Shown here: positions 1 through 64,000 of the stretch, in pieces
Layout of the letters: each line of letters begins with the position of its first letter
Numbering within the stretch: position 1 is the stretch's first letter
IMG/VR virus record: IMGVR_UViG_3300045988_159685
DNA length: 64,000 bases
Direction: 5' to 3' (one strand)
Source of the DNA: a virus
The notes under the pieces: generated by a model
What the model saw: the letters and a program-made list of their open reading frames with translations, nothing else
Told to the model about the DNA's origin: nothing
The model's database searches: none
Position numbers and translations under genes: made by a program

Positions 1-503
1 CCATTACAAATCAAATACTCACTAAACCTAGGATCTATGTCATAATTATTCAATGTAGTTCTGTCACACTTTTTAAAATATGTTCCTTCCACATCAAACT
101 CTGAATTGGCTCTATCTGTATAACCATATGTATCAAATCCAATACATAATACACTTATATCATTGGTATACCAATTACCTCGATATAAAAGTAAATCGTT
201 TACAACACATAAGCAATGCTCGTTAGTAACTCCATAAGGAGCTCCCGATTTTCCAATAATAACGTCACCAATTTTAAATGGAAATTTATCGCCATCATCG
301 CAGTCACAGGACTCAAATATATCGACCCATCTATCAGCCAAATAACCATAACAAGTGCCAAATACATCATAACAAAACTGTTCTTTCAATCTTTTATATT
401 TCAAAACATCGTCAAAATCTATTATATATTTACGATGCTCAAAATGATCAATATGCTGGTCGTAGAACTCGCAAAGCAAATCTTTATGTCTTCTAAGTTT
501 CAT
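1..503 (-). CDS. hypothetical protein (3' end beyond window); N-terminus MKLRRHKDLLCEF relates it to the small paralog family
   Basis: Hand translation of the minus strand from ATG at 501-503 gives 167 sense codons open to nt 1. It is absent from the ORF track because it runs off the edge. It contains a KIGDVIIGKSG hairpin-like motif and overlaps the upstream gene by 11 nt. Confidence 0.5.
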   Translation of the reverse strand, partial: MKLRRHKDLLCEFYDQHIDHFEHRKYIIDFDDVLKYKRLKEQFCYDVFGTCYGYLADRWVDIFESCDCDDGDKFPFKIGDVIIGKSGAPYGVTNEHCLCVVNDLLLYRGNWYTNDISVLCIGFDTYGYTDRANSEFDVEGTYFKKCDRTTLNNYDIDPRFSEYLICN

Positions 504-828
504 CCACATTGTCAATACCTCTTAACTTACTCGGTTCTTCAAACAAATCTTTATGCCATCTTTTATCTGTAATCAAGCGTTTTGAACATTGGTTTTCTGC
601 GGAAAGCTTCCAATAACCAGAAAACGTACTATCATGTATTTTCACAATTTTACCACATAAAATATCCATGTCTCCACCTAAAATGCCATAGTCATTCAGA
701 TTACGTATATAATCATCTGTATTTCCGTATTCATAGTCATCGTCATATATGTCTGAGTCAAAACTATATTCACAACATAAATCCTTAAATCTCCTAATGC
801 GAACTTTGTCACCACTATTTAATATCAT
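493..828 (-). CDS. small paralog family member (GDKVRIRRxKDLxCEY family), function unknown
   Basis: 111-aa ORF with RBS-like AGGTGA upstream of the ATG. The N-terminus MILNSGDKVRIRRFKDLCCEY matches six other ORFs in the arm. Confidence 0.65.
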   Translation of the reverse strand: MILNSGDKVRIRRFKDLCCEYSFDSDIYDDDYEYGNTDDYIRNLNDYGILGGDMDILCGKIVKIHDSTFSGYWKLSAENQCSKRLITDKRWHKDLFEEPSKLRGIDNVDET

Positions 829-836
829 GATATCAC

Positions 837-2423
837 CTACTCATTCTCTGTAAGATATTCAGATTTATTAATATTTGAACTCCAAATAACTATTTCTTGA
901 TTTTCAGCAGTGTTGCCTGTTAATGAATTTGTAGAGGTTAGCCATTCCCCATTAAATAGGCTTTTCACGCCAGCTCCAATCTTAATCAAAGACAGGTTTG
1001 ATCCATACCTGTTGCAAGCATTGCGGAAGTTCATATAATCAGGAAAATTAAGATAATGCTCGCCGCTTATTACAAGACCTGACTCTTTTTTAACTGGCGT
1101 ATCTGAAATATCTATACCAACTTCAGAAAGTATCGAATTGAAACTTGCATTTACCGATTCATCTGTATAAATATTGCATGCAGGATACATTCTTGACTGA
1201 ACATATTCTGTATGATCCTTATTTATCATAAATAACTGCCTAAATATTTTATCGTTCTTATAGTAATCATTGTCAGAACAATTTTTATCAAGCCCATATG
1301 TAATAACGGTTACATCATCATTTGCATATGATAAACATCCAGCGTGCCAACCACCACGATTTTTAAAACTGTGACACGATGACCAACTGTTGCCATGTGA
1401 CATTGTAACAAAATCACATATATTTAGTGATACTACAAATTTAACCTGTAGAGGCCTTAAAGCCATGGCATCAAAACATTTTGCCGAGGCTTTGTTATAC
1501 TCCGTCCTATCGGCTAATTTGAATTTTTTCATAATTGCATTTATATTTCTACTAGCCTTTGCATTGACATTCATATCATCGTCATTTAAGCCGATTCTAT
1601 TTAAGTATTCTTTTATATTTCTATATGAGGATTCAACAAAACGAATACAATTGTCAACCGATTTGTAACTATACGAACTTGAAACTATAGCTGCTATGTA
1701 ATCATATACTGACAAGGTTTGACGTGAAAATACAGGTGATTCCGCAGACATTGTTTGGAATAATTCGCGAGCCGCAAACGCAACTACGTTATTATCTACA
1801 TTACGATTGATTGGCAAGTCAATGGCAATACATTTTTCTTTATCATTCCACTGCGGATGTTCTCTAAACAATGCAATTAAATCCTTTTTGGCTTCATACC
1901 AAGTTTTAAATTCGTTATAAATGTATTTATCTTTTGCCTGAGGATAATAGGTCTTTATTAATTTGTAGAAACAATCATAATTATACTTAAGATTGGAGTC
2001 CATCCAATCGGCGTTTTCTTCAATTGGTTCTTCAACAAATTTATAAGCTTTAAATGAGAGACTGCCATCAGAATAAATATACGGACGCCTTTTAAGTACA
2101 CCGTCCTGATAATATGAAAAAGTCTTTCTGCCAGATCCATATACAACAACTTTTTTATTTGTTCTACTAAGAATAACTGCGTCACCTGGAAGAAGTAACC
2201 TTGTATGCTGACCAGTAATGAAAACATATTTGTCCCCTAATATCTCATGCCCAAATACTTCTGCATCATACCATCGTCGAGCTACTATTTGTTTAGTTGC
2301 ATCAATGATAAGTGGTTTTTTAAAGTTTCCAATAAGTTTTGATTCACCAACTGTTACATATTCATCATTTTCATTTTTTTCAATATCATAGCCATAAACA
2401 CGTCCACAAAGTCTTATATACAT
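837..2423 (-). CDS. large Cys/His-motif protein, paralog A (function unknown)
   Basis: 528-aa ORF with RBS AAAGGAAG. It shares the blocks REHPQWNDKEKC / RKHPNWDEKNLC and SLNICDFVTMSHGNSWSSCH..WHAGCLSY / SVNPCDFLKMSYGEGWDSCH..YHAGTQSY with 5011-6897. Confidence 0.7.
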   Translation of the reverse strand: MYIRLCGRVYGYDIEKNENDEYVTVGESKLIGNFKKPLIIDATKQIVARRWYDAEVFGHEILGDKYVFITGQHTRLLLPGDAVILSRTNKKVVVYGSGRKTFSYYQDGVLKRRPYIYSDGSLSFKAYKFVEEPIEENADWMDSNLKYNYDCFYKLIKTYYPQAKDKYIYNEFKTWYEAKKDLIALFREHPQWNDKEKCIAIDLPINRNVDNNVVAFAARELFQTMSAESPVFSRQTLSVYDYIAAIVSSSYSYKSVDNCIRFVESSYRNIKEYLNRIGLNDDDMNVNAKASRNINAIMKKFKLADRTEYNKASAKCFDAMALRPLQVKFVVSLNICDFVTMSHGNSWSSCHSFKNRGGWHAGCLSYANDDVTVITYGLDKNCSDNDYYKNDKIFRQLFMINKDHTEYVQSRMYPACNIYTDESVNASFNSILSEVGIDISDTPVKKESGLVISGEHYLNFPDYMNFRNACNRYGSNLSLIKIGAGVKSLFNGEWLTSTNSLTGNTAENQEIVIWSSNINKSEYLTENE

Positions 2424-2478
2424 TTTTTATACTTCCTTTCGGTATTATTTACCGCATAGCATATACGGCATTGGCGGA

Positions 2479-2802
2479 TTAAACCGCCCTGCTCGCCTTG
2501 ATTTTATCATTGGCAATTTTAAATATTTTGAGGTAATATTCCAACCTTGCTTTTTTAATTTCATTATCGCCACACCATCGCATCTGCTTTTCAAGCTCAA
2601 TTATTAATTGAGGTATCGTGTAATTATCTTTTATAGTATTACAGTCGTGGCAGCATACAACTAAATTACTGACCTCGTCTTTACCACCTTTTGATACAGG
2701 TATGATATGGTCAAGCGTTTTATCTGATTTGATATACTTCCCACAATAAAAGCAGAAATCAGAATCTACCTCTTTGCGTACTTGTTCTGTGTAGTTTCGC
2801 AT
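2479..2802 (-). CDS. HNH endonuclease (small, free-standing)
   Basis: CFYCG..LDHIIPVSKGG..SNLVVCCHDCNTIK gives a CxxC / H-N-H / CxxC pattern. The start is placed at ATG 2802, directly after the terminator hairpin. In-frame ATGs at 2844, 2877 and 2904 are alternatives. No clear RBS. Confidence 0.7.
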   Translation of the reverse strand: MRNYTEQVRKEVDSDFCFYCGKYIKSDKTLDHIIPVSKGGKDEVSNLVVCCHDCNTIKDNYTIPQLIIELEKQMRWCGDNEIKKARLEYYLKIFKIANDKIKASRAV

Positions 2803-2807
2803 ATAAT

Positions 2808-2838
2808 AAAAAAAAAGAGGGCGACTAACGCCGCCCTC
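2808..2838 (-). terminator. rho-independent terminator after 2849-3565
   Basis: The minus strand reads GAGGGCG-GCGTTAGT-CGCCCTC followed by T9. Confidence 0.6.
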
Positions 2839-2848
2839 GTACATGTTG

Positions 2849-3565
2849 TTATCTAATGCCTCTGCTGTCGATTTCATGATTGATGAATTTCTGCAAATCA
2901 TCATATGTCATAGCGGCAATAGTATCATCGAGACCATACTCATCGTCACATGTTGACACTGGGTAAATCTTGTTTGCCTCGCAGATCATCTGATCAACAT
3001 TGCAATAATCGTCGCCATACTTTGTAGGATTGTCAACCGCAGTTCTATAAACCTCTACAATATCATAGTCGCTATTTGACACATGCTCCAGGGTGTCATT
3101 GTCAAACTTGGAAAGCCATGTAAAGCTGTTATTAGCTGTATGATATCTAACAATATCGCCGAACTCTGCGCCCTTAAATACTGTAGACCTCTTGCCGTTT
3201 CTATGAACAAGCATATCACCTGTTTTAAGGGAGTCGATTGTTATATCGTCGCCGTTAGCCTCGGCTGTAGCTCTGTCGTAAACAACTGTGCCGTACTCCA
3301 GCATCTTAAGTGGATTAAAAACAAGGTCGCCAATCTTATTGCTTGCAACGCCTATAGCACGATAAACCTTAACAATTGTCAGTCCATCTGCTCTCTTGTT
3401 TGTCATATCTGAATTGTAGTTTACGCCGAGTCTTGAGAATGAATTAAACTCAGTATGGAAGCGAAGCACATCTTCTCTAGCTGTGCCCTTCATAACTGTT
3501 GCCATCTTACCGTTTGCACATATAACGAGGTCGCCTGTCTTAAGATTAGAAATTGTAAATGTCAT
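2849..3565 (-). CDS. tandem-repeat protein (two ~115-aa repeats, each starting LKTGD(L/M)V..NGK), function unknown
   Basis: RBS AAGGAGA lies 7 nt before ATG 3565, so the ORF-track start 3649 is rejected. Internal duplication: ISNLKTGDLVICANGKMATVMKG..RFHTEFNSFSRL..IVKVYR versus IDSLKTGDMLVHRNGKRSTVFKG..RYHTANNSFTWL..IVEVYR. Confidence 0.65.
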   Translation of the reverse strand: MTFTISNLKTGDLVICANGKMATVMKGTAREDVLRFHTEFNSFSRLGVNYNSDMTNKRADGLTIVKVYRAIGVASNKIGDLVFNPLKMLEYGTVVYDRATAEANGDDITIDSLKTGDMLVHRNGKRSTVFKGAEFGDIVRYHTANNSFTWLSKFDNDTLEHVSNSDYDIVEVYRTAVDNPTKYGDDYCNVDQMICEANKIYPVSTCDDEYGLDDTIAAMTYDDLQKFINHEIDSRGIR

Positions 3566-3689
3566 AAAAATATCTCCTTTTAAATGTTTTAATATTAGTG
3601 TCATTTGAATTGATATGTAGCGCTTTTTATTCTGGTGGACTACGACCATGAATAATCATGTTTATCACCCCCTCCGTTCGTCGTTAGAC

Positions 3690-5009
3690 TTATTTACATA
3701 TCGCAACAGAAATTTCACTTTCTGGTTTGAAAGTTTCACAATCTGTCTCGTCGTTTGCTTCTCCCGGATACATTGCGTCGAGGAGTATCATCATAAAATC
3801 ATCACTAAGATTTGTGCAATATGTCATATCATAAATTGACAAATTCATTATATAGTCATTTATTTTTTCTATATTTTCATAAAACGCCCAAGGCATTTCC
3901 ATTGAATCCTCTTCGCGATAACTTATTAGATCGCCTTTATCATCAACCAGTTTATACTGTTCTTGTAAAGGATAATATAGAGCTGTATCTTCATCAAGGC
4001 CATATATTGTGCCGTCTTTATCAATCACATATTCATCCAGTGATTCAGTTGGCTTACTATCTGGCTCATTAAAGTTCTTTAAATAAACCTTGCTGTTTGG
4101 CACGCAAAGTTTCTTGTGAAAAATGCTACTATAAAGATCTAAGCCTAGCTGCGGTTCTTCGTCATAGAAATCGCTGACTGAATTTTTTGCTTTGCCGCCG
4201 CCATAATAATCCTCAATTTTAAACTGTCCATCTTTGTCATCGCTTTTTTGTTTTTTAATGTCATTACTGGCACTATAAAAATCATAGCCGTAATATCGCC
4301 CATAAAGGCCTGAATAATCATACTTGATTTTAACCTTTTCAATGTATTCATATCTTGGCGTTTCAGTATTGATGAGCACCATTGCACGCTTGATATTATT
4401 CTCAACATCTTCAAGGTTAATATATTCGTGCTGGGTATGAGGTGAATAGTACCCACTCGACAGATTAACGGCTGCAACCTTTAAATGCGGCGCAACGTGG
4501 CTTATATCACTACAACTACCCCATGCACTTTTGAAACCAACATCTGGATTTGTAATAAATTTTTCAAATTCATCATTATCACAATCGTAAAACACGGCGT
4601 CGTTTCCACTTTTTCTGTCAAACTCGATAATATAATTGAGTTTTTCTGGTACATATGAGGATTTGCAAAATTTTCTGGCTCCAACGCAACCAATTTCTTC
4701 ATCCTCGGTGAAGATTACTGAGCAATGAACGTCTTTGACAATTTGTAATATCATATAGATACCACAACGGTCATCACCTCCGATACCCTGTGGTGACATT
4801 ATATACTTGCCGTCTTCGGAAACGCACACAATCGTACAGTTATCATGATGTACGGTATCCATATGTGCCATTAGTAATACTGGATGCGTACCCTCTGCAT
4901 ATATGTAGCCGTCTTCATTTACAGGCGAATAACCTAAATTTTGAAGTTCTACAAAAAGCCTTTCTTTAAGCTTATCCTGTGGTAGTTTGCAAATCTCAAT
5001 AATATTCAT
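3690..5009 (-). CDS. M20 (peptidase T-like) dinuclear metallopeptidase domain fused to a ~220-aa C-terminal region of unknown function
   Basis: Motifs MAHMDTV, GIGGDDRCG, FTEDEEIGCVGA and SSGYYSPHTQHE resemble the PepT/M20 metal ligand blocks (H-D-E-E/D-H). RBS AGAGGTGG. Confidence 0.6.
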   Translation of the reverse strand: MNIIEICKLPQDKLKERLFVELQNLGYSPVNEDGYIYAEGTHPVLLMAHMDTVHHDNCTIVCVSEDGKYIMSPQGIGGDDRCGIYMILQIVKDVHCSVIFTEDEEIGCVGARKFCKSSYVPEKLNYIIEFDRKSGNDAVFYDCDNDEFEKFITNPDVGFKSAWGSCSDISHVAPHLKVAAVNLSSGYYSPHTQHEYINLEDVENNIKRAMVLINTETPRYEYIEKVKIKYDYSGLYGRYYGYDFYSASNDIKKQKSDDKDGQFKIEDYYGGGKAKNSVSDFYDEEPQLGLDLYSSIFHKKLCVPNSKVYLKNFNEPDSKPTESLDEYVIDKDGTIYGLDEDTALYYPLQEQYKLVDDKGDLISYREEDSMEMPWAFYENIEKINDYIMNLSIYDMTYCTNLSDDFMMILLDAMYPGEANDETDCETFKPESEISVAICK

Positions 5010-5010
5010 A

Positions 5011-6897
5011 TTAGTCCACCTCTTTTATTCCATCAATATCAACTATACATACATACTTGTCGTCAACATTAAGTGCACATAACGTATGTTCAGCACCATC
5101 GTACATCCACTTAAAAGTTTTTATTATTGTTCCAAAAATATTAAGATCATAGTAGCATTCACAAGCTTTTCTATCAAAAAGCTGTAATGTTGGAAACATC
5201 TCTTTTGCACTAAGAAAACGTATAAAAATTAAACCCTTTTTTGAAACAAAAACTTTTTTGCCAGCAATAAGTTTCTTTTCACGGCAATCTTTACACAATC
5301 CGTCAACTAACGAATTGTTACCATAAAACGCTTGATGACAACAATTACATTTATGAACACGATGCGGGGCATATAAAACATCATGTTCTTCGTCGTAACC
5401 CGCATAATTATCTACTTCTCTTACATAAAAATACTCATTGGTAATATCGTCAATAAAAAATGCCTCCTGTGTGCTCCAATCTTCCCCCTCATCACAATCG
5501 TCGCATATCATATTTCCTGAATTGCAAAGTTCATCGCCGCATTTCAAACACCAAGAACTATGCCCAATTGTAATATCATCGCCATCCCATATACTATCAA
5601 AAGCGTACAGATTAGTATTGTATTGCTCATAATTATAGTCTGGATAATGCAATGAGTTTTCCGCCGCGCAGATATGACTATGATCCACTTTTCTATACTC
5701 GTTTTTTATACCAAGACAATTGGATATTGCTTGCGAAACAAAATATGTATAAGTTGCGTCGCGCTGAGGTAACTTATAATTTGGATAGTTACGAGATTGC
5801 AATAGAAGCCCGTTCTGAAAACAATAAATCTGTCTTGTCAGCTTGTTGTTTTCCCATGGCTCGCCTACATATTGGTTTGACAAAGTATAAAAAATCATGC
5901 TCGAAGAATCCATTATATAAGACTGCGTTCCTGCATGATAACAACCGTGGTGCCCTACATGGTGACATGAATCCCATCCCTCACCATATGACATTTTTAG
6001 GAAGTCGCATGGATTTACTGAGAGTATTGCCACCTGCGTGTTTTTTAATGGGTTTACGGCATCGGCAATCACCGCAAAATCGTGATTGTAGTTTGGGTAT
6101 TTATCAAGTCCCATATCTACAAAAATCTTGTTAAGTTCACGAGAATACTTGGCCCCAACGGTCATATGTACGCCAACCGCCTCATACCTTTCTTTTATCT
6201 CCTTAGTAACAAACTGCTGTGGTTGGGTACACTGCACACCATCCCACATTATGTCTAATTGTTTGTCTGTCAGATACATACCGTTTTCACGGCAATTATG
6301 GTAAAATTCTTTACAAGCTTTAAGAAAGTCGTTACCGTCCTTTACACGAGTTTCTTCTACCTCACCTTTAATGCAAAGATTTTTTTCATCCCAATTAGGA
6401 TGTTTCCTCAATATAGAAAGCAGTTCTGCTTTGTTTGTAAAGAATTCATTAACGATATCGACAATAACGTCTTTATTATACTCGTAGCTTGCATCGTCAA
6501 GAATACTGCACATATTATTTACAATATCCATGCGTTCACAAGAACCCTGTGGTTCTTTTTCATGAGGCTTCATTGGAGCAAAAAACGTAAGCTCATCAGC
6601 TTCAGGTGAAATATAATGATATAAAGCCGATTCACCATTATTTTTTTCATATGTAAATGTTGCCGTAGAATCAATAACGTGTTTGGCTATTTTACATACC
6701 TTAACTTTTCTGCCGTTCTTACGCAGAACGATAGTGTCACCAATCTCAAAGAGGTTTTCACTAAGTTCACTGCGGTTATAGATTTCTCCCGACATCATAT
6801 AAACTTCGTCGCCTGCTATCTTCCTTATTCTGCCGATATACTCTCCACAACGAACAAGCTCAAATCTTCTTAATGTTTTAAATTTTTCTTCCGTCAT
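5011..6897 (-). CDS. large Cys/His-motif protein, paralog B, with Cys-rich (CxxC-rich) C-terminal extension
   Basis: 628-aa ORF with RBS AAGGAG. Conserved blocks shared with 837-2423. The C-terminus carries CLKCGDELCNSGNMICDDCDEG and CNCCHQ..CKDC clusters. Confidence 0.7.
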   Translation of the reverse strand: MTEEKFKTLRRFELVRCGEYIGRIRKIAGDEVYMMSGEIYNRSELSENLFEIGDTIVLRKNGRKVKVCKIAKHVIDSTATFTYEKNNGESALYHYISPEADELTFFAPMKPHEKEPQGSCERMDIVNNMCSILDDASYEYNKDVIVDIVNEFFTNKAELLSILRKHPNWDEKNLCIKGEVEETRVKDGNDFLKACKEFYHNCRENGMYLTDKQLDIMWDGVQCTQPQQFVTKEIKERYEAVGVHMTVGAKYSRELNKIFVDMGLDKYPNYNHDFAVIADAVNPLKNTQVAILSVNPCDFLKMSYGEGWDSCHHVGHHGCYHAGTQSYIMDSSSMIFYTLSNQYVGEPWENNKLTRQIYCFQNGLLLQSRNYPNYKLPQRDATYTYFVSQAISNCLGIKNEYRKVDHSHICAAENSLHYPDYNYEQYNTNLYAFDSIWDGDDITIGHSSWCLKCGDELCNSGNMICDDCDEGEDWSTQEAFFIDDITNEYFYVREVDNYAGYDEEHDVLYAPHRVHKCNCCHQAFYGNNSLVDGLCKDCREKKLIAGKKVFVSKKGLIFIRFLSAKEMFPTLQLFDRKACECYYDLNIFGTIIKTFKWMYDGAEHTLCALNVDDKYVCIVDIDGIKEVD

Positions 6898-6915
6898 TTT
6901 AAGACACTCCTTTTT

Positions 6916-7146
6916 TTATTTACCCATTAGAGGCATTACAAATTTAATAAATGTTATAGGATTAACATTTTGTCTTTCACATTCAGATATGATATCTTCC
7001 ATGTGCGTTGTTTTTGGTCTACATTTCGCTATTCGTTTCATAATGTAACGAAAAAGCAAATAGGTATGCGGGCTATTAATTTCCTTTATTTTTTCAAGCA
7101 AATCCAGGTATCGCTTAAAAAAGAAAACACTTTTTTCCAACCTCAT
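6916..7146 (-). CDS. hypothetical protein (76 aa)
   Basis: ORF with strong RBS AGGAGGTG. Confidence 0.5.
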   Translation of the reverse strand: MRLEKSVFFFKRYLDLLEKIKEINSPHTYLLFRYIMKRIAKCRPKTTHMEDIISECERQNVNPITFIKFVMPLMGK

Positions 7147-7164
7147 ATATTCACCTCCTAAAAA

Positions 7165-7425
7165 TTAAAGCGCTCTGCCGTCAAGGGATTCAAGCATGTA
7201 TAAATCAAAGACATAGTCATAATTAATGCCGAGTAAGTATCCATCATAACCATCAAAATCGTCTTCAAAAGCATCTATCGTGGTTTCTTCGCCACAAAAA
7301 TTATACATGTAACCAGCAAATGTATGTCCTACCTCAATTGCCCCATTTTTATCGTGTGGTTCTACAAACTCACACAATAAATCTTTGCACCGCCTAATCC
7401 GAACCCTATCTCCAATTTTAGTCAT
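7165..7425 (-). CDS. small paralog family member
   Basis: MTKIGDRVRIRRCKDLLCEF..FCGEE..LYMLESLDGRAL; RBS AGGAGA. Confidence 0.7.
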   Translation of the reverse strand: MTKIGDRVRIRRCKDLLCEFVEPHDKNGAIEVGHTFAGYMYNFCGEETTIDAFEDDFDGYDGYLLGINYDYVFDLYMLESLDGRAL

Positions 7426-7440
7426 ATCATCATCTCCTAT

Positions 7441-7737
7441 TTAATTTTCAGCAATAAGGCTACCGTCAAGGCGTTCTAACATATATGCGTTAAAATTGAA
7501 ACTGCACGCTTCATCTATACGAAAAATGTCATAACTTCCATCTATCAGAAACAGATTAATTATTTTGTGTTCCTCTCCACAGTATTTGCACATGGCGTCA
7601 ACAAAAGAACTATCCTTCTCAATTAAGATACCCCAATTACCAAACATTTCAACGCCGTCATACATTTCGATGTCTATATATTCACAGGCTAAATCTTTTA
7701 GTCGTCTAACCCTGATTTTGTCTCCAACTTGCAACAT
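7441..7737 (-). CDS. small paralog family member
   Basis: MLQVGDKIRVRRLKDLACEY..YCGEE..AYMLERLDGSLIAEN; RBS AGGAGG. Confidence 0.7.
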   Translation of the reverse strand: MLQVGDKIRVRRLKDLACEYIDIEMYDGVEMFGNWGILIEKDSSFVDAMCKYCGEEHKIINLFLIDGSYDIFRIDEACSFNFNAYMLERLDGSLIAEN

Positions 7738-7752
7738 ATCACCGCCTCCTAT

Positions 7753-8052
7753 TTAATTTTCAGCAATAAGACTGCCATCGAGATGTTCTAACATATACGC
7801 GTTCAAATTGAAAGGACATTTATACGCAGAAAAAACGGCACAACCTCTATATGGAGAATGGCGCGAATTTATTACGAGCTCCTGCCCACAAAAGACACAC
7901 ATGCTATCAATAAAAAAGCTTCCTTTGTCAATCAGAGCTATACATTCGCTACCAGTTCCGGATCCGATTAGTTTATACCTTTCAATATTCATGTGTTCAC
8001 AGGCTAAATCTTTTAGTCTTCTAACTCGAACTTTGTCACCCACCTGTATCAA
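7753..8052 (-). CDS. small paralog family member (TTG start)
   Basis: RBS AGGAGGTGG lies inside the ORF-track N-terminus and is followed 7 nt later by TTG at 8052. The product (M)IQVGDKVRVRRLKDLACEH..FCGQE..AYMLEHLDGSLIAEN is closely related to 7441-7737. Confidence 0.65.
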   Translation of the reverse strand: MIQVGDKVRVRRLKDLACEHMNIERYKLIGSGTGSECIALIDKGSFFIDSMCVFCGQELVINSRHSPYRGCAVFSAYKCPFNLNAYMLEHLDGSLIAEN

Positions 8053-8084
8053 AACAGTACCACCTCCTATCAAATAAATAATTG

Positions 8085-8558
8085 TTAAAGATTAAAGTTA
8101 AACTTAATCATTTTATCATTAAACCAATTACATAATTTTATATATTTAGTTATGTCATAAAGCATAATCTGATTATATTCACAATTATAATGGTCAATAA
8201 AATCAGGAATATATCTTAGCCTAAAATCATCTGGGGTAATTTGATATAAGCCTCTGCCATAAAAATCATTGCCCTTTATCTTATACCCACAAAGCATACT
8301 TATAAAAGAGTAAGTATCTTCATTATTAATCCATACGACCTTTTCTGTTGAAAGCCTATCTTTTATAGTGTGAAGTGCAAGTGTTTTATGCCAAGTCAAA
8401 ACGGCTCCTACATTAACTGTATTATCTGTTATTGTAGGAGTGAATATAAGGAATTCTCTACAAGCGGGGTTTGTTTTATATTCTTCTTGTATAGCTCTTT
8501 CACGATTGGTATATGTAGTTCCGTTTGTAATTGTATAGGCATGGGTTTCTTTTAGCAT
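8085..8558 (-). CDS. hypothetical protein (157 aa)
   Basis: ATG at 8558 is preceded by AGGGAGG. The ORF-track start at 8567 is a TTG inside the RBS spacing. Confidence 0.55.
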   Translation of the reverse strand: MLKETHAYTITNGTTYTNRERAIQEEYKTNPACREFLIFTPTITDNTVNVGAVLTWHKTLALHTIKDRLSTEKVVWINNEDTYSFISMLCGYKIKGNDFYGRGLYQITPDDFRLRYIPDFIDHYNCEYNQIMLYDITKYIKLCNWFNDKMIKFNFNL

Positions 8559-8588
8559 ATAATACAACCTCCCTTATAGTTTTATCAT

Positions 8589-8912
8589 CTACACCCATAA
8601 TTGATTATCCAACTCTTCCAAATCTTCTTCAGTATATTCTCTAACGTTTTTTCCACATCTTTCAAACATATATTCTGCAAAGGCAAAAGGCAATTCTCGA
8701 CCACAATTAGTTTCAAGCCTATAAATATTATGATTGCAGAAGTAAAAATCCTTTATAAAGAATTCTTTTCCGCAATATGGAATCATGCTTTTGATGAAAT
8801 GAATATATCCGAAAATCAATGCGTTACCACAATACTGTGGAGACGGAGTTTCAAACTCGCACCGCATATCCTTAAGAGATCTTATTCGCACTTTGTCGCC
8901 TATCTGATACAT
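8589..8912 (-). CDS. small paralog family member
   Basis: MYQIGDKVRIRSLKDMRCEF..YCGKE..EYMFERCG; RBS AGAGGTGA. The 5' end lies in a 45-bp perfect repeat. Confidence 0.7.
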   Translation of the reverse strand: MYQIGDKVRIRSLKDMRCEFETPSPQYCGNALIFGYIHFIKSMIPYCGKEFFIKDFYFCNHNIYRLETNCGRELPFAFAEYMFERCGKNVREYTEEDLEELDNQLWV

Positions 8913-8932
8913 TAAAAATCACCTCTTTTCAA
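8888..8932. repeat. 45-bp perfect direct repeat, copy 1
   Basis: gcactttgtcgcctatctgatacattaaaaatcacctcttttcaa is identical at 9158-9202 (period 270 nt). It spans the first codons, RBS and upstream stop of adjacent paralogs. Confidence 0.9.
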
Positions 8933-9182
8933 ACATATATTCCTCAAAAGTAGATAAAAGAGGGGCTCTATTTATGGTTTCAAGTAGATAACATTTACGC
9001 CCATCCACATATCTTAGTTGACGAATATGATATTGCTGCCCACAAAAAATAACCATGTACTTTAAAAAACCTGTCCCTTTTCTTATTAATAAATTCCCAA
9101 CATAGTACGGCGGCATCGTTTCATATTCACACAGCATATCTTTTAAACGCCTCATTTGCACTTTGTCGCCTATCTGATACAT
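8919..9182 (-). CDS. small paralog family member
   Basis: MYQIGDKVQMRRLKDMLCEY..FCGQQ..EYMFEKR; same RBS as 8589-8912. Confidence 0.7.
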   Translation of the reverse strand: MYQIGDKVQMRRLKDMLCEYETMPPYYVGNLLIRKGTGFLKYMVIFCGQQYHIRQLRYVDGRKCYLLETINRAPLLSTFEEYMFEKR

Positions 9183-9202
9183 TAAAAATCACCTCTTTTC
9201 AA
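9158..9202. repeat. 45-bp perfect direct repeat, copy 2
   Basis: Identical to 8888-8932. Confidence 0.9.
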
Positions 9203-9772
9203 TAGGTCATTTACGATGTCCTTAAAGAGTTTGCGTAATTTCGGGTTATTTTCTATAACCTCATGTTTTGAGGTTACATTTGCCCTCTTCATACGATTAC
9301 TCCATACGATGCCATATCTTGCAGACATTTCACCATAAATACGCCGCAATGTGGCATTATACCCCAGAGAGTTATCGTCACGCCTTTGCGCAAGAGGAGC
9401 CGCCACCATTGAACAAGTGACATCGATTAGTTCTACCGGTGTAAGATCTAATTTTCTTACATTCATATTATCCATAATGTGGTATGTAAATGTTGTTCTT
9501 TCAACAATTCTGAATTTTAAAAAGTCAAGAAAATCTTTGCCATCACAATGTCTTGTTTCGTATTTGCGACTAAAGCCCCATACACGGCAAAACTCATTAA
9601 TAGTTTCATTGATAAGTTGTTCTGTTTTTCTACGTGCTGTCGTTTCTTTCCCAAATGTTTTTATTAAAAAATGGTTATATACATTAGTAAGCAAAACGCT
9701 TTTCCATTCATCCGCGCCGAGCACTCTCCCAAGAATTTGTTCGTCGCGTGTAGCCCTTTCAATCTTTTTCAT
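9182..9772 (-). CDS. hypothetical protein (196 aa)
   Basis: ORF with RBS-like GAAGGGA. The stop overlaps the start of the downstream paralog. Confidence 0.55.
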   Translation of the reverse strand: MKKIERATRDEQILGRVLGADEWKSVLLTNVYNHFLIKTFGKETTARRKTEQLINETINEFCRVWGFSRKYETRHCDGKDFLDFLKFRIVERTTFTYHIMDNMNVRKLDLTPVELIDVTCSMVAAPLAQRRDDNSLGYNATLRRIYGEMSARYGIVWSNRMKRANVTSKHEVIENNPKLRKLFKDIVNDLLKRGDF

Positions 9773-9847
9773 GTAAATCTATCCCTTCTTTTTTTATTAT
9801 GTAGTTATATGAAACTACATATCAGTAATACTATTGGTTGCATTATT

Positions 9848-9922
9848 TGGTGACTCGTGCAGGAATTGCACCTACGATTCCATCCTGAGAAGATAGCGTC
9901 TTAACTACTTGACCAACGAGCC
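9848..9922 (-). tRNA. tRNA-Glu-like, anticodon CUC (copy A), non-canonical T-loop
   Basis: Hand fold of GGCTCGT..ACGAGTC-A-CCA. Anticodon stem CTATC/GATGG, loop TTCTCAG, T-stem GTAGG/CCTGC. The T-loop is TGCAATT rather than TTCRANN. The body resembles Bacillus-type tRNA-Glu (GG.C.GTTGGTCAAG.GGTTAAGAC). Confidence 0.55.
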
Positions 9923-10005
9923 ATAAGCCCATAAGGGCTTTTTAATACTATGGGATTATTGGAGGTGAAGAACCATAGTATGTATCAGGAATTACCCTCG
10001 CGCTG

Positions 10006-10081
10006 TGGCTGGAGTGGCTGGACTCGAACCAGCGGAATGACGGAGTCAAAGTCCGTTGCCTTACCTCTTGGCTACACTCCA
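10006..10081 (-). tRNA. tRNA-Gln (anticodon UUG)
   Basis: TGGAGTG..CACTCCA-G-CCA. Anticodon stem ACGGA/TCCGT, loop CTTTGAC, T-arm GCTGG-TTCGAGT-CCAGC. The layout parallels E. coli tRNA-Gln. Confidence 0.8.
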
Positions 10082-10107
10082 ATATAGCCCGTAAAAGCGG
10101 GCATTTT

Positions 10108-10380
10108 TTACAACTTTTTACCATCAAGGGTTTCGAACATATATTCCGTCCAAGCCCAACACGTGATTTCATTCAACGTATATTCGCCTGTATCTCCATA
10201 TCCTCTATCCTGAATCTCCGTTATACTGTGAATTTCTCCACAATATATATACATTGATGGGTTAAAACTTAAATATGAATTTTTGGGGCGTAATGGTTCA
10301 TCTTCTTGATTGTTGTAACTATATTCGCAAAGCAGGTCTTTTTTACGCCTTATTCTGACTTCATTGCCGATTTTTAGCAT
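10108..10380 (-). CDS. small paralog family member
   Basis: ATG 10380 is preceded by GGAGGTG. MLKIGNEVRIRRKKDLLCEY..YCGEI..EYMFETLDGKKL. Confidence 0.7.
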   Translation of the reverse strand: MLKIGNEVRIRRKKDLLCEYSYNNQEDEPLRPKNSYLSFNPSMYIYCGEIHSITEIQDRGYGDTGEYTLNEITCWAWTEYMFETLDGKKL

Positions 10381-10912
10381 TATGCACACCTCCAATTTTG
10401 TATGGAATCTGAGTTACTCCAAGTTTTTTTGCGGCAATGTATCTGGCATAGCCGTCTTTCAAAATTTTGTTGCCCTTAGCATCAAGCTTTATAGTTATGG
10501 GGTTATCGAAAATTCCATAATATTTATAGAAACAGATAGCCCTGTCCACCTTTTCTTTCTTTGGCGGATGATTCATAAAGTCTCTGGGTATGTACACTTT
10601 ATCTACATCTATGAGCTTTTTGAAGTTGCTCATAAAAGCGGGGCGACTAATGTTTACAACTATCGCATTTATAGTTGCTACGCCATCACGCTTGGAGATT
10701 TCGTAATCTCTTCGACCTGTAATCAAAGAATATGTATCACGGGAATTTCGCCGCACAATTACAACGAGGTTGTCTTTTGTGCCGAGTTTTTCAGTGTCGA
10801 TACTCTTCTTGTGTACACTATCTGTCAGCATGATGTTCCTAACTGGTATAGGAATCGCCTGCGCCGCCATTCTTGACCTGAAATTTTTTATATTGTTAAA
10901 ACAGTACGCCAT
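10361..10912 (-). CDS. ParB/sulfiredoxin-like domain protein (two ParB-N-like halves)
   Basis: VVIVRRNSRDTYSLITGRRDYEISKRDGVATINAIVV resembles the ParB N-terminal pattern (IxVR..x..Y.(I/L)I.G.RR..A....G...I.A.V). A second half reads KILKDGYARYIAAKKLGVTQIPYKI. RBS AGGAGG. Confidence 0.5.
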   Translation of the reverse strand: MAYCFNNIKNFRSRMAAQAIPIPVRNIMLTDSVHKKSIDTEKLGTKDNLVVIVRRNSRDTYSLITGRRDYEISKRDGVATINAIVVNISRPAFMSNFKKLIDVDKVYIPRDFMNHPPKKEKVDRAICFYKYYGIFDNPITIKLDAKGNKILKDGYARYIAAKKLGVTQIPYKIGGVHNAKNRQ

Positions 10913-10941
10913 AATTTCTACCTCCTATTTTTTATAATGGC

Positions 10942-11017
10942 TGGTGTGCCATTCGGGATTTGAACCCGAGACCTTTCGATTAAAAGTCGAATGCTCTACC
11001 AATTGAGCTAATGGCAC
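10942..11017 (-). tRNA. tRNA-Lys (anticodon UUU), copy 1
   Basis: GTGCCAT..ATGGCAC-A-CCA. Anticodon stem TTCGA/TCGAA, loop CTTTTAA, T-arm TCGGG-TTCAAAT-CCCGA. Confidence 0.85.
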
Positions 11018-11149
11018 ATAGACCGCCGTGGCGGTCAGCATTGTAACCCATGGTTACACAGATTACAATTTAATTACAAAGTGGTGACATAATTCAATCG
11101 ACCGTGTTACTTAAATGTAACTCGCAAGCTTTTTAGCTTGCATTTGAAT

Positions 11150-11190
11150 AAAAAAAATAACGACGGATTAACCAAAGTTGACCCGTCGTT
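11150..11190 (-). terminator. rho-independent terminator (minus strand)
   Basis: The minus strand reads AACGACGG-16 nt loop-CCGTCGTT, then A and T8. Confidence 0.5.
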
Positions 11191-11291
11191 AAATATATAA
11201 AATGGACACTTTTCAGCCTTGTGGATAACCTACGGTCAAGTTATGACGCACCTTAACCAAACTCAAGGGTTTTGTAAAATCTTAATTGTTG

Positions 11292-11370
11292 TGCTTTAAG
11301 ATTTAAGCTTTAGACGATTATAAGCTTTGAACTTTCGTAATTAAATTTTCAGCTTTATGCCTTAAGCTTT
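11292..11370. repeat. five iterated (A/T)AGCTTT(A/G) motifs
   Basis: GCTTT cores start at 11293, 11307, 11324, 11352 and 11366. A related hairpin gcaagct-ttt-agcttgc lies at 11124-11140. Confidence 0.5.
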
Positions 11371-11377
11371 ATCTTAT

Positions 11378-11419
11378 TACTCGTACAGGAATTGAACCTG
11401 TAATGCAACCAGTCGAGCA
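11378..11419 (-). pseudogene. tRNA-like remnant (acceptor + T-arm minihelix, no anticodon arm, no CCA)
   Basis: The minus strand reads TGCTCGA-CTGGTTGCATT-ACAGG-TTCAATT-CCTGT-ACGAGTA. It resembles the 5' and 3' ends of the Glu-like tRNAs. Confidence 0.35.
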
Positions 11420-11581
11420 ACAAAACATTCCCACAAAAAAGGAATATCATATATCTTCGTATAGACTACGATAGCTATTACTTATATTTGAGGCCAGATT
11501 TTTATTATTTTACTTTGTGAATATAGCCTAAAACACAAAGGTCATAAAATTAAAGGTTTTCAAAAAGCACCCATTTTTTGC

Positions 11582-12223
11582 TTAGTACGAAATTTCGATT
11601 TCGGTTATAGCGTTCGATACGCTGATAGCCGAGTCAAAATCAATCTTAAACTTGTCTATACGATCGACAAGGTCAGAAATGATTTCGGCAGTGTCAAAAC
11701 CCTCGATAATTTCAAAAGTGTTCGCCTTTATGAAATTGGTTTTCGCCTCCTCTATTTCCTTTGTAACAGCTTTACCGTCTTTTGAACCAAACATTCCAAG
11801 TACATACTCATCGGCACGCCCCTGTAATGTTTCGCCGTTCTCATAATTACATCTGTCCTGTGCAGCTTTAAGCTGTTTAGACATATGCTTCAAAAGATCT
11901 TCCTCAAATTCAATGCCGTGATTCTTATACTCTATAGCCTCGGCAATAGTCAGTTTCATACCCTGTATTGTGACTTCGGTCTCGGCATTTGAAAGCGTAA
12001 CGGCACGCTTAATTGCCTTACGCCTTTTTATAAGGTCGGCTATTTTGTCATAGCTCGCCTTGAAGCCATTCTTAGCTTCTTCAATAGAGACGCCATTTAT
12101 CTTTGTGTTGCTATGTTTGTTCTCAACCACAAATTTTGCATCTTTGATAAGGGCGGGTATCCTCTTATCGAGAATCTTAAGCTCACAAAGTGCCTGATGA
12201 ATCGTCATTTTTTCGTTAGTCAT
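11582..12223 (-). CDS. hypothetical protein (213 aa, helical/coiled-coil-like)
   Basis: ORF with RBS AAGGAG. Confidence 0.6.
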   Translation of the reverse strand: MTNEKMTIHQALCELKILDKRIPALIKDAKFVVENKHSNTKINGVSIEEAKNGFKASYDKIADLIKRRKAIKRAVTLSNAETEVTIQGMKLTIAEAIEYKNHGIEFEEDLLKHMSKQLKAAQDRCNYENGETLQGRADEYVLGMFGSKDGKAVTKEIEEAKTNFIKANTFEIIEGFDTAEIISDLVDRIDKFKIDFDSAISVSNAITEIEISY

Positions 12224-12277
12224 TTCAAAAACTCCTTTGAATTTTAAAATTTACAGACCTGATTATGCCTGTATTGA

Positions 12278-12337
12278 TGGTGGCTCACACAGGATTTACA
12301 CCTGTACTCTCACTGGGGATAAGAGTCTATTTGAGCC
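12278..12337 (-). pseudogene. 60-nt truncated tRNA-like element (no D-arm), CCA-ended
   Basis: The minus strand reads GGCTCAA-ATAG-ACTCT-(11-nt loop)-AGAGT-ACAGG-TGTAAAT-CCTGT-GTGAGCC-A-CCA. Confidence 0.35.
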
Positions 12338-12390
12338 ATAGCGATGCAAAGCATCGCACTCAGAAAAAGAAGGGAATGCCCAAAACGGGC

Positions 12391-12466
12391 TGGTGACTCA
12401 CGCAGGATTTGAACCATGCAATTCCGCCCTGAGAAGGCGGCGTCTTAACCGTTTGACCAGTGAGCC
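12391..12466 (-). tRNA. tRNA-Glu-like, anticodon CUC (copy B), bulged T-stem
   Basis: GGCTCAC..GTGAGTC-A-CCA. Anticodon stem CCGCC/GGCGG, loop TTCTCAG. The T-arm GCA(T)GG-TTCAAAT-CCTGC needs one bulged nucleotide. Confidence 0.55.
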
Positions 12467-12490
12467 ATAAGGCGGAGAACTCCGCCTATA

Positions 12491-13435
12491 TTACTTTTCT
12501 TTAAAGGTTGGCGAACAGCTCTCAAAGAATTCTTTTACGTTGACATTGTATTTCTCAAGAATCGCAACGATAACTTTTTGTACCTTGTCCCATTCGTCAT
12601 CTTTGATATACTGAATATACGGTGTCTTGCGATTGCCACGCTTTTTGAGGTCAATCCCGTAGCGATAACTAAGCTGCTTATATAGCATACTGAAAGCCAC
12701 GCCGAAACTGATATGCAAAGTCGAAGCAAACTTACGCATAACTCTGTTGAACATTTTGCGGTCTGAAATATGTAAGACCTCGGCTGTTAAAAGCTTGTTT
12801 GACGTTTCAATTCTGTCGATATGACGCCGCTGAAACGCCGTGTAAGCCTGGGCGGCTGTCGCAAATTCCATGATATCACCCGTGGCAAAAGCCTTGCCGA
12901 TTGCCGCTTGGAGCTTTTCTTCGTCGTCGATATCTTGCGTGAGAAGTTCGGGCTTTTCCTCGGCGGTGTGTTCGACAATGTTTAGGAGCTGTGTCCTGAC
13001 CTCTTGGGCTATCTTGCTATCACGAAGAAGCATGCCTATTCTGAGGATGGCACGCTTTGAGAAACACTTGATGCCTCGGTTTGGGATTTCAAGGTGGGTA
13101 TTATCGTCGATTTGGATAACAAGTTTGCCGTTTTGTTGCTCAAAATTCTTAAAGGTACAACTTGTACCTTTAAGAATTTCTTTAAAGATTGTAGGCGTTT
13201 TAGTTGCAACGCCATCACCCTCAATCTCAGTGCGGTTTCGCTGACAACAACGCTTTATAGTATCAATATCAACCTCATAATAATCCGCCACCTGCCTAAT
13301 AGTCATACAGTTCATCTCAGGTATCAAAAGCAGCTTCTTAACCTTATCAAGAACCTCAGTTCTGGCAATAAGCTCGTTTCTGAGGTCATGGTTGTCTACC
13401 ATGCTTTCGCTCGTGATGATTTTACTTTCTGGCAT
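12491..13435 (-). CDS. HTH DNA-binding regulator (antirepressor/Rha-like layout)
   Basis: MTIRQVADYYEVDIDTIKRCCQRN looks like a helix-turn-helix. The central KRAILRIGMLLRDSKIAQEVRTQLLN segment resembles those of Firmicutes phage antirepressor-type proteins. RBS GAGGAGGTG. Palindromic operator-like repeats lie upstream. Confidence 0.5.
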   Translation of the reverse strand: MPESKIITSESMVDNHDLRNELIARTEVLDKVKKLLLIPEMNCMTIRQVADYYEVDIDTIKRCCQRNRTEIEGDGVATKTPTIFKEILKGTSCTFKNFEQQNGKLVIQIDDNTHLEIPNRGIKCFSKRAILRIGMLLRDSKIAQEVRTQLLNIVEHTAEEKPELLTQDIDDEEKLQAAIGKAFATGDIMEFATAAQAYTAFQRRHIDRIETSNKLLTAEVLHISDRKMFNRVMRKFASTLHISFGVAFSMLYKQLSYRYGIDLKKRGNRKTPYIQYIKDDEWDKVQKVIVAILEKYNVNVKEFFESCSPTFKEK

Positions 13436-13496
13436 AATTTCACCTCCTCTTGTAAAACAAATTGAACATCTTGCTTAGTTAGTAACCTAAATTCTT

Positions 13497-13629
13497 AACG
13501 GAACAAGTTGTTCCTTTAAGAAATATCCATCTTTAATGGGATAAGTTGTTCCTTTAAAAGCACTTGAATAGAGTTTAGACTTTTTTGCTATAATGCCATT
13601 TGAACTAACGGAACATCTTGTTCCTTTAG
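13497..13629 (-). promoter_or_regulatory. three operator-like repeats, TAACGGAACA(A/T)(G/C)TTGTTCCTTTA
   Basis: Palindrome GGAACAAGTTGTTCC at 13500-13514 and GGAACATCTTGTTCC at 13610-13624. A half-degenerate copy AAGTTGTTCCTTTAA lies at 13543-13557 and a partial copy at 13463-13476. Confidence 0.55.
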
Positions 13630-13660
13630 TAATTTTTAAAGATATTAAACTTACCTCTGC

Positions 13661-13834
13661 CTAACATTTAAGACTTATAATAACCGCAATCACCGTTATA
13701 ATCAGATTAAGCAGTGCGCCGATCCACAGTGGTGATACCACCCAAAGCCAACTCCAGCATATAACTTTAGTCAGTTTCAGTATGATAAATACGATAGTAA
13801 GCAGTCCGCAAAAACCAATTCCGCCGCTCTTCAT
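13661..13834 (-). CDS. small membrane protein (57 aa, two hydrophobic segments)
   Basis: Below the ORF-track cutoff. Hand translation gives MKSGGIGFCGLLTIVFIILKLTKVICWSWLWVVSPLWIGALLNLIITVIAVIISLKC. Strong RBS AAGGGAGGG. Confidence 0.5.
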   Translation of the reverse strand: MKSGGIGFCGLLTIVFIILKLTKVICWSWLWVVSPLWIGALLNLIITVIAVIISLKC

Positions 13835-13836
13835 AA

Positions 13837-14070
13837 TTATTCTCCCTCCCTTACAATATGAAATTTATCCACGCCGTAAATAACGCCAAGTGAGCGCCCA
13901 TTGTCAAAATTGCAATGAATCGTACCAGCGTCATCGACATGATCAACCGTTCCAAGCGTATTCGGCTCAACTGGGTATGGATCATCAACCATTTTCTCAA
14001 GGCATATTCTTGTACCCTCGGGGAAAACTCTTTTGAGCCAAGATATCCTCTTGTCATTGTATAAACTCAT
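13837..14070 (-). CDS. DUF4314-like protein
   Basis: FPEGTRICLEKMVDDPYPVEPNTLGTVDHVDDAGTIHCNFDNGRSLGVIYGVDKF matches my recollection of the DUF4314 signature (DDPY..P.GT.GTV..VDD.G.IH..WDNGRSL). ATGA start/stop overlap with the upstream gene. Confidence 0.55.
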   Translation of the reverse strand: MSLYNDKRISWLKRVFPEGTRICLEKMVDDPYPVEPNTLGTVDHVDDAGTIHCNFDNGRSLGVIYGVDKFHIVREGE

Positions 14071-14408
14071 ACCTTGCCTCTTTCAAACTCAATAACACCG
14101 CCATCGGCATCAACGACAACTGGGCGAATTGATAGGATATTTCTTGTGAATAAAAACGCACAGGCTAATGGCACGGCAATAACCGCACTCTCGGGCATAG
14201 CTATAGCCATAACGCCCATAGCAAAGCCGAGAACTTTCTGCATAATCCACAACACTTTGGCTGCTTTTCTTTCAAGTCTGCGGCTTTTATAGCTTTCTAT
14301 GCGCTTTTTAAGCTCTCTTTCTTCTTTGTCACGTTCTTCTGCGTGTTTCATAGATCTGATTAACTTTGTCAGGTCGTATGTATTATGTACGTTTTCAAAA
14401 GCGTCCAT
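14067..14408 (-). CDS. membrane protein (113 aa)
   Basis: RBS GGAGGTG. Charged N-terminal helix followed by two hydrophobic segments (VLGFAMGVMAIAM.., VIAVPLACAFLF). Confidence 0.55.
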   Translation of the reverse strand: MDAFENVHNTYDLTKLIRSMKHAEERDKEERELKKRIESYKSRRLERKAAKVLWIMQKVLGFAMGVMAIAMPESAVIAVPLACAFLFTRNILSIRPVVVDADGGVIEFERGKV

Positions 14409-14481
14409 AAAAACACCTCCATTTTAAAATAATAATAATGATTTTCTGATTACGCCTGAAAATCACCATAAAATCTGGCGT

Positions 14482-14557
14482 TGGTGCGACTTATGGGGCT
14501 TGAACCCATGACCTCCGCATTAAAAGTGCGTTGCTCTACTAACTGAGCTAAAGCCGC
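14482..14557 (-). tRNA. tRNA-Lys (anticodon UUU), copy 2
   Basis: GCGGCTT..AAGTCGC-A-CCA. Anticodon loop CTTTTAA with stem ACGCA/TGCGG (one A-G mismatch). T-arm ATGGG-TTCAAGC-CCCAT. Confidence 0.75.
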
Positions 14558-14650
14558 AAGCGCAGGCATCACACTACATTCCCATATGGTGGGATAAGCA
14601 CTGTACCTGCTATGCCAATTTTCTTTTTGTGTAGCATTGGCAAACTACAC

Positions 14651-14737
14651 TGGTGCCGCTGACGAGACTTGAACTCGTAAGGATTTTACTCCGAGGGTTT
14701 TTAAGACCCTTGTGTATGCCTATTCCACCACAGCGGC
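14651..14737 (-). tRNA. tRNA-Leu (anticodon UAA), type II with long variable arm
   Basis: GCCGCTG..CAGCGGC-A-CCA. Anticodon stem AGGGT/ACCCT, loop CTTAAAA, variable arm CGGAGTAAAATCCTT, T-arm ACGAG-TTCAAGT-CTCGT. Confidence 0.85.
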
Positions 14738-14847
14738 TTGTCTTGCCCACAACCCACAGAAGGCAAGTAATGTACGGCTCATCCGTACTTCCCTACGTAT
14801 TCAGCGACTGATGCCACCGATGCGCGTCTAAGGACTGCGACGTCCTT

Positions 14848-14922
14848 TGGTGACTCGTGCAGGATTCAAACCTACGACTCCGCTCTGAGAAAGCGGTATC
14901 TTAATCACTTGACCAACGAGCC
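14848..14922 (-). tRNA. tRNA-Glu-like, anticodon CUC (copy C), T-loop TTTGAAT
   Basis: GGCTCGT..ACGAGTC-A-CCA. Anticodon stem CCGCT/AGCGG, loop TTCTCAG. T at the position-56 equivalent instead of C. Confidence 0.55.
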
Positions 14923-15220
14923 ATAAGGCGGCTTTTGACCGCCTACTGAATAAAAAGAAAGGAATTTTAAATCAATGCTAATATCTAACTTATGTAACCC
15001 TCTACACGAGGGCTGGCACAATAAGCATAATTCACCACCTCCGTTCCTACTCATACCAGCCGAGCCCAATATTTCAATATCACCTAAGCCTTGCAATAAA
15101 CCGCAGTAATAGACTTTTAGCGGGTTATGCCGTACTTAGACGCCGCAAATTATTTAACGTGGCTTGCGGTTACCACTTACTCAAATGAGCATATCAACTA
15201 CCTCTTTTCAAAAAAACTTG

Positions 15221-15697
15221 TTAGGTCTCTTTATTAATTTGTGATTCTACAACGAAATACTCTCTTGCGTCTTCGTAGTTCTTGGCCATTTTTATAATTT
15301 CATCGTCTCGCTTCTGAAGTAACGCTCTTCTTTTTTCAGCAAGTTCTTTGTCATTGTAGTAACCAAGAAGGGAATATTCCCCATACTTGCCAAGAGAGAA
15401 CAGCACATAGGCTGTCGTGGCGCTATCATCTACTTCGATTTCGTCAAAGTGGATGGCTGTGTTTTCATAGTCATCACTGTCAAACAGGTCATTTTCGATA
15501 ATCCAATTATTGGTTTTTTCGATACTTTCGACCTGCTCTCTTGCCACCTTGATAGCTACTTCTTTTGAAGTATATATGCCAATCAAGGCATATTCGGGGT
15601 ATAAATGCCATGAAGAATCAACCTTCATAACAACATATAACTTTTGACTTTCTTGGTTGCTTTCGCAAGAAGTTTCGATTGTAAATTTTGTCAACAT
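15221..15697 (-). CDS. hypothetical protein (158 aa, weak internal duplication)
   Basis: RBS GAGGAGG. Segments YALIGIYTSKEVAIKVA and YSLLGYYNDKELAEKRR suggest two repeats. Confidence 0.55.
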   Translation of the reverse strand: MLTKFTIETSCESNQESQKLYVVMKVDSSWHLYPEYALIGIYTSKEVAIKVAREQVESIEKTNNWIIENDLFDSDDYENTAIHFDEIEVDDSATTAYVLFSLGKYGEYSLLGYYNDKELAEKRRALLQKRDDEIIKMAKNYEDAREYFVVESQINKET

Positions 15698-15724
15698 AAA
15701 ATTACCTCCTCATTTTTCATAAAA

Positions 15725-15826
15725 TTAAAGTATAATACCATACTTACGGCAATATTCGACGGCTTCGCCTTTTGTGACAACTCCGTCATGCAATGCCTTC
15801 AATATGGCAATAGCAAGCTTATTCAT
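15725..15826 (-). CDS. small ORF (33 aa)
   Basis: MNKLAIAILKALHDGVVTKGEAVEYCRKYGIIL, with strong RBS AAGGAGG 7 nt upstream. Below the ORF-track cutoff. Confidence 0.35.
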   Translation of the reverse strand: MNKLAIAILKALHDGVVTKGEAVEYCRKYGIIL

Positions 15827-15838
15827 AAAACTACCTCC

Positions 15839-16234
15839 TTACCTGTACCTAGAAAAGTGCATTGATATACACTGGACAGCAAACTTTTCCGCCGCTGATT
15901 TACCGCCATGGCGTGGAACCTCGGCAAGTATTGACCGAGGACCCTGCTTGCCTACTTTTGGCGGATATTCTGCGGAAATATGCCTTTTTGCACACTCTTG
16001 TGCTATTTCAGAAGAATCTGGCTCAAATTTATCTTTGAACCATATTTTTGTATCGTCGTAATATGTATAAAAAATTACGACTCTATCTTTGTGTTTTTGC
16101 CCATGATAGACAAAATAAACGGGGCGTTTTACCCCGTCAATAATGAGTTGCCCTTGCCCATAAGCACCGCCCTTTAGGACGTGAAAACCATGAAATTTTA
16201 GCGGTTTTTGTGCTATATTTAGTGAAAATCTCAC
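15839..16234 (-). CDS. hypothetical protein (131 aa, GTG start)
   Basis: AGGGAGG lies 7 nt before GTG 16234. The ORF-track start 16279 has no RBS. Confidence 0.5.
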   Translation of the reverse strand: MRFSLNIAQKPLKFHGFHVLKGGAYGQGQLIIDGVKRPVYFVYHGQKHKDRVVIFYTYYDDTKIWFKDKFEPDSSEIAQECAKRHISAEYPPKVGKQGPRSILAEVPRHGGKSAAEKFAVQCISMHFSRYR

Positions 16235-16366
16235 CGTAAAACCTCCCTTTTCTGATTTTAAAGACAGATTGACCCTCAAGGGCTTTTACTAAGTGACGCC
16301 TTTTAGGTCGTTTTGAGTAAAAAGAAATTCCGCAAGGGTCAAAAAAATCCGCCTTAAAATTTGCAC

Positions 16367-16397
16367 AAAAAAAAGAGCGACAGAATAACTGTCACTC
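16367..16397 (-). terminator. rho-independent terminator after 16448-17197
   Basis: The minus strand reads GAGTGACAG-TTATT-CTGTCGCTC (9 bp, one G-U pair) followed by T8. Confidence 0.65.
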
Positions 16398-16447
16398 AAT
16401 GTGCGTTGGTGAGGGGCTTTTACAGATACCCCTCAGAACTGTTTAAA

Positions 16448-17197
16448 CTAAGCCTTTACTGGCTCAGCTTTTGTTGCTTCTGGCTCGGCTTTTGCCGTCT
16501 TTTTAGCTGTCTTTTTGGCCGGCTTTTTGGCTGGCTCGGCTGGCTTATCAGCCTGTGAGTCTGCAAGTTTCTTATATGTTTCAGTGGCGTCATCAAGAAC
16601 CGCCTGTTTGATGGAGTTTTTGGCATAACCGAGAGCACACTCTGTCTTGCTCTCACCAAAATTCAACTCCTTAAAGCAGAAGTTAATAAACTGATATACG
16701 CTTACAGGCTTGACAGTCCAGCCCTCAGCAATAGCCTCTCTGTTGGATCTGGCGTATTTAAAGCAGTGTGCCTCTAATGTATCTATATCTGTAGACTTGC
16801 AGTTGACTTTTACACCGAGCCATGTTTTGAGGGCTTTAAGCTCATCAAAACACTCAGACTTTGAGTCTGTCATAGCCTTAATATCGTCAGCATCTCCAGA
16901 CTCCGCAGCACGGCGCTTGCAAAGTCCATAGATGGCAAGTCGTGTCTGTAGAGCTTTGAACGGTTTAAGCCAGCCCTTAAAAGTATCACTGTCGATGTCA
17001 GGTGAAAAAAGCGACTTTGAAAATGATATAGCAAAACCAAAGCCCTCAAGTACAGAGTACATTGTGCGTATAGACTTAATATTAAGCCTCTTAATGTAGC
17101 TCTTGATGTTGTCGATCTGCTCACTTGTTGTTGCTATGACCTCTACACCGTCGCCTGTTTTTGACTCCACGAGTCTGTAATTTTCCAAAATGTTCAT
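16448..17197 (-). CDS. hypothetical protein with Lys/Ala/Pro-rich histone-H1-like C-terminal tail
   Basis: ATG 17197 is preceded by GGAGGG. The C-terminus reads ADKPAEPAKKPAKKTAKKTAKAEPEATKAEPVKA. Confidence 0.6.
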   Translation of the reverse strand: MNILENYRLVESKTGDGVEVIATTSEQIDNIKSYIKRLNIKSIRTMYSVLEGFGFAISFSKSLFSPDIDSDTFKGWLKPFKALQTRLAIYGLCKRRAAESGDADDIKAMTDSKSECFDELKALKTWLGVKVNCKSTDIDTLEAHCFKYARSNREAIAEGWTVKPVSVYQFINFCFKELNFGESKTECALGYAKNSIKQAVLDDATETYKKLADSQADKPAEPAKKPAKKTAKKTAKAEPEATKAEPVKA

Positions 17198-17227
17198 AAT
17201 AGAACCCTCCAATAAAATTTAATTTTT

Positions 17228-17290
17228 GAGCTTTAAAGCCCTATTCAAGCCCACGAGCGACTACTCATGAGCTTTATATAAAGCTTTAAA
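17228..17290. repeat. three AGCTTTA motifs upstream of the first minus-strand operon
   Basis: AGCTTTA at 17229, 17270 and 17282. Same core as the 11292-11370 iterons. Confidence 0.4.
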
Positions 17291-17396
17291 CCGCCTTGCT
17301 TAATTCAAGACAGCTCAAAGAATTAGCCTACTTTTTTTGTGATTGAATTGTACGGCAAGCTTGCGTACTGCAAAGGCATACAGTTACCTTTACTCC

Positions 17397-17420
17397 ACGG
17401 GGCATCACGCCCGTTTTTTT
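17397..17420 (+). terminator. terminator-like hairpin + T7 on plus strand in ORF-free region
   Basis: ACGGG-GCATCACG-CCCGT followed by TTTTTTT. No annotated plus-strand gene lies upstream. Confidence 0.4.
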
Positions 17421-18365
17421 GCTCAGTCGGCTCTTGCTATTCCAACACCCTAGGGGATGCGACTTTACTGCGCTGTCGTCAGGGTATAGCTCGCCCGTAA
17501 AAATACAGGGTCATCGCCGATACTCGCTGAAATTTCAAGCAAGGTCTGAGCTAATTCAATCTATGCTACACTTTTAACCATGAACGGCTCAGCGGTCTGT
17601 TCTCACAGCTCACGGCTCTATCATCTCTGATAGGCATATGTGAGTGCTTTACTGCTCGAATGATATAGTTATAGTTTTTTCAAGATACTGGAGTTTAAAG
17701 AGTTCACGCTCTATGCTACTACATATCACAGGGCTTGATATTTGCTGTGGGTCACTGTATTGTGTAACCCCTTGCCCTGTTGACAATGATAGTATAAGCT
17801 ATATTGAATTAAAAGTCAATAGCTTTTTTGAAAATATTTAAAATGCAAAAATGACTTTTTATTATAAAAAGGAAGCAAGGACTAAATGCAAGCTATTTCG
17901 ATAAGCTTGCATGAGGGGGTTAATAAAAAATATTTTTGTGCCCAGAACGCCGAAGAATCAAAGAGTAACACCATCTTTCACATCCGCCCTATTTTCGCAA
18001 TCTTTTCTTCCGCTCCCCTCCCCTTTTTCATCCACGCATCGTCACTTTTGCAAAAAATGCGATTCTTTGTAATGCAAGCTTTTAGGCTTATGAACGCAAG
18101 GTTTTTTGGTGACGCCCCCGAAAGAAAGCTTGTATTTCGCACATTTGTAAACTTTTTGTGAACGCATTTCTCAAAGGCATAAGCATTTAACGCCGACTTA
18201 ATCCGCCGCCAGAAAGCGACACGCAACCGTGGCGCCGTTTCAGCCCCAACGATCAATCTGAGTCCCATCCTGCAATCGTGCGCTCAGCACGCTTCGTACT
18301 TGCGCTTAATAGATTTATGCCTTAAATATAATTGTCAAAAAACGCATAGATATTTTCTAAAAAGC

Positions 18366-18394
18366 TTGACATTTAGCCAAAAATGGTGTATAAT
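18366..18394 (+). promoter_or_regulatory. consensus sigma70/sigmaA-type promoter
   Basis: TTGACA (18366-18371), 17-nt spacer, TATAAT (18389-18394). It lies 52 nt upstream of the recombinase ATG. Confidence 0.7.
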
Positions 18395-18446
18395 ATGTAT
18401 ATAAGGATAAGGGTGATAAACCCCGTAGATAAAAGGAGATAGACAT

Positions 18447-19235
18447 ATGAGACATTACAAAATCAAGCACGCCCAGCAGGTATTCAGTGGTTCGACCGCC
18501 CCAAAACTTAAGTGCAACGTTATCGACATTGGCGACGCTGTAAAACCAAAGCGACCCGAAATTGAGAAGCGTCCACGCAACAATTCACCGTACACCTCAC
18601 ATGGCAAACCCAAGGCAACCCCTGGCGATCCAATTCGAGACATGGCGGATATTCAAAAGGCAAAAGAGTTCTTGCTCAACAACGGTAAGACTAGACGCAT
18701 CAGACTTCGTAACTACATGTTCTTCACCCTTGGCATTTCAACGGGACTCCGTGGTGGCGACTTAGTTAAAATCAAGATTGGCGATGTGATTACTGAGGGC
18801 GGTAGATTTAAAAGCTATATCAGCTTGTTCGAGGAAAAGACCTCTAAACACAACAATCCAAAGCTTAATTCATCATGCCGTGAAGCAATCAAGACATATC
18901 TCGACTACATCGGCGACTACTCCCTTGAAGACTATCTGTTCAAATCCGAGAAAGGCGGTTGTCTTGACCAATCACAAATCTATAGAATCATTCATTCGCT
19001 TCAAACCGACCTTGGGCTACCATACCACTTGAGCGCACATAGCCTCAGAAAGACCTTTGGCTACTGGACAATAAAGATGCACCCCGACGATTCAAGAGCT
19101 CTTGTGACACTCCAGAGAATGTTAAATCACGATTCACCCGAGACTACACTGATTTACTGCGGAATAACTCAAGACGACAAAGACGCATTCTACGATGACA
19201 TGGATACACTGTTCGATGAGGCTACAACCATATAA
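18447..19235 (+). CDS. short tyrosine recombinase (catalytic domain only, no SAM-like N-domain)
   Basis: GLRGGDLVKIKIGDV (Arg I), HSLRKTF (HxxR), LNHDSPETTLIY (H..Y). RBS AAAGGAGA. Confidence 0.8.
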   Translation: MRHYKIKHAQQVFSGSTAPKLKCNVIDIGDAVKPKRPEIEKRPRNNSPYTSHGKPKATPGDPIRDMADIQKAKEFLLNNGKTRRIRLRNYMFFTLGISTGLRGGDLVKIKIGDVITEGGRFKSYISLFEEKTSKHNNPKLNSSCREAIKTYLDYIGDYSLEDYLFKSEKGGCLDQSQIYRIIHSLQTDLGLPYHLSAHSLRKTFGYWTIKMHPDDSRALVTLQRMLNHDSPETTLIYCGITQDDKDAFYDDMDTLFDEATTI

Positions 19236-19537
19236 CTTCTCGCTACAGGTCTAAGACGTTTATACGAAAGCCGACATAAGCCGGCATAAGCAACTTGACA
19301 AATCACAGTACGCTGTGCATAAAATGGGCACAAATCTCAAGCCTTGCCAAATCAAGGTTCAATGCAGTTCTAGCCGACAGTAATTAAGCAAAGAAAATCC
19401 TGCCGCATTGAATTGGCAACAAACTTGAGTGCGTTTGTCCGAAGTGACAGGTCACTGGAGATTAAACTCTGTCACTGGTCTTGTGAATGCAGGTACATCC
19501 ATAGGTGAAAATTTGCAAGCCCCGATTTATTTGGCAT

Positions 19538-19619
19538 AAGAAAAAAAGAAAAGAAAGAAGCAAAGAAAAGAAATAAAAGAATTATTATATATTATAATAT
19601 ATATATATATATATATTAA
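19538..19619. repeat. ~45-nt polypurine tract followed by (TA)n-rich tract
   Basis: aagaaaaaaagaaaagaaagaagcaaagaaaagaaataaaagaa, then ttattatatattataatatatatatatatatatatta. Confidence 0.8.
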
Positions 19620-19655
19620 TTCTTAAATCACTAGATTTATCTAGTGATTTAAGAA
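19620..19655. repeat. perfect 17-bp inverted repeat with 2-nt spacer
   Basis: ttcttaaatcactagat-tt-atctagtgatttaagaa. Confidence 0.9.
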
Positions 19656-19713
19656 GAGACAATAATCTAGTATTATAACTATTCTTGAATAATAAATATA
19701 AGATTATTGTCTC
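19656..19713. repeat. 13-bp inverted repeat flanking a 32-nt AT-rich spacer
   Basis: gagacaataatct ... agattattgtctc, followed by a second polypurine stretch (19714-19755). Confidence 0.85.
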
Positions 19714-19806
19714 TAAAAGAAAGAATAAATAAGAAAGAAAAGAATTGAATCAATGCCAATATCTTTCAAACCCATTTGACGGTTAAGACCAATAAAGGAG
19801 AAAGAT

Positions 19807-22530
19807 ATGGCATTAAACAAATTATACTATGTGTACGGACTTGATACTGCGTGCCTTTATACACCAGAGGAAAGTGCTATTGAACAAAAAATTATCAAGG
19901 CACGTTGCCTTCGAGCTACGCTCAAAGACAGAATTGCCAAACAAAAGATAACCCCTTGTCTTTGTAAAGGTAAAAAAACTATAGCAAACAAAGACAACAA
20001 AGCCCCATACGTTGGAAAACATCAGAAGCGTCTGCGTTTTCTCAACGATTACATAGCCAGTCATAAAGCATTACTTAAGCAGGAGCTTGCCAAAAATGTA
20101 TCACTCACACGAACCGTGATACCTGACAAGCTCAATATACGTCGCCAGATTTCAATATTTGGCTCTTCCCTTACAAGATATTTCAACCTAAAGGAAAGAG
20201 AGCTTAATGAAGAAATCGTGATTGTAAAAGTTTACTTCTTCGATGTCGCCAAGAGCATTGTGAAGAACGGCTTTTACATGAATGGTCACAAATACGTTTT
20301 CTTCTCAAGTAGTGCGGGGCAAATCAGAACCAAAAAGCTCGTGGCCGTTCGTGAAGATTTACTCAACAAGTATTGGAACGCATTGACGGCAGGCTTGACA
20401 ATTGAAAAGATTAATGAGCAAGGCGGCATGAATGTAAATAAATTTCTTGCCTACCTTGCTCTTTGTAATTCAGCTACTGATTTATGGTGTGACTTCAACA
20501 TTGACGAGTGTATTGTAGTTGACGACTTTGAAACGCTTGTGCATGGTACGGTTGACTTTATAGACGATAAGACCTATAGGATTGAAAGACAAGAAATGAA
20601 TATACCGATCACGCACACCGATGGCTGTGGAATGATACTTCCAGAACTGAGTACAAAAAATTTCATGACAAGATTGCCATGGGTCAAAGGTCTGCTAGCA
20701 AGTTTTGACTTTGTGAAGTTTATCAAGGATAATAATTGCGACCCCGTGATTACTGACGTCTACGGCGATAAGCATAATATCCTTGAGGAAAATATCAAAA
20801 TCATATTTACCAAGAGTCAGTTCAAAATGTGGAAATATTATTCAAACTGGGGTGAATATAAAAACAACTTCAAGAAATATGGAAGCACCGCAGGCAAGTG
20901 TAACATAGAAGAAGGATATATCCCATATGCAACGATCAACTACCAAATGATACAGACACTAATTGATACCACTGACAATGAGATAGCCGCACTTGCTCGT
21001 AAGAGCATGAACGATATTCGCAATCTCGCAACCGATAAAGCAACAATGCTCAAGGTTTTCGGAGCTACAAGCTACAACAAAAATATGAACGGCTTTCAAA
21101 AATGTCTTAAGTTATATCCCGAGCTTTTATCAGACCCATATTCTCGTGCCGCCCTTAAAGACATCAAACATAGCCTTGAGACAGATCAGTGGGCGGCCAA
21201 ATTCAAAACAAGCGGTAAATACACGTTTGTTGTTCCAGACCTTTATGCGTTCTGTGAATATTTATTCTTACATATATCAAATCCTAAAGGACTTTTAAGC
21301 AACGGTGAAGTAAGTTGCAAACTGTTCAAAGATAATATTGAGCTTGATTGTTTACGTTCGCCGCACCTCTACATCGAACATGCCATAAGAACAAATCGTC
21401 ATGTTGACAGTTGGTTTAATACAGATGCAATCTATACAAGTTGTGCCGACTGTATATCGAAAGTTTTGCAGTTCGACAACGACGGTGATAAACTATTGGT
21501 GATTCCAGATGAAACACTAATAAACCTTGCTAAACGAAACTTGCAAAAGTATGACATAGTACCGCTCTTCTATAACATGGCTAAGGCGGGGGCAAAAGAA
21601 CTTACTCCCGATAGCCTGTATGATGGATTAATATGTGCCTACACTGGTGGCAATATTGGCGAAATAAGCAACGCCATTACCAAGGTTTGGAATAGCGGAG
21701 TAATCGACCAAGAAAAAATCAATGTTGTTAAATGGCTTTGTATGGAAAATAACTTCGTCATAGACTACGCCAAGACCTTGTATAAACCCGTTCGTCCTGA
21801 TTGGGTAAACGAAATTATTTCTAAGCACGTCAAGAGCAGAGTTCCACATTTCTTTCAATATGCTAAAGGCAAAGAAACCAATCAAGTAGAAGAAAGAGGT
21901 TTAAACACGGTTGACAGAATTAAGTCGTTGACCCCTATACAAAAGCTTAACTTTAATTTTAAGAACGACAATGTTGGAAAGTTTGATTATAGATTTCTGC
22001 TAAAAAACAAAGAAATTGAAGTCGATGAGAATGTGCTTCAACGCTTTAGGGATATATCAAGCAATCTAAGGTTTTGTGACTCAGATGGAACGGCACTTAA
22101 CTACCAAGCCGTATACGATCAAGCGAAAGAAGAAATGCTTATGCTCGGTCATAACATTGACGATGTTGTAGATATGCTTGTAGAGGATTTATTTCACAGT
22201 AGACGTGTTGAAAAGAAAAAAGCATTTTGGGAAATGTTTGGCGAAGTTGTGTACGAACATTTGTCGAACAATTTATCACAAAATTATATCCAGTGTGCTC
22301 ACTGTCAGAAAAGATTTTATCGTGAAAACTCGAAACAAATTTACTGCAACAAATGTCAAAACAAGAAGTCCATCAAAGCAAATACCAAGATTCTTCAATG
22401 TGCAGGTTGCGGCAAAACCATAACAGTAAGTACAAGATGTCATCGTGAAGCCTACTGCCCTGAGTGTAAAATTCATGCAAGAAATGCGGCAAGACTGAGG
22501 GCGTATTATAAAAATAAGCATCTTGTGTAG
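19807..22530 (+). CDS. YonO/RdRP-like single-subunit two-barrel RNA polymerase (putative) with C-terminal Zn-ribbons
   Basis: 907 aa, RBS AAAGGAGA. FFSSSAGQIRTKK (aa 165-177) resembles the cellular-RdRP/YonO F.FS.SQLR block. CLRSPHLYIEHA followed ~40 aa later by QFDNDGDKL (D557-D561, nt 21475-21489) parallels beta-prime RAPTLHRLGIQAF..NADFDGDQM. The C-terminus carries CAHC..CNKC and CAGC..CPEC. Confidence 0.6.
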   Translation: MALNKLYYVYGLDTACLYTPEESAIEQKIIKARCLRATLKDRIAKQKITPCLCKGKKTIANKDNKAPYVGKHQKRLRFLNDYIASHKALLKQELAKNVSLTRTVIPDKLNIRRQISIFGSSLTRYFNLKERELNEEIVIVKVYFFDVAKSIVKNGFYMNGHKYVFFSSSAGQIRTKKLVAVREDLLNKYWNALTAGLTIEKINEQGGMNVNKFLAYLALCNSATDLWCDFNIDECIVVDDFETLVHGTVDFIDDKTYRIERQEMNIPITHTDGCGMILPELSTKNFMTRLPWVKGLLASFDFVKFIKDNNCDPVITDVYGDKHNILEENIKIIFTKSQFKMWKYYSNWGEYKNNFKKYGSTAGKCNIEEGYIPYATINYQMIQTLIDTTDNEIAALARKSMNDIRNLATDKATMLKVFGATSYNKNMNGFQKCLKLYPELLSDPYSRAALKDIKHSLETDQWAAKFKTSGKYTFVVPDLYAFCEYLFLHISNPKGLLSNGEVSCKLFKDNIELDCLRSPHLYIEHAIRTNRHVDSWFNTDAIYTSCADCISKVLQFDNDGDKLLVIPDETLINLAKRNLQKYDIVPLFYNMAKAGAKELTPDSLYDGLICAYTGGNIGEISNAITKVWNSGVIDQEKINVVKWLCMENNFVIDYAKTLYKPVRPDWVNEIISKHVKSRVPHFFQYAKGKETNQVEERGLNTVDRIKSLTPIQKLNFNFKNDNVGKFDYRFLLKNKEIEVDENVLQRFRDISSNLRFCDSDGTALNYQAVYDQAKEEMLMLGHNIDDVVDMLVEDLFHSRRVEKKKAFWEMFGEVVYEHLSNNLSQNYIQCAHCQKRFYRENSKQIYCNKCQNKKSIKANTKILQCAGCGKTITVSTRCHREAYCPECKIHARNAARLRAYYKNKHLV

Positions 22531-22550
22531 TACAACAAAACTAAAACGAA

Positions 22551-22593
22551 ATCCCCGTAAACGACGTATCTACGTTGTTTGCGGGATTTTTTT
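22551..22593 (+). terminator. rho-independent terminator after the RNAP-like gene
   Basis: 15-bp stem CCCGTAAACGACGTA / TACGTTGTTTGCGGG followed by T7. Confidence 0.7.
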
Positions 22594-22745
22594 GTATATA
22601 AATTTCAAAAAATTACACCCCTTATGGAGAGGAAAAGTCAATATACAAAGAACGGGCTGTCCTACGCTAGCGTTATAATCTTATCAAGTGCGCAGTTATA
22701 AGTTAGGATATATCTCCAAAAATATAGAACAAAAGGATTAGATAA

Positions 22746-22919
22746 ATGATTGAAATTAACAAGTGGGAAGAAAAACAATTAAGAAAGACCATACCGAACC
22801 TGTGCGTTGCAAGAACTGGTAAAAGTAAAAAAGCAAAGCGTGGTAAAATATATGCTGAGCCTACACGCAAGGTGTTATCTACGCTAAAACGGATTCGTGA
22901 AGTTGACTACATCAACTAA
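22746..22919 (+). CDS. small basic protein (57 aa)
   Basis: Hand-translated as MIEINKWEEKQLRKTIPNLCVARTGKSKKAKRGKIYAEPTRKVLSTLKRIREVDYIN. RBS-like AAAGGA. Below the ORF-track cutoff. Confidence 0.4.
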   Translation: MIEINKWEEKQLRKTIPNLCVARTGKSKKAKRGKIYAEPTRKVLSTLKRIREVDYIN

Positions 22920-22936
22920 GGGCAAATGGTGGATAT

Positions 22937-24124
22937 ATGAGTTATAAATATCAACGTTATGAAAATGAAAGCCCCGAAGAATTGATATTCAGGATCTGTA
23001 GTCACAAAAATGAAATTGGTACATGGAGCGACGTAGGTAGGGTGTTGAACGAATTACTTGGTGAAAACTATACCGAGTCTGCTTACCGCAAAAAATATCA
23101 GAGCTTTGAAAAAATGTTCTCAGGCAATCAGAAACTGTTTTCTGATAATGAAGAAGTCTTATCGGAAATATCAGAGCAAAGACGTGAGCTTGAAAAAGAA
23201 AAGATTAAATTCCGTGATGAAAGAAACGCTTGGAACAAACAGAACCGCATTGCGGCAAGAACTGAACAAAAATTAGATTATCTTGAAGAACAGCTTGTCT
23301 CCATGGGTAAAGTGAATTTTAGCAATCATACCACACCTGTAACAGTTAGAGGTAATTCAGATTTGCTTATTACAATTAGTGATATTCACTATGGACTTAA
23401 TTACAACAATTACTTTGGGACGTATAATTCTGACATATGCAAAAACTATCTTGCTAAATATCTCGAAAAGATTATAAGCATTGGATCACGTCATAAGGCA
23501 AGAAATATTCACGTCGTAATGTTAGGCGATATAATTTCTGGCTCAATACATAAGTCGATTCAAATTGCTAACCGCGAAAATGTCATAGAGCAGATTAAAG
23601 GCGTGTCTGAGTTATTGAGTTCATTCGTATATGAACTGTCGAATCATTTTGCAAAAGTCACAGTCACAAGCGTATCAGGAAATCATTCGCGTCTTGACAA
23701 AAAAGATGAAGCACTTCATGACGAAAGACTCGACGACATCGTTTCGTTCATAATGGAAAAGTCATTAAGCAATGTTGACAATATCAGTTTTCAAACTTAC
23801 TACAATTTTGATACAAGCATAGCAAGTATTAAGATATGCGGCAAATTGTATTTCCTTGTACACGGTGACTATGATACACCAAATGAGACAGGCGTAATGC
23901 GCCTATGTAGTATGGTTGGAAACATCCCGTATGCAATAATCATGGGTCATAGACATTCGGCGGCGTACAATGAAATCAACGGGATTGTTATTGTGCAAAG
24001 CGGTTGTTTGTGCGGAAGTGGCGATGACTATACGATACAAAAGCGTCTTAGTGGTTTGCCGAGTCAGACAATTTGTGTATGCTCCGAACATGGCATAGAT
24101 TGTATGTACCCAGTGAAATTTTAG
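22937..24124 (+). CDS. calcineurin-like metallophosphoesterase (SbcD/Mre11-like core) with coiled-coil N-terminal region
   Basis: Motifs ISDIHYG (DxH), MLGDIISG (GD), SGNHSR (GNH), LVHGD and IIMGHRHS (GHxH), in canonical order. Confidence 0.75.
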   Translation: MSYKYQRYENESPEELIFRICSHKNEIGTWSDVGRVLNELLGENYTESAYRKKYQSFEKMFSGNQKLFSDNEEVLSEISEQRRELEKEKIKFRDERNAWNKQNRIAARTEQKLDYLEEQLVSMGKVNFSNHTTPVTVRGNSDLLITISDIHYGLNYNNYFGTYNSDICKNYLAKYLEKIISIGSRHKARNIHVVMLGDIISGSIHKSIQIANRENVIEQIKGVSELLSSFVYELSNHFAKVTVTSVSGNHSRLDKKDEALHDERLDDIVSFIMEKSLSNVDNISFQTYYNFDTSIASIKICGKLYFLVHGDYDTPNETGVMRLCSMVGNIPYAIIMGHRHSAAYNEINGIVIVQSGCLCGSGDDYTIQKRLSGLPSQTICVCSEHGIDCMYPVKF

Positions 24125-24274
24125 CACACTCAATAATCTGTATGGGCAATCAAAAAAATAAATATTCATTGAAGACTTATAATCTTCATGATTACACCAG
24201 GAACCCAACACGCCTCCTAGCAGTGCGTACCACGTTGGGTCTTTAAATTAATTTAGAATGTGAGGAAAAATAAA

Positions 24275-24553
24275 ATGGTAAAGAAAGATATTATAACAGC
24301 CGTATCAAAGAGAACTGGCTTTACAAGAGAAAATTCTGAGGCTGCTATTAATGCAGCAATTGCGGCAATCGTTGACGCTATCAAATCAAATGAGGAAGTA
24401 AGAATTATGGAGCTTGGAAAACTTGAGCCAGTTGTTAGAGCGGCACGCAATAGACATAATCCAAAGACTGGTGAGAAGATATTTGCTCCAGCCTACAAGA
24501 GTTACAGATTCAAGATGAATTCTGTGCTCAAGGATTTTGTCAGAAACAACTAA
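24275..24553 (+). CDS. hup: HU/IHF-family DNA-binding protein
   Basis: MVKKDIITAVSKRTGFT..AAINAAI..VRIMELGKLEPVVRAARNRHNPKTGEKIFAPAYKSYRFKMNSVLKD aligns by eye along the whole length of bacterial HU. ATG 24275 follows GAGGAAAA. Confidence 0.85.
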   Translation: MVKKDIITAVSKRTGFTRENSEAAINAAIAAIVDAIKSNEEVRIMELGKLEPVVRAARNRHNPKTGEKIFAPAYKSYRFKMNSVLKDFVRNN

Positions 24554-24601
24554 TTATAGCATATTCAAATCTCCTTTTCAGTGTCTTAATATTGACAGAT
24601 A

Positions 24602-24624
24602 GAGGACGGCAATAGTCGTCCTTT
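24602..24624 (+). terminator. weak terminator-like hairpin after HU gene
   Basis: AGGACG-8 nt loop-CGTCCT followed by TTT. Confidence 0.35.
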
Positions 24625-24628
24625 ACAT

Positions 24629-24704
24629 TGCGGAGTAGAGAAAAGGTATCTCGCTTGTTTCATAGGCAAGAGATTATTGGTTCGAGTCCAATCTCACGCA
24701 ACCA
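24629..24704 (+). tRNA. tRNA-Met/Ile2-like (anticodon CAU) with a bulged A in the acceptor stem
   Basis: Hand fold: TGCGGAG-TA-GAGA-AAAGGTA-TCTC-G-CTTGT-TTCATAG-GCAAG-AGATT-ATTGG-TTCGAGT-CCAAT-CTC(A)CGCA-A-CCA. All arms are canonical except the extra A on the 3' acceptor strand. Confidence 0.5.
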
Positions 24705-24774
24705 ATTGGGGTACGGTTTATGAGGTTTTGTAGACCCATAAAAACAAAACCTAAAATGAAAGAAAGGAGACGCT

Positions 24775-25791
24775 ATGTCAAAGGTATCAAAACTTCCGCC
24801 TGTTACGCAGGAAGAGTGGAACAAAGTAAACGACTTTAACAAATTTATATTTGAAGATTTTATAACGAACAGCACAGAGCTATCGCCTAAAACAAAAATT
24901 GCTTATGAGTCAAATTTAAAAATTTGGTTTATTTGGGTCAAAGATAATCTTAATAACAAATCTCAGATCGACATTAAACCTTTAGACTTTAAGCGTTTTC
25001 AAAACTGGATGGTCAACCGTGGTTGTTCAAGTGCAGATTGTGCAAACAAAAGAGCGGCAATTAGCTCGCTTAATAATTACATAGATGTTTACTATAGGGA
25101 CGATTATCCACAATTTCGCAATTTTATTAATAAGAGTATAGCACGACCGCCAAAGGCTTTTGTAAATGAGAAGCAACCACTGACGAAAGAGGAATTTGCA
25201 AATCTTATTTCTGTTCTCGAAAAACGTGGTGATTGGCAAAAGGTTGCCTATCTTAAATTTACATTAGATACAGGATGTCGCCGTGCTGAGAGCATACAAG
25301 TGAAAAAGGATTTTGTAAACATCAAGCCGACCATAAAACACAAAACCCATATTGACGAAAATGGTAACGAAGTAACAAAAGAGATTAAGTATTATGTTAC
25401 CCCTACTATTCGTTGTAAAGGAAAGGGTACGGTTGGTAAAGAAAGAAAGTTTAAATTCTCACAGGATACAATGGATGCATTTAAGAAGTGGATTGAAGTT
25501 AGAGGTGAAGACGATTGCCCAGACATGTTTATTTCTAAATATGCCGGAAAAGTAAAAGGCATAGCAGAGAACACGTTAAACAATTGGGCTACTCATGTAT
25601 TTACACCTATCGTCGGCAGACGCTTTCATCCGCATCTTCTAAGAGAGTCTAAGGCAACTCAGCTTGCAGTCGAAGAAGGAAAAGACATTTCTGTAATCCA
25701 AAGTCTATTAGGCCACGAGTCATCAGAAACTACACAAATTTATATAATCCGTGACGAAACCGATGACCTCGACGAGTTGTTTGAAGAGTAG
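24775..25791 (+). CDS. tyrosine recombinase/integrase (XerC/D-like, with SAM-like N-domain)
   Basis: TGCRRAESIQV (Arg I), HPHLLRES (HxxR), LGHESSETTQIY (H..Y). RBS AAAGGAGA. Confidence 0.8.
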   Translation: MSKVSKLPPVTQEEWNKVNDFNKFIFEDFITNSTELSPKTKIAYESNLKIWFIWVKDNLNNKSQIDIKPLDFKRFQNWMVNRGCSSADCANKRAAISSLNNYIDVYYRDDYPQFRNFINKSIARPPKAFVNEKQPLTKEEFANLISVLEKRGDWQKVAYLKFTLDTGCRRAESIQVKKDFVNIKPTIKHKTHIDENGNEVTKEIKYYVTPTIRCKGKGTVGKERKFKFSQDTMDAFKKWIEVRGEDDCPDMFISKYAGKVKGIAENTLNNWATHVFTPIVGRRFHPHLLRESKATQLAVEEGKDISVIQSLLGHESSETTQIYIIRDETDDLDELFEE

Positions 25792-25799
25792 GTGACGGT

Positions 25800-26855
25800 A
25801 TGGGAAGACAAAAACAATCGTTATCTAAGAGACCGTCAGTTGCTACAAAAGAAAGCAAAAAAGAGCCTAAGACTAAAAGTATAGTCGAAGAACGTGAAAA
25901 AGTAATGACTCCTGAAAAGAAAGAGTACCGATATACATGTCTTTCTTGTCATTGCAGTGCAAACAATCCTGTAAACTTTCCTATTTCATACAGTGTTATA
26001 TATGCTGGCAACGATCACCGCCTGCCATATTGTCGTGATTGTTTAAACGCTATGTGGGCCATTGTCGCAAAAGATTATTCAGATTATCAGGACATTTACC
26101 GCAGGATTTGTATGTACTTCGATATCTATTATAATGCAGAAGTAGCCGAGATAGCTTATAAAGAATCTGAGAGTGAAAAACGTGTTTCAAGATATATCAC
26201 AAAAATAAATCGTTATCCATATAGCAACAAAACTTACCAAGATACAATTAAAGAAGATATGTCTAAAAGGCATACAGAAAATTTCGATGGATTGTATGAA
26301 CCAATAGAGAAAACTGTTCCTCATGAAATCATTGACTTTTGGGGAGCTGGATTGGAAAGTGCTTCTGATTATCAAGAACTACAGGCTTCTTATGAAAAGT
26401 GGAATTCAGAGGTCGAGTGTTCAAAGCCTTCGCAAAGAATTTTAATTAAACGAATTTGTTTCAATGAGCTTAAAACTCATAAAGCAATGATTGCGGGAGA
26501 CGACACTACTAAGCTTACCGACGAACTCAACAAATTACTTGATAGTGCAAAGCTACAGCCAAAACAGGTTAAAGATGTTTCAATAGCCGACGAGAATACA
26601 TTTGGAACACTTATAAAGAAATGGGAAGATGAAGAACCAGTTCCAGAACCGCTCCCTGAGTTTAAGGATGTTGACGGTATTATAAAATATATTAGCGTTT
26701 GGTTCTACGGGCATCTTGCAAAAATGTTTGGCAAAAGAAACAAATGGGGAAAACTTTACAACGACGAAGTTTCAAAATATACAGTTACTCCACCTGAGTA
26801 TAATTCCGAAGATGATGACATAGACTTTGAGTCAATCTTTGGTGCAGATGAGTAG
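25800..26855 (+). CDS. putative terminase small subunit / packaging accessory protein with Zn-ribbon
   Basis: Assigned by its position immediately upstream of terL. Basic N-terminus, CLSCHC..CRDC cluster, acidic C-terminus. Confidence 0.35.
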   Translation: MGRQKQSLSKRPSVATKESKKEPKTKSIVEEREKVMTPEKKEYRYTCLSCHCSANNPVNFPISYSVIYAGNDHRLPYCRDCLNAMWAIVAKDYSDYQDIYRRICMYFDIYYNAEVAEIAYKESESEKRVSRYITKINRYPYSNKTYQDTIKEDMSKRHTENFDGLYEPIEKTVPHEIIDFWGAGLESASDYQELQASYEKWNSEVECSKPSQRILIKRICFNELKTHKAMIAGDDTTKLTDELNKLLDSAKLQPKQVKDVSIADENTFGTLIKKWEDEEPVPEPLPEFKDVDGIIKYISVWFYGHLAKMFGKRNKWGKLYNDEVSKYTVTPPEYNSEDDDIDFESIFGADE

Positions 26856-26865
26856 GTGATACTTT

Positions 26866-28635
26866 ATGATGGTTGATAAAGTATACACTCAGGATAAAAC
26901 TATGCAGACGGTAATTGAACGTGCCGCTTATTATAGGGCAAACCCACATAGGTTTGTCAAAGATTATTTGGGCATTGATTTACGATTGTTCCAAATGATT
27001 TTAATAGTCATGATGAACTTTAATACAAATTTTATGTATCTTGCCAGTAGAGGTCAAGGCAAAACCTTTCTATGCGCTATATTTTGTTGCGTTAGATGTA
27101 TCTTGTACCCTGGCACCAGAATTTGTATTGCTTCTTCTAAACGTGCACAAGCGTGTGAAGTATTGGAAAAAATTATGACGATATTCTATCCTAATTCCGC
27201 TAATTTGCGAAACGAGATAGAAGTTTATAAAAATAACAACACTGAGAATTATATAAAATTCCATAACACCTCAATGATAAAGGTTGTTACCGCAAGTGAC
27301 AGTGCTCGTTCCAATCGAGCTAACATCCTTATAATTGACGAGTTTAGAATGGTAGACCAAACTATCATTGCAACTGTACTGAAGAAATTCTTGACCGCTG
27401 AACGTGAGCCCGGATTTCTTAATAAGGATAAATATAAAAAGCTCAGAAGCACCGATATCGCTCAATATAATAAGTACAAAGAGCGTAATAAAGAAATGTA
27501 TTTATCCTCGGCGTATTATAAAAAACATTGGTCATGGGAAAAGACTAAGACATATTGTGCGGCAATGTTGGACGATAAGCGCAGCTATTTCTTATGTGGA
27601 CTCCCCTACCAACTATCAATTAAAGAGGGTATATTAAATGCGGAACAAGTAGCCGACGAAATGTCTGAGGCAGATTTCTCACAGATAATTTGGGACATGG
27701 AAAGTGGATGTTTGTGGCATGGTGAAAGTGACGACGCATTATTTAGCTATTCAAGTTTGATAGATGCCAGGGCTATAAAGACTGCTTTTTATCCACATTC
27801 GGTAACAGACTATTACCCAGCTTTGAAGAACCCAACAAAGAAAAATGGTGAGATTAGAGTTCTTGCTGTGGACATCGCCGTTATGGCGTCGAAGAAAAAT
27901 AAGAACGATGCAACAGCTATTCATATATTGCAATTACTTCCAACTAGCAATAGCCAGTATATTAGAAATTTAGTATATTCCGAAAACTTTGAAGGCGGTC
28001 ACTCTGAAACACAAGCAATTACAATAAGGCGCCTATTTGAAGATTTGGAATGTGACTACATTGTTATAGATACGAACGGCGTTGGTAATGGCGTATATGA
28101 TGAGTTGGTCAAAGATTTGGTCGATCCTGTTACGGGTGAACTATATCCTGCCTTTACTTGTATGAATGACGAAGCAATGGCGGAAAAATATAAGGGTTCT
28201 TCACGCAACCCAAGAAAAGTTATCTATAGTATTAAGGCAAGCGCAAAGTTCAACAGTGATTGTGCATACCTGCTTAAAGATAATTTAATGCGTGGAAAGA
28301 CAAGACTGTTAATTAACGAAAAGGATGCCGACGATATTTTAAAGCAATCCAAAACATTTAGGGGTTTGGACGAAGAAATAAAAGCGAACATCCTTATGCC
28401 ATATATACAAACTGCCCTGCTGGTTAATGAACTGGTCAATCTGAAATATGAAACAAACGGCAGTTTGATTAAGATTATGGAACGTGGAAACGAAAGAAAA
28501 GACCGATATTCTGCGCTAGCTTATGGTAATTATTTTGCCACCGAGTTAGAGAGGACTATCGTAAAACACAAAAAAGCAAAGCTAAACGACAATTTCATTT
28601 TTGAATTTAGAGCGCCGTCTTTGCGTACAAGTTAG
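26866..28635 (+). CDS. terL: terminase large subunit
   Basis: Walker A ASRGQGKT, Walker B ANILIIDEF, and C-terminal RNaseH-like nuclease Asp blocks (LAVDIAVM, IVIDTNGVGNGVYDE). Confidence 0.8.
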   Translation: MMVDKVYTQDKTMQTVIERAAYYRANPHRFVKDYLGIDLRLFQMILIVMMNFNTNFMYLASRGQGKTFLCAIFCCVRCILYPGTRICIASSKRAQACEVLEKIMTIFYPNSANLRNEIEVYKNNNTENYIKFHNTSMIKVVTASDSARSNRANILIIDEFRMVDQTIIATVLKKFLTAEREPGFLNKDKYKKLRSTDIAQYNKYKERNKEMYLSSAYYKKHWSWEKTKTYCAAMLDDKRSYFLCGLPYQLSIKEGILNAEQVADEMSEADFSQIIWDMESGCLWHGESDDALFSYSSLIDARAIKTAFYPHSVTDYYPALKNPTKKNGEIRVLAVDIAVMASKKNKNDATAIHILQLLPTSNSQYIRNLVYSENFEGGHSETQAITIRRLFEDLECDYIVIDTNGVGNGVYDELVKDLVDPVTGELYPAFTCMNDEAMAEKYKGSSRNPRKVIYSIKASAKFNSDCAYLLKDNLMRGKTRLLINEKDADDILKQSKTFRGLDEEIKANILMPYIQTALLVNELVNLKYETNGSLIKIMERGNERKDRYSALAYGNYFATELERTIVKHKKAKLNDNFIFEFRAPSLRTS

Positions 28636-28645
28636 GGGTGAATAA

Positions 28646-30121
28646 ATGTCAAATACAGAAAAGAAAGAAATTATGGTCTGGGATAAAAGTATGGGTAACT
28701 TTGCACGTCTTGGTGAAGTACCAATTAGAAACTTGAATCAAGATTACTATATTAATCGATCTTCTATTCATTATACCAAATACAAAAAAGAAGATGTGGT
28801 CAAATGGTTTACCGATCCTGAAGCAAACGAAAAGAATTTGAGAAATGCTTCTATCTACCTTTACGAAGTAAGCCCACATTATCGGAGACTAATTAACTAT
28901 TTTGCCAAGCTTCATACAATGGCATATATTATTGAACCTTATAAACTTGACCAAAGTAAAAAAATAGATACGGCTAAATTAAAAGAAACATATATAAAGA
29001 TTTGCAACTACATTGATAAAATGAATTTAAAACACGAGGCCGTTAAAATATTAACAACGTGTTTTAGAGAAGACGTATTCTATGGCTATGTTTACGAAAC
29101 GACCGACTCATACTATATAAGAAAAATGCCGCCTGACTATTGTAAAATTAATCGAATAGAGGACGGATGTTTTTTATATCAATTTGACTTCTCTTATTTT
29201 ACAAGTCATAAAGAGGACTTGGAATCGTTTGGCGAAGAGTTTATTGAAAAGTACGAGCTGTATAAAACACATCGCTCAATGCGTTGGCAAAGTTTGAGTA
29301 GCAAACGCACTTTTTGTTTAAAGGTGAATGAGGATATTAATTTCCCAATGCCACCTTTTATTGGTGTATTTGCGGGTATATTTGATATTGATGATTATAA
29401 AGGATTGCAAAAGGCTAGAACTGAAATAGGAAACTACAAAATCTTATCATTAAAAATTCCAATGGAAGACGGCGATTATAAGATGGAGCAGGAAGACGCC
29501 CTTATGTACTATAACAATTTGTTAAAGGTATTACCTGAAAACATCGGCGCATTTCTAACCCCTATGGACGTTGAAGACCATGACTTTCAGAAATCAGGCA
29601 ATGTTGATATAGACAATGTTGGCGACGCAACTAAAACCTTTTGGAATGATGCTGGCGTATGTTCATTGATTTTCGGTGGTGACAAACAAACCTCCGCAAC
29701 ACTTTCGGTTTCTATTAAGTCAGACGAACAAATGGTTTTTGCTCTAATGAACCAGTTTGGACGTAATATAAATCGACTACTTAAACAGATAGACGGCAGA
29801 TACAAATTTAAGATTCAATTTCTGGATGTAACTTATTATAATCAGCAGGAAACATATAAGTCATATCTCAATGCCGCCCAAGCAAGTTTACCAACAACAA
29901 CTATGGCGTGTGCGGCGTTAGGAGTTGCGCCAATTGATATGATGAATATGAATTTTCTTGAGGATGATATACTACATATCAAGGAAAAATTTGAACCTCT
30001 TAAAACTTCATATACACAATCTAGTGGAGAGGCTGGTGCGCCAACTCAGGAAGAAAAAGGCGAGCAGTTATCTGACGCTGGTGAAAATACGCGAGACCAT
30101 AATTCCAATCAAGAATACTAG
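28646..30121 (+). CDS. putative portal protein
   Basis: 491-aa ORF directly after terL, with an acidic C-terminal tail. Assigned on size and synteny only. Confidence 0.5.
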   Translation: MSNTEKKEIMVWDKSMGNFARLGEVPIRNLNQDYYINRSSIHYTKYKKEDVVKWFTDPEANEKNLRNASIYLYEVSPHYRRLINYFAKLHTMAYIIEPYKLDQSKKIDTAKLKETYIKICNYIDKMNLKHEAVKILTTCFREDVFYGYVYETTDSYYIRKMPPDYCKINRIEDGCFLYQFDFSYFTSHKEDLESFGEEFIEKYELYKTHRSMRWQSLSSKRTFCLKVNEDINFPMPPFIGVFAGIFDIDDYKGLQKARTEIGNYKILSLKIPMEDGDYKMEQEDALMYYNNLLKVLPENIGAFLTPMDVEDHDFQKSGNVDIDNVGDATKTFWNDAGVCSLIFGGDKQTSATLSVSIKSDEQMVFALMNQFGRNINRLLKQIDGRYKFKIQFLDVTYYNQQETYKSYLNAAQASLPTTTMACAALGVAPIDMMNMNFLEDDILHIKEKFEPLKTSYTQSSGEAGAPTQEEKGEQLSDAGENTRDHNSNQEY

Positions 30122-30130
30122 GTGAAGCTT

Positions 30131-30310
30131 ATGAAGTTTATATATACAAAAGATATTGATATAAAAAACAAACTTGTTGCTAAAGGTTTTAGGCTATTGC
30201 AGACCTTTGACAACAAGATTTTTGTTTTTGAAAACAATTGTAGTTCTACCTTTACAAAAGACGAGCTTACAAAGATTGTTTATAGTAACACTTTTTGTAT
30301 GAGGGGGTGA
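30131..30310 (+). CDS. hypothetical protein (59 aa)
   Basis: ATG 30131 is preceded by AGGTGA. Confidence 0.4.
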   Translation: MKFIYTKDIDIKNKLVAKGFRLLQTFDNKIFVFENNCSSTFTKDELTKIVYSNTFCMRG

Positions 30311-30315
30311 ACAAA

Positions 30316-31836
30316 ATGAAGAAACAAAATTTGCCTATAAATTACTCCATAGATAAGGATTTTAAATCGGACAAGTTTATCAAACTGCGTATGCGGATTT
30401 GTCACGATGGAATAAATTATAACAATTCTAAATTTACCATTGAAAATCTTGAGGAGAAAAAAGATAGTTTAGCTAATTCACCAATACTTGCGTATATGTA
30501 CTTTGATGAAAATGGTGATCCGCAATTTGGAGAACACAATTTTGAAATTGAAAAAGACAAAGTACACGACGGTGAAGCTAAAATTATATATACCGAAACG
30601 CCAGTTGGTGTTATTCCAGAGACAAATAATTTTGAAGTTGTCAATGAGGATGGCATCAACTATATTTATGCTGACGGATATATATGGAAGAAATATTCCA
30701 ATTATTGCGAAGATATTCTCAATCGTTATGATGAAATAAGAATCTCGATGGAAGTGAATATTTTAGCTTATTCCTATAACACCACAGATAATGTATACGA
30801 TATTACAGATTTCAACTATGCGGCAGTAACGCTGTTGAATGAAGGTATTGATACAGGTATGAAAAATGCGAGAGCGACAATTGAAACTTTCTCACAATCT
30901 GTGGAATCCGAAAAAGATTTGTCCTTTATGATGCAAGAATTAAATAAAGACCTTGCGGATAATAAAGAAGATTTTACGAAAGGAGATGTGAAACAGATGG
31001 ATAAGGAACTTATAGAAAACATTCTCAAAGAATATAAAATGAAAATCGACGATATTTCTTTTGACATCACAGATGACATGACTGAGGAAACATTTAGATC
31101 TCAGCTTGAAACAATGCAGGCTAATTCTAAAGGAGCCGAAGACGAGGCTAAGCCTGATGATGAGTTTAAGGCTTCTAAAATCGAAGCTCCCGTTACAATG
31201 TTTGCAACCGTAAATCAGAAGCGAGAGATGATAAAAAATGCAATTCCAAAAGACAGCAGTGAATATGACGAAGATAAAAATCTCGTTAAGTCGGTAGATT
31301 ATTGGCTTGAAGACTTTGATGACAATTATGTTTATATTTCAATTTATTCATATGAACGCGGTAATGGCTCTTCTTCAAAGATGGGACGCTTTGCGTATTC
31401 CATTGACGAGACTGGGGTTGTAACAATTGACAGTAATTATGTAGAGGTGTTCAGAAGTTGGGTCACAGCAGAAGAAATGGCTGCGCTTGACGCACTTAAA
31501 GAAGAAAATAGTAAGCTCAAGTCAGAGGTAGACGAGCTGAATGAATACAAAGAAACTGTCGAAAAAGAAAAGGTTGAAACAGCGGCTTCAGAAATATTTA
31601 ATGATTTTGAGAATGAGTTATCTGGCGTTGACGAGTTTTCTCTTCTTAAATCCGAGCATGACGGCATGACTGCTGAGCAAATATCTGCACAGTGTTACAT
31701 GCTTCTGGGCAAGAAAAACAAGAAGTCAACCAAAGCAACTAAGGAAAGCAAGACTGTTACATTTAGTTTAAATGGTAAAACAGAGTCTGTGGACGAGCCT
31801 TGGTACAAAGAATTATACGATAAGTATGGAAAATAA
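30316..31836 (+). CDS. putative scaffolding (possibly protease-scaffold fusion) protein
   Basis: ATG 30316 follows GAGGGGG. Globular N-terminal ~190 aa, then a long acidic coiled-coil region. Located between portal and capsid genes. Confidence 0.35.
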   Translation: MKKQNLPINYSIDKDFKSDKFIKLRMRICHDGINYNNSKFTIENLEEKKDSLANSPILAYMYFDENGDPQFGEHNFEIEKDKVHDGEAKIIYTETPVGVIPETNNFEVVNEDGINYIYADGYIWKKYSNYCEDILNRYDEIRISMEVNILAYSYNTTDNVYDITDFNYAAVTLLNEGIDTGMKNARATIETFSQSVESEKDLSFMMQELNKDLADNKEDFTKGDVKQMDKELIENILKEYKMKIDDISFDITDDMTEETFRSQLETMQANSKGAEDEAKPDDEFKASKIEAPVTMFATVNQKREMIKNAIPKDSSEYDEDKNLVKSVDYWLEDFDDNYVYISIYSYERGNGSSSKMGRFAYSIDETGVVTIDSNYVEVFRSWVTAEEMAALDALKEENSKLKSEVDELNEYKETVEKEKVETAASEIFNDFENELSGVDEFSLLKSEHDGMTAEQISAQCYMLLGKKNKKSTKATKESKTVTFSLNGKTESVDEPWYKELYDKYGK

Positions 31837-31858
31837 TTAAGGAAAGAGGTAATAAAAC

Positions 31859-32353
31859 ATGGCAACAAGACATGCTATTGTTAGAACTGATAATCTGTCA
31901 GGCACTACAGATGGTTCTAAGCTGATTTCAGCTAAGTTTTACAGCGGCTCCGATCCGGCTGCTATTGACAACGGAAATGTTGTATCTATTTCAGACGAGC
32001 TTATAAACAGAGAAACATATAAGGTAACTGCACCTACAGCGGCAGACACAAGAGCAACAATTGGTCTGGTGGCTTCTGTAGAGATTATGTATGACGAGCA
32101 GAGATATCACAACCTTGAGGATTTTACAAATGAGGCCGACTCACTGATTAGAGTGTATGCTCTTGAAACAGGAGACGAGTTCTCTGTAACTAAGGAGGCA
32201 CTTGACGGCACAGTTGCTAAAGATAAGTACGTCAAGCTGACAGCGGACTCAACAAAGCTTACTGCAACTGACACTGCTACAGGCGCCATTGGTAAGATAG
32301 TTGCCGTCGAGATTGTAAACCCTGATACATACTACGTTATCAAGGTTAAGTAA
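31859..32353 (+). CDS. head-associated protein (decoration/auxiliary capsid protein candidate)
   Basis: Strong RBS. GC-richer, highly expressed-looking codon usage shared with the adjacent capsid gene. Confidence 0.35.
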   Translation: MATRHAIVRTDNLSGTTDGSKLISAKFYSGSDPAAIDNGNVVSISDELINRETYKVTAPTAADTRATIGLVASVEIMYDEQRYHNLEDFTNEADSLIRVYALETGDEFSVTKEALDGTVAKDKYVKLTADSTKLTATDTATGAIGKIVAVEIVNPDTYYVIKVK

Positions 32354-32376
32354 TTATAGGGAAAGGAGATACTATA

Positions 32377-33372
32377 ATGGATACAAATGAGAAAATTGTT
32401 TCCCTTGCTGTAAATCTGTACAAGGGTAATCCTGTTGGCGAGTTTTCACAGAGCGATTCAATGGAGACACTGAGAAAAGCACTGGTTGCCGCTAACAATG
32501 GTTCTACAAAGATTTCATATAAAGATATAAGAGATGGCAAATGCAACGGTGTATTCGCTATTGTTGAGGAGGTTATTCAGAGAACCGTAGTTGACGGTAT
32601 TCAGGGTGACGAATTCTTCATGAATATGGTTGACTATAGAAACGTAAAGCTCGGTGACGAGAATGACTTCTACGTTCCATCAAAGGCGCTCTTTGTTGTT
32701 TCTGAAGTTGCAAACGGTGTTCAGTCACTCAGACGTCAGAGACTTAATGGTGGTGAACATGTAACAGTTAAGACTTCTCTTAAAGCTGTTAAGATTTATG
32801 AGGAGCTCAATAGAGTTCTTCCAGGTCGTGTAGACTTTAATACTTTTATCGACAGAGTGAGCGAATCTTACAAACAGCAGATGAGAGCCGATATCTATAA
32901 TGCTTGGTGTACATATGTTGGCAATGGTTCAACCTATTTCCCTGTAGCTGGCACATATAGCGAAGATGGTCTGCTTGAGATGGTAAACCATGTAGAGGCG
33001 GCAACTGGCAAGTCTGCAACAATCATTGGTACAAAGGCAGCACTCAGAAAGATAAAGATAGACACAGTATCTGACGAGGCTAAGTCTGATATGTACAACA
33101 TTGGTTACTACGGTAAGTTTAATGGTACAAACTGCGTTAAGGTAAATCAGATACATAAGCCAGGTACAACTGATTTCCTGCTTGACGATAAGAAGCTTTA
33201 TGTTATTGCAACAGATGACAAGCCTATTAAGGTCGTTACTGAGGGCGAGCCAACAATTATTCTTGGCAATCCTGCCGATAATGCCGATCTTACACAGGAG
33301 TTCTTCTATGGCGAGAGCTACGGCGTTGGTATTGTAATGGCGGATCAGTTCGGCGTTTACTCAATGTCATAA
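32377..33372 (+). CDS. putative major capsid protein
   Basis: 331 aa with strong RBS AAAGGAGA. Distinct codon usage. Followed by a strong terminator. Synteny is consistent. Confidence 0.55.
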   Translation: MDTNEKIVSLAVNLYKGNPVGEFSQSDSMETLRKALVAANNGSTKISYKDIRDGKCNGVFAIVEEVIQRTVVDGIQGDEFFMNMVDYRNVKLGDENDFYVPSKALFVVSEVANGVQSLRRQRLNGGEHVTVKTSLKAVKIYEELNRVLPGRVDFNTFIDRVSESYKQQMRADIYNAWCTYVGNGSTYFPVAGTYSEDGLLEMVNHVEAATGKSATIIGTKAALRKIKIDTVSDEAKSDMYNIGYYGKFNGTNCVKVNQIHKPGTTDFLLDDKKLYVIATDDKPIKVVTEGEPTIILGNPADNADLTQEFFYGESYGVGIVMADQFGVYSMS

Positions 33373-33386
33373 TAAAAATATTAATA

Positions 33387-33418
33387 TGCAGAGAGTTCAA
33401 TGCTCTCTGCATTTTTTT
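33387..33418 (+). terminator. rho-independent terminator after capsid gene
   Basis: TGCAGAGAG-loop-CTCTCTGCA followed by T7. Confidence 0.75.
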
Positions 33419-33435
33419 GAATGAAAGGAATAAAT

Positions 33436-33987
33436 ATGAGTACAACAAAAAGCACAATATCTAAAGGGGTAGCCACATCAAATACAACCAAGGGTGCAAC
33501 CACTAAAAAAGCTTCTACTTCTGAAAATAAGAAGATAGAGCACAAGCAATTACCGCTTGATACAATGGTAGCATGCACAAATATGACCAGTGGCAAGCTA
33601 ATTTATATAAGCTCAAGACAAATGGGTTTCACTATTGAGTGGGAGCATGAAGGAGATGTGGAATACATTGAACTTGGTGAACTTGTAACTATGCGCAATT
33701 CTCAGCGAGCATTTTTTGAAAAGAATTGGATTGCAATTGAAGACCCTGAAGTTAAAAAGTTCTTACGAGTAAATGCCTACTATGATGGTATTCCGTCAAT
33801 GGACGATTATGAAGACCTATTCAATAAGCCCGATTCTGAGATATTGAAAATCTTAAAAGGTGTTCCAGATGGATTTAAAGAAATCTTAGCAAATAAGGCT
33901 AGCAAAATGATAAGTGATGGCACAATAGATTCTCGTAAAACAATTGCATTACTAAAAAGCGAACTTAACTTGGATATTGAAGAGTAA
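33436..33987 (+). CDS. hypothetical virion-module protein
   Basis: ORF in the head-to-tail interval. The start is uncertain (33421 or 33436). Confidence 0.5.
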   Translation: MSTTKSTISKGVATSNTTKGATTKKASTSENKKIEHKQLPLDTMVACTNMTSGKLIYISSRQMGFTIEWEHEGDVEYIELGELVTMRNSQRAFFEKNWIAIEDPEVKKFLRVNAYYDGIPSMDDYEDLFNKPDSEILKILKGVPDGFKEILANKASKMISDGTIDSRKTIALLKSELNLDIEE

Positions 33988-33996
33988 TGGAGGTGT

Positions 33997-34443
33997 ATGA
34001 TATTGGCTACACCTTATAGTGAAATAACCGACAGCTTTGTTGGTATTGTAACAGAGTACAAGTTTTTTAATATCTTAAAGGAAGACCGTGACGAATGGCT
34101 TACTGATATAATGGATAGAGCTTGTGCAAGATTTAGAAAATCATGTCGCAAAAATCTTGACGACCGAAACGAAGAATTGCGTCAATTTAATGCCACGCTT
34201 GATGCAGATGAGATTGACATTATTCATCAGTTAATGATTGCCGAATGGTTAAGACCTCAATTATTCTCCTGCGAAAATCTCGAGAACAAATTGAACACTA
34301 AAGATTACTCGGAGTATTCACCAGCAAATTTGTTAAAAGAAATTCGTTCTACCCATGAGTATGCGGTTGATGAAGCAAAAAACATGATAAAAAATTATAC
34401 TTTTTCATTCCGTGATTTGGGGGATAAAATAGATGGCAAATAA
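33997..34443 (+). CDS. hypothetical head-tail connector-region protein
   Basis: GGAGGTG lies upstream. Position supports the call. Confidence 0.5.
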   Translation: MILATPYSEITDSFVGIVTEYKFFNILKEDRDEWLTDIMDRACARFRKSCRKNLDDRNEELRQFNATLDADEIDIIHQLMIAEWLRPQLFSCENLENKLNTKDYSEYSPANLLKEIRSTHEYAVDEAKNMIKNYTFSFRDLGDKIDGK

Positions 34444-34723
34444 TAATTTATATATTAACTATTTGAATTCTTTAATCTCCAAGGTATATAAAATTCTTCC
34501 GATGAAAGAAGAACAAAATACTACAACGGAAGTGTACATATCAAGTTTGATTTTCGAGCTACATGGCTTTGAAAATTTACTGAACGAATACCACAACGAT
34601 GCGAGAATACTTACAATTATATGTGTACTTGAGTCTCTTAAAGAACCTAACATTTCGCATGAGGTTTACAAAAGTGAAGTCTTTAAATGTATTAGCCTGA
34701 TTGAACAAATTCTACGGGGGTGA
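34433..34723 (+). CDS. hypothetical head-tail connector-region protein
   Basis: Overlaps its neighbours by 11 nt and 4 nt, suggesting translational coupling. Confidence 0.5.
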   Translation: MANNNLYINYLNSLISKVYKILPMKEEQNTTTEVYISSLIFELHGFENLLNEYHNDARILTIICVLESLKEPNISHEVYKSEVFKCISLIEQILRG

Positions 34724-35724
34724 GAGCAATCAATAAATTTGACTTGTATAACAGGGTAACTTTATCTGATGGTGCAACCCCAAAAGAGAGAATGATTAAT
34801 CATTGCAAAAATAATATCATTTATAAATCACGGCGTAGTCCTTCACGCAAAAGTGTTCTTATTGACAGTGAGCAAAAAGATGTTGTAATAGTATCAGGAA
34901 GCAATAACCATGTAAAAACGATTTGTGCTTTGCCAAACGACATTATCTATGATGGGCAAATTGTTGAATGGGAAAAATCACATTGGTTAATCTCCAATGT
35001 TGATATTGAATCTTCGGTTTATTATAAAGGAGTCATACACCAATGCAATATTAATTTACGTTGGCAAAACAAGGATGGCGAAATTATAAGTCGATGGTGC
35101 TATGCTGAAACGAATACCGCAGACGGTATCAAAGAGGGTAATACGTTAAATTTAACCGACGGCAATTTAACCTTGCATTTACCCCTAGACAATGAAACAC
35201 GTCAACTTCGTTTAGATAGGCGCTTTTTATTAGATATAGAAAAAGACAATCCGACGGCATACAAACTTATTAATCGTAATGTTGTAAGCGGAATATATGA
35301 TGAAAATCATGAACATGGTGTGTATATCATAACACTACAAAAGTCCGAACGATCGCACGATCGTGATAACTACGAATTGATGATTGCGGATTACTTTAAG
35401 CCTACCAAAGATAAGTCGGTTGGAATAAACTGCGCAATTAAATTTGATGGCTCCCCTACCATTAAGGCAGGCGGGTACTATAAAAGTTTTAATGCTGTAT
35501 TCTATGATAAGGATGGTTCTGAAATATCGCAAGAAGCGATATGGAATGTAGCCGTTATTGACGAACATAAGAAATATTTTTCTATCGTTAATGAGGGTTC
35601 TACAATAAAAATCAAAGCCGACAACAATGAGGGTATCATTGGCTCAAAGATTAAAATTGAACTATGTAACTCGGCTCAAAATTGTTCTGCCGAACTTTAT
35701 GTAAAGGTGGTGGCAATTTTATGA
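34720..35724 (+). CDS. hypothetical structural protein (334 aa)
   Basis: GTGA start/stop overlap. The start is uncertain. Confidence 0.5.
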   Translation: MRAINKFDLYNRVTLSDGATPKERMINHCKNNIIYKSRRSPSRKSVLIDSEQKDVVIVSGSNNHVKTICALPNDIIYDGQIVEWEKSHWLISNVDIESSVYYKGVIHQCNINLRWQNKDGEIISRWCYAETNTADGIKEGNTLNLTDGNLTLHLPLDNETRQLRLDRRFLLDIEKDNPTAYKLINRNVVSGIYDENHEHGVYIITLQKSERSHDRDNYELMIADYFKPTKDKSVGINCAIKFDGSPTIKAGGYYKSFNAVFYDKDGSEISQEAIWNVAVIDEHKKYFSIVNEGSTIKIKADNNEGIIGSKIKIELCNSAQNCSAELYVKVVAIL

Positions 35725-36194
35725 CACCGTCTGGACAAATAAAAAAATACAAACAGCAATTAATATCATTGTTTGTGAATAATGAAAAAATCGTAAAGCT
35801 TATCAATGAAAAAGATATATCTAATCCTGAAGATTTGATATACCACAATTTCTTTAATTTTATCCGAGTGCCAGAAACTATTGATGAGGAACGTAATTAT
35901 ATTTGCGTTAAAATAGATGTGCCCGAAGTCTATACTTCAAGTCTGTTTTTTAAGCAAATCATAATAACAATCTATGTTGTTTCACATCAAAAGCAAATGG
36001 TTACGGAATTTGGTGGGGCACGTCCTGACTTAATTGCGGAACAAATTGAAGAAATTCTAATTGATTATAAGGGTATCGGCAAGAAGAAGCTTGTAGAAAT
36101 TTCAAATGTAGAAAAAGATTTGGGCGATAGACACAGATGTCGTATCTTAAAATTCAAAGCCGAAGATATGTCAAAAAGTAGGTGTGCTATGTAA
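35721..36194 (+). CDS. hypothetical structural protein
   Basis: ATGA overlap at 35721, preceded by AAGGTGGTGG. Confidence 0.5.
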   Translation: MTPSGQIKKYKQQLISLFVNNEKIVKLINEKDISNPEDLIYHNFFNFIRVPETIDEERNYICVKIDVPEVYTSSLFFKQIIITIYVVSHQKQMVTEFGGARPDLIAEQIEEILIDYKGIGKKKLVEISNVEKDLGDRHRCRILKFKAEDMSKSRCAM

Positions 36195-36994
36195 TGGCAA
36201 ATCAAAGTCTGCTTGATCTTAAAACTTTTAAAATACGAGATTGGATTTCTATAAAAATTCCAACTCTCGGCGAGTATCGAAAATTGAAAAACATTTCTGA
36301 ACTCGTCAATATGTTTACGACAACTCCATCGGCACACATGATTGAACTTGATGATATTGGTATCGACTTCACTCAAATCAGTGATTACGAATTTTTCTTG
36401 AAATTGTTCGATACCGCATTTGTGAAGCCTCAAGTATTAATGACCTGCGATATGTCAGATGATGATAAAATTAACCTTTTATCAACACTGCAAATTATCG
36501 ACTCAAATGAACTTTTTGACTGTGTAGATTTTAATTCTTGTTACATAGACAATGAAAATGGCTTAAAAACTATCAAGGATATCGAGGGTAATCAAATTAT
36601 TGACGAATTTATTTATATGCAGATATCCAATGCTTTATGCGAAATATTCAACGTAAAAAAATATAAGCGTAAGCCGGGTAACAATACTGCAAAAGAATAT
36701 ATTCTTGAACGTGAACGTGAAAAAGCAGAAATAGCAAAACGCCGTAACAAACAGCTCCAAATGTCCGACGACATCTTAGACGGCGAAATTGTTGCATTGG
36801 TATGTCACCCAGGTTTCCCTTACGACTTTGATAGTATTAACAATATTTCTATTTACAACTTTTATGCCTGTGTTAAACAGGTTATAAAGAAAGACCAATA
36901 CGATAAGTTGGTCACTGGGGCTTATTCAGGTTTTGGTACAGTTAAACTTGATAAACTTCCAGAAGATAAATTAAATTGGTTATCGTGGAGATAG
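36194..36994 (+). CDS. hypothetical structural protein (266 aa)
   Basis: TAATG overlap with the upstream ORF. Confidence 0.5.
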   Translation: MANQSLLDLKTFKIRDWISIKIPTLGEYRKLKNISELVNMFTTTPSAHMIELDDIGIDFTQISDYEFFLKLFDTAFVKPQVLMTCDMSDDDKINLLSTLQIIDSNELFDCVDFNSCYIDNENGLKTIKDIEGNQIIDEFIYMQISNALCEIFNVKKYKRKPGNNTAKEYILEREREKAEIAKRRNKQLQMSDDILDGEIVALVCHPGFPYDFDSINNISIYNFYACVKQVIKKDQYDKLVTGAYSGFGTVKLDKLPEDKLNWLSWR

Positions 36995-37027
36995 GCTCAA
37001 CCGCAAGGTTTGAGTCTTTTTTATTTT
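36994..37027 (+). terminator. rho-independent terminator
   Basis: GGCTCAA-loop-TTGAGTC followed by TTTTTTATTTTT. Confidence 0.55.
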
Positions 37028-37042
37028 TAAGGAGGAAAAACT

Positions 37043-37855
37043 ATGGCTATTCAGATTAATGGTTTTACCATTACTTCCCTTGAGAAGATACATGGCTATG
37101 ACAGAGTATCTGGCGTTTGTGAGTTTCTGCTTGACGAGCTTAAGTCTGCTAAGATCGCAAATACTGAGGATACAACAGATATCACAGGTAAGGGTGATAG
37201 AGTTCTTAAGCAGATTAAGAAGAATAAGTCCACAACTGTAAGTGGTGAGTCTGCACTGATTTCAGGCGGTCTGCTTGCGGCTCAGACAGGTTCTTATGAA
37301 GAGGTTGGCGATGTTAATATTAGATTCCCTGATGTTATCAAGGTTGAAGACACAACTTCCTGTAAGACAAAGTTTACGGCTCTTGGCGCAGTCGGTGCGG
37401 AGATTATTGACCTCAGAGTTATGGCTCCAAACGGTGCGCTTCTGCCTATCCATTATACACAGTCAACTGGTGAGGCTGACGCTACACACTTTAAGTATGA
37501 AGCAGCTACAAAGACGCTCACACTTCCTACTGATACAACAAACATTTCAGTTGGAACTTCAATCGTAGTTTTCTATGATTTCAAGACAACAGGTTCTAGG
37601 GTTATCAATAAGTCCGACGTATTTGGTAAGACACTTTATGTTGCAGTAGATTGTCTTGCTACCGACGTTTGTGACAACGAGTACAAGTGTCAGTTCATCA
37701 TTCCAAGAGCACAGTTCTCTGGTACGTTTGATATTGACATGGGCGGTGACCAGACAATTCAGGCTTTTGAGGCCACAACACTTGTTGATACTTGCCAGGG
37801 TACTGCAAACGGCGAACTCTTTGAGTTCATTGTATATCAGGATCCAGAGGATTAA
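37043..37855 (+). CDS. putative major tail (tube) protein
   Basis: Strong RBS AAGGAGG. High-expression codon usage similar to the capsid gene. Located upstream of the tape-measure gene. Confidence 0.5.
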   Translation: MAIQINGFTITSLEKIHGYDRVSGVCEFLLDELKSAKIANTEDTTDITGKGDRVLKQIKKNKSTTVSGESALISGGLLAAQTGSYEEVGDVNIRFPDVIKVEDTTSCKTKFTALGAVGAEIIDLRVMAPNGALLPIHYTQSTGEADATHFKYEAATKTLTLPTDTTNISVGTSIVVFYDFKTTGSRVINKSDVFGKTLYVAVDCLATDVCDNEYKCQFIIPRAQFSGTFDIDMGGDQTIQAFEATTLVDTCQGTANGELFEFIVYQDPED

Positions 37856-37872
37856 GGTAAGGTGTAGAGCAA

Positions 37873-38199
37873 TTGCCTAAGACCAAATACCTTAATGAAT
37901 GTAGGTTGTGTGGAACGCACTACCCTGCCTGTAGCTATTGCGATAGCACCAAAGAATCAAATAGTTGGCGCAAGGTCGCTTGTTGCTGGGGACATTATCT
38001 TGCGCTTCAACCGATGATTAAATACGACCAAAAGTCGTTATCAAAAGAAGAGGCGAAAGAGGAAATAAACAGTGTTATTAACCTTTATGGTAAATTTGAA
38101 GTATCAAGCACCATGAAGAAATTGTATGACGACATCATGTGTGATGAAGCAAAGCCTGCAATAAAGAAAAAGCAGAAAATAATAAATGCAAATAAATAA
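37873..38199 (+). CDS. Cys-rich small protein (TTG start), paralog of 38250-38624
   Basis: CRLCG..ACSYCDSTKESNSWRKVACCWGHY. RBS AAGGTG 8 nt upstream of the TTG. Confidence 0.45.
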   Translation: MPKTKYLNECRLCGTHYPACSYCDSTKESNSWRKVACCWGHYLALQPMIKYDQKSLSKEEAKEEINSVINLYGKFEVSSTMKKLYDDIMCDEAKPAIKKKQKIINANK

Positions 38200-38205
38200 C
38201 GTATC

Positions 38206-38237
38206 GGGCTTGTAACAAGCAAGCCCTTTACTTTATT
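38206..38237 (+). terminator. terminator-like hairpin
   Basis: GGGCTTG-TAACAAG-CAAGCCC followed by TTTACTTTATT. Confidence 0.45.
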
Positions 38238-38249
38238 GAGGATAAAAGG

Positions 38250-38624
38250 ATGAAAGCTAATCATATTTGCAAATATAGCAAATGTAATTTGGGCAACAAT
38301 GGACAACCAAAACAATATTATGCCTGTGACTATTGCGATCGAATTAATTCTTGGAAATCCATAGCGTGTTGTAAAGAACACTTTGATTTATATATAGAGG
38401 AAGAACTCGAGCGTAAATCTATGCTGAATAAAATCAATATGTTGCCAAAGCGTATCGACATGAGTGATGACGAAATAAAGGAGCTTTATAATATTCCAGC
38501 CGACGTTGTACTTGAAAAGACCAACCAAGAACTTCAATATTATAAAGACAAATATGGCATTGACAATATTAACGAGGTTGTTGACAAAATAAACGACGAA
38601 TTAAATAAGGAGGGTAGGTTATAA
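38250..38624 (+). CDS. Cys-rich small protein, paralog of 37873-38199
   Basis: CKYSKC..ACDYCDRINSWKSIACCKEHF. Shares the AC.YCD..(N)SW(R/K)..ACC..H block. Confidence 0.55.
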   Translation: MKANHICKYSKCNLGNNGQPKQYYACDYCDRINSWKSIACCKEHFDLYIEEELERKSMLNKINMLPKRIDMSDDEIKELYNIPADVVLEKTNQELQYYKDKYGIDNINEVVDKINDELNKEGRL

Positions 38625-38646
38625 AAAATAGCCTACCTATTTTTTT
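38612..38646 (+). terminator. terminator-like hairpin overlapping the stop codon
   Basis: GGTAGG..CCTACC followed by TATTTTTTT. Confidence 0.45.
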
Positions 38647-38691
38647 CAATACGAAATTATATTTTCTATGTTTGTAATGTGAGGTGAAATT

Positions 38692-39327
38692 ATGCCAAGA
38701 TTAAAAAGCTTATCAAAAGAACAAGCAAAACAAATTGCTAATATCAACAAAGCAATAGCCGAAAAGGTTGGGGCCGCTTTGTCGAAAACAATGCAGGGCG
38801 AATTTCAAGAAAAGGCTAAAAAAATCATGCACGATAAAGTCGTTGAAGATGTGTACTCGTACACCCCAGTAGTATATAAACGCCGTGGTACAAATGGTGG
38901 TATGGCCGACGAAGATAATATTCAGGTGCTTTCCAACGAAGTTACAGTAGCACCACGCAAGAGTAGTAACAGAATATGGGCTGAAGATGCAAAAGGAACT
39001 GAGACCAGAGTTTATGGTAAAAATGGCTACTTTGTCAAACAACGAGGCAACTATATAAATATGGATTACAGAATTTCGGGTAACTTTTCTTTTGCAAATA
39101 TCACTCCGCCAAATGATAGTGTATTCGGAACTCCCATTGATTATAGTTCTGATCCAACAATTTTATCGGCTTGGATTGACCAAAATGCTGTTCCAGATCT
39201 AAATGATATGTCTCGAAAATTTAATGGACATCCAAAGCATTTTATAAAAGATACTTACGATGAATTTTATGTTAGCGGGCTTGCCAAAGATATTATAATA
39301 AAAGGCTTAAAAAAAGAGTTTAAATAA
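38692..39327 (+). CDS. hypothetical tail-module protein (211 aa)
   Basis: RBS GAGGTGA. Located immediately upstream of the tape-measure gene. Confidence 0.5.
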   Translation: MPRLKSLSKEQAKQIANINKAIAEKVGAALSKTMQGEFQEKAKKIMHDKVVEDVYSYTPVVYKRRGTNGGMADEDNIQVLSNEVTVAPRKSSNRIWAEDAKGTETRVYGKNGYFVKQRGNYINMDYRISGNFSFANITPPNDSVFGTPIDYSSDPTILSAWIDQNAVPDLNDMSRKFNGHPKHFIKDTYDEFYVSGLAKDIIIKGLKKEFK

Positions 39328-39343
39328 GGACGGTGAATGAATA

Positions 39344-42300
39344 ATGGCAGGATATATAGGCGACGTAAATATTAGGGTCAATGCCGACCTTAATACTAAG
39401 GATATGGAAAGGGTCTTGAAAGATTTCACCCCTACCATTGAAATAGAGCCCAAGGCAGATAAGTTAAAGAAATCACTTGAAAATGAATTAACCAAAGCTT
39501 TTGCAAAAGTTAAAGACCTAAAAGACGAATTTGATAATTCTACTTTTAAAGCAGACAAAACCAATTACAACTTTTCGCAGTTCTTTGATACCTTTAATAG
39601 CAGTCAAATTTATGGTAAGGGTAACAAAGATAAAATACAGAACAGGCTTAACTACTATATAAAGAAAGCAAATGAAATGCACGATGTTGCTCAAAGGCTT
39701 TCTAATAGCAAACTCGAGTTTGACACCTCTTTATCGTCACTTGGTTTAAGTTATAGTGACATTGGGCTATCTGAAGATCAACAGCAGTGGTTAAAATCCG
39801 TTGAAAAATCTTACGAGACTGCGGCACAAAAAGCGCATAAAGTAATAAATGGAGTTATATCTCGATATAACAAAGAACATCCTGATGATAGCTTGCAGAT
39901 AAATCCATTAAATGCGAACTTCGGCGATGTATCAAAACTATATACAACAAGTTTACAAACGTCTATAAAAACAGCATTTAAAAGAATTAATGCTACGGGA
40001 TTAGATCCAAGTAAACTTAGTACAAAAGATATAGACTTACAAACCAAGAGACTATCTGATGTTATTCCGCTAATGCAGACACTTAACAAATTCTCCAAAA
40101 AAGATATGGTTAAGTATAGATTTGATGGGGATACAGATAAAAGTGTTGTTACCATTGCCCGTGTAAAAGAACTATTAAAAGACTTTGAGTATTATTGGAA
40201 AGAAGCAACGGTTTCTCAAAAAGAGCAAGTCAAAGATAAACAGTTAAGCAAATCTGAAGAAAAAGAAGTTTCTAATGAGGTTTATGTTGAACAGCTTGAA
40301 AAGCGTGTATCTGAATTAAAGCAGGAAAACTTAAAGCTTGAAAATGACAAAAAGAGGTTTGCGGCAAAAAAAGAAGATACTGGTGGCAAATCATCTGATG
40401 ATAATAAAAGCCTCAAATTAGAAAATGAAAAATTAAAAAAAGAAAATTCTGAATTGTCTGAGTTTATGGCTAACATACAAGATAAACAACAAGACCCAGG
40501 TGATGATTCTGGCAACGGCAGTCCCTCAGAGGGTGGCGAAGTTAGCGAGGGAGGCGTATCACTTTCAAGGTTTGAGGCAATCAAAGGGCTGCTCAAATCC
40601 CGTGACATTTCTTTAAACAACAAAAAGAAACAAGTTGAAGTTTTAAACAAGAAAATTAAAGAGCTTGAAAAAAAAGCCAAGTCTAGCGGCAAAGCTACGC
40701 TAAAAGATAGCGACGGCAACACTGGTATATCTGGAGTTGATGGCGAAAATTCTGGCGATAAAACAGACGAGGAAAGCACAAAACTAAAAGCCAATCTCGA
40801 GGCTCTTAAGAGACAATATGAAAAGTCAAAATCAGATTATGAGAACAACAAAAAGCTTTCCGAAGAGCTTAAAGGCTTAATTGATAAAGCCGAACAATCA
40901 CAACAAGGTGGCTCGGGCAATATCTCAAAAGAAGCCTTAGAACAGTTCAAGACTGAGATTGAAAAAGTATGTTCTTCAATTAAAATAGGCGAATTCGATT
41001 ACGCTGAAGCTTTAGAAAAACTTAGGCAAGCATTAAAAAATGAAGCAGTAGATATTAATGTCGGCAACTTGAAAACTGCAAGTAAACCAACAGCCGATTC
41101 TGCTTCAAGCCCGCAAAAGAGAGTTACAAGAAAACCGTCGGCTAAAAGCGATAAATCAGATAATACCACTGAGGATGACCAATATTGGAAAGAAAAGTTT
41201 AAAGCCAATATTGAAGAACGCACAAGTGAACAATCTCCACAGGAACTGAAAGACTACTTCAAGGCCGTGTCTCAAATATCACAAGAAATTGATAAGTCGA
41301 TGAAGTCAATCAATAGCACAGCTGATAGCTTGATAAAAAAATCTGGTACAAAATCACAGCAATCACAAAGTAAGAACTTGGGTTTATCTAGTGAATATTC
41401 GGCAATACAATCTCAGGCGGCTAGCATTCAAGAGCAGATTGAAAGTATAAAGCAAGAACTGTTAAATCCTGATGCTGACACTAACTCAATAACATTCTTC
41501 AAAAATATAGACGAACAAGTTAAAGAGCTTTATGCAGACTTAGAAGTTATTCAAGATCAATATAATGATACTACTAAGAAATTCGACGAATTAAATAATG
41601 CTTATAAAACCGATACAGCGGCACAACGAATTAAGAAGAAAGCTTCTACGTTATTGAATCAATATGTATCGTTTAAAGATATAAATAGTAACGCCTTCAA
41701 ACAGAATGATGCTTTGTCAGCACAATGGGACGAATGGTATAACAAGCTTAAAAATCCAGATTTGCTTGATGCGAAAGAAATTGATAAAGCCGATGCAAAG
41801 CTCAAGGAAATGCGTGCTACCGTAAAAGATCTAGGAATTGGTGGTAAAACAGCTGGCGAATTGATTTCTAATATGTTCAAAAAGTACGGCGGCTGGGCAA
41901 TCGTTACTAGGTCAATGGTATATGTAAAATCTGTACTGAGAGATATATACCAAGCAACCAAAGATGTAGATACCTCAATGGTCAATCTTAAAAAGGTTAG
42001 TAACGAAACGGCGGCATCATATGATGCGTTTCTAACAAATGCGGCAAAAAAGTCAAAAGAACTTGGTGTTTCAATAAGTGACTTGGTGGATTCGACTTCT
42101 GAGTTCTCAAGACTCGGCTATAACCTCAAAGACGCAACCAAGCTCGGCGAACTTGCAACAATGTATTCCAATGTTGCCGAAGATTTAAGTGTAACCGACG
42201 CCGCCTCTTCAATCATTTCGACAATGAAGGCGTATGATATTGCCGCAGACGATGCACAAGAAATCGTAGATAAGTTTAACTATGTAGGCAACAACTTTGC

Positions 42301-43084
42301 CATTTCTTCCACTGGACTTGGTGACAGCTTACAACGTTCTGCTTCTGCTTTGGTTGCCGCAGGAAACAGCCTTGACGAAACCATCGCACTTACAACGGCG
42401 GGCAATGCTATTGTTCAAGACCCTGAAAAAATGGGCACTGTTCTTAAGACGGCTTCGGCTAGATTAAGAGGAGCAACAGCCGAACTTGAGGAAATGGGCG
42501 AAGAAACAGACGATGTAGCAAACGGCACAGCAAAGCTACGTCAGGAGATACTTGCTCTTTCTGGCGTTGACATCATGAAGAATGATAATACCTTTAAAGG
42601 CACATATCAAATTCTTGACGAGATATCGAAAGTATATGGCAGCCTTTCAGACGTAAATCAGGCGGCACTGCTTGAACAAATTGGTGGCAAAAACGGCATT
42701 AACGTAATCGCCGCAGTATTATCCAATTTTGACGAAGCAAGAGAAGTCATGAGTACCATTGGTGGTTCCAAGGGTTCGGCTTCTGAAGAAATGGAAAAAT
42801 CACTTGACTCTATAACAGGTAAGCTTGGAAAACTTAGTGCTATATTCCAAGATATATCCACAAAGGCGTTAGAGTCAGACACAGTTAAATCGTTCTTAGA
42901 TATTCTTATCGGTATAGGTAATGCAATATCTAAGCTTATACCTAGCCTTAATACTGTGCTTAAAATTGGCGGAGCAATTGGTGCGGGAGCATTAGGTGCA
43001 AAAGGTATTAATATAGGTGCGGGTGAACCCATAAAACACAGGGTTCCACTGAGTATGCCCGCAAGCATAATGGTAATACCATAA
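39344..43084 (+). CDS. tail tape measure protein, part 1 (coiled-coil + TP901-type core + hydrophobic Gly/Ala tail)
   Basis: 1246 aa with very long K/E-rich coiled coil. The core region KKVSNETAASYDAF..SEFSRLGYNLKDAT..MYSNVAEDL..SSTGLGDSLQRSASALVAAGNS..TTAGNAIVQDPEKMGTVLKTASARLRG is typical of TP901-family TMPs. Confidence 0.8.
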   Translation: MAGYIGDVNIRVNADLNTKDMERVLKDFTPTIEIEPKADKLKKSLENELTKAFAKVKDLKDEFDNSTFKADKTNYNFSQFFDTFNSSQIYGKGNKDKIQNRLNYYIKKANEMHDVAQRLSNSKLEFDTSLSSLGLSYSDIGLSEDQQQWLKSVEKSYETAAQKAHKVINGVISRYNKEHPDDSLQINPLNANFGDVSKLYTTSLQTSIKTAFKRINATGLDPSKLSTKDIDLQTKRLSDVIPLMQTLNKFSKKDMVKYRFDGDTDKSVVTIARVKELLKDFEYYWKEATVSQKEQVKDKQLSKSEEKEVSNEVYVEQLEKRVSELKQENLKLENDKKRFAAKKEDTGGKSSDDNKSLKLENEKLKKENSELSEFMANIQDKQQDPGDDSGNGSPSEGGEVSEGGVSLSRFEAIKGLLKSRDISLNNKKKQVEVLNKKIKELEKKAKSSGKATLKDSDGNTGISGVDGENSGDKTDEESTKLKANLEALKRQYEKSKSDYENNKKLSEELKGLIDKAEQSQQGGSGNISKEALEQFKTEIEKVCSSIKIGEFDYAEALEKLRQALKNEAVDINVGNLKTASKPTADSASSPQKRVTRKPSAKSDKSDNTTEDDQYWKEKFKANIEERTSEQSPQELKDYFKAVSQISQEIDKSMKSINSTADSLIKKSGTKSQQSQSKNLGLSSEYSAIQSQAASIQEQIESIKQELLNPDADTNSITFFKNIDEQVKELYADLEVIQDQYNDTTKKFDELNNAYKTDTAAQRIKKKASTLLNQYVSFKDINSNAFKQNDALSAQWDEWYNKLKNPDLLDAKEIDKADAKLKEMRATVKDLGIGGKTAGELISNMFKKYGGWAIVTRSMVYVKSVLRDIYQATKDVDTSMVNLKKVSNETAASYDAFLTNAAKKSKELGVSISDLVDSTSEFSRLGYNLKDATKLGELATMYSNVAEDLSVTDAASSIISTMKAYDIAADDAQEIVDKFNYVGNNFAISSTGLGDSLQRSASALVAAGNSLDETIALTTAGNAIVQDPEKMGTVLKTASARLRGATAELEEMGEETDDVANGTAKLRQEILALSGVDIMKNDNTFKGTYQILDEISKVYGSLSDVNQAALLEQIGGKNGINVIAAVLSNFDEAREVMSTIGGSKGSASEEMEKSLDSITGKLGKLSAIFQDISTKALESDTVKSFLDILIGIGNAISKLIPSLNTVLKIGGAIGAGALGAKGINIGAGEPIKHRVPLSMPASIMVIP

Positions 43085-43380
43085 TCGAGGTATTATTATT
43101 ATGACAGGCAAAAAAGTATAAATTGACTACTTAGTAGTAACGGGTTTGATAATTCCCGTTCGGGGATGGTAATATTCAATTCTATCACACTTTTTTGAAT
43201 ATGAGAGTATCCGCATCCAAACCGATCGGCGTAAGTTTGTCGCATAATACATAATCGGCTTAACGATCGGCAGGTTCAGAGACTATAATTGCTTATTGGT
43301 GTTCTGCGATAGTGAACACTGGTTATTGGATAGTCCACGGTGTAGTTGTCGGATAGACGGCAATAAAAATTATAAAACTG

Positions 43381-43409
43381 TTGACTTCTGTAATATTATG
43401 TGATATAAT
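43381..43409 (+). promoter_or_regulatory. consensus sigma70-type promoter of the plus-strand moron unit
   Basis: TTGACT, 17-nt spacer, TATAAT, with upstream TGTGA. Confidence 0.65.
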
Positions 43410-43439
43410 GGAATAAAAATATTATAGGAGTTGTTAATT

Positions 43440-43625
43440 ATGTCTAAAGAAAATAACAAAGAAAATCAAAATAAGAATATCAACGAGAGCGTTTCACATG
43501 AACCAATAGTGGAAATCAATGTTAGAAGGAATTATTCGTATGTTCCAATCGACAGCGATATTAGCGAAAGACCACCTATTCCTACTGTTGATATTGATAA
43601 GAATAAAAAGGAGAATGACGGTTGA
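43440..43625 (+). CDS. small acidic/Asn-rich protein (61 aa)
   Basis: ATG 43440 follows TAGGAG. The stop overlaps the TTG start of the next ORF (TTGA). Confidence 0.45.
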   Translation: MSKENNKENQNKNINESVSHEPIVEINVRRNYSYVPIDSDISERPPIPTVDIDKNKKENDG

Positions 43626-44287
43626 CCGAAATTATTTCATACTTACCAAATATAATTATTTATCTAGTCTTGGGCTTTGTTTTTATTAAAGTCTTTAGAT
43701 TTGTTTATATAGAAGAAAGCCCAAATGATAGTCAACATATACTTACCGAATCTCTCATATATGGTTTTATTCTCCAAAATATCTACTCGGCTTTTCCAAT
43801 TAGTATTAACACTTATATTGACATAATAGGAATGGTTTTGTCTACAGTAATAATAGCATATTTTCTTGCTAAATTTATATATAGTAAACTATTTAGCAAA
43901 ATACTTGCTAAATTAAAAATACAACAAACGCCGATTAAAGATTTTTGGATTGATATAACACATTCAAAAGAGCGAACATATATAACCGTTTATGATAAAG
44001 AGTTCGATCGAGTTATAAATGGAAGATTTGCTAGAGCTGAAACATTTAATAAAAGACCACTCATACAGCTATCGGAATATATTATAAAAAATACACGGGG
44101 CGATATAATATTCGATATGTCTCTTAACACTGCCGACACTATTGTTATTGATACGTCTAAATACCCCGAAATCATGTTATCACATCCACAACCAAAAGAT
44201 AAAAAGAAATCTGAAGAATCACAGTCTAAACACAACCCAATAAAGTCAATATTAAACAAAATAAAAACTAAATTTCATCATGACTGA
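43622..44287 (+). CDS. membrane protein (3 N-terminal TM segments + ~120-aa soluble C-domain), function unknown
   Basis: TTG start coupled to the upstream stop. Hydrophobic segments IIIYLVLGFVFIKVF, LIYGFILQNIYSAF and IIGMVLSTVIIAYFLA. Confidence 0.55.
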   Translation: MTEIISYLPNIIIYLVLGFVFIKVFRFVYIEESPNDSQHILTESLIYGFILQNIYSAFPISINTYIDIIGMVLSTVIIAYFLAKFIYSKLFSKILAKLKIQQTPIKDFWIDITHSKERTYITVYDKEFDRVINGRFARAETFNKRPLIQLSEYIIKNTRGDIIFDMSLNTADTIVIDTSKYPEIMLSHPQPKDKKKSEESQSKHNPIKSILNKIKTKFHHD

Positions 44288-44315
44288 AAAAGCTCCGAGT
44301 TTCCTCGGAGCTTTT
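44287..44315. terminator. bidirectional rho-independent terminator between convergent moron units
   Basis: AAAAA-AGCTCCGAG-TTTC-CTCGGAGCT-TTTT. 9-bp perfect stem with A-run and T-run flanks. Confidence 0.75.
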
Positions 44316-44316
44316 G

Positions 44317-44922
44317 TTATAGAAAGAGTTTTATTTTCCAAATGGATATATCGTTTAATCGTTTATATCCGTCGTCTTTTAATTGCTTGTTAAGGGCAAG
44401 CTTTACATATGGCATATCTTCGGATTCGCATATATGTGATGCAATCGTATAATCAATATCTTTATCTACGGCTTCGTCATTGTATGAGCAATCAAATTCT
44501 GCTATATTAATTTGATGCTTTAACAAATCACAATGAGACAGTTTGTCCAAAGTGCCGTAATAACTACATCTTATATTGGGGTCGATCTCCTCTTCGTCAA
44601 TGTCCTTACTATTAAGCGTTCGGGCATTTACCGTAAGATACTTTCCAACTCGCAGGTTGATATCAACATTGATACGCTTTTCTCCATCGTCGAATGTAAT
44701 ATCTTTTCTAAATGCACTAACATTTGAAATGTCCACTTCTTTGTCGAGGTCTTTTTCAATCTTCTGAATAAGAAGTAATACAAATCGTTCATCATCACTT
44801 AGAATTACCTTCTTAAGTTGAGGCTTAAAAAATACTAACGAAGTAATCGAAGCTATGATAAGACAAAATATTATAATGAGCACAATAAACAATTTTTTAT
44901 GTTTTAAAAACAATCTTTTCAT
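44317..44922 (-). CDS. signal-anchored (N-terminal TM) protein, paralog of 44943-45512
   Basis: ATG 44922 follows AGGTGAGG. N-terminus MKRLFLKHKKLFIVLIIIFCLIIASITSLVFF. C-terminus DISIWKIKLFL. Confidence 0.6.
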   Translation of the reverse strand: MKRLFLKHKKLFIVLIIIFCLIIASITSLVFFKPQLKKVILSDDERFVLLLIQKIEKDLDKEVDISNVSAFRKDITFDDGEKRINVDINLRVGKYLTVNARTLNSKDIDEEEIDPNIRCSYYGTLDKLSHCDLLKHQINIAEFDCSYNDEAVDKDIDYTIASHICESEDMPYVKLALNKQLKDDGYKRLNDISIWKIKLFL

Positions 44923-44942
44923 TTTTACCTCACCTATCAGCA

Positions 44943-45512
44943 TCAGGAAAATAACTTAATTTTCCAAAGGGAGAAATCTGTTATTTCCTCGCAATCATCA
45001 TCAAGACGACGTTTGACACCACTTTTTACATGTTCATCAATATTGTCAACTTGGGCATAGCCGACTTCATCACCATTTATATCTTTCTTATTTGGTAAAT
45101 CGTACTGCTCTATGATATCTTGAGAACCCCAATAAAAATGACCAACATAAAGAGAAAAACTACCATTATAAATATCTTCTATGGCCTGTGATTCAGAAAT
45201 ACTTACATGTCGTATGAAAGAAATTTCTAATCCGTCATCTGTAATGATATACAAATATGTTCGAGAGTTCAACCAGTCATCATTTGATTTTTCTGATTTT
45301 GTTTCAAGACATTTAATATCTTGAATAGATATATCTTTATCAGTTTCTTCCTTAACTGTGGCTACACAGTTGATTATAAACTTTTCATTATCATTCAAGA
45401 TATAACTTGCTATTTGTTTTTTAAACACCATAAAAGTAATAATCAGTAAAATTATTAGACCTACTATTAATAACAAAACAACTTTTATCTTTCGTAACTT
45501 TGCGTTCTTCAT
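44943..45512 (-). CDS. signal-anchored (N-terminal TM) protein, paralog of 44317-44922
   Basis: N-terminus MKNAKLRKIKVVLLLIVGLIILLIITFMVF. C-terminus DFSLWKIKLFS. Confidence 0.6.
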   Translation of the reverse strand: MKNAKLRKIKVVLLLIVGLIILLIITFMVFKKQIASYILNDNEKFIINCVATVKEETDKDISIQDIKCLETKSEKSNDDWLNSRTYLYIITDDGLEISFIRHVSISESQAIEDIYNGSFSLYVGHFYWGSQDIIEQYDLPNKKDINGDEVGYAQVDNIDEHVKSGVKRRLDDDCEEITDFSLWKIKLFS

Positions 45513-45545
45513 AAGTATTGCCCCTATCTGTTTTTTTATATTAAG

Positions 45546-45574
45546 ATTATATCACAGATTTTACCACTTGTCAA
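45546..45574 (-). promoter_or_regulatory. consensus sigma70-type promoter of the minus-strand moron unit
   Basis: The minus strand reads TTGACA, 17-nt spacer, TATAAT, with the same TGTGATATAAT as the 43381 promoter. Confidence 0.7.
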
Positions 45575-45653
45575 TAGATTTACACCGATACTCAAAAAAA
45601 TAAAGTCTATTCCAAGTGATATTAAGGATAATCTTTCTGGGTTAAAATCACAA

Positions 45654-48600
45654 TTGTCGCTGTTTACCACAGAAGAAGCTGAACAGCAATTGAACGATTT
45701 TATTGATAAAGTCAAAGTTGGCGGCATGAGTGTCAAAGATTATTTCAATAATCCCGTCAATAGTGGAAAAACAATTTTAAAGGGTTATGTGCGTGAAGTA
45801 GATGAAGCCTCTATGAGTGTAGAAGGTTTCACTCGTTACGGAAAAGAACTGACGAGTCAATTTGATAAAATGAATACCAAGGGTGGCATTGCCTCACTCA
45901 TTTTTAAAGACATAGGTTCTATGGCTCTCAAAGCCTTACCAACATTAATCGTTACTGGTATTGGGGTTGCCATTGATTATTTTGTCAATAAAGCCGAACG
46001 AGCAAAAGAAAAAGCCGATGAACTTAGTGAAGAATTAAATAATTCATTAAGTAGCTACAATGACAGTTTGTCACAGGTATCTGGGTATGAAAAGGAATTT
46101 AACAAGCTTGCTAAAGGTGTTGATAACTTTGGAAATAATCTTTCATTGACCAATGACGAATATGACCGTTACAAAGACCTGTCAAACGACATCGCAAAAA
46201 TCAATCCTAGTTTAATAAAAGGATACGACGACGAAGGCAATGCTATCATAAACAAAAATAACGCCATAAGAGATACTATCAGCTTATTAAAAGAACAGCG
46301 AAAATTAGATATACTAAAAATGTTATCAGAAGATAACATAGAGGCTGTATCTGACGGATTAGATGCTAAGATTTCTGATACAAGAAAAGAAATGAACAGT
46401 CTGGCAACAAGATTTATTAAATATCCAGATAACATAAAAAGTGCAATTGAGAATTTCGACACAATAGCTGATGGTTTAGGTGACAATTTTTCTAACGAAT
46501 ATAGTGAGATATTAGGAGCCTTTGACAATTACAACAAAGTCGGCGACAAATATAAATTTAAAACCTACTATGAAAATCAAGATGAAGTTCATAACCTTGT
46601 ACAAAAACTACTTAGCTACAAAACTGATAATGAAAGCTTGTCAAAATCACTTGAACAGTATCAAAAAGAGTTGTCAGATTCTTACGACCAATTGCAAAAA
46701 GCATTAAACAACACAGATAATGTCAACCTCTACAAGCAAATTGACAGTGAAATGCAAAGTTATACAAAAACGTATGATACATATTTGCAGGCATATCTTA
46801 CTACTTTGGACGGATATGATGAACTTACAAGTGGCGAGCAGAACATTCTTTCCTCGTTAGTGTCAAACTTTGAATTAGATGTAGAAAGTAATACCAAAGA
46901 CTTTGACGAGCAATATGCCGACGAAGTGCAAAAGATCAATTCATTCTATGCTAATTTGAAAAATGGAGTAGATAATCATGGCGTACCGCTTTCTGTTTCT
47001 TTGGATATACTAACAAATTTGGATACAACACAAACCGTTTCAGAATATGAAAAGCAAATGGAAACTGCACTAAAAAATATTGCTAATTCCGACTTTGCAA
47101 AAAACCAAGGTCTTTCAATCGACGATATCAAAGTCATGCTTGGTTTCTCATTTGAGACAAACGATAACGAGATAGAGGATGGGCTTACAAACAAGATTGA
47201 GAATATTGCCACTCGTGTTGTGAATCGGATACCGTCGTTGGCTGGCAACCAAAATGGTCAAGCAATTATTGAAGGCTTGCTTAAAAATCTTACCCCAGAT
47301 AACATTGACACTTTAATGGATACCAGCCTTGACAAAATAAATTCATGGCAAGATGTTCTCGATCTCTTAAATGCAAAAACCACATTTAGCCTTGCTGACT
47401 ACTCCGAGGATGTTGACAACGTTCAAAGCAAAATTGCCGCACTTGCTTCTGCGTATAAGGAAATTCAAGACGGCACTTTTGAAGTTGGTAGTAGTGGATG
47501 GGAACTCGTTAAAAGTTATGGGGAATTTCTTCCATACCTTGACGACACAAATGGCGGCTTTGAAGAACTCGGTAAGAAAATCAAAGAAGCAATGGGTATT
47601 GCTCCAAACGACCTGATTAAGCAACTTTCTCAACTTAAAGGTTTGAGTGACGCCGATCAAAAATCTGTAAATAATCTTATCAAAGTCCTCTATAAAATGA
47701 AAGATGTTAGCCTTTCAAATCTTACTTCAGACGGATTACTGACCGCCGAGAAGAATCAAGTACAAGCAATAATTGATAAGATAAATGATAAGAAAGACAA
47801 AGAACAGGAATACCTCGATACGCTTCAAGAAGAGGAAGATACTTTAAATGATATCATTGACAAATATCAGACCGCTGGTGATACTGCTATTGATTATATT
47901 GAAAAAGAAATCAGTAGTCTTGAGGATTCTCGTGACGATGTAGAGTCATATTACGACGACCTTATTGATAAACTCAAAGAGGAAAATGACGAACGTGATA
48001 GAGCCATTGAGTTGCAGGAAAAGCAAGACGCTGTAGCTAATGCAAAAAAGAAAAAGGTTGCTATCTATAGCGAAGCAAGTAGCTGGCATTTAGAAACCAA
48101 CTCCGACGAGGTTGAAAAGGCACAACAGGAACTTGATTCACTACAAAACGAAATAGCTATTGACAATCTTGAAAAAGAGAAAGAGGCTGCTATGCAACCT
48201 TATACCGATCAAATTGAGGCATTTGAAAAGTATAAGCAAGCATGGAGCGATGCTATGAGTGCCTATACAAACAACCAGAATGAAATGATTGCGCAACAAA
48301 TTTTAGGTATAGATTGGCAGGGTAAACTTCACAATCAGGATATCGGTATTCTTAACAAATATCAAACTGATTATAGCGGTTATCAAACTAAACTCAAAGA
48401 TAATGTTCAAAAAGAGAAAGAGATTATTCAAAACCGCATTGACCAATATGCAAAAGAAGCAGATGAGTGGGAGAAGTATCTCAAACAATTTGATACATTC
48501 GTTTCCGATTTATCTGACCAAGACGTTAAATACTTTGAAGAACTTAAACTCAAAACACTTAATGAAAAGAGTACATACCAAGAGCGACTTGATGCTTTGC

Positions 48601-49232
48601 GTGAATTTAAAGCCGATTATATTCAGCTATCAGATGACCTGGCACAATATGAGGGCACCTCTATAAAGAAAGCTTTGTCTGGTAGCGGCGTATATGCTGT
48701 CGAAAAAGATAACGCAATTCTTGGTGCATACACCACCAAAAAGGAAGCCGACAAAGCCATGTATAAGTTTGCGGGGCAAATGATAAGTGAAAAGGTTTCA
48801 ATGCTCGGTGGCTTGAGTAATATCAGTGTAACCAAGCTTGCGGAACTACAAAAGGAGATACGCTCAAAATTCAAGGTAAAGCAGTATGCGACGGGTGGAG
48901 TTAATAGCTACACGGGAACGGCTATGCTACACGGAACACCATATAAGTCTGAGGTAATCTTTAATTCTTCAGACGCCAAGAAACTCTATGACATTGTACA
49001 CAATACTCGCAATGTTGCAAGCGTTGTTGGTAAGACTATAGGTGACAATCTTGTAAGTGGTACGCAGGCGGCTGGATCAATGTTCACAACAAATGATACC
49101 ACTAATGGTGATACCACAATTACATTTAGAATTGGCGAAATTCATACTACCGACGGCACAACATTCTTACAGCAAATGAATGACTATTTGAAGCAAGCAG
49201 ACCGTGACCGCATGATAGGTAGAAACAGATAA
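45654..49232 (+). CDS. tape-measure-like protein, part 2 (hydrophobic N-region, long coiled-coil, TMP-type C-terminus)
   Basis: 1192-aa ORF ending in KQYATGGVNSYTGTAMLHGTPYKSEVIFNS, which resembles TMP C-terminal blocks. No RBS at the 5' end. The frame is open from 45498, the first canonical start is TTG 45654 and the first ATG is 45726. Confidence 0.6.
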   Translation: MSLFTTEEAEQQLNDFIDKVKVGGMSVKDYFNNPVNSGKTILKGYVREVDEASMSVEGFTRYGKELTSQFDKMNTKGGIASLIFKDIGSMALKALPTLIVTGIGVAIDYFVNKAERAKEKADELSEELNNSLSSYNDSLSQVSGYEKEFNKLAKGVDNFGNNLSLTNDEYDRYKDLSNDIAKINPSLIKGYDDEGNAIINKNNAIRDTISLLKEQRKLDILKMLSEDNIEAVSDGLDAKISDTRKEMNSLATRFIKYPDNIKSAIENFDTIADGLGDNFSNEYSEILGAFDNYNKVGDKYKFKTYYENQDEVHNLVQKLLSYKTDNESLSKSLEQYQKELSDSYDQLQKALNNTDNVNLYKQIDSEMQSYTKTYDTYLQAYLTTLDGYDELTSGEQNILSSLVSNFELDVESNTKDFDEQYADEVQKINSFYANLKNGVDNHGVPLSVSLDILTNLDTTQTVSEYEKQMETALKNIANSDFAKNQGLSIDDIKVMLGFSFETNDNEIEDGLTNKIENIATRVVNRIPSLAGNQNGQAIIEGLLKNLTPDNIDTLMDTSLDKINSWQDVLDLLNAKTTFSLADYSEDVDNVQSKIAALASAYKEIQDGTFEVGSSGWELVKSYGEFLPYLDDTNGGFEELGKKIKEAMGIAPNDLIKQLSQLKGLSDADQKSVNNLIKVLYKMKDVSLSNLTSDGLLTAEKNQVQAIIDKINDKKDKEQEYLDTLQEEEDTLNDIIDKYQTAGDTAIDYIEKEISSLEDSRDDVESYYDDLIDKLKEENDERDRAIELQEKQDAVANAKKKKVAIYSEASSWHLETNSDEVEKAQQELDSLQNEIAIDNLEKEKEAAMQPYTDQIEAFEKYKQAWSDAMSAYTNNQNEMIAQQILGIDWQGKLHNQDIGILNKYQTDYSGYQTKLKDNVQKEKEIIQNRIDQYAKEADEWEKYLKQFDTFVSDLSDQDVKYFEELKLKTLNEKSTYQERLDALREFKADYIQLSDDLAQYEGTSIKKALSGSGVYAVEKDNAILGAYTTKKEADKAMYKFAGQMISEKVSMLGGLSNISVTKLAELQKEIRSKFKVKQYATGGVNSYTGTAMLHGTPYKSEVIFNSSDAKKLYDIVHNTRNVASVVGKTIGDNLVSGTQAAGSMFTTNDTTNGDTTITFRIGEIHTTDGTTFLQQMNDYLKQADRDRMIGRNR

Positions 49233-49240
49233 TACAAAAC

Positions 49241-49269
49241 GAGCCGTCAGACCTTGGCGGCTCTTATTT
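49241..49269 (+). terminator. terminator-like hairpin
   Basis: GAGCCGTCA-GACCT-TGGCGGCTC followed by TTATTTATT. Confidence 0.5.
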
Positions 49270-49291
49270 ATTATAAAGGGTGGTGAAATGA

Positions 49292-51232
49292 ATGATAATG
49301 ACACCTACACTGGTTTTTCCAGATGACGAGGTCGTAAAAATAGATAAACACAAGGGCGAGGGCGGTGAATATGACCGTGCGCCACGTTTTAGCTACCAGT
49401 TTAATTGCACGGCGGGTTCTGCAATGCGTTGGGCGTTGTGTACCTATACAAACATAAGAACTGGGGAACAGAACTATTCTTATTTTCCTAAAGGCGGCGA
49501 TATCAATACATTTTACAATGGTGATAAAGTTGATGTAAATGAGTTGGTTTTTAATGACATAGCAAAGAATGGTCACGATTATATGTATCAGTATACGCTG
49601 TTTCAAACAGACCCAACGACTATTGCCGACGACACACAGTATGGTGACGGTGTTGGATTGTATGATATGTACTTCTGCCGTGGTAAAATCCAATCTTCGG
49701 GTACTACATCAAGTTTTATGATTAACAAGGAAATTGCAAATCTCAAGAGCGCGTACTATTATGAGCGTTCCGACGGCTCAGTGTATTTAGTCGGCGGCGC
49801 CTATATCGAGATTGGAGAAGAAAGACGACTGATAGAAACCTACGATTATAAAACTGGTAACGTAAGATTAAAGTCTGGTTTTACAACAGCCCCCGCAAGA
49901 GGAACTGTGTTTAGGATTTTTACAAATTACTTTATGGATAAGCCGCATTATGTTAAATGCCGTGAAGATCCACAGTGCGATTTTACTGTATCAATCTCTT
50001 CTAAAACAGCAAATCCAATTGAGTGTAAGACAAGTTATATACATCCAAACCATGTCGGGCTAAAGTATTACAAGTATTACCTTTATCAACTTATGGGAAC
50101 GACTGGCGCTATTCATGACGGCAAAATTCTTGAAACGTCGACATACAACTATGTAACTATCGAGCCAGGTATTGCTGATAAAATAGAGGGTAAATATATA
50201 ATGATTGAAAGCTCGCCCTCGGAAAACATGGGGCATGTTTACAATGGAACAAGCGCATTAATCGTATCATACGATATTGATACAGGTGTGGCTAGTCTTA
50301 ATTATTCGGCTCGTGATTTGATAAAAGGTTCACGATATACTATTTACAATGGCAATGAACGACTTATCGACGAGAGCGACGAGATATATGATTTTGAACT
50401 CAAATACTCATTTTATGCAAATTGCTTTGGAAGTTCTTTTAGGGCTGTAAGTGAAATCATGACTCTCGATGATAAAATGTACAGATATACTCAACAGAAA
50501 GACTTCCCTGCTGAAAGTATAGACGGGATCGTTTCAGAATTTGATTTTAAAATCTTTGATAATCACACAGCTATGCTGACGTGGAAAACTTCAAAATCAC
50601 TCGGAGTGGCAAAAATCTTTAGACAAAATGTCAACGATGACGAATATGTTTTCATTGGAACTGCTACTGGCAATTCATTTTTTGATGTAACAGTGGGCAA
50701 TCAGCAATCATATATTTATTATATTTGTTATGCAAACTATGAGGCATATATTACGCCAGAGGTGTCTACTGATTGGATTGGATGGTCGATTTACTCGCTA
50801 AAGACCGCTGGTGATTGTTATAATAAAAAGCTCTATTCAATTAATGAAACTTGGCATTTTATTGCGGGCATTAACAACAATGATATAATATCAAATATTG
50901 GACTTACTGTTCATACGGGCACGGGCGTAAAACCTAAGACTACACGAACTGTAACAAACTATGAAAGCGGCGAATTTACGGCAAATCACTTAACATTGGC
51001 ATGCCCCGAGGACGAAATAGTTGATACAATTGATAGCGTTAAATCTTGGACAAAATTCATTACAGGTAAAAATGATTTCATGCTAAAGTCCGATAAGGGT
51101 GATGTATGGATTGTGAATATTTCAGACAATCCGTCGAGATCGTATGATGAAAGCTCGGTGTATGACTTAACTACAATTAAATATAATTGGGTTGAAGTTG
51201 AAGATATAAATGACGTTATAATAACAAGATAA
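49292..51232 (+). CDS. putative distal tail protein (Dit-like, extended)
   Basis: 646 aa immediately after the TMP region. RBS GGGTGGTG. Assigned on synteny only. Confidence 0.4.
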   Translation: MIMTPTLVFPDDEVVKIDKHKGEGGEYDRAPRFSYQFNCTAGSAMRWALCTYTNIRTGEQNYSYFPKGGDINTFYNGDKVDVNELVFNDIAKNGHDYMYQYTLFQTDPTTIADDTQYGDGVGLYDMYFCRGKIQSSGTTSSFMINKEIANLKSAYYYERSDGSVYLVGGAYIEIGEERRLIETYDYKTGNVRLKSGFTTAPARGTVFRIFTNYFMDKPHYVKCREDPQCDFTVSISSKTANPIECKTSYIHPNHVGLKYYKYYLYQLMGTTGAIHDGKILETSTYNYVTIEPGIADKIEGKYIMIESSPSENMGHVYNGTSALIVSYDIDTGVASLNYSARDLIKGSRYTIYNGNERLIDESDEIYDFELKYSFYANCFGSSFRAVSEIMTLDDKMYRYTQQKDFPAESIDGIVSEFDFKIFDNHTAMLTWKTSKSLGVAKIFRQNVNDDEYVFIGTATGNSFFDVTVGNQQSYIYYICYANYEAYITPEVSTDWIGWSIYSLKTAGDCYNKKLYSINETWHFIAGINNNDIISNIGLTVHTGTGVKPKTTRTVTNYESGEFTANHLTLACPEDEIVDTIDSVKSWTKFITGKNDFMLKSDKGDVWIVNISDNPSRSYDESSVYDLTTIKYNWVEVEDINDVIITR

Positions 51233-51245
51233 GGAGGTTGATACG

Positions 51246-54200
51246 ATGGATTACTATAATAAAATAGATGAAGCGTATTTGACCGAATTACAGAATCCAA
51301 TGCGTAAATTAAAATTCAAGGTAGAAATTCTATCACACTATGAGGGTGCGATTGGACAAATTACAAACGACCTTTCCTCTGCCGAGGTTGGTTCAATATC
51401 AATTAATAAGGAGCAAGGCTGTCGCAGGTCTTGCTCTTTTACTATCATAGACCGCGATGAGAAGTATTTACCCCAGGTAGACAGTTGGTTTTGGTACAAT
51501 AGAAAGTTTAAACTTTTTATAGGCGTAGTTGTTTCAAATGATATATATTGGTTTCCACAAGGCGTATTCATTACAAAATCGGCAACAGCGCATGGCAAAG
51601 CATTAGCAATCGAAGGTATTGATAAATATGGTTTTCTAAATGGCGAATTAAATGCAAGAATGTGTTTAGTAGAATATCAAGCTAGTGTTACAAATTCTAA
51701 AAAAGGAACAAAAATTGCCGACCTTATTCGAGATACTTTGATGTTAGATTTAGGCAATAACATTCCGCTTGACCCCGTTGAACCTTTAATTGATCCAATC
51801 TTTTATGATGCAGAATTATATGACGATATCGTGGTTGACGAGGGCGGGTACCTTGGTGAAATATTCGATAAGTTAGCCGAAATGTATGGTGCTAATATCT
51901 ATTACGATGTCAACGGCAGGCTTAGAATGGAAAGGGTATTTAACTATAATCTTCCCTCTTGGTATAGGCATCTATCGCCACAAAGTAATCTGGGTGAAGT
52001 CGATATAGCTGAAACCGACATTGATGTTCAATATAATTATGACGGTGTAAACATTGTGACAGTTACTACGGATAACACTAACGGCGAGATATATTCCTAT
52101 ACAGCAAAAAATGAAAACCCACAGTCCCCAGTTTGTATAACCTCGGTAGGATATAAGGGATTGGACGGCGGTACTTATTATATAAGTCTTGGCGATACAA
52201 CGCTGGATAGTGGTGAAGAAAAATGTAGAATGCAAGCGGAGTATATACTGTTACAGAATACCTGTATGGGAACTTCGGTAAGTTTTAATTATCCAAGTCT
52301 CCCCCACCTTGACGTTGACAACACAATTGAACTTACAAACGAATATTACAAATTTAAAAAGCAACTTTTTCTTATTCAATCATTAACCATTCCTCTTAGC
52401 AATGGAGAGATGACTATTGAAGCCACTAATCTGCAATGGTTACCATTTGATACGGACTGTATTTCGATTTACTGTGAAACTTTAAGCGATACAGTGGCAA
52501 TATCTTATAACACGAATGGTGGCAAGGACAAAGATGGCAATACTATCACTTATAAAAGTATTAACCAAGCTCCTAATAAACAAATCGTTTTACAAGGTGG
52601 GGATATGTATAACGAGAATAAATTGTTCGCATGGACGGATAGTCAAGGCAATAAATACAATTATGGCGACGTGTATACTATACCAAATAACAACACAACA
52701 TTGACAGCTCAATGGATAGCAGGAAATGAAGTTACAGTTACCAATACATTGCCGACAGATAGTACGGTAGAATTTCAATCTATGTCACCGTCACGTTGTT
52801 TAATACGTTATGACGACAATGAAGTAGTTAGGCGTAATACAAACGCAATTTCAACATTTAAAAAGAATTATTCTTTGGGTACGCACGATACAACCATCGT
52901 GTCTGAGAGTGATGATTTAACCAACTTTGATAATGCTTTTGATAAAGGAACAACTACAAAGATAGATTGTTCCAAAGTAAAAGCTACCTACCTCACTTCA
53001 CCTATGGGAAACGGATTTGAGAATATAACAGACTTTGTTTTCCCTGCTAATCTTGCGAACATTTCGACCAGTGAGGGTGTGTTGTCAGGCTGTAAAAAAC
53101 TTGCCAATATTGCATTTCCTACAGTATATTGTGATATTTCAAGCCCCGAATCGTTTCTTGCTAATAGTACATTCGTCAATGGTTTGGAACTACCTTACAC
53201 CTTGAATTTCGTACCAATGGTTTCAGTTGATGGGCAAACAGGTATCGAAGAAATAAAGCGAAATGAGATACTAAAAGGAAGTCATGTTATTGGAAACTTA
53301 ACTATCAAAGCGGCAACTACGAATAAATGTGTAGTGTATGTAAATAAAGAAACAACAAGTTTAGTCATTTATCCTGCGACAGTGCAGGGAAGATTTTATC
53401 TTATGGGCAAAGGTATTGACGGAGATTTATCTGGACTTCAAAGTATACAAATTGGGCGATCTACTAACATTAACGATACCGATGGTTTCGCAAGTAATAC
53501 ATCGGCAAACATAAATCTGAGTTTGGACTTTCAATCGGGTAATTGTACTACCAAAATACCTAAAAACGCTTTTAATGGCTATAGTGGTAATACGATTAAT
53601 GTTGTAATTTATGGTAATGTGACCGACAGCAATGGTATTACGCTTGAAAGCGGATCGTTCTGCAATATGCCTAATATGACAAAATTACCAATGACAAATA
53701 GTGCGAGCTTAAAAGTTGTACCTGAGAACTGCATGAATAACTTATCTTCTTTAATATCGGCGGCTACAGGTTATGTAGTTGACGTTGAGGGTTGTAATAA
53801 TATGTCCAACCTGACAACTTTAAGAATTGAAAGTTCTTGTGAGAAGGTAAATGGGTTTAATAATTGCCCAAAGCTTAAAAGTTTGTCATTTATGAGTGAC
53901 GGAAAGGTAACTGAGATAGGTGGACTTAATGGTAATGCGATAACAACGTTTTATATTCCTAATACTGCCATCTCTGTGTCCGGTGTAAATAATTGTCCGT
54001 CACTGACAACCGTTTCTATAGGTAAGTCATTGGAGAGTTTTACAGGCTTTAATAATTGTCCTCTGTTAAACACCTTTAATGTTAATAGTGCCAATACTCA
54101 TTTTCGGGTAGTCAATAATTGTTTATATCAAGATAATAAGTTTTGCCGTGCTCCTGCATCCTCGTGGTACGGCAGTAATGTTGTTGTGGCAAATGGAACT

Positions 54201-54578
54201 ACAGAAATAATGAGCAACGCATTTCAACAGAGTTCTATGACAAGTATTTCGTTTCCCGAAAGTTTGTTTACGATTAATCAAAATGCCATTAAGAGCACAA
54301 GTATAGATCAAGTTATTTTTCATAGCGAATATGATGAAAGTTTAGGAAAATATACCGATACGTCTATAAATGATTTAAGTGCATTTGACAATGTAACTGT
54401 TGGTATAATGTTTGGTTATGGCAACGGAATAACAGATGTAACAGATAGTAGGTGTTTACCTATTGTTAAATATTGCATAGAGCATAATATCAAATTTGTT
54501 GATATGAACGAAACAAATACTAACGCTCGTGGAGCTATTGGAATAAGCGGTAATGCAGAATTGGACGGTGATAATTAA
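51246..54578 (+). CDS. putative tail-associated protein (Tal-like N-terminus) with C-terminal BspA-type leucine-rich repeats
   Basis: 1110 aa. The C-terminal ~550 aa contain repeated F..C..L..I.(F/I)P..(V/L)..I units (e.g. GCKKLANIAFPTVY, IMSNAFQQSSMTSISFPESLFTINQNAI, NNCPKLKSLSF, NNCPSLTTVSI, NNCPLLNTFNV). Confidence 0.5.
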   Translation: MDYYNKIDEAYLTELQNPMRKLKFKVEILSHYEGAIGQITNDLSSAEVGSISINKEQGCRRSCSFTIIDRDEKYLPQVDSWFWYNRKFKLFIGVVVSNDIYWFPQGVFITKSATAHGKALAIEGIDKYGFLNGELNARMCLVEYQASVTNSKKGTKIADLIRDTLMLDLGNNIPLDPVEPLIDPIFYDAELYDDIVVDEGGYLGEIFDKLAEMYGANIYYDVNGRLRMERVFNYNLPSWYRHLSPQSNLGEVDIAETDIDVQYNYDGVNIVTVTTDNTNGEIYSYTAKNENPQSPVCITSVGYKGLDGGTYYISLGDTTLDSGEEKCRMQAEYILLQNTCMGTSVSFNYPSLPHLDVDNTIELTNEYYKFKKQLFLIQSLTIPLSNGEMTIEATNLQWLPFDTDCISIYCETLSDTVAISYNTNGGKDKDGNTITYKSINQAPNKQIVLQGGDMYNENKLFAWTDSQGNKYNYGDVYTIPNNNTTLTAQWIAGNEVTVTNTLPTDSTVEFQSMSPSRCLIRYDDNEVVRRNTNAISTFKKNYSLGTHDTTIVSESDDLTNFDNAFDKGTTTKIDCSKVKATYLTSPMGNGFENITDFVFPANLANISTSEGVLSGCKKLANIAFPTVYCDISSPESFLANSTFVNGLELPYTLNFVPMVSVDGQTGIEEIKRNEILKGSHVIGNLTIKAATTNKCVVYVNKETTSLVIYPATVQGRFYLMGKGIDGDLSGLQSIQIGRSTNINDTDGFASNTSANINLSLDFQSGNCTTKIPKNAFNGYSGNTINVVIYGNVTDSNGITLESGSFCNMPNMTKLPMTNSASLKVVPENCMNNLSSLISAATGYVVDVEGCNNMSNLTTLRIESSCEKVNGFNNCPKLKSLSFMSDGKVTEIGGLNGNAITTFYIPNTAISVSGVNNCPSLTTVSIGKSLESFTGFNNCPLLNTFNVNSANTHFRVVNNCLYQDNKFCRAPASSWYGSNVVVANGTTEIMSNAFQQSSMTSISFPESLFTINQNAIKSTSIDQVIFHSEYDESLGKYTDTSINDLSAFDNVTVGIMFGYGNGITDVTDSRCLPIVKYCIEHNIKFVDMNETNTNARGAIGISGNAELDGDN

Positions 54579-55288
54579 TGATAAATACTTATACTTGTGC
54601 GCCAAATCAAACTTCATCAGAAACCGTGTTTTCAGACCTTAAAACATTTTTTGAAGACAAATGGACATGGAGTAAAATTGAAACAAATTATCCTGATAGT
54701 GAGTCCACCGATTATAACACTTTGACATTTTGGATTGATGATACAACGTACTTTAGAATAATGTTTGACCCTGCAAAGTCGCGCTACTGGGTTGGATGTG
54801 GTGAATATGACTCTACTAAAACGTCGCCATATGCTGATTATGTCAGCTTCGCCTATAACAAGTTTGATAGTGTCATGTTGTATACTACAAGTCGGGGAAT
54901 GTTGATTTTGTTTAAAAGTGGAGATAATGACTATGTATTAGGTGGGGCTATTGCAAAAATGAGAAAACTATCTGACAATACAGAAATTACAGGTTTCTTT
55001 ACCCCTACTTCAAATTCAGGACATCAAGGAAGTAAAATGGCAAGCTTATATAATATGTTTAGTCAAAGTTTGCACAATGGCGGTACGAACCTTGTACCAC
55101 AAGTTGATTTTAATATACCATTGAATAGCACAGTTGAGGGGCAATACGCTGCTAAAACTGACGGAATATTCTATGTTTATATGGGACAAGACAGTGTGTT
55201 TCCTGCTGACGGAACTGTTGTAAAATTCACAATGAATGGCGTTAATTATGTGGGTAACTGCAAAATGGTTTTAGCTGATTATTCGTAA
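54578..55288 (+). CDS. hypothetical tail-tip protein; distant paralog of 61192-61881
   Basis: ATGA-type coupling with the upstream gene. TLTFWIDDTTYFRIMFDPAKSRYWVGCG versus ATFQLWVTDELFLRGQFADTNRNWGWCD. Confidence 0.5.
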   Translation: MINTYTCAPNQTSSETVFSDLKTFFEDKWTWSKIETNYPDSESTDYNTLTFWIDDTTYFRIMFDPAKSRYWVGCGEYDSTKTSPYADYVSFAYNKFDSVMLYTTSRGMLILFKSGDNDYVLGGAIAKMRKLSDNTEITGFFTPTSNSGHQGSKMASLYNMFSQSLHNGGTNLVPQVDFNIPLNSTVEGQYAAKTDGIFYVYMGQDSVFPADGTVVKFTMNGVNYVGNCKMVLADYS

Positions 55289-55302
55289 AGGCGGTGTACA
55301 GA

Positions 55303-56823
55303 ATGTCTAAAATGAATAAGCTGATTAAGGAAAGTCAAGATAATAAAAAAACACTTGGTTATACCTATGGAACAGTTAAAAGCTACGACTCTACAAATTG
55401 TACAGCCATTGTTTCGCTATTAGAGTATAATGGTGCTGAAAAATCTTTTCTGAATAAATCAGGTGAGATTTTAAGCATGGGAGACAGTGTGTGGATCTAT
55501 TTCCGTGGTGGTGGTATAAACGCTGGCTACATTGCTATTAGGAATGGCAAACCTATACCTCTAGGAAGTCAAAATTCTAGCGTAGGACGATTTGTTGAAT
55601 ACGTTGATAGTGGTGGTAGTAGACACATCTCAGAAAAGTTTAATTATTATGGCAGTTCTTATTTTTATACTATAGCCCCTGATGGAACAGAACAGATTAC
55701 TATTTATCTTGAAAATATTGCCCATGGCGATTACAACCATCTTGAAGGTCAAGCAAACCATTGTTACGAATATAGTTATGACAGCAATAATTATATTGAT
55801 TTTTCAGAAATGAAAACTAACAGTATGTTACATATGTTACCCTATGCTCGTGGAAATAGCAGTTTAAATTCCTTAACAGGCTTTAATAATACTAGCGTTG
55901 GTGGATTTTCTAATCACGTCAGTGGTATGTGGAATACGTCTGAATATAGTGTGGCGGTTGAGTGTAGCGGTGCAAAAAATACTGTTTTCAATTCTCGTGA
56001 TACATATGTTAATGGTATGAATAATATGCTAGAGGGTGTAGCTGATAGTATTGTAGTTGGTACATTGAATACTGTTAAGGGTGATAAAACTAAAGACCAA
56101 ATGGCAAAATGTAATGCCGTGTTTGGATATGATAACGAAATTATAAATTATGATGATTGTTTCGTTGCAGGTTCACATAATCGTGCCACAGCGGATAACC
56201 AAACTGTTATAGGTGTCAATGCAAGACAAACTTATAAAAGCTCGGAAAACGCTGATATACTATTTAATATAGGAAATGGTTCTGCACTTGAAAATTCTGC
56301 AATGCAAGTAGATTTTTCTGGCAATGTTTATGCTGGCGGTGCGTACAAAACTATTGGTGCTGACTATGCCGAATATTTTGAATGGCTTGACGGAAATGTT
56401 GATAATCAAGATAGGATCGGATTATTCGTTACGCTTGACGGTGATAAAATCAAGCTTGCAAATAAAGACGATTATATCCTTGGTGTTATATCAGCCAACC
56501 CATCTATTGTTGGTAACTCTGCTGAATTAGATTGGCATGATAAATATAAAACAGATGTTTATGGACGGTTGATTTATGATGAGTCACACAATCCTATAGT
56601 CAGTGAAAACTATAACGATACGCTTGAATATGTTCCTCGTGGGGCTCGAAAAGAGTATAGCAAAGTTGGCTTGTTAGGACAGTTAGTAGTTCAAGATGAT
56701 GGAACGTGCGAGGTCAACGGATATTGTACGGCTAGTGTGAATGGCGTGGCAACCAAGTCAGATAGTGGTTATAGGGTTATCAAACGTATTGATGAAACAC
56801 ATATAAAAATAATACTTAAATAG
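55303..56823 (+). CDS. tail fibre/spike protein with Peptidase_G2-type intramolecular chaperone C-domain
   Basis: GADYAEYFEWLDGNVDNQDRIGLFVTLDGDKIKLAN..DYILGVISANPSIVGNS matches my recollection of the phi29 gp12-type IMC autocleavage domain. ATG 55303. Confidence 0.45.
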   Translation: MSKMNKLIKESQDNKKTLGYTYGTVKSYDSTNCTAIVSLLEYNGAEKSFLNKSGEILSMGDSVWIYFRGGGINAGYIAIRNGKPIPLGSQNSSVGRFVEYVDSGGSRHISEKFNYYGSSYFYTIAPDGTEQITIYLENIAHGDYNHLEGQANHCYEYSYDSNNYIDFSEMKTNSMLHMLPYARGNSSLNSLTGFNNTSVGGFSNHVSGMWNTSEYSVAVECSGAKNTVFNSRDTYVNGMNNMLEGVADSIVVGTLNTVKGDKTKDQMAKCNAVFGYDNEIINYDDCFVAGSHNRATADNQTVIGVNARQTYKSSENADILFNIGNGSALENSAMQVDFSGNVYAGGAYKTIGADYAEYFEWLDGNVDNQDRIGLFVTLDGDKIKLANKDDYILGVISANPSIVGNSAELDWHDKYKTDVYGRLIYDESHNPIVSENYNDTLEYVPRGARKEYSKVGLLGQLVVQDDGTCEVNGYCTASVNGVATKSDSGYRVIKRIDETHIKIILK

Positions 56824-56824
56824 A

Positions 56825-56850
56825 AAGAGGGCTAACAACCCTCTTTTATT
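56825..56850 (+). terminator. rho-independent terminator
   Basis: AAGAGGG-CTAACAA-CCCTCTT followed by TTATTATT. Confidence 0.5.
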
Positions 56851-56865
56851 ATTGGAGGAAAAGTT

Positions 56866-57216
56866 ATGAAAGAGATCATTACTCAGATGATTACAGAGTA
56901 TTTGCCTGTAATTTTAACAGCGGTTATGACGGCTATTGTCGGTTTTGTAAAATCGAAGTATACAAAAATCGCAAATGACAGCATTAAGAAAGATGTGGCG
57001 GCTACAACGGTTAAGTACATAGAACAGATTTATAAAGACGTTCACGGCACAGAAAAGCTTGAAAAAGCTAAAGAAACCATGCTTGCCCTGCTTGAAGAAA
57101 AGGGCATTAAGATTTCCGATGTAGAGCTTGTTATCTTGCTTGAAAGTGCTGTTAAGGATATGAATTATAAATCACTCACAGATTTTATTGACGAGGTTAA
57201 GAATGGCGGTGAGTAA
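56866..57216 (+). CDS. holin (LL-H-like, single N-terminal TM)
   Basis: N-terminal TM segment YLPVILTAVMTAIVGFV. C-terminal ..VELVILLESAVKDMN is typical of the LL-H holin family. Located directly upstream of the endolysin. Confidence 0.55.
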   Translation: MKEIITQMITEYLPVILTAVMTAIVGFVKSKYTKIANDSIKKDVAATTVKYIEQIYKDVHGTEKLEKAKETMLALLEEKGIKISDVELVILLESAVKDMNYKSLTDFIDEVKNGGE

Positions 57217-57630
57217 ATGAACACAGTTAAGGAAATTGCTACCTACTGTGGAAGTGTTACAACCATTTTGGCACTGATAACAATTATTGTTAAACCAATC
57301 AGGAATAGATTTGTAGGGTGGATTTCAAAAACAAGTGATAAAGATAATCTAAATAAAAAAATAGATAAGCTAACAGTATTAGTGGAAAGACAGGTAGAAC
57401 AGAATCAAAGCATGGAAGCTGAGTTGCAAAAACAAAGTTTGGCTTTGCAAGCCACGCTGAGAAATTCTATTTTAGCGATTTATAATTCAAGAATGAAAGA
57501 AAATAGTATTTCACTGTACGAAAAAGAAAATCTCGCAAGACTATACGAAAGCTATTCGTCTATTGGTGGCAATAGTTTTGTACATAACTGTGTGGACGAA
57601 TTGAACAAACTGCCCGTAAAAGAAGATTAA
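57217..57630 (+). CDS. membrane-anchored coiled-coil protein (lysis-cassette accessory candidate)
   Basis: N-terminal TM segment VTTILALITIIV followed by coiled coil. Located between holin and endolysin. Confidence 0.35.
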   Translation: MNTVKEIATYCGSVTTILALITIIVKPIRNRFVGWISKTSDKDNLNKKIDKLTVLVERQVEQNQSMEAELQKQSLALQATLRNSILAIYNSRMKENSISLYEKENLARLYESYSSIGGNSFVHNCVDELNKLPVKED

Positions 57631-57649
57631 TTGGAAAGGAAGTATACAT

Positions 57650-58540
57650 ATGGCAACAACAATAAAAGGTATAGATGTTTCTCATTGGCAGGGTGCTAAT
57701 GTAGATTTTAACAAAGTAAAAAAGGCAGGATATGACTTTGTTATGATAAACGCGGGCTACGGCAAATATATCGGTCAGAAAGACGAATGTTTTGAAACCA
57801 ATTACAAAAAGGCAAAATCAGCAGGGCTTAAAGTTGGTGCTTATTGGTATTCATATGCTCTAACATCAGCAGATGCCGAATTAGAAGCCAAGGTGTTTCT
57901 TGAGGCGATCAAGGGTAAAACTTTTGAAATGCCTATTGCTTTTGATATAGAAGATAGTACACAGTGCGATTTATCGGCTTCTACTATAGGTAGTATAATT
58001 AATGCTTTTTGCGGTTATTGTGAAAAGAAAAATTATTATGTAATGCTTTATAGTTATGCTGCTTTTCTTAACAGTAAAGTTCCTAGTGATTGTAAAAACA
58101 AATATTGTGTATGGCTTGCTGAATTTGACAAGTCAAAGCCTTCATACGGTGGTAGCTATGGTATGTGGCAGTACACAAGTAAAGGCTCGGTTTCAGGTGT
58201 AAATGGAAACTGCGATTGCAATTATGCCTATAAAGATTTTACCGCAATTATAAAGAAAAAGGGTCTTAATGGTTTTAAAAAGCAAAAAAACAATGAACTT
58301 TCGATACTTGAAAAGTCTGGCTATAAAAAGGGTGATAAGACCAGTGGTGTTCTTGCTCTGAAAGAAATGCTCATCATAGCTAAGACAAGAAAACTTCACA
58401 ACGTCACACTTGACGAGAACGGTATTTTTGGTGACGGCACTGAAAAGGCTGTTAATGCTTTGCTGAAAAAGTGGGGCTATAAGCAGACTAGCATTGCAGG
58501 TGAGAAGTTTATCAAGAAGCTTGCAAGTGCTATTAAGTAA
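57650..58540 (+). CDS. endolysin: GH25 muramidase + C-terminal peptidoglycan-binding domain
   Basis: IKGIDVSHWQG..FNKVKKAGYDFVMINAGYG..AGLKVGAYWYSYA..PIAFDIE is the GH25 signature. The C-terminal GIFGDGTEKAVNALLKKWGY is PG_binding_1-like. Confidence 0.85.
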   Translation: MATTIKGIDVSHWQGANVDFNKVKKAGYDFVMINAGYGKYIGQKDECFETNYKKAKSAGLKVGAYWYSYALTSADAELEAKVFLEAIKGKTFEMPIAFDIEDSTQCDLSASTIGSIINAFCGYCEKKNYYVMLYSYAAFLNSKVPSDCKNKYCVWLAEFDKSKPSYGGSYGMWQYTSKGSVSGVNGNCDCNYAYKDFTAIIKKKGLNGFKKQKNNELSILEKSGYKKGDKTSGVLALKEMLIIAKTRKLHNVTLDENGIFGDGTEKAVNALLKKWGYKQTSIAGEKFIKKLASAIK

Positions 58541-58561
58541 TACTAATTGTTTTTGTTTTTA

Positions 58562-58599
58562 AAGGGCGAGGTAACACAGCTTCGCCCTTGTTATATTTT
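58562..58599 (+). terminator. terminator after lysis cassette
   Basis: AAGGGCGAG-10 nt loop-TTCGCCCTT followed by GTTATATTTT. Confidence 0.5.
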
Positions 58600-58623
58600 A
58601 TTTATACGAAAGGAAGATGAACT

Positions 58624-58923
58624 ATGGCGTATTGTGCTACAAACGGAAACCTGTATGAAAACGGAAAAGCTTTTGAGCTGAAAGTTGGCATTGGTGCTGA
58701 TTTTAAAGTACAGGCTTCGGGAACTGGCAGTTTTCAGGTTGTAGGAAAACTGACTCAGAATGGTGCAGAGGAAGTGCTTATGATGGTTGATTTAAGTGAC
58801 TTCTCAACAGTTGATACGATTACAACGGAAAATGTTTATGCAGGAGATGTTAGTGGTTACTATAGTGTGACCGTTAAAAACGTCAAGGGTGTAAACAAAA
58901 TTTGGGGAACTATAACATATTAA
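58624..58923 (+). CDS. hypothetical protein (99 aa)
   Basis: RBS AAAGGAAG. Confidence 0.5.
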   Translation: MAYCATNGNLYENGKAFELKVGIGADFKVQASGTGSFQVVGKLTQNGAEEVLMMVDLSDFSTVDTITTENVYAGDVSGYYSVTVKNVKGVNKIWGTITY

Positions 58924-58935
58924 GGAGGTGGATTT

Positions 58936-60504
58936 ATGGCTACAGATATTATTGCTAGAGGTATGGCGGCTAATGCCAAAAAGTCTGTCACTGAATTAGG
59001 CGATAAGGTTGAAAGCGAAAAGTGGATTGGCACAAAAGCCGAGTGGGAAGCCGTTGATAAATCCACTATAAAAGACGGAATAATCGTATATATCACTGAT
59101 GATGAAACGGTGATTTTATACGATAAAGCGGAAATGGAAAAGATAGCCGCACAGGTCGCCACAGACCGCAAAGCCGCAGAAACAGCCGCACAGACAGCAC
59201 AGTCGGTGGCTGACAGTCTGCCAGAGGACTACACAACCGCTGTCGAAAAGATAGCTGAAAACACGGCTGAAATTTCTGCTGTGAAGCTGACGGACAAAGA
59301 ACTGAAAAGGCGTGTGGACGCACTGTATTCCATTGGTCAGGGTATCACACACCAGTTTGAAACAGACAGCGAAACGGCATACGTTAAGACAGTGCCGACA
59401 GGCGGTAAGCTGATGTCAATTAAGTCTGTGGGCGGTAGGTCTATCACATTTAATCAAATGTATAAAAATTTTGACTATGTTAGCGGAGGCACACTTAACT
59501 GCAAACCGATTTTTAAATCGCATAAATACTTACTTCGAGTAGACTATAGCGTTTCAGAAAATACAAAGGTATATCTATATTTCAGAGATGCTAAATATAC
59601 GGCAGAGACTAATAGGCAGATAACTAAGGACGTAGCTGCTGGTAGTGGAAAAATATCATGGATTACAAGCCCGTTAGGTGAGCATAGCAATGGCGGTGAT
59701 TTTGGAGTATTTCGCATGGTGACTGATTCTGATGGTAGCCAGAAATTAGATACATCGCCATTCAGTAATCATGAGATTTTCGATTTAACCACCATGTTCG
59801 ATTCAGGCAACGAGCCTGTAAGCGTAGAAGAATTTGAGAAAATATTCCCTGCTGATTATTATCCGTATAATGCTGGGGAGATTGTCAGCGCTGGGGTGAC
59901 AGAGGTCGCTGTGGGTGATACCGCCTTCCCAATCCCCGAAGCTATCAAGGCACTGCCTGGCTACGGTTGGTCGGCAGGAACGGCACGAAACTATGTGGAC
60001 TATGAAAATAAACGATACGTTCAGTGCGTGAACAGCGTTGATTTAGGAACATTGGAGTGGTTATATCGACCCGAACAGCAACGATTCTATGCGATTGCTG
60101 ATAGTATAACAGGAAAATTTTCTGAATCGTTCGGAATCGTTCCAAATATAGTTGTCGCAAAATATGACATAGTTTGTTTCAATGATATAACGACTAAAAC
60201 CGATAACATGAAGGCTTCTGCGGTAAAAACAGCAAATGATTATATAACTATACGGAACACCGCCTACACCGACGCTACCGCATTCAAACAGGCAATGCAG
60301 GGCGTAATCCTGTACTACGAATTAGCAACGCCAATCGTAACCGACATTTCATCGTTAATACCAGATGACTTCCTGCGAAATATTGAGGTTGAGGCAAAGG
60401 GTAGCGTGACGTTCAAAAACAGCAATGGTGACGATTATAGAATACCCGTTCCGTCAGAAGAAGAGTATATCGTGAAGCTGAGTGAAGTGGGAGGTACAAC
60501 ATGA
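58936..60504 (+). CDS. putative tail fibre / receptor-binding protein (mosaic)
   Basis: RBS AAGGAGGTG. Followed by XkdW/XkdX-like small genes, as in PBSX xkdV-W-X. A sharp rise in GC begins at about nt 59130. Confidence 0.45.
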   Translation: MATDIIARGMAANAKKSVTELGDKVESEKWIGTKAEWEAVDKSTIKDGIIVYITDDETVILYDKAEMEKIAAQVATDRKAAETAAQTAQSVADSLPEDYTTAVEKIAENTAEISAVKLTDKELKRRVDALYSIGQGITHQFETDSETAYVKTVPTGGKLMSIKSVGGRSITFNQMYKNFDYVSGGTLNCKPIFKSHKYLLRVDYSVSENTKVYLYFRDAKYTAETNRQITKDVAAGSGKISWITSPLGEHSNGGDFGVFRMVTDSDGSQKLDTSPFSNHEIFDLTTMFDSGNEPVSVEEFEKIFPADYYPYNAGEIVSAGVTEVAVGDTAFPIPEAIKALPGYGWSAGTARNYVDYENKRYVQCVNSVDLGTLEWLYRPEQQRFYAIADSITGKFSESFGIVPNIVVAKYDIVCFNDITTKTDNMKASAVKTANDYITIRNTAYTDATAFKQAMQGVILYYELATPIVTDISSLIPDDFLRNIEVEAKGSVTFKNSNGDDYRIPVPSEEEYIVKLSEVGGTT

Positions 60505-60659
60505 CAGAATTGCAAGAAGAAATGCTGAAAGCCGCAGGGCTGACGGAAGACAATTTTCGCAAGCCCAAAGTCACCGAGATAGACAGAATAAAGGCAAACG
60601 TCGATTTTTTGGCTATGTTGAACGGTGTTGAGTTGAATGAGGTGAGCGGCGATGAGTAA
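60501..60659 (+). CDS. small protein (52 aa) in XkdW position
   Basis: Hand-translated as MTELQEEMLKAAGLTEDNFRKPKVTEIDRIKANVDFLAMLNGVELNEVSGDE. ATGA overlap with the fibre gene. Confidence 0.45.
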   Translation: MTELQEEMLKAAGLTEDNFRKPKVTEIDRIKANVDFLAMLNGVELNEVSGDE

Positions 60660-60804
60660 GAACTACGTCAAGGTCAAGAGATACTATGACAGCCGTTTGT
60701 GGTCGGTTGCTATGGTATACACCGCCGTTGGCAAGTGGATCACGGCGGAGGAGTATGAGAAAATTACGGGGACGAAGTATGAAAATTCTCAAAAGAACAA
60801 GTAA
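60652..60804 (+). CDS. xkdX: XkdX-family protein
   Basis: Hand-translated as MSKNYVKVKRYYDSRLWSVAMVYTAVGKWITAEEYEKITGTKYENSQKNK. Matches the XkdX pattern (VK.YYD..LW......AV.KGWIT.EEY..ITG). Confidence 0.65.
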   Translation: MSKNYVKVKRYYDSRLWSVAMVYTAVGKWITAEEYEKITGTKYENSQKNK

Positions 60805-60931
60805 ATAAAATCCCCATTTGATTAAAAAATACAGGCTTGGAAAGTGCGTAGATGCGTGGTTTGCGGGCCTTGTGTTTTATAAAATTATAAAAAAATTAAA
60901 AATAGACAAAAAAACAAGGAGATGAGATACA

Positions 60932-61195
60932 ATGAGTGTAAATACATTTGACAAGAACAATGGTGACCTTACACCTTTATCTAAATTGTATCAAATAGAA
61001 TCGGGTGACGAGGTCGGCAAATTATTTGAAGAAATGACCTCACTCAAAACACAGGTAGAAAGCAATACCGAGAAAATTAGTGAATTAGAAAACAGCAAAT
61101 CGGTTATGCCGAATGGAACGGCATTTACGATAACCTATGGCGCAATAAGTTCTTCAATCACAGGAAAAGCTACGATAGAGGAGGAGCAAACATGA
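60932..61195 (+). CDS. fibre-module protein; N-terminus paralogous to 61901-62950
   Basis: MSVNTFDKNNGDLTPL.. versus MSVNKFTKPTNQLTPL... The first 13 nt are identical (atgagtgtaaata). RBS AAGGAGA. Confidence 0.5.
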   Translation: MSVNTFDKNNGDLTPLSKLYQIESGDEVGKLFEEMTSLKTQVESNTEKISELENSKSVMPNGTAFTITYGAISSSITGKATIEEEQT

Positions 61196-61881
61196 AAATA
61201 TATGAGGGAACAGACGGACTAAGAGGATTAGTCAAGAAGCTTATCGAGGTCTATGATTTTAAGAAAGTTGTGTTCGAGGGCGATAATGCGAGTATTGATA
61301 CACAAAATGCCACCTTTCAGCTTTGGGTAACAGATGAGCTGTTTTTAAGAGGGCAATTTGCGGACACAAATAGAAACTGGGGCTGGTGTGACCTGAGAAC
61401 CATAGCATTAACTTGCCCTTGTGTGGGTATTGCAAATACAAGTCCAGATGCTAGACGCTGGGTTATTTATAAGCAAAGTGATTTAGTAGCTATTGGAATA
61501 GACAGTAATACCGCTAGTCGCCCTGGTATAAATATAATAATTGGTGAAGTAACTAACTATGAAACAGGAGAAACCGAAATAGGAATGACCACAAGTTGTG
61601 CTGATAATAATACTCAATTATACACAGTATTCACTAATGGAACATCTATAAAATCTACACCTAATAGATATTTTTGTCAGCAGAAATCAGTAACATCATT
61701 CGCTCCTGTAGTTTCTACTGAGTTAAATAAAGGTTTTACTAATGTATATCACATAGTTTCGCACACACAAGGTATAACAGATGCCTATACTAATACAGAC
61801 TATACTGTACCCACACAAATAATTTTACTTAATGGAAAGAAATATCTTTTAAGTAGATTTGCATTTGAGATAAAGGAGTAA
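61192..61881 (+). CDS. hypothetical fibre-module protein; distant paralog of 54578-55288
   Basis: ATGA overlap with the upstream ORF. Confidence 0.5.
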   Translation: MKIYEGTDGLRGLVKKLIEVYDFKKVVFEGDNASIDTQNATFQLWVTDELFLRGQFADTNRNWGWCDLRTIALTCPCVGIANTSPDARRWVIYKQSDLVAIGIDSNTASRPGINIIIGEVTNYETGETEIGMTTSCADNNTQLYTVFTNGTSIKSTPNRYFCQQKSVTSFAPVVSTELNKGFTNVYHIVSHTQGITDAYTNTDYTVPTQIILLNGKKYLLSRFAFEIKE

Positions 61882-61900
61882 GATATGAAGGCGATGAAAT

Positions 61901-62950
61901 ATGAGTGTAAATAAATTTACAAAACCAACCAATCAACTAACTCCATTAGCAAATATGGTTGAATGTATCACTGACGAGGCTACAAACCTAACAAATCGTA
62001 TTGAGTCCTTAGAAAAACAATCTTCTGATTTAAACACTCAAGTTGGCACAAATACACAAAAAGTAAGTACGATGCAACGTGATATATTAAGAAAAATAAA
62101 TCAAGTCTGTCTCAATAAGACCGAAGATGGAGACAATGCCATTTGGACAAAATACAACAAGGGCGATGTTGTTGATTGGGTTAAGACAAGAATGGTAAAT
62201 AATCAGAAAATAGACAGGTTTTATATAGAGGGTACAATAGAAAATGTTCCATGTTATAAAAATGGAGTGGAAACAACAAAAACCGTAAGTTACAAAACGA
62301 CATTCATTTGTGTTGGTGTTGACTTTGTTGAACCTTCAGATGAAACTAAGCGTACATATACATTCCTAGCCACAGGGTCTCCAATAGGTGAAAACATTAT
62401 TGATCCTGCTACTAACCTTAATGATGTACCTGCATACTCAAAAACATTTTTACAAACAAAGGTAATGCCCGTATATGAAGAACACTTTAAGAACATTTTT
62501 AAGTATCATGTTGCAACATTATCTGAACCATTGCCATACGAAATTGACACTAGAATACAAAGTTTTTCCTCTACCAATCAAGGTGGTAGGAGTAAAGCAA
62601 ACTACGGAAATGCCCCTGTAACATTCAGTATGCGTTTGCCAAGTGAGATTGAACTTTTTGGGCATAGAATAATTTCAGGTGTTTTTGATAACACTGGTAT
62701 GGACGTACAATTTCCATATTTCGCATTAAATTCTCCGCATTATAGCCTTTATATGAATAAGGATAGTGCAGAAAATAAGGGTATCTACCTTTCATCGGAT
62801 ATGTGGTTAGCTTCGTATGACTATAATAATTATTATAGTTGTTATACACTGCCAGAGTTTTCCGGTAGAGGAACAGGCAAAGTTGTTACAAGCAGACCTT
62901 GCAATGTAGAATTTGGGATATATCCATTAATTACTTTGACTTCACAATAA
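61901..62950 (+). CDS. putative alternative fibre-tip / receptor-binding protein
   Basis: 349 aa. N-terminal coiled-coil segment shared with 60932-61195. Followed by a strong terminator. Confidence 0.45.
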   Translation: MSVNKFTKPTNQLTPLANMVECITDEATNLTNRIESLEKQSSDLNTQVGTNTQKVSTMQRDILRKINQVCLNKTEDGDNAIWTKYNKGDVVDWVKTRMVNNQKIDRFYIEGTIENVPCYKNGVETTKTVSYKTTFICVGVDFVEPSDETKRTYTFLATGSPIGENIIDPATNLNDVPAYSKTFLQTKVMPVYEEHFKNIFKYHVATLSEPLPYEIDTRIQSFSSTNQGGRSKANYGNAPVTFSMRLPSEIELFGHRIISGVFDNTGMDVQFPYFALNSPHYSLYMNKDSAENKGIYLSSDMWLASYDYNNYYSCYTLPEFSGRGTGKVVTSRPCNVEFGIYPLITLTSQ

Positions 62951-62966
62951 GGTGAATATAAAAATT

Positions 62967-63003
62967 TAGGGTACTAGAAATTAATCTAGTACCCTATTTT
63001 TTT
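62967..63003 (+). terminator. rho-independent terminator closing the late arm
   Basis: 12-bp perfect stem TAGGGTACTAGA / TCTAGTACCCTA followed by T7. Confidence 0.8.
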
Positions 63004-63007
63004 ACGC

Positions 63008-63036
63008 TTGACGAAATATAAATAATTAGATATAAT
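63008..63036 (+). promoter_or_regulatory. consensus sigma70-type promoter
   Basis: TTGACG, 17-nt spacer, TATAAT. Confidence 0.65.
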
Positions 63037-63068
63037 AATATTACCTGAAGCGAAAGGCGGTCAATTTT

Positions 63069-63485
63069 ATGGTAAATTATTCTGAGTTCATAGAAATAGT
63101 ATGTAGTAATTTGAAAATTACTAAACCGATAGTTGAAGAAGTATTGTTTTTGCATACACCTACACAACTAGCAGAGTATGTTCCTGCGGATAATGTACTT
63201 AAATATCGTATGGGCAAAATACCACTTGACATAATGTTTGCAATCGCCCATGAGTTGAGGCACAAATGGCAGGCTGAAAATTGTCCTGAGATTTTTCAGA
63301 ATTATGTAAATTCCACTGAAATTGGCACAGAACAGTACAATTTACAAAATGCTGAAATAGATGCTAATGCGTATGCTATGGTTGTCATGGAAAGTGGATT
63401 TGGCGTAACTCCACAATTTAAAGGGTTAAGTGAAAAGATTAAAAAGAAAATATTGTCAAGGGCTAACGAGATAACAAAAGAATAG
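63069..63485 (+). CDS. small HExxH zinc-metallopeptidase-like protein (ImmA/IrrE-like candidate)
   Basis: AIAHELRHKWQ (HExxH) with a downstream AEIDANAYA. Confidence 0.45.
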   Translation: MVNYSEFIEIVCSNLKITKPIVEEVLFLHTPTQLAEYVPADNVLKYRMGKIPLDIMFAIAHELRHKWQAENCPEIFQNYVNSTEIGTEQYNLQNAEIDANAYAMVVMESGFGVTPQFKGLSEKIKKKILSRANEITKE

Positions 63486-63785
63486 ATTTCTATGAAATAA
63501 AGATTTTATTAGAAAATTATAAGAGAAAGTCTTATAAAATAGTTATATGCAAATGTAATAAAGACAATAAGTTAAATTTGTGCAATAATACAAAACGTTT
63601 CCTAATGTCTTGATGAATATACTACTTTATATAGTACCGAAATCGACCTCAAAAATGTCGAAAATAATTTGTTGCGTATATAAAGATATTAACAAGTCAT
63701 CAATATATTTAAACCCATTTTCTTACATGGACTGACCTCTTACTAATAAAACGCTGATATAAAAAATGTCCTCGCGACAAAAATG

Positions 63786-63805
63786 GTTGTCCACATTTTG
63801 TCCAC
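63786..63805 (+). promoter_or_regulatory. two DnaA-box-like direct repeats
   Basis: TTGTCCACA (63786-63794) and TTGTCCACG (63797-63805), 11 bp apart. One mismatch to TTATCCACA. Confidence 0.3.
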
Positions 63806-63823
63806 GGAATTTGCAAATACGAC

Positions 63824-63853
63824 TGGATATAATAAAATACAATTAGATACAAT
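63824..63853. repeat. 30-bp imperfect direct repeat, copy 1
   Basis: ggatataataaaatacaattagatacaata versus 63898-63927 ggatataattaaatatgattagatacgata (26/30 identical). Confidence 0.7.
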
Positions 63854-63897
63854 ATATGTAGACCAATCGCTTTAAACCGCATAGAATGGTGGTTTGT

Positions 63898-63927
63898 GGG
63901 ATATAATTAAATATGATTAGATACGAT
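63898..63927. repeat. 30-bp imperfect direct repeat, copy 2
   Basis: See 63824-63853. The copies are 74 bp apart and each contains TATAAT. Confidence 0.7.
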
Positions 63928-64000
63928 AAAATTCAAGCAATAGGCATGGGCAACAACCCAATGGTTGGTGCTACAGTTGCTTGCGCAGTTGCAGTTGAAG

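Follow-up and report, generated by a model that had tools for sequence, protein, structure and literature searches.

The 907-residue protein encoded at 19807..22530 on the plus strand of the 64,000-nt viral DNA stretch analysed here (the window) is very probably an orthologue of YonO from the Bacillus subtilis prophage SPbeta, i.e. a full-length single-chain DNA-dependent RNA polymerase with which the late genes would be transcribed. YonO is a protein of roughly 100 kDa that contains two double-psi beta-barrels and is distant kin of the beta/beta-prime core of cellular RNA polymerases and of the eukaryotic RNA-dependent RNA polymerases (RdRPs). No simpler relative of the universal multisubunit enzyme than YonO is known, and it serves as a model of the single-chain ancestor of that enzyme. 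The open reading frame starts with ATG, and BLASTP of its translation against SPbeta YonO gave 378/858 identities (44%) and 63% positives (E=0), the match spanning 94% of the query in tblastn. Homology searches with the window protein returned full-length matches in all SPbeta-like phages and in Clostridium phage D-1873, and PHROG 8308 was matched with an E of 1e-236. The Pfam RdRP family PF05183 matched aa 133-282 and a second stretch (E 2.7e-13) with 49.9 bits, above its curated cutoff of 23.8 bits; SPbeta YonO itself did not reach an E of 0.1 with this profile. A Pfam scan of the protein found no RNA_pol_Rpb1/Rpb2 domain, and Pfam, PDB and Foldseek searches found no T7-type RNA polymerase domain. 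A preliminary description of this DNA had proposed a YonO/RdRP-like two-barrel polymerase, and the YonO identity and the Pfam match bear this out, together with the predicted fold, the conservation of motifs and the synteny described below. Its remark on the rarity of such annotations holds only in part, since homologues already carry the label 'yonO: DNA-directed RNA polymerase' or 'RNA-dependent RNA polymerase' in several GenBank phage records. The enzyme is not new in kind, since about 1150 clusters at 50% identity make up a large YonO family and the biochemistry of YonO was described in 2017 (Forrest et al., 2017; PMC5467207). With the window protein, one more YonO-type polymerase is added to this known class. 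YonO is a processive DNA-dependent RNA polymerase with a strong preference for DNA templates, and deletion of yonO abolishes plaque formation and leaves 37 late genes silent (PMC5467207). The corresponding template specificity and late-gene dependence of the window protein are presumed by extrapolation across the 44% identity to YonO.

Conservation of the catalytic motifs was counted over 117 aligned homologues, SPbeta YonO included. The Asp triad D557, D559 and D561 forms the motif DNDGD (aa 557-561, 21475..21489, plus strand) within QFDNDGDKLLVI (aa 555-566), and these three residues and G560 are invariant in 117/117 sequences, including YonO. In YonO the triad is essential, as the 3D>3N mutant is catalytically dead (PMC5467207). 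D557 is preceded at a distance of 40 residues by R517 of the barrel-2 R-x-P motif CLRSPHLYIEHAI (aa 515-527, 21349..21387, plus strand), where R517, S518, P519, L521 and E524 are all invariant (117/117); R517 and P519 correspond to R446/P448 of Rpb1 and R962/P964 of QDE-1 (PMC2919709). A third block, YVFFSSSAGQIRTKKLVAV (aa 163-181, 20293..20349, plus strand), is homologous to the 'FS.SQ.R' block of the RdRPs and has S169, G171, Q172, I173, R174, K176 and K177 invariant throughout. In the AlphaFold2 model it forms a beta-hairpin (E161-168/E177-182) on the N-terminal side of a strand cluster at 235-299. The preliminary description had read this block as part of the second barrel. It is indeed conserved and falls within the Pfam match at aa 133-282, but the probable catalytic signature of barrel 1 is located at aa 272-295 (20620..20691, plus strand), where D272-G-x-G275...R289...K294-G295 is found with D272, G275, R289, K294 and G295 invariant in every homologue. 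The spacing of five residues from Arg to Lys equals that of R738/K743 in QDE-1. On the basis of pattern and spacing, D272, R289 and K294 are the most likely catalytic residues of barrel 1, where they would provide a fourth Asp and a basic pair. The eight invariant residues of two-barrel RNA polymerases have been tabulated, the QDE-1 counterparts of those outside the Asp triad being R962, P964, D709, R738 and K743 (PMC2919709). By motif pattern they are matched by D272, R289, K294, R517, P519, D557, D559 and D561 (117/117 each). The motifs are not due to chance, because they are invariant across all aligned homologues including YonO. The 907-aa frame, the three blocks and the DNDGD codons were all recovered where the preliminary description had placed them. 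A family profile run against PDB sequences in search of an alignment with RDR2 or QDE-1 gave only non-significant zinc-ribbon matches (e.g. RpoP/Rpb12, E 0.17-0.6).

The AlphaFold2 model of the window protein (pLDDT 89.5, pTM 0.82) was compared with known structures by Foldseek. The only significant PDB matches were the two-barrel RdRPs RDR2 of maize and Arabidopsis (E 3.5e-19 to 6.6e-12, TM 0.42-0.51), the alignment extending over about 850-900 columns, with a TM of about 0.5 over most of the chain. The phage two-barrel polymerase P23-45 gp96 followed as a weak match (E about 1e-2), and phage 'RdRP' models in BFVD were matched with an E of 2.7e-34. Primases, helicases and structural proteins were not among the Foldseek matches of the model, and bacterial beta-prime chains were not significant (E > 0.4, range 0.5-5; TM below 0.1). 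The model and the RdRP matches support the predicted presence of two double-psi beta-barrels in one chain. The protein shares with gp96 and with the multisubunit beta/beta-prime enzymes a superfamily defined by active-site logic, but differs from them in carrying both barrels on a single chain.

With the eukaryotic RdRPs (PF05183; RDR2, QDE-1) the window protein has in common the two-barrel architecture, DxDGD, R-x-P and DGxG...R....KG. It differs from them in that it belongs to a bacterial virus and in that their N-terminal RRM-type additions were not detected in it. The name of the Pfam family, the plant RDR2 enzymes as best structural matches and the annotation 'RNA-dependent RNA polymerase' of the homologues in Psychrobacillus phage Perkons and Enterocloster phage PMBT24 would all agree with an enzyme that copies RNA, for example in antisense or silencing-like functions. 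This is nevertheless highly improbable: identity to the eukaryotic RdRPs is just 12-14%, and a position at the head of the late operon of a dsDNA phage suits a transcriptase. Moreover, the sole characterized close relative, YonO, is DNA-templated by preference, similar over the full length, and required for late-gene transcription.

The C-terminal part contains CxxC pairs at 830, 847, 865 and 884, which make up two Cys4 zinc ribbons. Both had been described as additions to the fold, and this holds for one of them. Ribbon 1 (C830, C833, C847, C850; 22294..22356, plus strand), modelled by AlphaFold2 as short strands 827-829/836-838, has cysteines that are invariant in 117/117 homologues and is also present in SPbeta YonO and D-1873; it belongs to the architecture of the family. 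Ribbon 2 (C865, C868, C884, C887; 22399..22467, plus strand; strands 860-864/871-875) occurs in about 107 of the 117 close homologues and is absent from SPbeta YonO and D-1873, and is a lineage-specific addition. The window protein is 68 residues longer than YonO, which lacks ribbon 2 and the C-terminal helix.

The polymerase gene lies at the transition from a minus-strand to a plus-strand arm, as marked by both ORF orientation and GC skew, and is followed by YonJ-like, HU, YonG-like, terminase and structural genes. The start block of the late arm (22746..28635, plus strand) opens with a 57-aa ORF. It continues on the same strand with a YonJ-like phosphoesterase (22937-24124; 20% in tblastn to SPbeta YonJ), an HU/YonN-like protein (24260-24553; 37% to SPbeta HU), a tRNA (24630-24700), a YomM-like tyrosine recombinase (24775-25791; 30% to YomM), a YonG-like protein (25800-26855; 33% to YonG) and the large terminase/YonF-like protein (26866-28635; 48% to SPbeta TerL), Pfam scans also contributing to these identifications. 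The domains YonJ_N, YonG_N/C and YonD_N were found on 99%-identical Logan contigs. About 30 independent loci from distant hosts show the order yonO, HU, YonK/J, YonG, TerL, portal, and the module order is also seen in SPbeta and in 8 close relatives. The position ahead of packaging, head and tail genes, pointed out before, matches the late-gene module of SPbeta. In agreement with the earlier statement that the window holds no other transcription enzyme, no Pfam domain of a sigma factor or RNA polymerase was detected in the 30 other ORFs scanned, the structural ORFs of the mid-late arm being partly covered.

Directly 3' of the polymerase gene an intrinsic terminator is present (22554..22595, plus strand) that consists of a 14-bp stem with 7 GC pairs followed by ATTTTTTTGT; in SPbeta, stem-loops are annotated at the same place after yonO. 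Upstream of the gene, a region at 19587..19714 contains a (TA)n tract, a perfect 17-nt palindrome (19620-19655), a second inverted repeat (19655-19714) and, overlapping these, a sigma-70-like site (19649-19676). This region might be a repressor-controlled promoter from which host RNA polymerase transcribes yonO. An invertible switch was also considered here, since the two Logan contigs of 99% identity both break off about 200 bp upstream of the gene and a tyrosine recombinase is encoded nearby. It was rejected: the breaks fall in the (TA)n tract and palindrome (19587-19655), and long inverted repeats do not flank them. In relatives in which the yonO and terminase genes are interrupted, no Rfam match to a group I intron was obtained.

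The following course of events is proposed. After infection or induction, host RNA polymerase would transcribe the polymerase gene from the palindrome-rich upstream region, and this early transcript would end at the strong terminator at 22554-22595. The phage polymerase, with D557, D559 and D561 holding the catalytic Mg2+, would subsequently transcribe the packaging, head and tail genes of the plus strand in one long late operon independently of the host enzyme. This second step derives from homology and synteny with SPbeta, where late transcription by YonO has been demonstrated by experiment (PMC5467207). The T7 system provides a functional analogy only: it likewise has a phage-encoded, host-independent polymerase for late genes, but the protein fold is unrelated. 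The late genes had been said to lack host-type promoters. Sigma-70-like matches between 24 and 44 kb are at chance level (68 found, 68.9 expected), which is compatible with this statement, although it does not prove it. As such matches occur throughout the late arm, host promoters may exist there, and only some of the SPbeta genes have counterparts in the window phage. On these grounds the YonO-family polymerase might have another task in this phage, such as early or middle transcription or priming. This is very unlikely given that the yonO-to-terminase order is kept across the distant hosts, that yonO is set apart from the late genes by a strong terminator, that the stretch from 22.6 to 43 kb gave no good sigma-70 site on the plus strand between genes, and that YonO has been shown to serve late transcription in SPbeta.

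Which sequence YonO uses as its promoter was expressly left undefined in the 2017 study (PMC5467207). In most relatives a strand-specific conserved element is present 50-200 nt past the yonO stop codon. In the window it directly follows the terminator, at 22606..22656 on the plus strand, with the first late ORF about 110 nt further on; its core is CACCCCTTATGGAGAGGAAAAGTCAATATACA (also written TTATGGAGAGG). Its general form is TAAT-n-G-yC-ty-TAAGGGAG, and the clade of the window has the variant ACCCyTAtwGGArAG. Copies at the same place were found in 8 relatives with 55-60% amino acid identity. A leave-one-out PWM scored 18.1 at the window site, which is rank 1 on both strands of the 64 kb against a shuffle maximum of 17.1, and nhmmer matched the element with an E of 3.5e-7. 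Family-wide, the element is enriched both by k-mer and by position. The general PWM, dominated by Bacillus and Paenibacillus, did not rank the window site first; because the clade of the window carries a variant core, the support for this site comes from the 8 close relatives. In some relatives the element reads ...TCACTATAGGGG... or ...TAATCGTCATAAGGGAGA. We presume a resemblance of these variants to the T7 promoter TAATACGACTCACTATAGGGAGA, which may be coincidence.

The element is a candidate for the late promoter of the YonO class, with a probability that falls somewhat short of even, and the same degree of caution applies to its proposed use as the start point of late transcription in the window. 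That such a promoter would be recognized without a sigma factor, with initiation at the G-run, is put forward slightly more tentatively still. There is a somewhat better than even chance that the late promoter is located elsewhere and that the element binds a factor, acts as a 5'-leader or processing signal, or is a sequence associated with the terminator. Such a role would fit the situation in SPbeta. There, a single strong copy is found between yonO and yonN (L001 14608-14660), upstream of yonN and about 650-900 nt upstream of the start-site interval L001 15285-15528 that is bracketed by the published primer-extension primers (published start site: B. subtilis 168 position 2225998). Within this interval only a weakly similar repeat, copy C, is found (15401-15443). 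Furthermore, some clades show conservation for 30-40 nt past the core (GCTAAT..TACA, TAAAGGG), more than a simple promoter would usually have. With its many purines the core also resembles a ribosome-binding site, but a Shine-Dalgarno function was ruled out because 27 of 29 sites have no ORF starting behind them and, in the clade of the window, more than 100 nt lie between the site and the next ORF. Against these alternatives, RNAalifold gave 0 conserved pairs in the element or the downstream leader in both clades, and the element had no Rfam match at permissive thresholds. In favour of the promoter, there is one element per phage, on the coding strand and directly after the yonO terminator, and it tracks yonO and not the gene that follows, which is HU in some loci and a small ORF plus YonJ/K in others. 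Where HU directly adjoins yonK/J, no other conserved non-coding element lies ahead of the entire late block.

The window contains the whole late-transcription module of the SPbeta type (polymerase, HU, YonJ, YomM, YonG and terminase) in an uncultivated, probably gut-clostridial phage, and therefore extends the known range without a new principle. The more useful result is the element, a candidate of roughly 25-50 nt after most yonO genes that makes the promoter question testable in vitro. If it is the promoter, the window lineage with its variant core and extra zinc ribbon would represent a naturally diverged polymerase/promoter pair, and confirmed elements could yield orthogonal pairs for the engineering of Gram-positive bacteria.

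The window phage agrees with SPbeta in the homology of the polymerase over its full length, its catalytic residues, ribbon 1 and the terminator directly after the gene, and likewise in the neighbouring HU/YonN, YonJ, YomM, YonG and terminase YonF, the place of the gene at the start of the late arm and a YonD homologue. It differs in that HU comes after YonJ and not directly after the polymerase, in that no YonP or YonK homologue was detected beside the polymerase, and in the absence of the 1.7-kb non-coding leader; the yonN-yonK leader of SPbeta showed no homology to any region of the window. Whereas SPbeta resides in Bacillus, the window phage probably infects a clostridial bacterium of the gut. 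Its nearest relatives at genome level are MAGs of Oscillospiraceae and Lachnospiraceae, and a short DNA match of 98.8% was found to a human-faecal phage contig. Finally, outside the eight invariant positions, residue 119 is a Gly in the window protein, in difference from SPbeta YonO, and is Asp or Glu in 111 of the 117 homologues.

The ORF at 19807..22530 (+), which starts with ATG and encodes 907 aa, was matched by the Pfam RdRP family PF05183 with 49.9 bits (curated cutoff 23.8; E 2.7e-13), and PHROG 8308, of unknown function, aligned end to end with its product (E 1e-236). When about 50,700 phage records were searched in six frames, full-length matches of ~44% identity (E=0) were obtained, among them SPbeta (SPBc2) yonO, every SPbeta-like Bacillus phage and Clostridium phage D-1873; several of the matched entries are already labelled 'yonO: DNA-directed RNA polymerase'. 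By direct BLASTP, 378 of 858 positions were identical to SPbeta YonO (63% positives, E=0). The family comprises >3,700 matches in a word-indexed search and, in an exhaustive search, 1,150 clusters at 50% identity (E<=1e-3), 332 of them with E<=1e-30. No genome near-identical to the window was found in the searches; among named relatives, MAGs of gut clostridia come closest, and a human-faecal phage contig shares 405 nt with it at 98.8%. SPbeta YonO (11983-14499 of the SPbeta region, L001) was itself missed by the Pfam RdRP model at E<=0.1, and Pfam-based annotation therefore overlooks the founding member of the family.

The three sequence blocks singled out in the preliminary description were all recovered at their places in the translated ORF: CLRSPHLYIEHAI at aa 515-527, QFDNDGDKLLVI at aa 555-566 (with DNDGD encoded by nt 21475-21489) and YVFFSSSAGQIRTKKLVAV at aa 163-181 (all +). 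In an alignment of 117 homologues, with SPbeta YonO and the D-1873 protein among them, D557, D559, G560 and D561 were invariant, so that the Asp triad, whose loss among homologues would have spoken against the assignment, is conserved in 117/117. The same was true of R517, S518 and P519, of S169, G171, Q172, I173, R174, K176 and K177, and of D272, G273, G275, R289, P291, K294 and G295. Judged by motif pattern and spacing, the invariants of two-barrel RNA polymerases (PMC2919709) would correspond to D272 (DGxG), R289 and K294 (R-x4-K-G), R517, P519 and D557/559/561. The block at aa 163-181, which had been likened to part of the second barrel, is real, conserved and inside the Pfam RdRP match, but the motif pattern suggests that it probably does not supply the barrel-1 catalytic residues. 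Residue 119 (nt 20161-20163) is Gly in the window protein, and also in the relatives 99% identical to it, but Asp or Glu in 111 of the 117 homologues, YonO included, within the conserved motif F-[DE]-S-x-L-T-R.

Four CxxC pairs are present in the C-terminus, at 830, 847, 865 and 884. The two ribbons they form had been described as additions to the fold, which holds for only one of them. Ribbon 1 (C830/C833/C847/C850) was invariant in 117/117 homologues, SPbeta YonO included, and by this conservation is part of the family architecture, whereas ribbon 2 (C865/C868/C884/C887), with the terminal helix, is clade-specific: it was found in about 107 of the 117, the closest homologues, and is lacking in SPbeta YonO and the D-1873 protein.

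An AlphaFold2 model built on a 71-sequence alignment had a mean pLDDT of 89.5 and a pTM of 0.82. When it was compared with the PDB by Foldseek, the only significant matches were maize and Arabidopsis RDR2 (E 3.5e-19 to 6.6e-12; TM 0.42-0.51 over about 760-900 aligned columns), followed in rank by the minimal phage two-barrel RNA polymerase P23-45 gp96 (E about 1e-2). Bacterial beta-prime chains gave no significant match, and no structure of YonO was detectable in the PDB by sequence search. Since only RDR2 was significant and no primase, helicase or structural protein was among the PDB matches, none of the folds named beforehand as speaking against a polymerase was found. The best matches among predicted viral structures were metagenomic phage proteins annotated as RdRP (E 2.7e-34); another, from its UniProt accession, we take to be a protein of Bacillus phage 0305phi8-36. 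With the PF05183 score above its cutoff and the identity to YonO, the RDR2 matches indicate that the finding is real and that its interpretation as a two-barrel RNA polymerase is correct. The class is already known, from predictions of 2003-2010 and a characterisation in 2017, and the window enzyme is therefore a further member of it with a clade-specific extra zinc ribbon. YonO is an RNA polymerase that acts processively and strictly on DNA templates, with an essential Asp triad; deletion of yonO abolishes plaque formation and silences 37 late genes, transcribed as one operon, and the authors state that its promoter was left undefined (Forrest et al., 2017; PMC5467207).

GC skew and ORF orientation both switch from a minus-strand to a plus-strand arm at about 17-18 kb, so the polymerase gene heads the plus-strand arm, in agreement with its earlier placement at the head of the late arm. 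Downstream follow a 57-aa ORF, a YonJ-like metallophosphoesterase, an HU-like protein (37% identity to YonN), a tRNA, a tyrosine recombinase, a YonG-like protein (33% identity to YonG) and a 589-aa large terminase (48% identity to YonF); on the equivalent genes of 99%-identical public contigs Pfam detected YonJ_N, YonG_N/C and YonD_N. Of 72 genomic loci from Bacillus, Paenibacillus, Lachnospiraceae, Oscillospiraceae and others, about 30 show the order yonO, HU, YonK/J, YonG, terminase, portal, as do eight contigs with a polymerase 55-60% identical to that of the window. Sigma and RNA-polymerase domains were absent from the 30 other window ORFs scanned, in line with the earlier remark that the window holds no other transcription enzyme, and sigma-70-like matches in 24-44 kb occurred at the chance rate (68 observed, 68.9 expected).

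The late-arm recombinase (24775-25791), between HU and YonG, shares 30% identity with SPbeta YomM (E 8e-48) and is kept at the equivalent place in five relatives (L050, L077, L079, L081, L083). One of eight tRNA genes lies between it and the HU gene (24630-24700, +); the other seven are clustered on the minus-strand arm (9851-14922). That early arm also encodes an HNH endonuclease (2479-2904) and a protein with a ParB N-terminal domain (10361-10912), most of its other scanned ORFs lacking a Pfam match. Just 5' of the HU gene a marginal abiF RNA motif (38.0 bits; gathering score 37) was found in L075, one of two public Logan contigs ~99% identical to the window, at 4596-4632 (about window 24203-24239); it was below threshold in the window itself.

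About 100-200 nt 5' of yonO, the sequence runs from a (TA)n tract into a perfect 17-nt palindrome (TTCTTAAATCACTAGAT/ATCTAGTGATTTAAGAA) and then a 20-nt inverted repeat (19587-19714), and this region overlaps a sigma-70-like site. It may be an operator region, and its layout would fit expression by the host polymerase under the control of a repressor. Both 99%-identical contigs break here. Directly 5' of the polymerase gene a 262-aa tyrosine recombinase (within 18366-19235), whose catalytic residues (R, HxxR, H...Y) seem complete and which has no detectable similarity to YomM, is preceded by a perfect sigma-70 consensus, TTGACA-17-TATAAT (18366-18394); homologues stand upstream of yonO in L009, L025, L050, L055, L079 and L081. 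Exactly where the arms diverge, 1.2 kb (17213-18446) holds no convincing ORF and showed no similarity to other loci and no Rfam match. Relatives have ORF-free stretches of 1-2.5 kb at the equivalent place, and in SPbeta-like phages the analogous yonR-yonP gap contains the pac site or genome opening point.

The polymerase gene is followed by a strong intrinsic terminator (22554-22585 plus T-run, +), as is yonO in SPbeta. Just beyond it, 50-90 nt past the stop and >100 nt ahead of the next ORF, a similar sequence was found in the window (CACCCCTTATGGAGAGGAAAAGTCAATATACA, +) and in all eight close relatives compared. With a leave-one-out matrix the window site scored 18.1 and ranked first on both strands of the 64 kb (maximum 17.1 in 20 shuffles). 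Among 68 independent untrained loci, the best coding-strand match within 1 kb after yonO fell 30-200 nt past the stop in 29 (17% expected; p 7e-7), and 27 of these 29 sites were followed by no ORF start. In a motif-free 6-mer count TAAGGG was present in 33/76 post-yonO regions, but in only 7/76 when these were reverse-complemented and in none of 72 matched regions upstream (p 3e-12). Each of the 14 significant matches to an nhmmer profile was on the coding strand, 75-130 nt past the stop; SPbeta (E 7.5e-11) was among them, as was the window (E 3.5e-7), itself a training member. When 45 regex-selected sites were cross-validated two-fold, 26 ranked first in their locus and 33 in the top three. 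The general form is TAAT-n-G-yC-ty-TAAGGGAG, with the variant TAT(A/T)TGGA(G/A)AG in gut clostridial lineages, the window included. RNAalifold found no conserved pairing in the element and Rfam no matching family. There is one copy per phage, as judged from the window and from the scanned 76 kb of SPbeta, and the element goes with yonO, not with the variable gene downstream.

Our preferred reading is that this element is a candidate late promoter of the YonO class, with initiation at the G-run, and it is the sole part of the analysis that could add new knowledge. We put its chances somewhat short of even, because the strong SPbeta copy (copy A, L001 14608-14660), between yonO and yonN, lies outside the interval bracketed by the published primer-extension primers (L001 15285-15528, downstream of yonN), and the published coordinate is only bracketed. 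The interval itself holds nothing closer than a weakly similar repeat, copy C (GGATAATAGTCATTTATGAGGGT), which has GATAAT-n-GTCAT in common with copy A and is 80% identical over 25 nt to a second copy, B. The window has no counterpart to the long SPbeta yonN-yonK leader, which is described as containing an unannotated non-coding RNA (Forrest et al., 2017; PMC5467207) and in which a DUF3800-VIII RNA motif (Rfam RF03075) was detected at L001 16384-16449 (47.5 bits against 40.2).

Two genes were interrupted in relatives. The window terminase gene is intact (589 aa); in L075 and L076 (98-99% identical) a clean 304-nt insertion follows about codon 63 (window 27054/27055; L075 7445-7748). It is not a multiple of three, splits the terminase call into 63 + 527 aa and had no Rfam match, group I introns included. 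In many relatives, comprising loci L047, L050, L052, L057, L067, L073 and L074 and the records of phages phi3T, SPR, Goe11/14 and BUCT083, insertions of 0.3-1.3 kb interrupt yonO, which then matches in 2-3 pieces; one record has a GIY-YIG nuclease annotated beneath the match. Of these loci, L047, L050 and L073 were scanned, and no group I intron model matched.

Follow-up and report, generated by a model that had tools for sequence, protein, structure and literature searches.

The two long open reading frames (ORFs) in the tape-measure region of the phage DNA analyzed here are, with a probability that we put at about three in four, exons of one gene for a tape-measure protein (TMP) of ~2,440 residues, split by a predicted group I intron that carries swappable accessory genes in place of a homing endonuclease. 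The reading is based on sequence comparison and RNA folding. The DNA (hereafter, the window) is a 64,000-nt stretch, IMG/VR virus record IMGVR_UViG_3300045988_159685. The phage appears to be an SPbeta-like temperate siphophage of a gut Firmicute: the window contains a YonO-like RNA polymerase gene at 19807-22530 (Pfam RdRP), and SPbeta-like markers of the YomN, YomU_Tube, YomW, and YonB families occur in the clade or its relatives.

RESULTS

Two ORFs with the features of a single tape-measure gene

An earlier note on this DNA had described two plus-strand ORFs, part 1 at 39344-43084 (1246 amino acids) and part 2 at 45654-49232 (1192 amino acids, with a TTG start), and an ORF check returned exactly these coordinates and lengths. 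Part 1 does contain the TP901-type TMP core ascribed to it (PF10145, PhageMin_Tail, residues 903-1115, E 7.5e-24), and part 2 matches the mid-section of a long TMP profile, phrog_4211 (positions 961-1450 of 2625, E 2.4e-23). We took as marks of a TP901-type TMP the PF10145 core, a long coiled coil, and a position between tail-tube/chaperone and distal tail genes. Along with the PF10145 core and the phrog_4211 match of the second exon, the region has a tail-gene neighborhood, with a YomN-family gene upstream and a tail protein (phrog_1887) downstream.

The reported peculiarities of part 2 were also borne out. Its frame is open from 45498, its first ATG is at 45726, and a Shine-Dalgarno sequence is absent upstream of both 45654 and 45726. 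The two parts lie in different frames, the interval 43025-45587 being 2563 nt (3n+1) long. The limits of the interruption needed correction: instead of 43084 and 45654, its functional boundaries are 43024|43025 and 45587|45588. The final 19 codons (EPIKHRV...MVIP) of part 1 arise from reading on into the predicted intron, and protein-level conservation of part 2 begins already in the FTPILK region (45579), 5′ of the TTG. In distant homologues of part 1, the tails beyond a conserved G are mutually unrelated, as is usual when a frame runs on into an intron.

With these boundaries, exon 1 (39344-43024, plus strand) comprises 1227 codons, includes the PF10145 core, and ends in ...GINIGAG; exon 2 (45588-49232, plus strand) starts with ILKKIKSIPSD and comprises 1214 codons plus the stop. 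Joined, the exons form one open ORF of 2441 amino acids, with a predicted spliced RNA junction ...GGUGCGGGU|AUACUCAAAA and a junction peptide GINIGAGILK. BLASTP alignments of the joined product with three uninterrupted TMPs (L067, L065, and L046) span residues 1227/1228. At the break point, uninterrupted homologues read ...G-(I/T)(F/I)..., and the predicted join GINIGAG-ILKKIKSIPSD matches KNVG-IFSSLKSD, KGVG-IFGDLDNEF, and KNLG-TIKGNISN of the relatives. Removal of the interval thus restores a gene colinear with its intron-less homologues. In the comparison with relatives that the earlier note had proposed, most of those fetched have an uninterrupted TMP, extending 1,460-2,700 amino acids beyond the start of the matched region, and in no relative were there two genes with a good ribosome binding site for part 2 and no insert between them. 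Of the earlier proposal, an ancestral TMP of ~2400 amino acids interrupted by a cassette, the single interrupted TMP is supported; a damaging insertion that orphans part 2 is not.

Predicted splice sites and guide sequence

The predicted intron occupies 43025-45587 on the plus strand (2563 nt) and is recognized by the geometry of P1, P10, and the terminal omega-G, by R and S motifs, and by intron-less homologues at the same codon. It opens with a hairpin in the P1 loop (GAACCC...GGGUUC, 43025-43046), followed by an internal guide sequence (43050-43063) that can pair with both exons. In P1, UGCGGGU at the end of exon 1 (43018-43024) pairs with GCCCGCA (43057-43063) over 7 bp, with a U43024·G43057 wobble. 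In P10, which abuts P1, UGAGUAU (43050-43056) pairs with AUACUCA (45588-45594), the first 7 nt of exon 2. The U·G pair sits exactly where homology to uninterrupted TMPs ends, the P10 target lies exactly where it resumes, and the predicted junction is in frame. Both the P1 U·G pair and P10 are thus present as expected of a group I intron.

The 3′ end of the element carries the P9.0-like strand UACACC (45581-45586) and G45587, directly 5′ of exon 2, the terminal omega-G of group I introns. This segment (45581-45587) is invariant between two exon-2 variants that are only 76% identical in protein, and ~26 nt spanning the 3′ splice site are unchanged even though their flanks have diverged. When splice sites were restricted to the homology break, none of 2000 shuffled sequences reached the observed P1+P10 score; in a wide search window, 13 of 300 did, so the significance of P1+P10 depends on the homology-defined positions.

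Predicted ribozyme core

The predicted core is confined to the first ~340-350 nt of the intron (43025-~43372); the cargo separates it from the 3′ splice site, 2.2 kb farther on. It is in a long hairpin assigned to P2 (43066-43103) that the exon-1 frame happens to meet its stop codon (43082-43084). The region 43106-43273, interpreted by constrained folding and alignment to a custom model (R1), comprises a candidate P3 5′ strand, AGGCAA (43106-43111), and P4-P6, where several hairpins allow three competing assignments of P4 and P6; there is no covariation to call on for P4-P6 because every available core copy is 98-100% identical.

The 3′ half of the catalytic core (43274-43336) consists of an R element (GUUCAGAGACUAUAA), the P8 hairpin (43298-43320), and an S element (GGAUAGUCC). 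R and S form P7 with P8 between them, its strands GACUAU (43281-43286) and AUAGUC (43330-43335) being complementary. The P3 3′ candidate, UUGCUU (43289-43294), gives the canonical topology with AGGCAA upon constrained folding. Downstream of S lie GGUGUA (43339-43344), a P9.0-like 5′ strand that can pair with UACACC at 45581-45586, and the P9 hairpin (43346-43363). The R...S pattern, derived from the consensus of Rfam RF00028, occurs once in 64 kb, 250 nt past the 5′ splice site, and in none of 100 shuffles.

RF00028 itself produced no match to the window even at E ≤ 10 (451-nt search), and eight other viral loci with the same R/S motifs also fail this model. Phage intron groups are under-represented in such covariance models (PMC11878797). 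The R1 model scores the window at 40.4 bits, a largely circular value, with six of its seven training sequences chosen for the R/S motifs of the window.

Interruptions at the same codon in other lineages

Among the 80 closest TMP relatives in IMG/VR, approximately one-quarter have an interruption at this codon. Five other phage lineages carry interruptions there (L013, L015, L084, L082, and L024), and together with the guide shared by the window and its variant L009 they present six different guide sequences, each matching its own exons. In L084, Rfam detects a full-length Intron_gpI with 60.7 bits against a gathering score of 50; here, too, minus-strand genes intervene between the core and a 3′ splice site 1.5 kb away.

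These observations bear on the two-protein tape measure that the earlier note had offered as its alternative. In such a case, the intron would be a non-splicing relic, and part 1, with its junk tail, would assemble in the tail lumen together with a separately translated part 2. In favor of this, the two-ORF layout is stable over hundreds of metagenomic contigs, an ATG lies at or beside the exon-2 boundary in L013, L015, and L084, and the L009-type variant has an in-frame ATG five codons upstream of it. However, no ATG, GTG, or TTG and no ribosome binding site were found near the conserved N-terminus of part 2 in the window, and no Shine-Dalgarno sequence precedes part 2 in any lineage examined. 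The part-1 tails, moreover, are unconserved read-through. Guide complementarity to both exons is kept in six lineages with different exon sequences, which argues that splicing has not been lost, since the pairing would otherwise not be maintained. We therefore consider separate translation unlikely, and the interruption is built like a group I intron instead.

It is still less probable that a cassette, with or without a decayed intron, inactivated the TMP of a cryptic prophage that persists by supplying cargo genes to its host. Most occurrences are indeed on bacterial contigs of 0.2-0.6 Mb, i.e., as prophage. Against this, the same element is present on ~90-kb IMG/VR viral contigs, and the architecture recurs in several unrelated phage lineages. 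In every variant, both exons keep open frames, of 1227 and 1214 codons; part 2 is intact throughout at 76-100% amino acid identity, with no stop codon even where exon 2 has diverged to 76%.

Cargo genes and the closing stem

The cargo extends from the ribozyme core up to 45545. Its rightward unit starts with a near-consensus sigma-70 promoter (43381-43409, plus strand; TTGACT-17-TATAAT with TG, 11 of 12 positions) and comprises ORF61 (43440-43625) and ORF221 (43622-44287), both on the plus strand and with no assigned function. ORF221 is a membrane protein with three to four helices and a beta domain, and a 61-aa gene, the size of ORF61, is called on many contigs. The leftward unit has a perfect consensus promoter (45546-45574, minus strand; TTGACA-17-TATAAT with TG, 12 of 12) and two minus-strand genes, which encode a 189-aa protein (44943-45512) and its paralogue (25% identity) of 208 aa (44317-44943) with an N-terminal membrane anchor and a C-terminal ...SIWKIKLFL. 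Between the converging units, at 44287-44315, lies a hairpin resembling a bidirectional intrinsic terminator, with a 12-bp perfect stem and U/A runs on both sides. A rimP-leader match aligns to this stem.

From its sequence, the cargo can be read as two converging, self-promoted transcription units with a bidirectional terminator between them, a prophage-moron layout that can be expressed from a lysogen. As in morons, the predicted promoters and terminator are the element's own and the content varies between related phages, differing even between near-identical ones. Conservation across variants is 96-100% at both ends of the intron, over its first 348 nt and over the last ~75 nt preceding exon 2; the DNA in between has been replaced or enlarged, ranging from 2.2 to 4.6 kb, and in relatives includes GmrSD_N/NsnA-like and AbiQ-like genes. 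Homing endonuclease families were found neither in the four cargo proteins of the window nor in 20 scanned cargo ORFs of relatives, and the element was on this account not classed as a mobile homing group I intron. Transposase domains (TnpA/TnpB) were likewise absent from the cargo of the window and of the scanned relatives.

The two cargo promoters form an inverted repeat (I1), whose halves are the arms of a predicted stem closing the cargo: the rightward promoter belongs to the 5′ arm, and the plus-strand transcript of the leftward promoter forms the 3′ arm. The duplex between 43337-43412 and 45540-45587 has a predicted energy of -30.8 kcal/mol, compared to -14.3 ± 3.1 for shuffled sequences, none of which (of 500) reached the observed value. 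The signal was not reproduced in five other lineages, for which the choice of segments was crude.

The terminator-like hairpin on the plus strand and convergent antisense transcription inside the intron could hinder production of a continuous pre-mRNA. A strong hairpin of this kind (44287-44315), a long complementary stem linking the two intron halves, and a promoter-like site on the plus strand (44425-44453, 10 of 12 positions) are what one would look for if the upstream transcript stopped at the internal terminator and exon 2, transcribed separately with the end of the intron, were joined to it in trans via the ~35-bp stem. Yet there is no convincing plus-strand promoter close to exon 2, the stem is not detectable in other lineages, and SPbeta YonO-type late transcription yields one long operon transcript. 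To our knowledge, trans-splicing group I introns have been reported from some organelle genomes only. We regard this scenario as quite improbable. Removal at the DNA level by site-specific recombination before late expression, like that of the skin and SPbeta elements in host sporulation genes, is hardly credible: the mechanism is known for gene-interrupting prophage-like elements of Bacillus (PMC5499854), but the cargo encodes no recombinase, no direct repeats flank the junctions, and no intron-less copy was found among the near-identical contigs.

DISCUSSION

Given the group I intron anatomy, the expected product would be a single 2441-aa TMP translated from spliced mRNA, and splicing would explain how part 2 is produced without a ribosome binding site. 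During lytic growth, the late operon would be transcribed across the whole interval, probably by the YonO-like RNA polymerase of the phage. The guide sequence would then align exon 1 (P1, with U·G at the 5′ splice site) with exon 2 (P10), and the far-off 3′ splice site may be drawn to the core by the P9.0-like helix together with the ~35-bp stem that the inverted promoter sequences of the two cargo units would form. Upon excision of the intron, one protein of about 268 kDa would be made. Its ~2,440 residues would set a tail length of roughly 360 nm at 0.15 nm per residue, on a scale similar to that of SPbeta. The intron itself may serve as a neutral harbor for accessory genes within an essential late gene, its contents being exchanged by recombination.

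The closest known elements in TMP genes are TMP-IVS1 to TMP-IVS3, group I introns of Bacillus cereus-group prophages (Tourasse & Kolsto 2008, PMC2504315). These, too, are self-splicing-type introns in TMPs of >1200 amino acids in Firmicute prophages, inserted after a U, with P1 and P10 adapted to the local exon sequence; one site can host different introns, and some copies are without a complete homing endonuclease gene (PMC2504315). In contrast to TMP-IVS, which are compact or carry homing endonuclease genes (PMC2504315), the element described here has 2.2-4.6 kb of non-endonuclease genes on both strands, with their own promoters and terminator, placed after the core but before the 3′ splice site. 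Our element also differs in insertion site and host clade, being found in SPbeta-like phages of gut Clostridia.

In layout, the element resembles IStrons (CdISt1, BcISt1, and others), which occur in Clostridia and their phages and in which a 5′ group I ribozyme is followed by kilobases of unrelated genes and then the 3′ splice site, with a stem joining the ribozyme side to the 3′ end and closing the cargo (PMC4227781). All three traits, the 5′ ribozyme, the cargo before the 3′ splice site, and the end-linking stem, have predicted counterparts in the window. However, IStron cargo is an IS200/IS605- or IS607-type transposon (TnpA/TnpB), mobile to many sites (PMC4227781), while here accessory genes driven by their own promoters, some of them antisense, make up the cargo, and the element occupies a single conserved codon in one gene. 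With no TnpA/TnpB domains detected in its cargo, the element was not identified as an IStron.

The T4 nrdD (sunY) intron has its catalytic core wholly upstream of the intron ORF, and its far-downstream 3′ splice site is set by P9.0 and P10. The predicted intron likewise has its core 5′ of the cargo and a distant 3′ splice site. The T4 intron, however, has as its only gene a homing endonuclease gene on the sense strand, and it lacks the antisense genes and the internal terminator seen here. The similarity to prophage morons and to hotspots of accessory or defense genes lies in the autonomous promoter-gene-terminator units within a late structural operon and in content that varies between otherwise identical phages. 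Morons normally lie between genes, whereas these units are inside the coding sequence of an essential gene, where they are apparently tolerated by virtue of being embedded in intron RNA. Finally, the SPbeta-like markers, the YonO-like RNA polymerase, and the very long TMP recall YomI and YonO of SPbeta; yomI, unlike the TMP of the window, is a single uninterrupted gene.

The spliced-gene reading would resolve a paradox, that of an essential tail gene cut in half with its second half untranslatable, and requires no new decoding mechanism; under this reading, a single 2441-residue protein is predicted to determine tail length. The arrangement is probably under-reported in gut viromes because gene callers present such a TMP as two separate "hypothetical" proteins and introns of this class escape Rfam. 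More tentatively, and at somewhat less than even odds, we propose that an intron at this conserved TMP codon serves several lineages of SPbeta-like gut phages as a heritable "safe harbor" for lysogen-expressed defense or superinfection-exclusion cassettes, with promoters on both strands, which in this clade may, as inverted sequences, also form the RNA stem that returns the distant 3′ splice site to the ribozyme, and with removal from the TMP message at the RNA level. This would indicate a little-noticed role for phage group I introns, which may act as neutral insertion platforms for shuffling prophage accessory and defense genes in a long, tightly packed late operon. If true, self-splicing introns would offer phages a general way to bring cargo into essential genes and to exchange it there.

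Interruption of a single tape-measure gene

An ORF scan of the tape-measure protein (TMP) region revealed two long reading frames, part 1 at 39344–43084 (1246 aa, ATG start) and part 2 at 45654–49232 (1192 aa, TTG start). The open frame of part 2 begins at 45498, and no Shine-Dalgarno sequence was found ahead of TTG 45654 or ATG 45726, confirming the earlier observation of two >1100-aa ORFs, the second of which lacks a ribosome-binding site. PhageMin_Tail (PF10145) is found in part 1 (residues 903–1115, E = 7.5e-24). Part 2 matched no Pfam family; the sequence from 45588 on matched PHROG 4211 “tail length tape measure protein” at profile positions 961–1450 of 2625 only, as would the middle portion of a long TMP.

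We estimate a probability of ~75% that the interruption, predicted to span 43025–45587 (2563 nt), is a cis-splicing group I intron that carries cargo genes. Splicing would join 43024 to 45588. This join creates one 2441-aa ORF, whose BLASTP alignments to the uninterrupted TMPs of three relatives (L067, L065, and L046) extend from residues ~620–830 to ~1460–1490 and thus cross the junction at 1227/1228. The earlier note was therefore right to propose one interrupted TMP gene, and the alternative that it raised, a genuine two-protein tape measure, is unlikely. A second half orphaned by the insertion is also unlikely.

Split and unsplit TMP genes in relatives

The split was present in all close relatives, which came from IMG/VR and metagenome assemblies. 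Among these, DNA identity is 96 to 100% for the end of part 1, for the non-coding stretch, and for ORF221 (where present), even where the part 2 proteins are only 76% identical. A blastn search of 41500–47500 against GenBank phages produced no match. The window’s own clade was not recovered among the GTDB representative genomes scanned, where only Clostridia relatives were found. Distant relatives were retrieved with a TMP-core profile; the first locus-finding alignment, A2, was too divergent and was set aside. The comparison with relatives that the earlier note had called for showed that most distant ones have a single uninterrupted TMP, running 1,460 to 2,700 aa beyond the start of the matched region. 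Approximately 21 of 80 stop at the window’s break point and resume 1 to 6.3 kb later, a pattern also seen in Clostridia genomes. Both halves find their match, in the same order, in the 1508-aa protein annotated as the TMP in Enterocloster phage PMBT24.

Conservation among distant part 1 homologues extends to a (K/I)N(V/I)G(AG) motif, beyond which come 9 to 20 residues that are unrelated; three homologues agree completely through SFKNVG and differ wholly after it. Such tails have the look of an exon reading into an intron.

In other relatives, the TMP gene is interrupted elsewhere, either within the PhageMin_Tail core or beyond it. In L248, L251, and L255, the gene is interrupted ~186 to 260 codons into the matched core. 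Thomasclavelia phage TR-TP1 has TMP inserts at 6720–8355 and 10535–12046 that carry annotated HNH endonucleases; the start of the first resembles the ribozyme of L084, another lineage interrupted at the window’s codon. Introns seem to have targeted the TMP gene repeatedly.

Predicted splice sites and guide sequence

Exon 1 (39344–43024) ends in UGCGGGU (43018–43024), whose complement GCCCGCA (43057–43063) lies 33 nt downstream, with U43024 opposite G43057. Immediately 5′ of this complement, UGAGUAU (43050–43056) is exactly complementary to AUACUCA (45588–45594) at the start of exon 2 (45588–49232), which is in frame and directly preceded by G45587. When splice sites were searched broadly, 13 of 300 shuffles reached the combined score of the two predicted helices, P1 and P10; when the sites were confined to the points where homology breaks and resumes, none of 2000 did.

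Covariation between guide and exons is a stronger argument than these shuffle controls. Five other lineages interrupted at this codon each have a different guide sequence, complementary to their own exons. The window shares its four elements with L009. The P10 guide strand, P1 guide strand, exon 1 end, and exon 2 start are, respectively, UUUUGAAUAU, GCCGACA, UGUCGGU, and AUGUUCAAAA in L013; AUUGUUUGAAUGU, GCCGAC, GUCGGU, and AUGUUCAAACAAU in L015; AACCGAAUAU, GCCUA, UAGGU, and AUAUUCGGUU in L084; CAAAUAC, GCCCGC, GCGGGU, and GUAUUUG in L082; and UGAAUAU, GCCCGAGU, GCUCGGGU, and AUAUUCG in L024. The predicted junction peptides (...G-IL, G-MF, G-IF, and G-VF) agree with the uninterrupted KNVG-IFSS, KGVG-IFGD, and KNLG-TIKG, and the surroundings of the 3′ splice site are invariant between two diverged exon 2 types. 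The spliced mRNA would carry the junction of GGUGCGGGU with AUACUCAAAA, and the spliced TMP, of about 268 kDa, would yield the tryptic junction peptide GINIGAGILK and none from EPIKHRVPLSMPASIMVIP.

Two further features of the guide region were observed. In the clade member L008, a G-to-U change at ~7355 (window 43051) converts the P10 guide strand from UGAGUAU to UUAGUAU while exon 2 is unchanged, so P10 is shortened from 7 to 5 bp. Elsewhere within the intron, UUUUUUGAAUAUGAGAGUA (43191–43209) has 79% complementarity to the region around the 3′ splice site (45581–45599) and could compete with the guide sequence or a P9.0-like helix.

Predicted ribozyme core

An R element, GUUCAGAGACUAUAA (43274–43288), and an S element, GGAUAGUCC (43328–43336), correspond to Rfam consensus elements. 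P7 is formed by the complementary GACUAU and AUAGUC, and P8 by a 7- to 9-bp hairpin between R and S. The R...S pattern occurs once in 64 kb and in none of 100 shuffles. A candidate P3, UUGCUU just after P7 with AGGCAA (43106–43111), gave the canonical topology upon constrained folding, and GGUGUA (43339–43344), also after P7, complements UACACC (45581–45586), which directly precedes the terminal G. Folding by hand and with constraints yielded three mutually incompatible models of P4–P6.

Rfam searches of the window at three scales did not recognize the core and were also negative for eight other viral loci with the same R/S motifs. A 2025 paper on the introns of Bacillus phages points out that the covariance models available under-represent phage intron groups (PMC11878797). 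At the L084 junction, Rfam identifies a complete Intron_gpI (60.7 bits versus a gathering score of 50), and the 3′ splice site lies 1.5 kb past the core, behind two minus-strand genes. With nhmmer run on every fetched locus and a pattern scan of IMG/VR, the only copies of the window’s ribozyme recovered were 98 to 100% identical; for lack of diverged copies, this ribozyme provides no covariation. Our own covariance model, R1, matched the window at 40.4 bits, a match that we discount because the window’s motifs guided the choice of its training set and only 20 base pairs were represented in its consensus structure.

Other identities were considered. A group II intron was rejected: GUGCG is present at 43018, but the vicinity of the 3′ end holds no domain V-like sequence, and the non-coding part on the 5′ side is not long enough. 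Excision at the DNA level was rejected, as flanking direct repeats and a recombinase are lacking, and a split intein because inspection revealed no intein motifs in either half.

A possible closing stem and transcription

The interval between the two ORFs holds, in order, ~355 nt of non-coding DNA, a promoter close to consensus (43381–43409, +), ORF61 (43440–43625, +), ORF221 (43622–44287, +), a bidirectional hairpin with a perfect 12-bp stem (44287–44315), two minus-strand paralogues of 208 aa (44317–44943) and 189 aa (44943–45512), and a promoter matching the consensus at 12/12 positions (45574–45546, −); promoters and hairpin were predicted from sequence. The two promoters are inverted copies of one another (37 nt, 73% complementary). 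In the pre-mRNA, 43337–43412 and 45540–45587 form a predicted duplex of −30.8 kcal/mol (shuffles, −14.3 ± 3.1; 0 of 500 reached this value), which would shut the 2.1-kb cargo loop and bring the 3′ splice site beside the core. No significant equivalent stem was found in L084, L013, L015, L082, or L024.

A YomN-family gene lies just upstream of the TMP gene. The plus-strand late block is headed by an RNA polymerase gene at 19807–22530 (+; 907 aa), which marks the phage as SPbeta-like. The match of its product to Pfam RdRP (PF05183, E = 2.7e-13) is characteristic of YonO-like single-chain two-barrel RNA polymerases, and read-through of the internal terminator by this polymerase is plausible.

Rfam also detected eight tRNA genes, seven along the minus-strand early region (9851–14922) and one at 24630–24700 (+), just upstream of a tyrosine-integrase gene (24775–25791). 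The latter tRNA may be related to the attachment site.

Cargo genes

Cargo content varies among close relatives, which may have one, two, or three minus-strand paralogues, an additional gene of 132 aa, a replacement of ORF221 with 56% identity, or four more plus-strand genes; the interval between TMP halves spans 2.6 to 4.6 kb. The four window proteins had no significant match in Pfam, PADLOC, PHROGs, or NCBIfam, and neither a homing endonuclease nor a transposase was present in the window cargo or in 20 scanned cargo ORFs of relatives. GmrSD_N/NsnA-like genes were found in L013, L015, and L055 and a weak AbiQ-like gene in L084; relatives also have aspartyl-protease-like genes. A FuFi-1 RNA (RF02986; 61.8 bits, which exceeds the gathering score) is located antisense within the predicted TMP intron of L082 (10506–10749, −).

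Minus-strand zinc-ribbon genes beside the 3′ splice site are one recurring family. They encode double zinc-ribbon proteins in L023 (10457–10993), L028 (10424–10957), L082 (10936–11523), L084 (11218–11733), L042 (13844–14305), L053 (12092–12547), and L064 (14895–15383). In these lineages, several of them unrelated, this gene is the one nearest the 3′ splice site. The proteins, some with membrane helices, are related to one another (E = 1e-5 to 1e-29) and may be an ancestral component of cargo-bearing TMP introns.

ORF221 belongs to a family of ~200-aa membrane proteins that numbers about 270 clusters. Its AlphaFold model, of mediocre confidence (pLDDT 66), contains three to four helices plus a beta domain, for which only weak Sm/LSm-like matches were obtained. 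In a different phage (L272/L273, 6802–7609), an ORF of 61 aa and, after it, an ORF221 homologue (39% identical) lie between tail genes; since they occur outside any TMP intron, the pair appears to move as a module. In L270, the cargo promoter sequence fronts successive cargo modules (6760–6838 and 7636–7720), a repetition that would offer homology for cassette shuffling by recombination.

The minus-strand genes of the window clade are fast-diverging paralogues (22 to 37% identity) with an N-terminal membrane anchor and a conserved C-terminal (F/I)SLWKIKLF, in one to three tandem copies (window, 44317–45512, −; L007, 5574–7389; L009, 9253–9846). Their copy number differs among otherwise near-identical phages, which suggests diversifying selection, for example, for superinfection exclusion.

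Comparison with known introns

The layout with a 5′ core and 3′ cargo is also that of the T4 nrdD intron. IStrons share it, and the window’s closing duplex resembles a stem described in them (PMC4227781). The literature searched contained no group I intron with promoter-driven accessory or defense-type cargo on both strands that is swapped between near-identical phages. In TMP genes of Bacillus cereus group prophages, group I introns are known; one site can hold different introns, and some copies are without a complete endonuclease gene (PMC2504315).

Follow-up and report, generated by a model that had tools for sequence, protein, structure and literature searches.

A probable group I intron in the tape-measure gene of an SPbeta-like temperate phage carries a convergent cassette of membrane-protein genes with host-type promoters

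Results

Organization of the locus

The window, i.e. the whole 64,000-nt stretch of viral DNA that was analysed (IMG/VR record IMGVR_UViG_3300045988_159685), contains a long tape-measure protein (TMP) coding sequence interrupted by four short genes in two convergent units:

39344-43024, plus strand: 5' part of the TMP gene (exon 1), 1,227 codons, ending ...GINIGAG on a codon boundary
43381-43409, plus strand: promoter of the plus unit, TTGACT-17-TATAAT, with extended -10 (TG)
43440-43625, plus strand: 61-aa hydrophilic protein rich in Asn, Lys and Glu, with the Shine-Dalgarno (SD) sequence AGGAG upstream
43622-44287, plus strand: 221-aa DUF6338-like protein, its TTG start overlapping the preceding TGA stop, AAAGGAG upstream
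44287-44315, both strands: bidirectional intrinsic terminator, AAAAAGCTCCGAG-TTTC-CTCGGAGCTTTT, common to both convergent units
44317-44922, minus strand: 201-aa single-pass 'SLWKIKLF' membrane protein (208 aa from ATG 44943), with the SD sequence GGTGAGG before ATG 44922
44943-45512, minus strand: 189-aa single-pass 'SLWKIKLF' membrane protein
45546-45574, minus strand: promoter of the minus unit, TTGACA-17-TATAAT, with extended -10 (TG) and its end 13 nt away from the 3' splice site proposed below
45588-49232, plus strand: 3' part of the TMP gene (exon 2), 1,214 codons, starting with AUACUC (the P10 partner, see below) and encoding ILKKIKSIPSD...

As the original prediction had it, two consensus promoters with the same -10 sequence, TGTGATATAAT, face each other around a shared terminator; the minus promoter matches the consensus at 12 of 12 positions and the plus one at 11 of 12. 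Between 38 and 52 kb these two (43381 and 45574) are the only strong promoter matches having an extended -10 (TG). The terminator hairpin has a folding energy of -22.1 kcal/mol (z = -5.1, 0/200 shuffles as good) and was missed by a simple terminator scan, probably because base pairing can draw its A/T runs into the stem. Promoters and terminator support the view of a self-contained cassette with host-type transcription signals, and the same signals, a GC content of 28-33% against 35-45% in the flanks and a varying presence among relatives are the features of a moron.

Exon 1 contains a Pfam PhageMin_Tail domain (aa 903-1115, E 7.5e-24) and can be aligned with residues 704-1091 of the Brevibacillus phage Sundance TMP, a single protein of 2,528 aa. 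The predicted position within a prophage's TMP gene was borne out, cargo proteins identical to those of the window being encoded on contigs as long as 582 kb, at 297-308 kb in the case of the 582-kb contig. A single 'Ruminococcus sp.' label is the only basis for a host name. The window also encodes a YonO-like RNA polymerase; in SPbeta, YonO is the enzyme that transcribes the late genes, as a single operon (PMC5467207).

Splice sites and exon joining

The insert had been delimited as 43085-45653, from the stop codon of the first TMP open reading frame (ORF1) to the TTG of the second (ORF2). The annotated ORF1 continues beyond exon 1 to its stop at 43084 with a 19-codon tail that differs in frame between lineages, and the annotated ORF2 start, TTG 45654, has no SD sequence upstream and is not a plausible start. 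Joining 43024 to 45588 (...GGTGCGGGT then ATACTCAAAA...) gives a continuous frame of 2,441 aa with no internal stop, a product of about 270 kDa, as compared with about 1,246 and 1,192 aa for the unspliced ORFs. The TMPs of Sundance and of another relative, P0014, are uninterrupted at this site, and the latter aligns continuously over the exon junction (33% identity, 417 aa, E 1e-56). The limits were accordingly corrected to 43025-45587, splice site to splice site, and the idea of a plain insertion breaking the TMP gene gave way to that of a cassette carried within a group I intron, which P1, P10, the terminal G and the in-frame exon join argue for. The elements assigned to this intron, all on the plus strand, are:

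43025-45587, plus strand: putative group I intron, 2,563 nt, with the catalytic core at its 5' side, the cargo in a 3' peripheral loop and the terminal G at 45587
43019-43062, plus strand: P1 and internal guide, with the P10 strand GAGUAU at 43051-43056 and the L1 hairpin GAACCC/GGGUUC at 43025-43046
43066-43103, plus strand: P2 hairpin of about 15 bp, from the minimum free energy (MFE) fold
43209-43274, plus strand: Q-like AUCCGCA (43209-43215) and P6 (43222-43228/43264-43270), conserved between the window and L003 lineages
43273-43363, plus strand: R element GGUUCAGAGACUAUAAU, P7 (43281-43286/43330-43335), P8 (43295-43304/43314-43323) and S element GGAUAGUCC
43289-43294, plus strand: tentative 3' strand of P3
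43338-43344, plus strand: CGGUGUA, 5' strand of a P9.0-like long-range helix, with a perfect 7-nt complement (UACACCG, 45581-45587) that closes the cargo loop
43346-43352/43357-43363, plus strand: P9 hairpin

In P1 the exon end GCGGGU (43019-43024) pairs with the guide GCCCGC (43057-43062), placing U43024.G43057 at the 5' splice site, whereas in P10 GAGUAU (43051-43056) is complementary over a perfect 6 bp to the AUACUC right after G45587; downstream of the 5' splice site there is a single G+ATACTC heptamer, and it falls at the in-frame position. The 19-nt block of the 3' splice site (TTTACACCG/ATACTCAAAA) is identical in the relatives L004, L005, L006 and L007, in three of which (L004, L005 and L007) the DNA around it is only ~67% identical to the window. 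Three intron lineages, those of the window and of L003 and a third that we call group B, occupy the same TMP Gly codon, and their P1 and P10 covary. P10 reads GAGUAU/AUACUC in the window, GAUUGU/ACAAUC in the L003 lineage and GUUAAUAU/AUAUUAAC in group B, each exon strand being preceded by G, and P1 changes from GCGGGU/GCCCGC in the window to GCUGGGU/GCCCAGC in the L003 lineage, an insertion compensated on both strands, and to CGGGU/GCCC in group B; with two or three lineages compared, this covariation represents few independent events. The pairings define both splice sites of the putative intron.

The RNA core

The segment 43025-43372 appears in the corrected map as a structured RNA core rather than a spacer. 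The MFE fold of 43040-43440 reaches -106.4 kcal/mol (z = -3.78, 0/100 shuffles as good), and compensatory changes were found in P6 (RNAalifold, window and L003 lineages), P7, P8 and P9; the R and S elements are present, and P3, P4 and P5 are tentative. In the alignment (A9) of the P7-P9 region 95% of cells are paired, a share that falls to 27-66% on sliding the partners, and seven pairs are doubly changed (two in P7, two in P8 and three in P9). The window segment 43273-43363 resembles the Rfam group I consensus, and group B has an analogous 7-8-bp loop-closing helix, one end pair of which covaries (CGAGGAGA/UCUCCUCG vs UGAGGAGA/UCUCCUCA). The cassette itself has its own signals as predicted, but the 300 nt before the plus promoter and the 13 nt after the minus promoter are parts of the intron. 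A consensus promoter also lies directly after the core in the other two lineages (L013, 11607-11635; L003, 5464-5492), whose cargo shares this layout.

Rfam model RF00028 matched neither the whole window nor, even at E <= 10, short stretches (183-431 nt) around the core, and the Rfam group I intron search was equally negative for the L003 lineage and for L135; at the same site in the group B relative L011 Intron_gpI matched over its full model length (27.1 bits, E 7e-5), a score below the 50-bit gathering threshold of RF00028. A covariance model (R1) of the 3' half of the core, built from the window and L003 lineages, found its own lineage but not group B, so it could not link the lineages, and a MAFFT alignment of the cores across lineages was dropped, P7' being misplaced. 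The pattern GGGTGAACC..GGGTT returned mostly chance matches in IMG/VR, the real ones being L108 and L130 only. INPHARED phages gave no megablast or blastn match to the region or to the core, and GTDB genomes contained neither a TMP relative nor an exact core match.

Other kinds of intervening element were rejected: an intein by the stop codons, the out-of-frame insert and the genes on both strands; a group II intron by the lack of a reverse transcriptase and of any Rfam domain match at gathering score; and an IStron by the lack of TnpA or TnpB domains (Pfam, PHROG). Pfam and PHROGs likewise revealed no homing endonuclease (LAGLIDADG, GIY-YIG, HNH, His-Cys, PD-(D/E)xK or EDxHD) among the four window ORFs, and the search for an intron-less allele of the window lineage found none, the 17-mer of the spliced junction being matched in IMG/VR and JGI metagenomes by chance only; mobility of the intron is therefore not evident.

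Proteins encoded by the cargo

The plus unit encodes, as predicted, a 61-aa protein coupled to a 221-aa protein with three transmembrane (TM) segments, whose positions agree with the AF2 model (helices at 2-29, 37-56 and 64-86, followed by six strands between residues 120 and 187). The 61-aa protein is 100% conserved in L004 and L006 and matches no family in Pfam, PHROGs or PADLOC. The C-terminal domain of the 221-aa protein is matched by Sm/LSm proteins in Foldseek (probability 1.0, E 3e-3 to 0.1). The statement that none of the four proteins has a recognizable family does not hold for this one, which belongs to a family of 543 representatives linked to DUF6338. A family HMM (144 members) matches cargo proteins of group B and of the L003 lineage (E 1e-16 to 1e-21), and five of 50 diverse family relatives match Pfam DUF6338 (best E 1.7e-7); P0234 scores 30.5 bits, the gathering threshold being 26.5 bits (PF19865). 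The window protein itself does not match the Pfam model, and hhalign with its group B counterpart gave a weak match (probability 5%); DUF6338, an uncharacterised integral membrane family, has about the same length and N-terminal TM layout. A gene of this type (three TM segments and an Sm-like domain) follows the core promoter directly in each of the three intron lineages, and phages also have members of the family as free-standing accessory genes that are not in introns. Searching PDB sequences with the family profile returned nothing. A weak MscS TM match was seen for this architecture in the Pfam search, and two distant relatives of the protein gave weak PADLOC PDC-M48A matches (E 2e-4 to 7e-4).

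The two proteins of the minus unit are N-terminally TM-anchored paralogues, in keeping with the original prediction (23-25% identity, E 6.5e-10, TM segments at the expected positions). The 189-aa protein is modelled by AF2 (pLDDT 80.9, pTM 0.74) as a TM helix followed by another helix and a four-stranded sheet, a fold for which Foldseek found nothing below E 0.01 in PDB or BFVD, and it has only 13 homologue clusters, the contigs being as long as 582 kb. 'SLWKIKLF' genes number one to four per cargo, with a mutual identity of only 22-37%.

None of the four proteins matched Pfam, PHROGs or the PADLOC defence families (PADLOC-DB 2.0), so the PADLOC search that had been suggested for them gave no model. 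The proposed likeness to superinfection exclusion (Sie) proteins was not upheld either: no similarity to Ltp or Sie2009 was found (Pfam, PHROG, Foldseek), and there is no lipobox Cys after the TM segments. An exclusion or defence function of the cargo is a plausible candidate role, while the link once drawn between Sie proteins and the location in the TMP gene is conjecture.

Variation of the cargo among relatives

The survey of related phages agrees with a swappable accessory cassette, the cargo varying between prophages with 93-99.8% identity in their flanks. The identity of the window with its relatives (97-99.5%) stops at 44383, just past the terminator, and at the place of the minus promoter L004 has a different sequence with the same promoter consensus. 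Toxin-antitoxin-type genes are found in the cargo of two relatives (MazF-like and Panacea), the Panacea pair of L011 replacing the DUF6338-like gene. While the cargo changes, L004-L007 retain intact and identical copies of P1, P10, P7, the terminal G and the loop-closing helix, and L136, L138 and L139 also have an intact core. It appears that the cargo is exchanged by homologous recombination between conserved flanks. In L008 there are IS66-like and other insertions, and exon 2 was not found within 10 kb; several relatives are listed as viral contigs in IMG/VR.

Discussion

Taken together, we consider it likely that 43025-45587 is a group I intron in the TMP gene of an SPbeta-like temperate phage, with a cargo expressed by the host RNA polymerase and acting, most likely, in the envelope to exclude or abort other phages. 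A 2.2-kb insertion inside the essential TMP gene would be tolerable because the intron carries the cassette.

The same genes could be arranged as a plain moron between two independently translated tail genes, the TMP being made as two polypeptides and the RNA-like features being a remnant or a coincidence. Such an arrangement fits the lack of an Rfam intron in the window, the stop codon of ORF1, an ORF2 readable from TTG and an internal terminator that would stop a through-transcript, but TTG 45654 lacks an SD sequence, the relatives' TMPs run uninterrupted through the site, three lineages with different guides all have exon frames that meet exactly at the junction defined by P1 and P10, and the 19-nt block of the 3' splice site persists within diverged flanks in L004, L005 and L007; we regard it as quite improbable. 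It is more improbable again that the intron has decayed and no longer splices, in a defective prophage or with the TMP made otherwise. The absence of a homing endonuclease, the atypical P3-P5, the failed Rfam match and the state of L008 would agree with decay, against which stand the elements kept intact in L004-L007 and in L136, L138 and L139, the long frames open in both exons (1,227 and 1,214 codons) and the IMG/VR listing of several relatives as viral contigs.

If a group I intron is accepted, its cargo might still serve the lytic cycle or the intron itself, as a holin- or channel-like helper of lysis or injection or as a new homing or maturase factor. The retention of the DUF6338-like gene directly after the core promoter in all three lineages, its three TM segments with an Sm-like beta domain, recalling small membrane channels, and the lack of any defence-family match could be read in this way. 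We find it unlikely, for the pattern of host-type promoters with a terminator that insulates both units against the late operon is that of prophage expression, the DUF6338-like family also occurs as free-standing accessory genes, a Panacea toxin-antitoxin pair substitutes for it in L011, the varying number and low identity of the 'SLWKIKLF' proteins fit conflict genes better than housekeeping ones, and membrane proteins are unlikely nucleases or maturases.

For the preferred reading, an intron with a prophage-expressed cargo, the following course can be proposed. The late transcript would probably be made by the YonO-like RNA polymerase of the phage; a strong terminator on the sense strand in the middle of the intron implies that full-length pre-mRNA requires read-through, which this enzyme would have to achieve. 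The 350-nt 5' core would then fold, with its internal guide pairing with the end of exon 1 (P1, U.G), the long-range helix would return the far 3' end to the core, and P10 would align exon 2, splicing joining 43024 to 45588 into the single 2,441-aa TMP. The two convergent units, with their consensus host-type promoters and common terminator, lie in the loop that P9 and the final 13 nt of the intron delimit, where the host RNA polymerase could express them in the lysogen without transcription of the tail genes. They would give rise to a DUF6338-like membrane protein alongside a small hydrophilic one, and to single-pass membrane proteins that form a diversifying and recombining set. As neutral space in an essential gene, the intron would allow cargo to be inserted and swapped at no cost to the TMP; it seems to be a safe parking place for accessory genes of the prophage. 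More broadly, we advance as a tentative though serious possibility that introns in essential phage structural genes are protected landing pads for hypervariable conflict genes expressed by the prophage, that the DUF6338-like and 'SLWKIKLF' proteins constitute an undescribed exclusion or abortive-infection system, and that two polymerases switch the locus, the host enzyme stopping at the terminator to yield the cargo and the YonO-like one reading through to yield the TMP.

Phage late operons are tightly packed and their accessory genes are thought to be intergenic; here a ribozyme would open the interior of an essential gene to cargo. Splicing, if it takes place, explains how a 2.2-kb cassette with two promoters lives inside the TMP gene, makes group I introns carriers of non-nuclease, multi-gene and rapidly exchanged cargo, including the toxin-antitoxin modules of relatives, and turns split TMP genes of gut and SPbeta-like phages into spots at which to seek new exclusion or defence genes. 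For annotation it means that gene callers give two TMP fragments and that Rfam misses the intron.

Comparison with known systems

The T4 introns of td, nrdB and nrdD (sunY) carry a homing-endonuclease ORF in a peripheral loop, 3' of the core in sunY, with expression signals of its own. These are single sense-strand nuclease ORFs, whereas the window intron has four non-nuclease genes on both strands, and its signals are host-type promoters suited to a prophage. Among prophage morons, lambda bor and lom are well known, and classical morons sit between genes. The window cassette differs in lying inside one gene. With morons and with Sie2009/Ltp (PMC3952083) it shares its own promoters and terminator in the late region, lower GC, small membrane-anchored products and variable presence; no sequence or structural similarity of Sie2009/Ltp to the window proteins was found, the latter lack a lipobox, and only the general feature of a small, N-terminally anchored envelope protein is common to both.

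Closer to our case are the group I introns TMP-IVS1/2/3 in the TMP genes of Bacillus cereus-group prophages (Tourasse and Kolsto 2008, PMC2504315). These are likewise self-splicing introns in the large TMP gene of Firmicutes siphovirus prophages, different introns fitting one site via P1 and P10 and some being devoid of a complete homing endonuclease; they are reported to be short ribozymes, some with a homing endonuclease gene and some lacking one, unlike the window intron with its ~2.2 kb of hypervariable non-nuclease genes, two promoters and terminator. IStrons, in which a group I intron is fused to an IS605 or IS607 element (CdISt1, CboIStron; PMC10690162), resemble it in the 5' core, the long coding cargo, the 3' splice site at the far end and their occurrence in Clostridia, and splicing makes their insertion inside a gene phenotypically silent; 'uncharacterized accessory factors' have been mentioned for related introns (PMC10690162). 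The window intron departs from them in having no TnpA, TnpB, omega-RNA or transposon ends (Pfam and PHROG gave nothing), its cargo consisting instead of membrane proteins encoded in convergent promoter-bearing units that are apparently exchanged by homologous recombination.

A probable group I intron in the tape-measure gene

As judged from sequence comparison, two open reading frames of the window are the halves of a single tape-measure protein (TMP) gene:

39344-43084 (+): ORF1, the 5' part of the TMP gene, with a PhageMin_Tail domain
45654-49232 (+): ORF2, the 3' part, encoding a coiled-coil protein

Brevibacillus phage Sundance, the nearest isolated relative, has one TMP of 2,528 aa, with residues 704-1091 of which the end of ORF1 aligns, and P0014, a 601-aa protein from an SPbeta-like prophage, spans the C-terminal 180 aa of ORF1 and the N-terminal 220 aa of ORF2 unbroken (33% identity across the junction, E 1e-56). 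The annotated TTG start of ORF2 lacks a ribosome-binding site, and such a site is present at all four cargo genes. Joining the exons at 43024/45588 respects a codon boundary, keeps the ORF2 frame and gives a 2,441-aa product with no stop, the predicted spliced junction (40-mer) being ...ATTAATATAGGTGCGGGT/ATACTCAAAAAAATAAAGTC...

The intervening stretch, 43025-45587, is in our judgement likely to be a group I intron that carries accessory cargo, or else a derivative of such an intron of recent origin. The exon end GCGGGU (43019-43024) pairs with GCCCGC (43057-43062) to form P1, with a U.G wobble at the junction, and GAGUAU directly 5' of the P1 guide is fully complementary to AUACUC (45588-45593; P10), which is preceded by a G at 45587; downstream of the 5' splice site, G plus ATACTC occurs once, at the in-frame position. 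The core (43025-43372) folds better than expected (z = -3.8) and contains GGUUCAGAGACUAUAAU and GGAUAGUCC, which fit the classical R and S elements as well as the equivalent parts of the Rfam Intron_gpI consensus. A Q-like element, AUCCGCA, is also present, as are hairpins that fit P2, P6, P8 and P9; the assignment of P3-P5 is tentative. CGGUGUA (43338-43344) is the complement of the final seven bases of the intron, thus providing a helix to close the 2.2-kb loop. The sole perfect partner of the Q-like element (43209-43215) is UGCGGG at the 5' splice site (43018-43023), which also serves as a P1 strand. Since this partner lies in the 5' exon an alternative pairing is possible, which may compete with P1 or may be a coincidence.

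Comparison across intron lineages

The relatives of the TMP found in IMG/VR form three groups, in all of which the gene is interrupted after the same Gly codon, the guide being lineage-specific.

Related loci and guide pairings of the three lineages
Window lineage; near-identical phages L004-L008 and L108; P1 GCGGGU/GCCCGC; P10 GAGUAU/AUACUC
L003 lineage; L003 and L130, 43% protein identity; P1 GCUGGGU/GCCCAGC; P10 GAUUGU/ACAAUC
Group B; L009-L014, 38-42% identity; P1 CGGGU/GCCC; P10 (AAA)GUUAAUAU/AUAUUAAC(UUU)

The G before the P10 partner and the in-frame join were found in 3/3 lineages, the chance of an in-frame heptamer or nonamer within ~100 nt being, by rough estimate, ~2e-3, 2e-3 and 1e-4 for the three. 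When the lineages of the window and L003 are compared, P7, P8 and P9 are 95% paired, with seven pairs changed on both sides, against 27-66% of cells paired in slid controls. The 19-nt block TTTACACCG/ATACTCAAAA is identical in four of the near-identical phages (L004, L005, L006 and L007), where the DNA around it shows ~67% identity to the window in L004, L005 and L007 and ~90% in L006. The Rfam Intron_gpI model found no match in the window or in L003, and it matched the group-B element over the full model (27.1 bits, E 7e-5). R1, our own covariance model built from the 3' half of the core of the window and L003 lineages, did not bridge the intron lineages; it gave a weak match at 54029-54142 (+) inside a leucine-rich repeat (LRR) protein gene (17 bits, E 0.22), which is probably due to chance. 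Two group-B loci, L010 and L012, have ~370 nt of additional sequence within the P6 region of the core (~11500-11800), which shifts the R/S half from ~11433 to ~11807, indicating that a second intron loop also accepts insertions.

The cassette and its proteins

The transcription signals announced by the original prediction, two consensus promoters and a terminator between the facing units, were recovered as follows:

43381-43409 (+): plus-unit promoter, TTGACT-17-TATAAT, 11/12 matches in the promoter scan of 38-52 kb
44287-44315: terminator hairpin shared by both units, fold -22.1 kcal/mol, z = -5.1
45574-45546 (-): minus-unit promoter, TTGACA-17-TATAAT, 12/12 matches, top rank in the same scan

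Both promoters contain TGTGATATAAT, and among the strong promoter matches in 38-52 kb they are the only ones with an extended -10 TG. The sequence likewise bears out the four predicted ORFs, each with a Shine-Dalgarno sequence, as well as the TTGA overlap and the TM segments, and protein comparison agrees with the proposed paralogy of the two minus-strand proteins. The GC content falls to 28-33% inside the cassette. The cassette occupies the intron loop exactly, its plus promoter beginning 9 nt past the core and its minus promoter stopping 13 nt short of the terminal G. A consensus promoter directly 3' of the core is also found in the other two intron lineages, and in L013, a group-B locus, a terminator follows the plus unit.

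The 189-aa protein gives a good model (pLDDT 81), in which a TM helix leads into an ectodomain of helix and sheet, and the model matched no known fold in structure searches. The original proposal that the proteins belong to no recognisable family does not hold for the 221-aa protein. The latter, with three TM helices and an Sm-like barrel in its predicted structure, is a member of a family comprising at least 543 clusters that touches Pfam DUF6338 and also occurs outside introns, at phage accessory positions. The family profile matches cargo proteins of group B and of the L003 lineage (E 1e-16 to 1e-21), so a gene of this family is common to all three intron lineages. Pfam and PHROG searches found no nuclease in the cargo. 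The PADLOC check suggested by the original prediction returned no match of the window cargo proteins to its defence models. We regard an action of the cargo in exclusion or defence as possible, at slightly less than an even chance.

Cargo exchange between prophages

Cargo content differs among prophages whose flanking DNA is 93-99.8% identical. Relatives match the window at 97-99.5% as far as 44383, where identity ends. The number of genes of the 'SLWKIKLF' family of single-pass membrane proteins in the minus unit is one in L004, two in the window, three in L006 and L136, and four in L138, and some loci encode an additional TM protein of 132-133 aa. The family members, 22-37% identical to one another, are mosaics with conserved N-ends (LNDNEKF) and C-ends (EEITDFSLWKIKLFS) and a variable middle. 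In L004, L005 and L108 a diverged block (44383-47016) takes in the minus-strand unit together with the 3' splice site and reaches 1.4 kb into exon 2, which argues for joint inheritance of the cargo type and the neighbouring TMP segment.

Other arrangements were also observed. In L011, of group B, a Panacea (SocA-like) antitoxin (PF13274, E 2.5e-14) and a 112-aa partner replace the DUF6338-like gene (12583-13642). In L008, one of the near-identical phages, the conserved core and plus unit are followed (12490-21131) by a MazF-like toxin gene, a 338-aa ORF and IS66-like transposase genes, and the next 10 kb did not contain TMP exon 2; the arrangement reflects a large insertion or else a chimeric contig. 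The TMP gene of L135 (2925-13806), also an SPbeta-like prophage, is interrupted at two sites elsewhere in the gene, with a 337-aa ORF that has a weak DUF723 match in one gap and, in the other, of ~4.9 kb, seven ORFs including a SEC-C/Asp-protease-like and a Bro-N/ANT ORF; an Rfam intron search of these gaps found none. Multi-gene TMP inserts may be common in the SPbeta-like group.

Phage type and proposed expression model

The window encodes a large terminase in addition to:

19807-22530 (+): YonO-like RNA polymerase, 907 aa, of the single-chain two-barrel type (Pfam RdRP PF05183, E 2.7e-13)
24775-25791: integrase

These genes, together with the YomU and YomN genes carried by relatives and the position of the same cargo protein mid-way in a 582-kb contig, identify the element as an SPbeta-like temperate phage, whose host may be Ruminococcus, as one label has it. 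Seven of eight tRNA genes cluster at 9851-14922 (-) among small ORFs, and the eighth (24630-24700, +) lies just upstream of the integrase gene. Two downstream tail proteins (51246-54578, + and 55294-56823, +), with BspA-type leucine-rich repeats (LRR_5, E 2.8e-11) and a Peptidase_G2 intramolecular-chaperone domain (E 6.2e-34), are probably receptor-binding proteins.

In SPbeta the late genes form one long operon, which YonO transcribes while ignoring pauses (PMC5467207), and the YonO-like polymerase probably sets how late genes are transcribed here. We infer that the locus may have two states. Host polymerase in the lysogen would fire both consensus promoters and halt at their common terminator; upon induction, the polymerase of the phage would pass this terminator by putative read-through and the intron would splice out.

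Relation to known systems

Our literature search turned up no direct precedent for moron, cargo or exclusion genes carried by introns, and 'uncharacterized accessory factors' have been mentioned near introns related to IStrons (PMC10690162). Group I introns have been described before in prophage TMP genes (PMC2504315). Two known systems come nearest: the TMP introns of B. cereus lie in the same host gene as the window intron but have no reported cargo of its type, and the IStrons resemble it in layout, with the core at the 5' end and the cargo at the 3' end.
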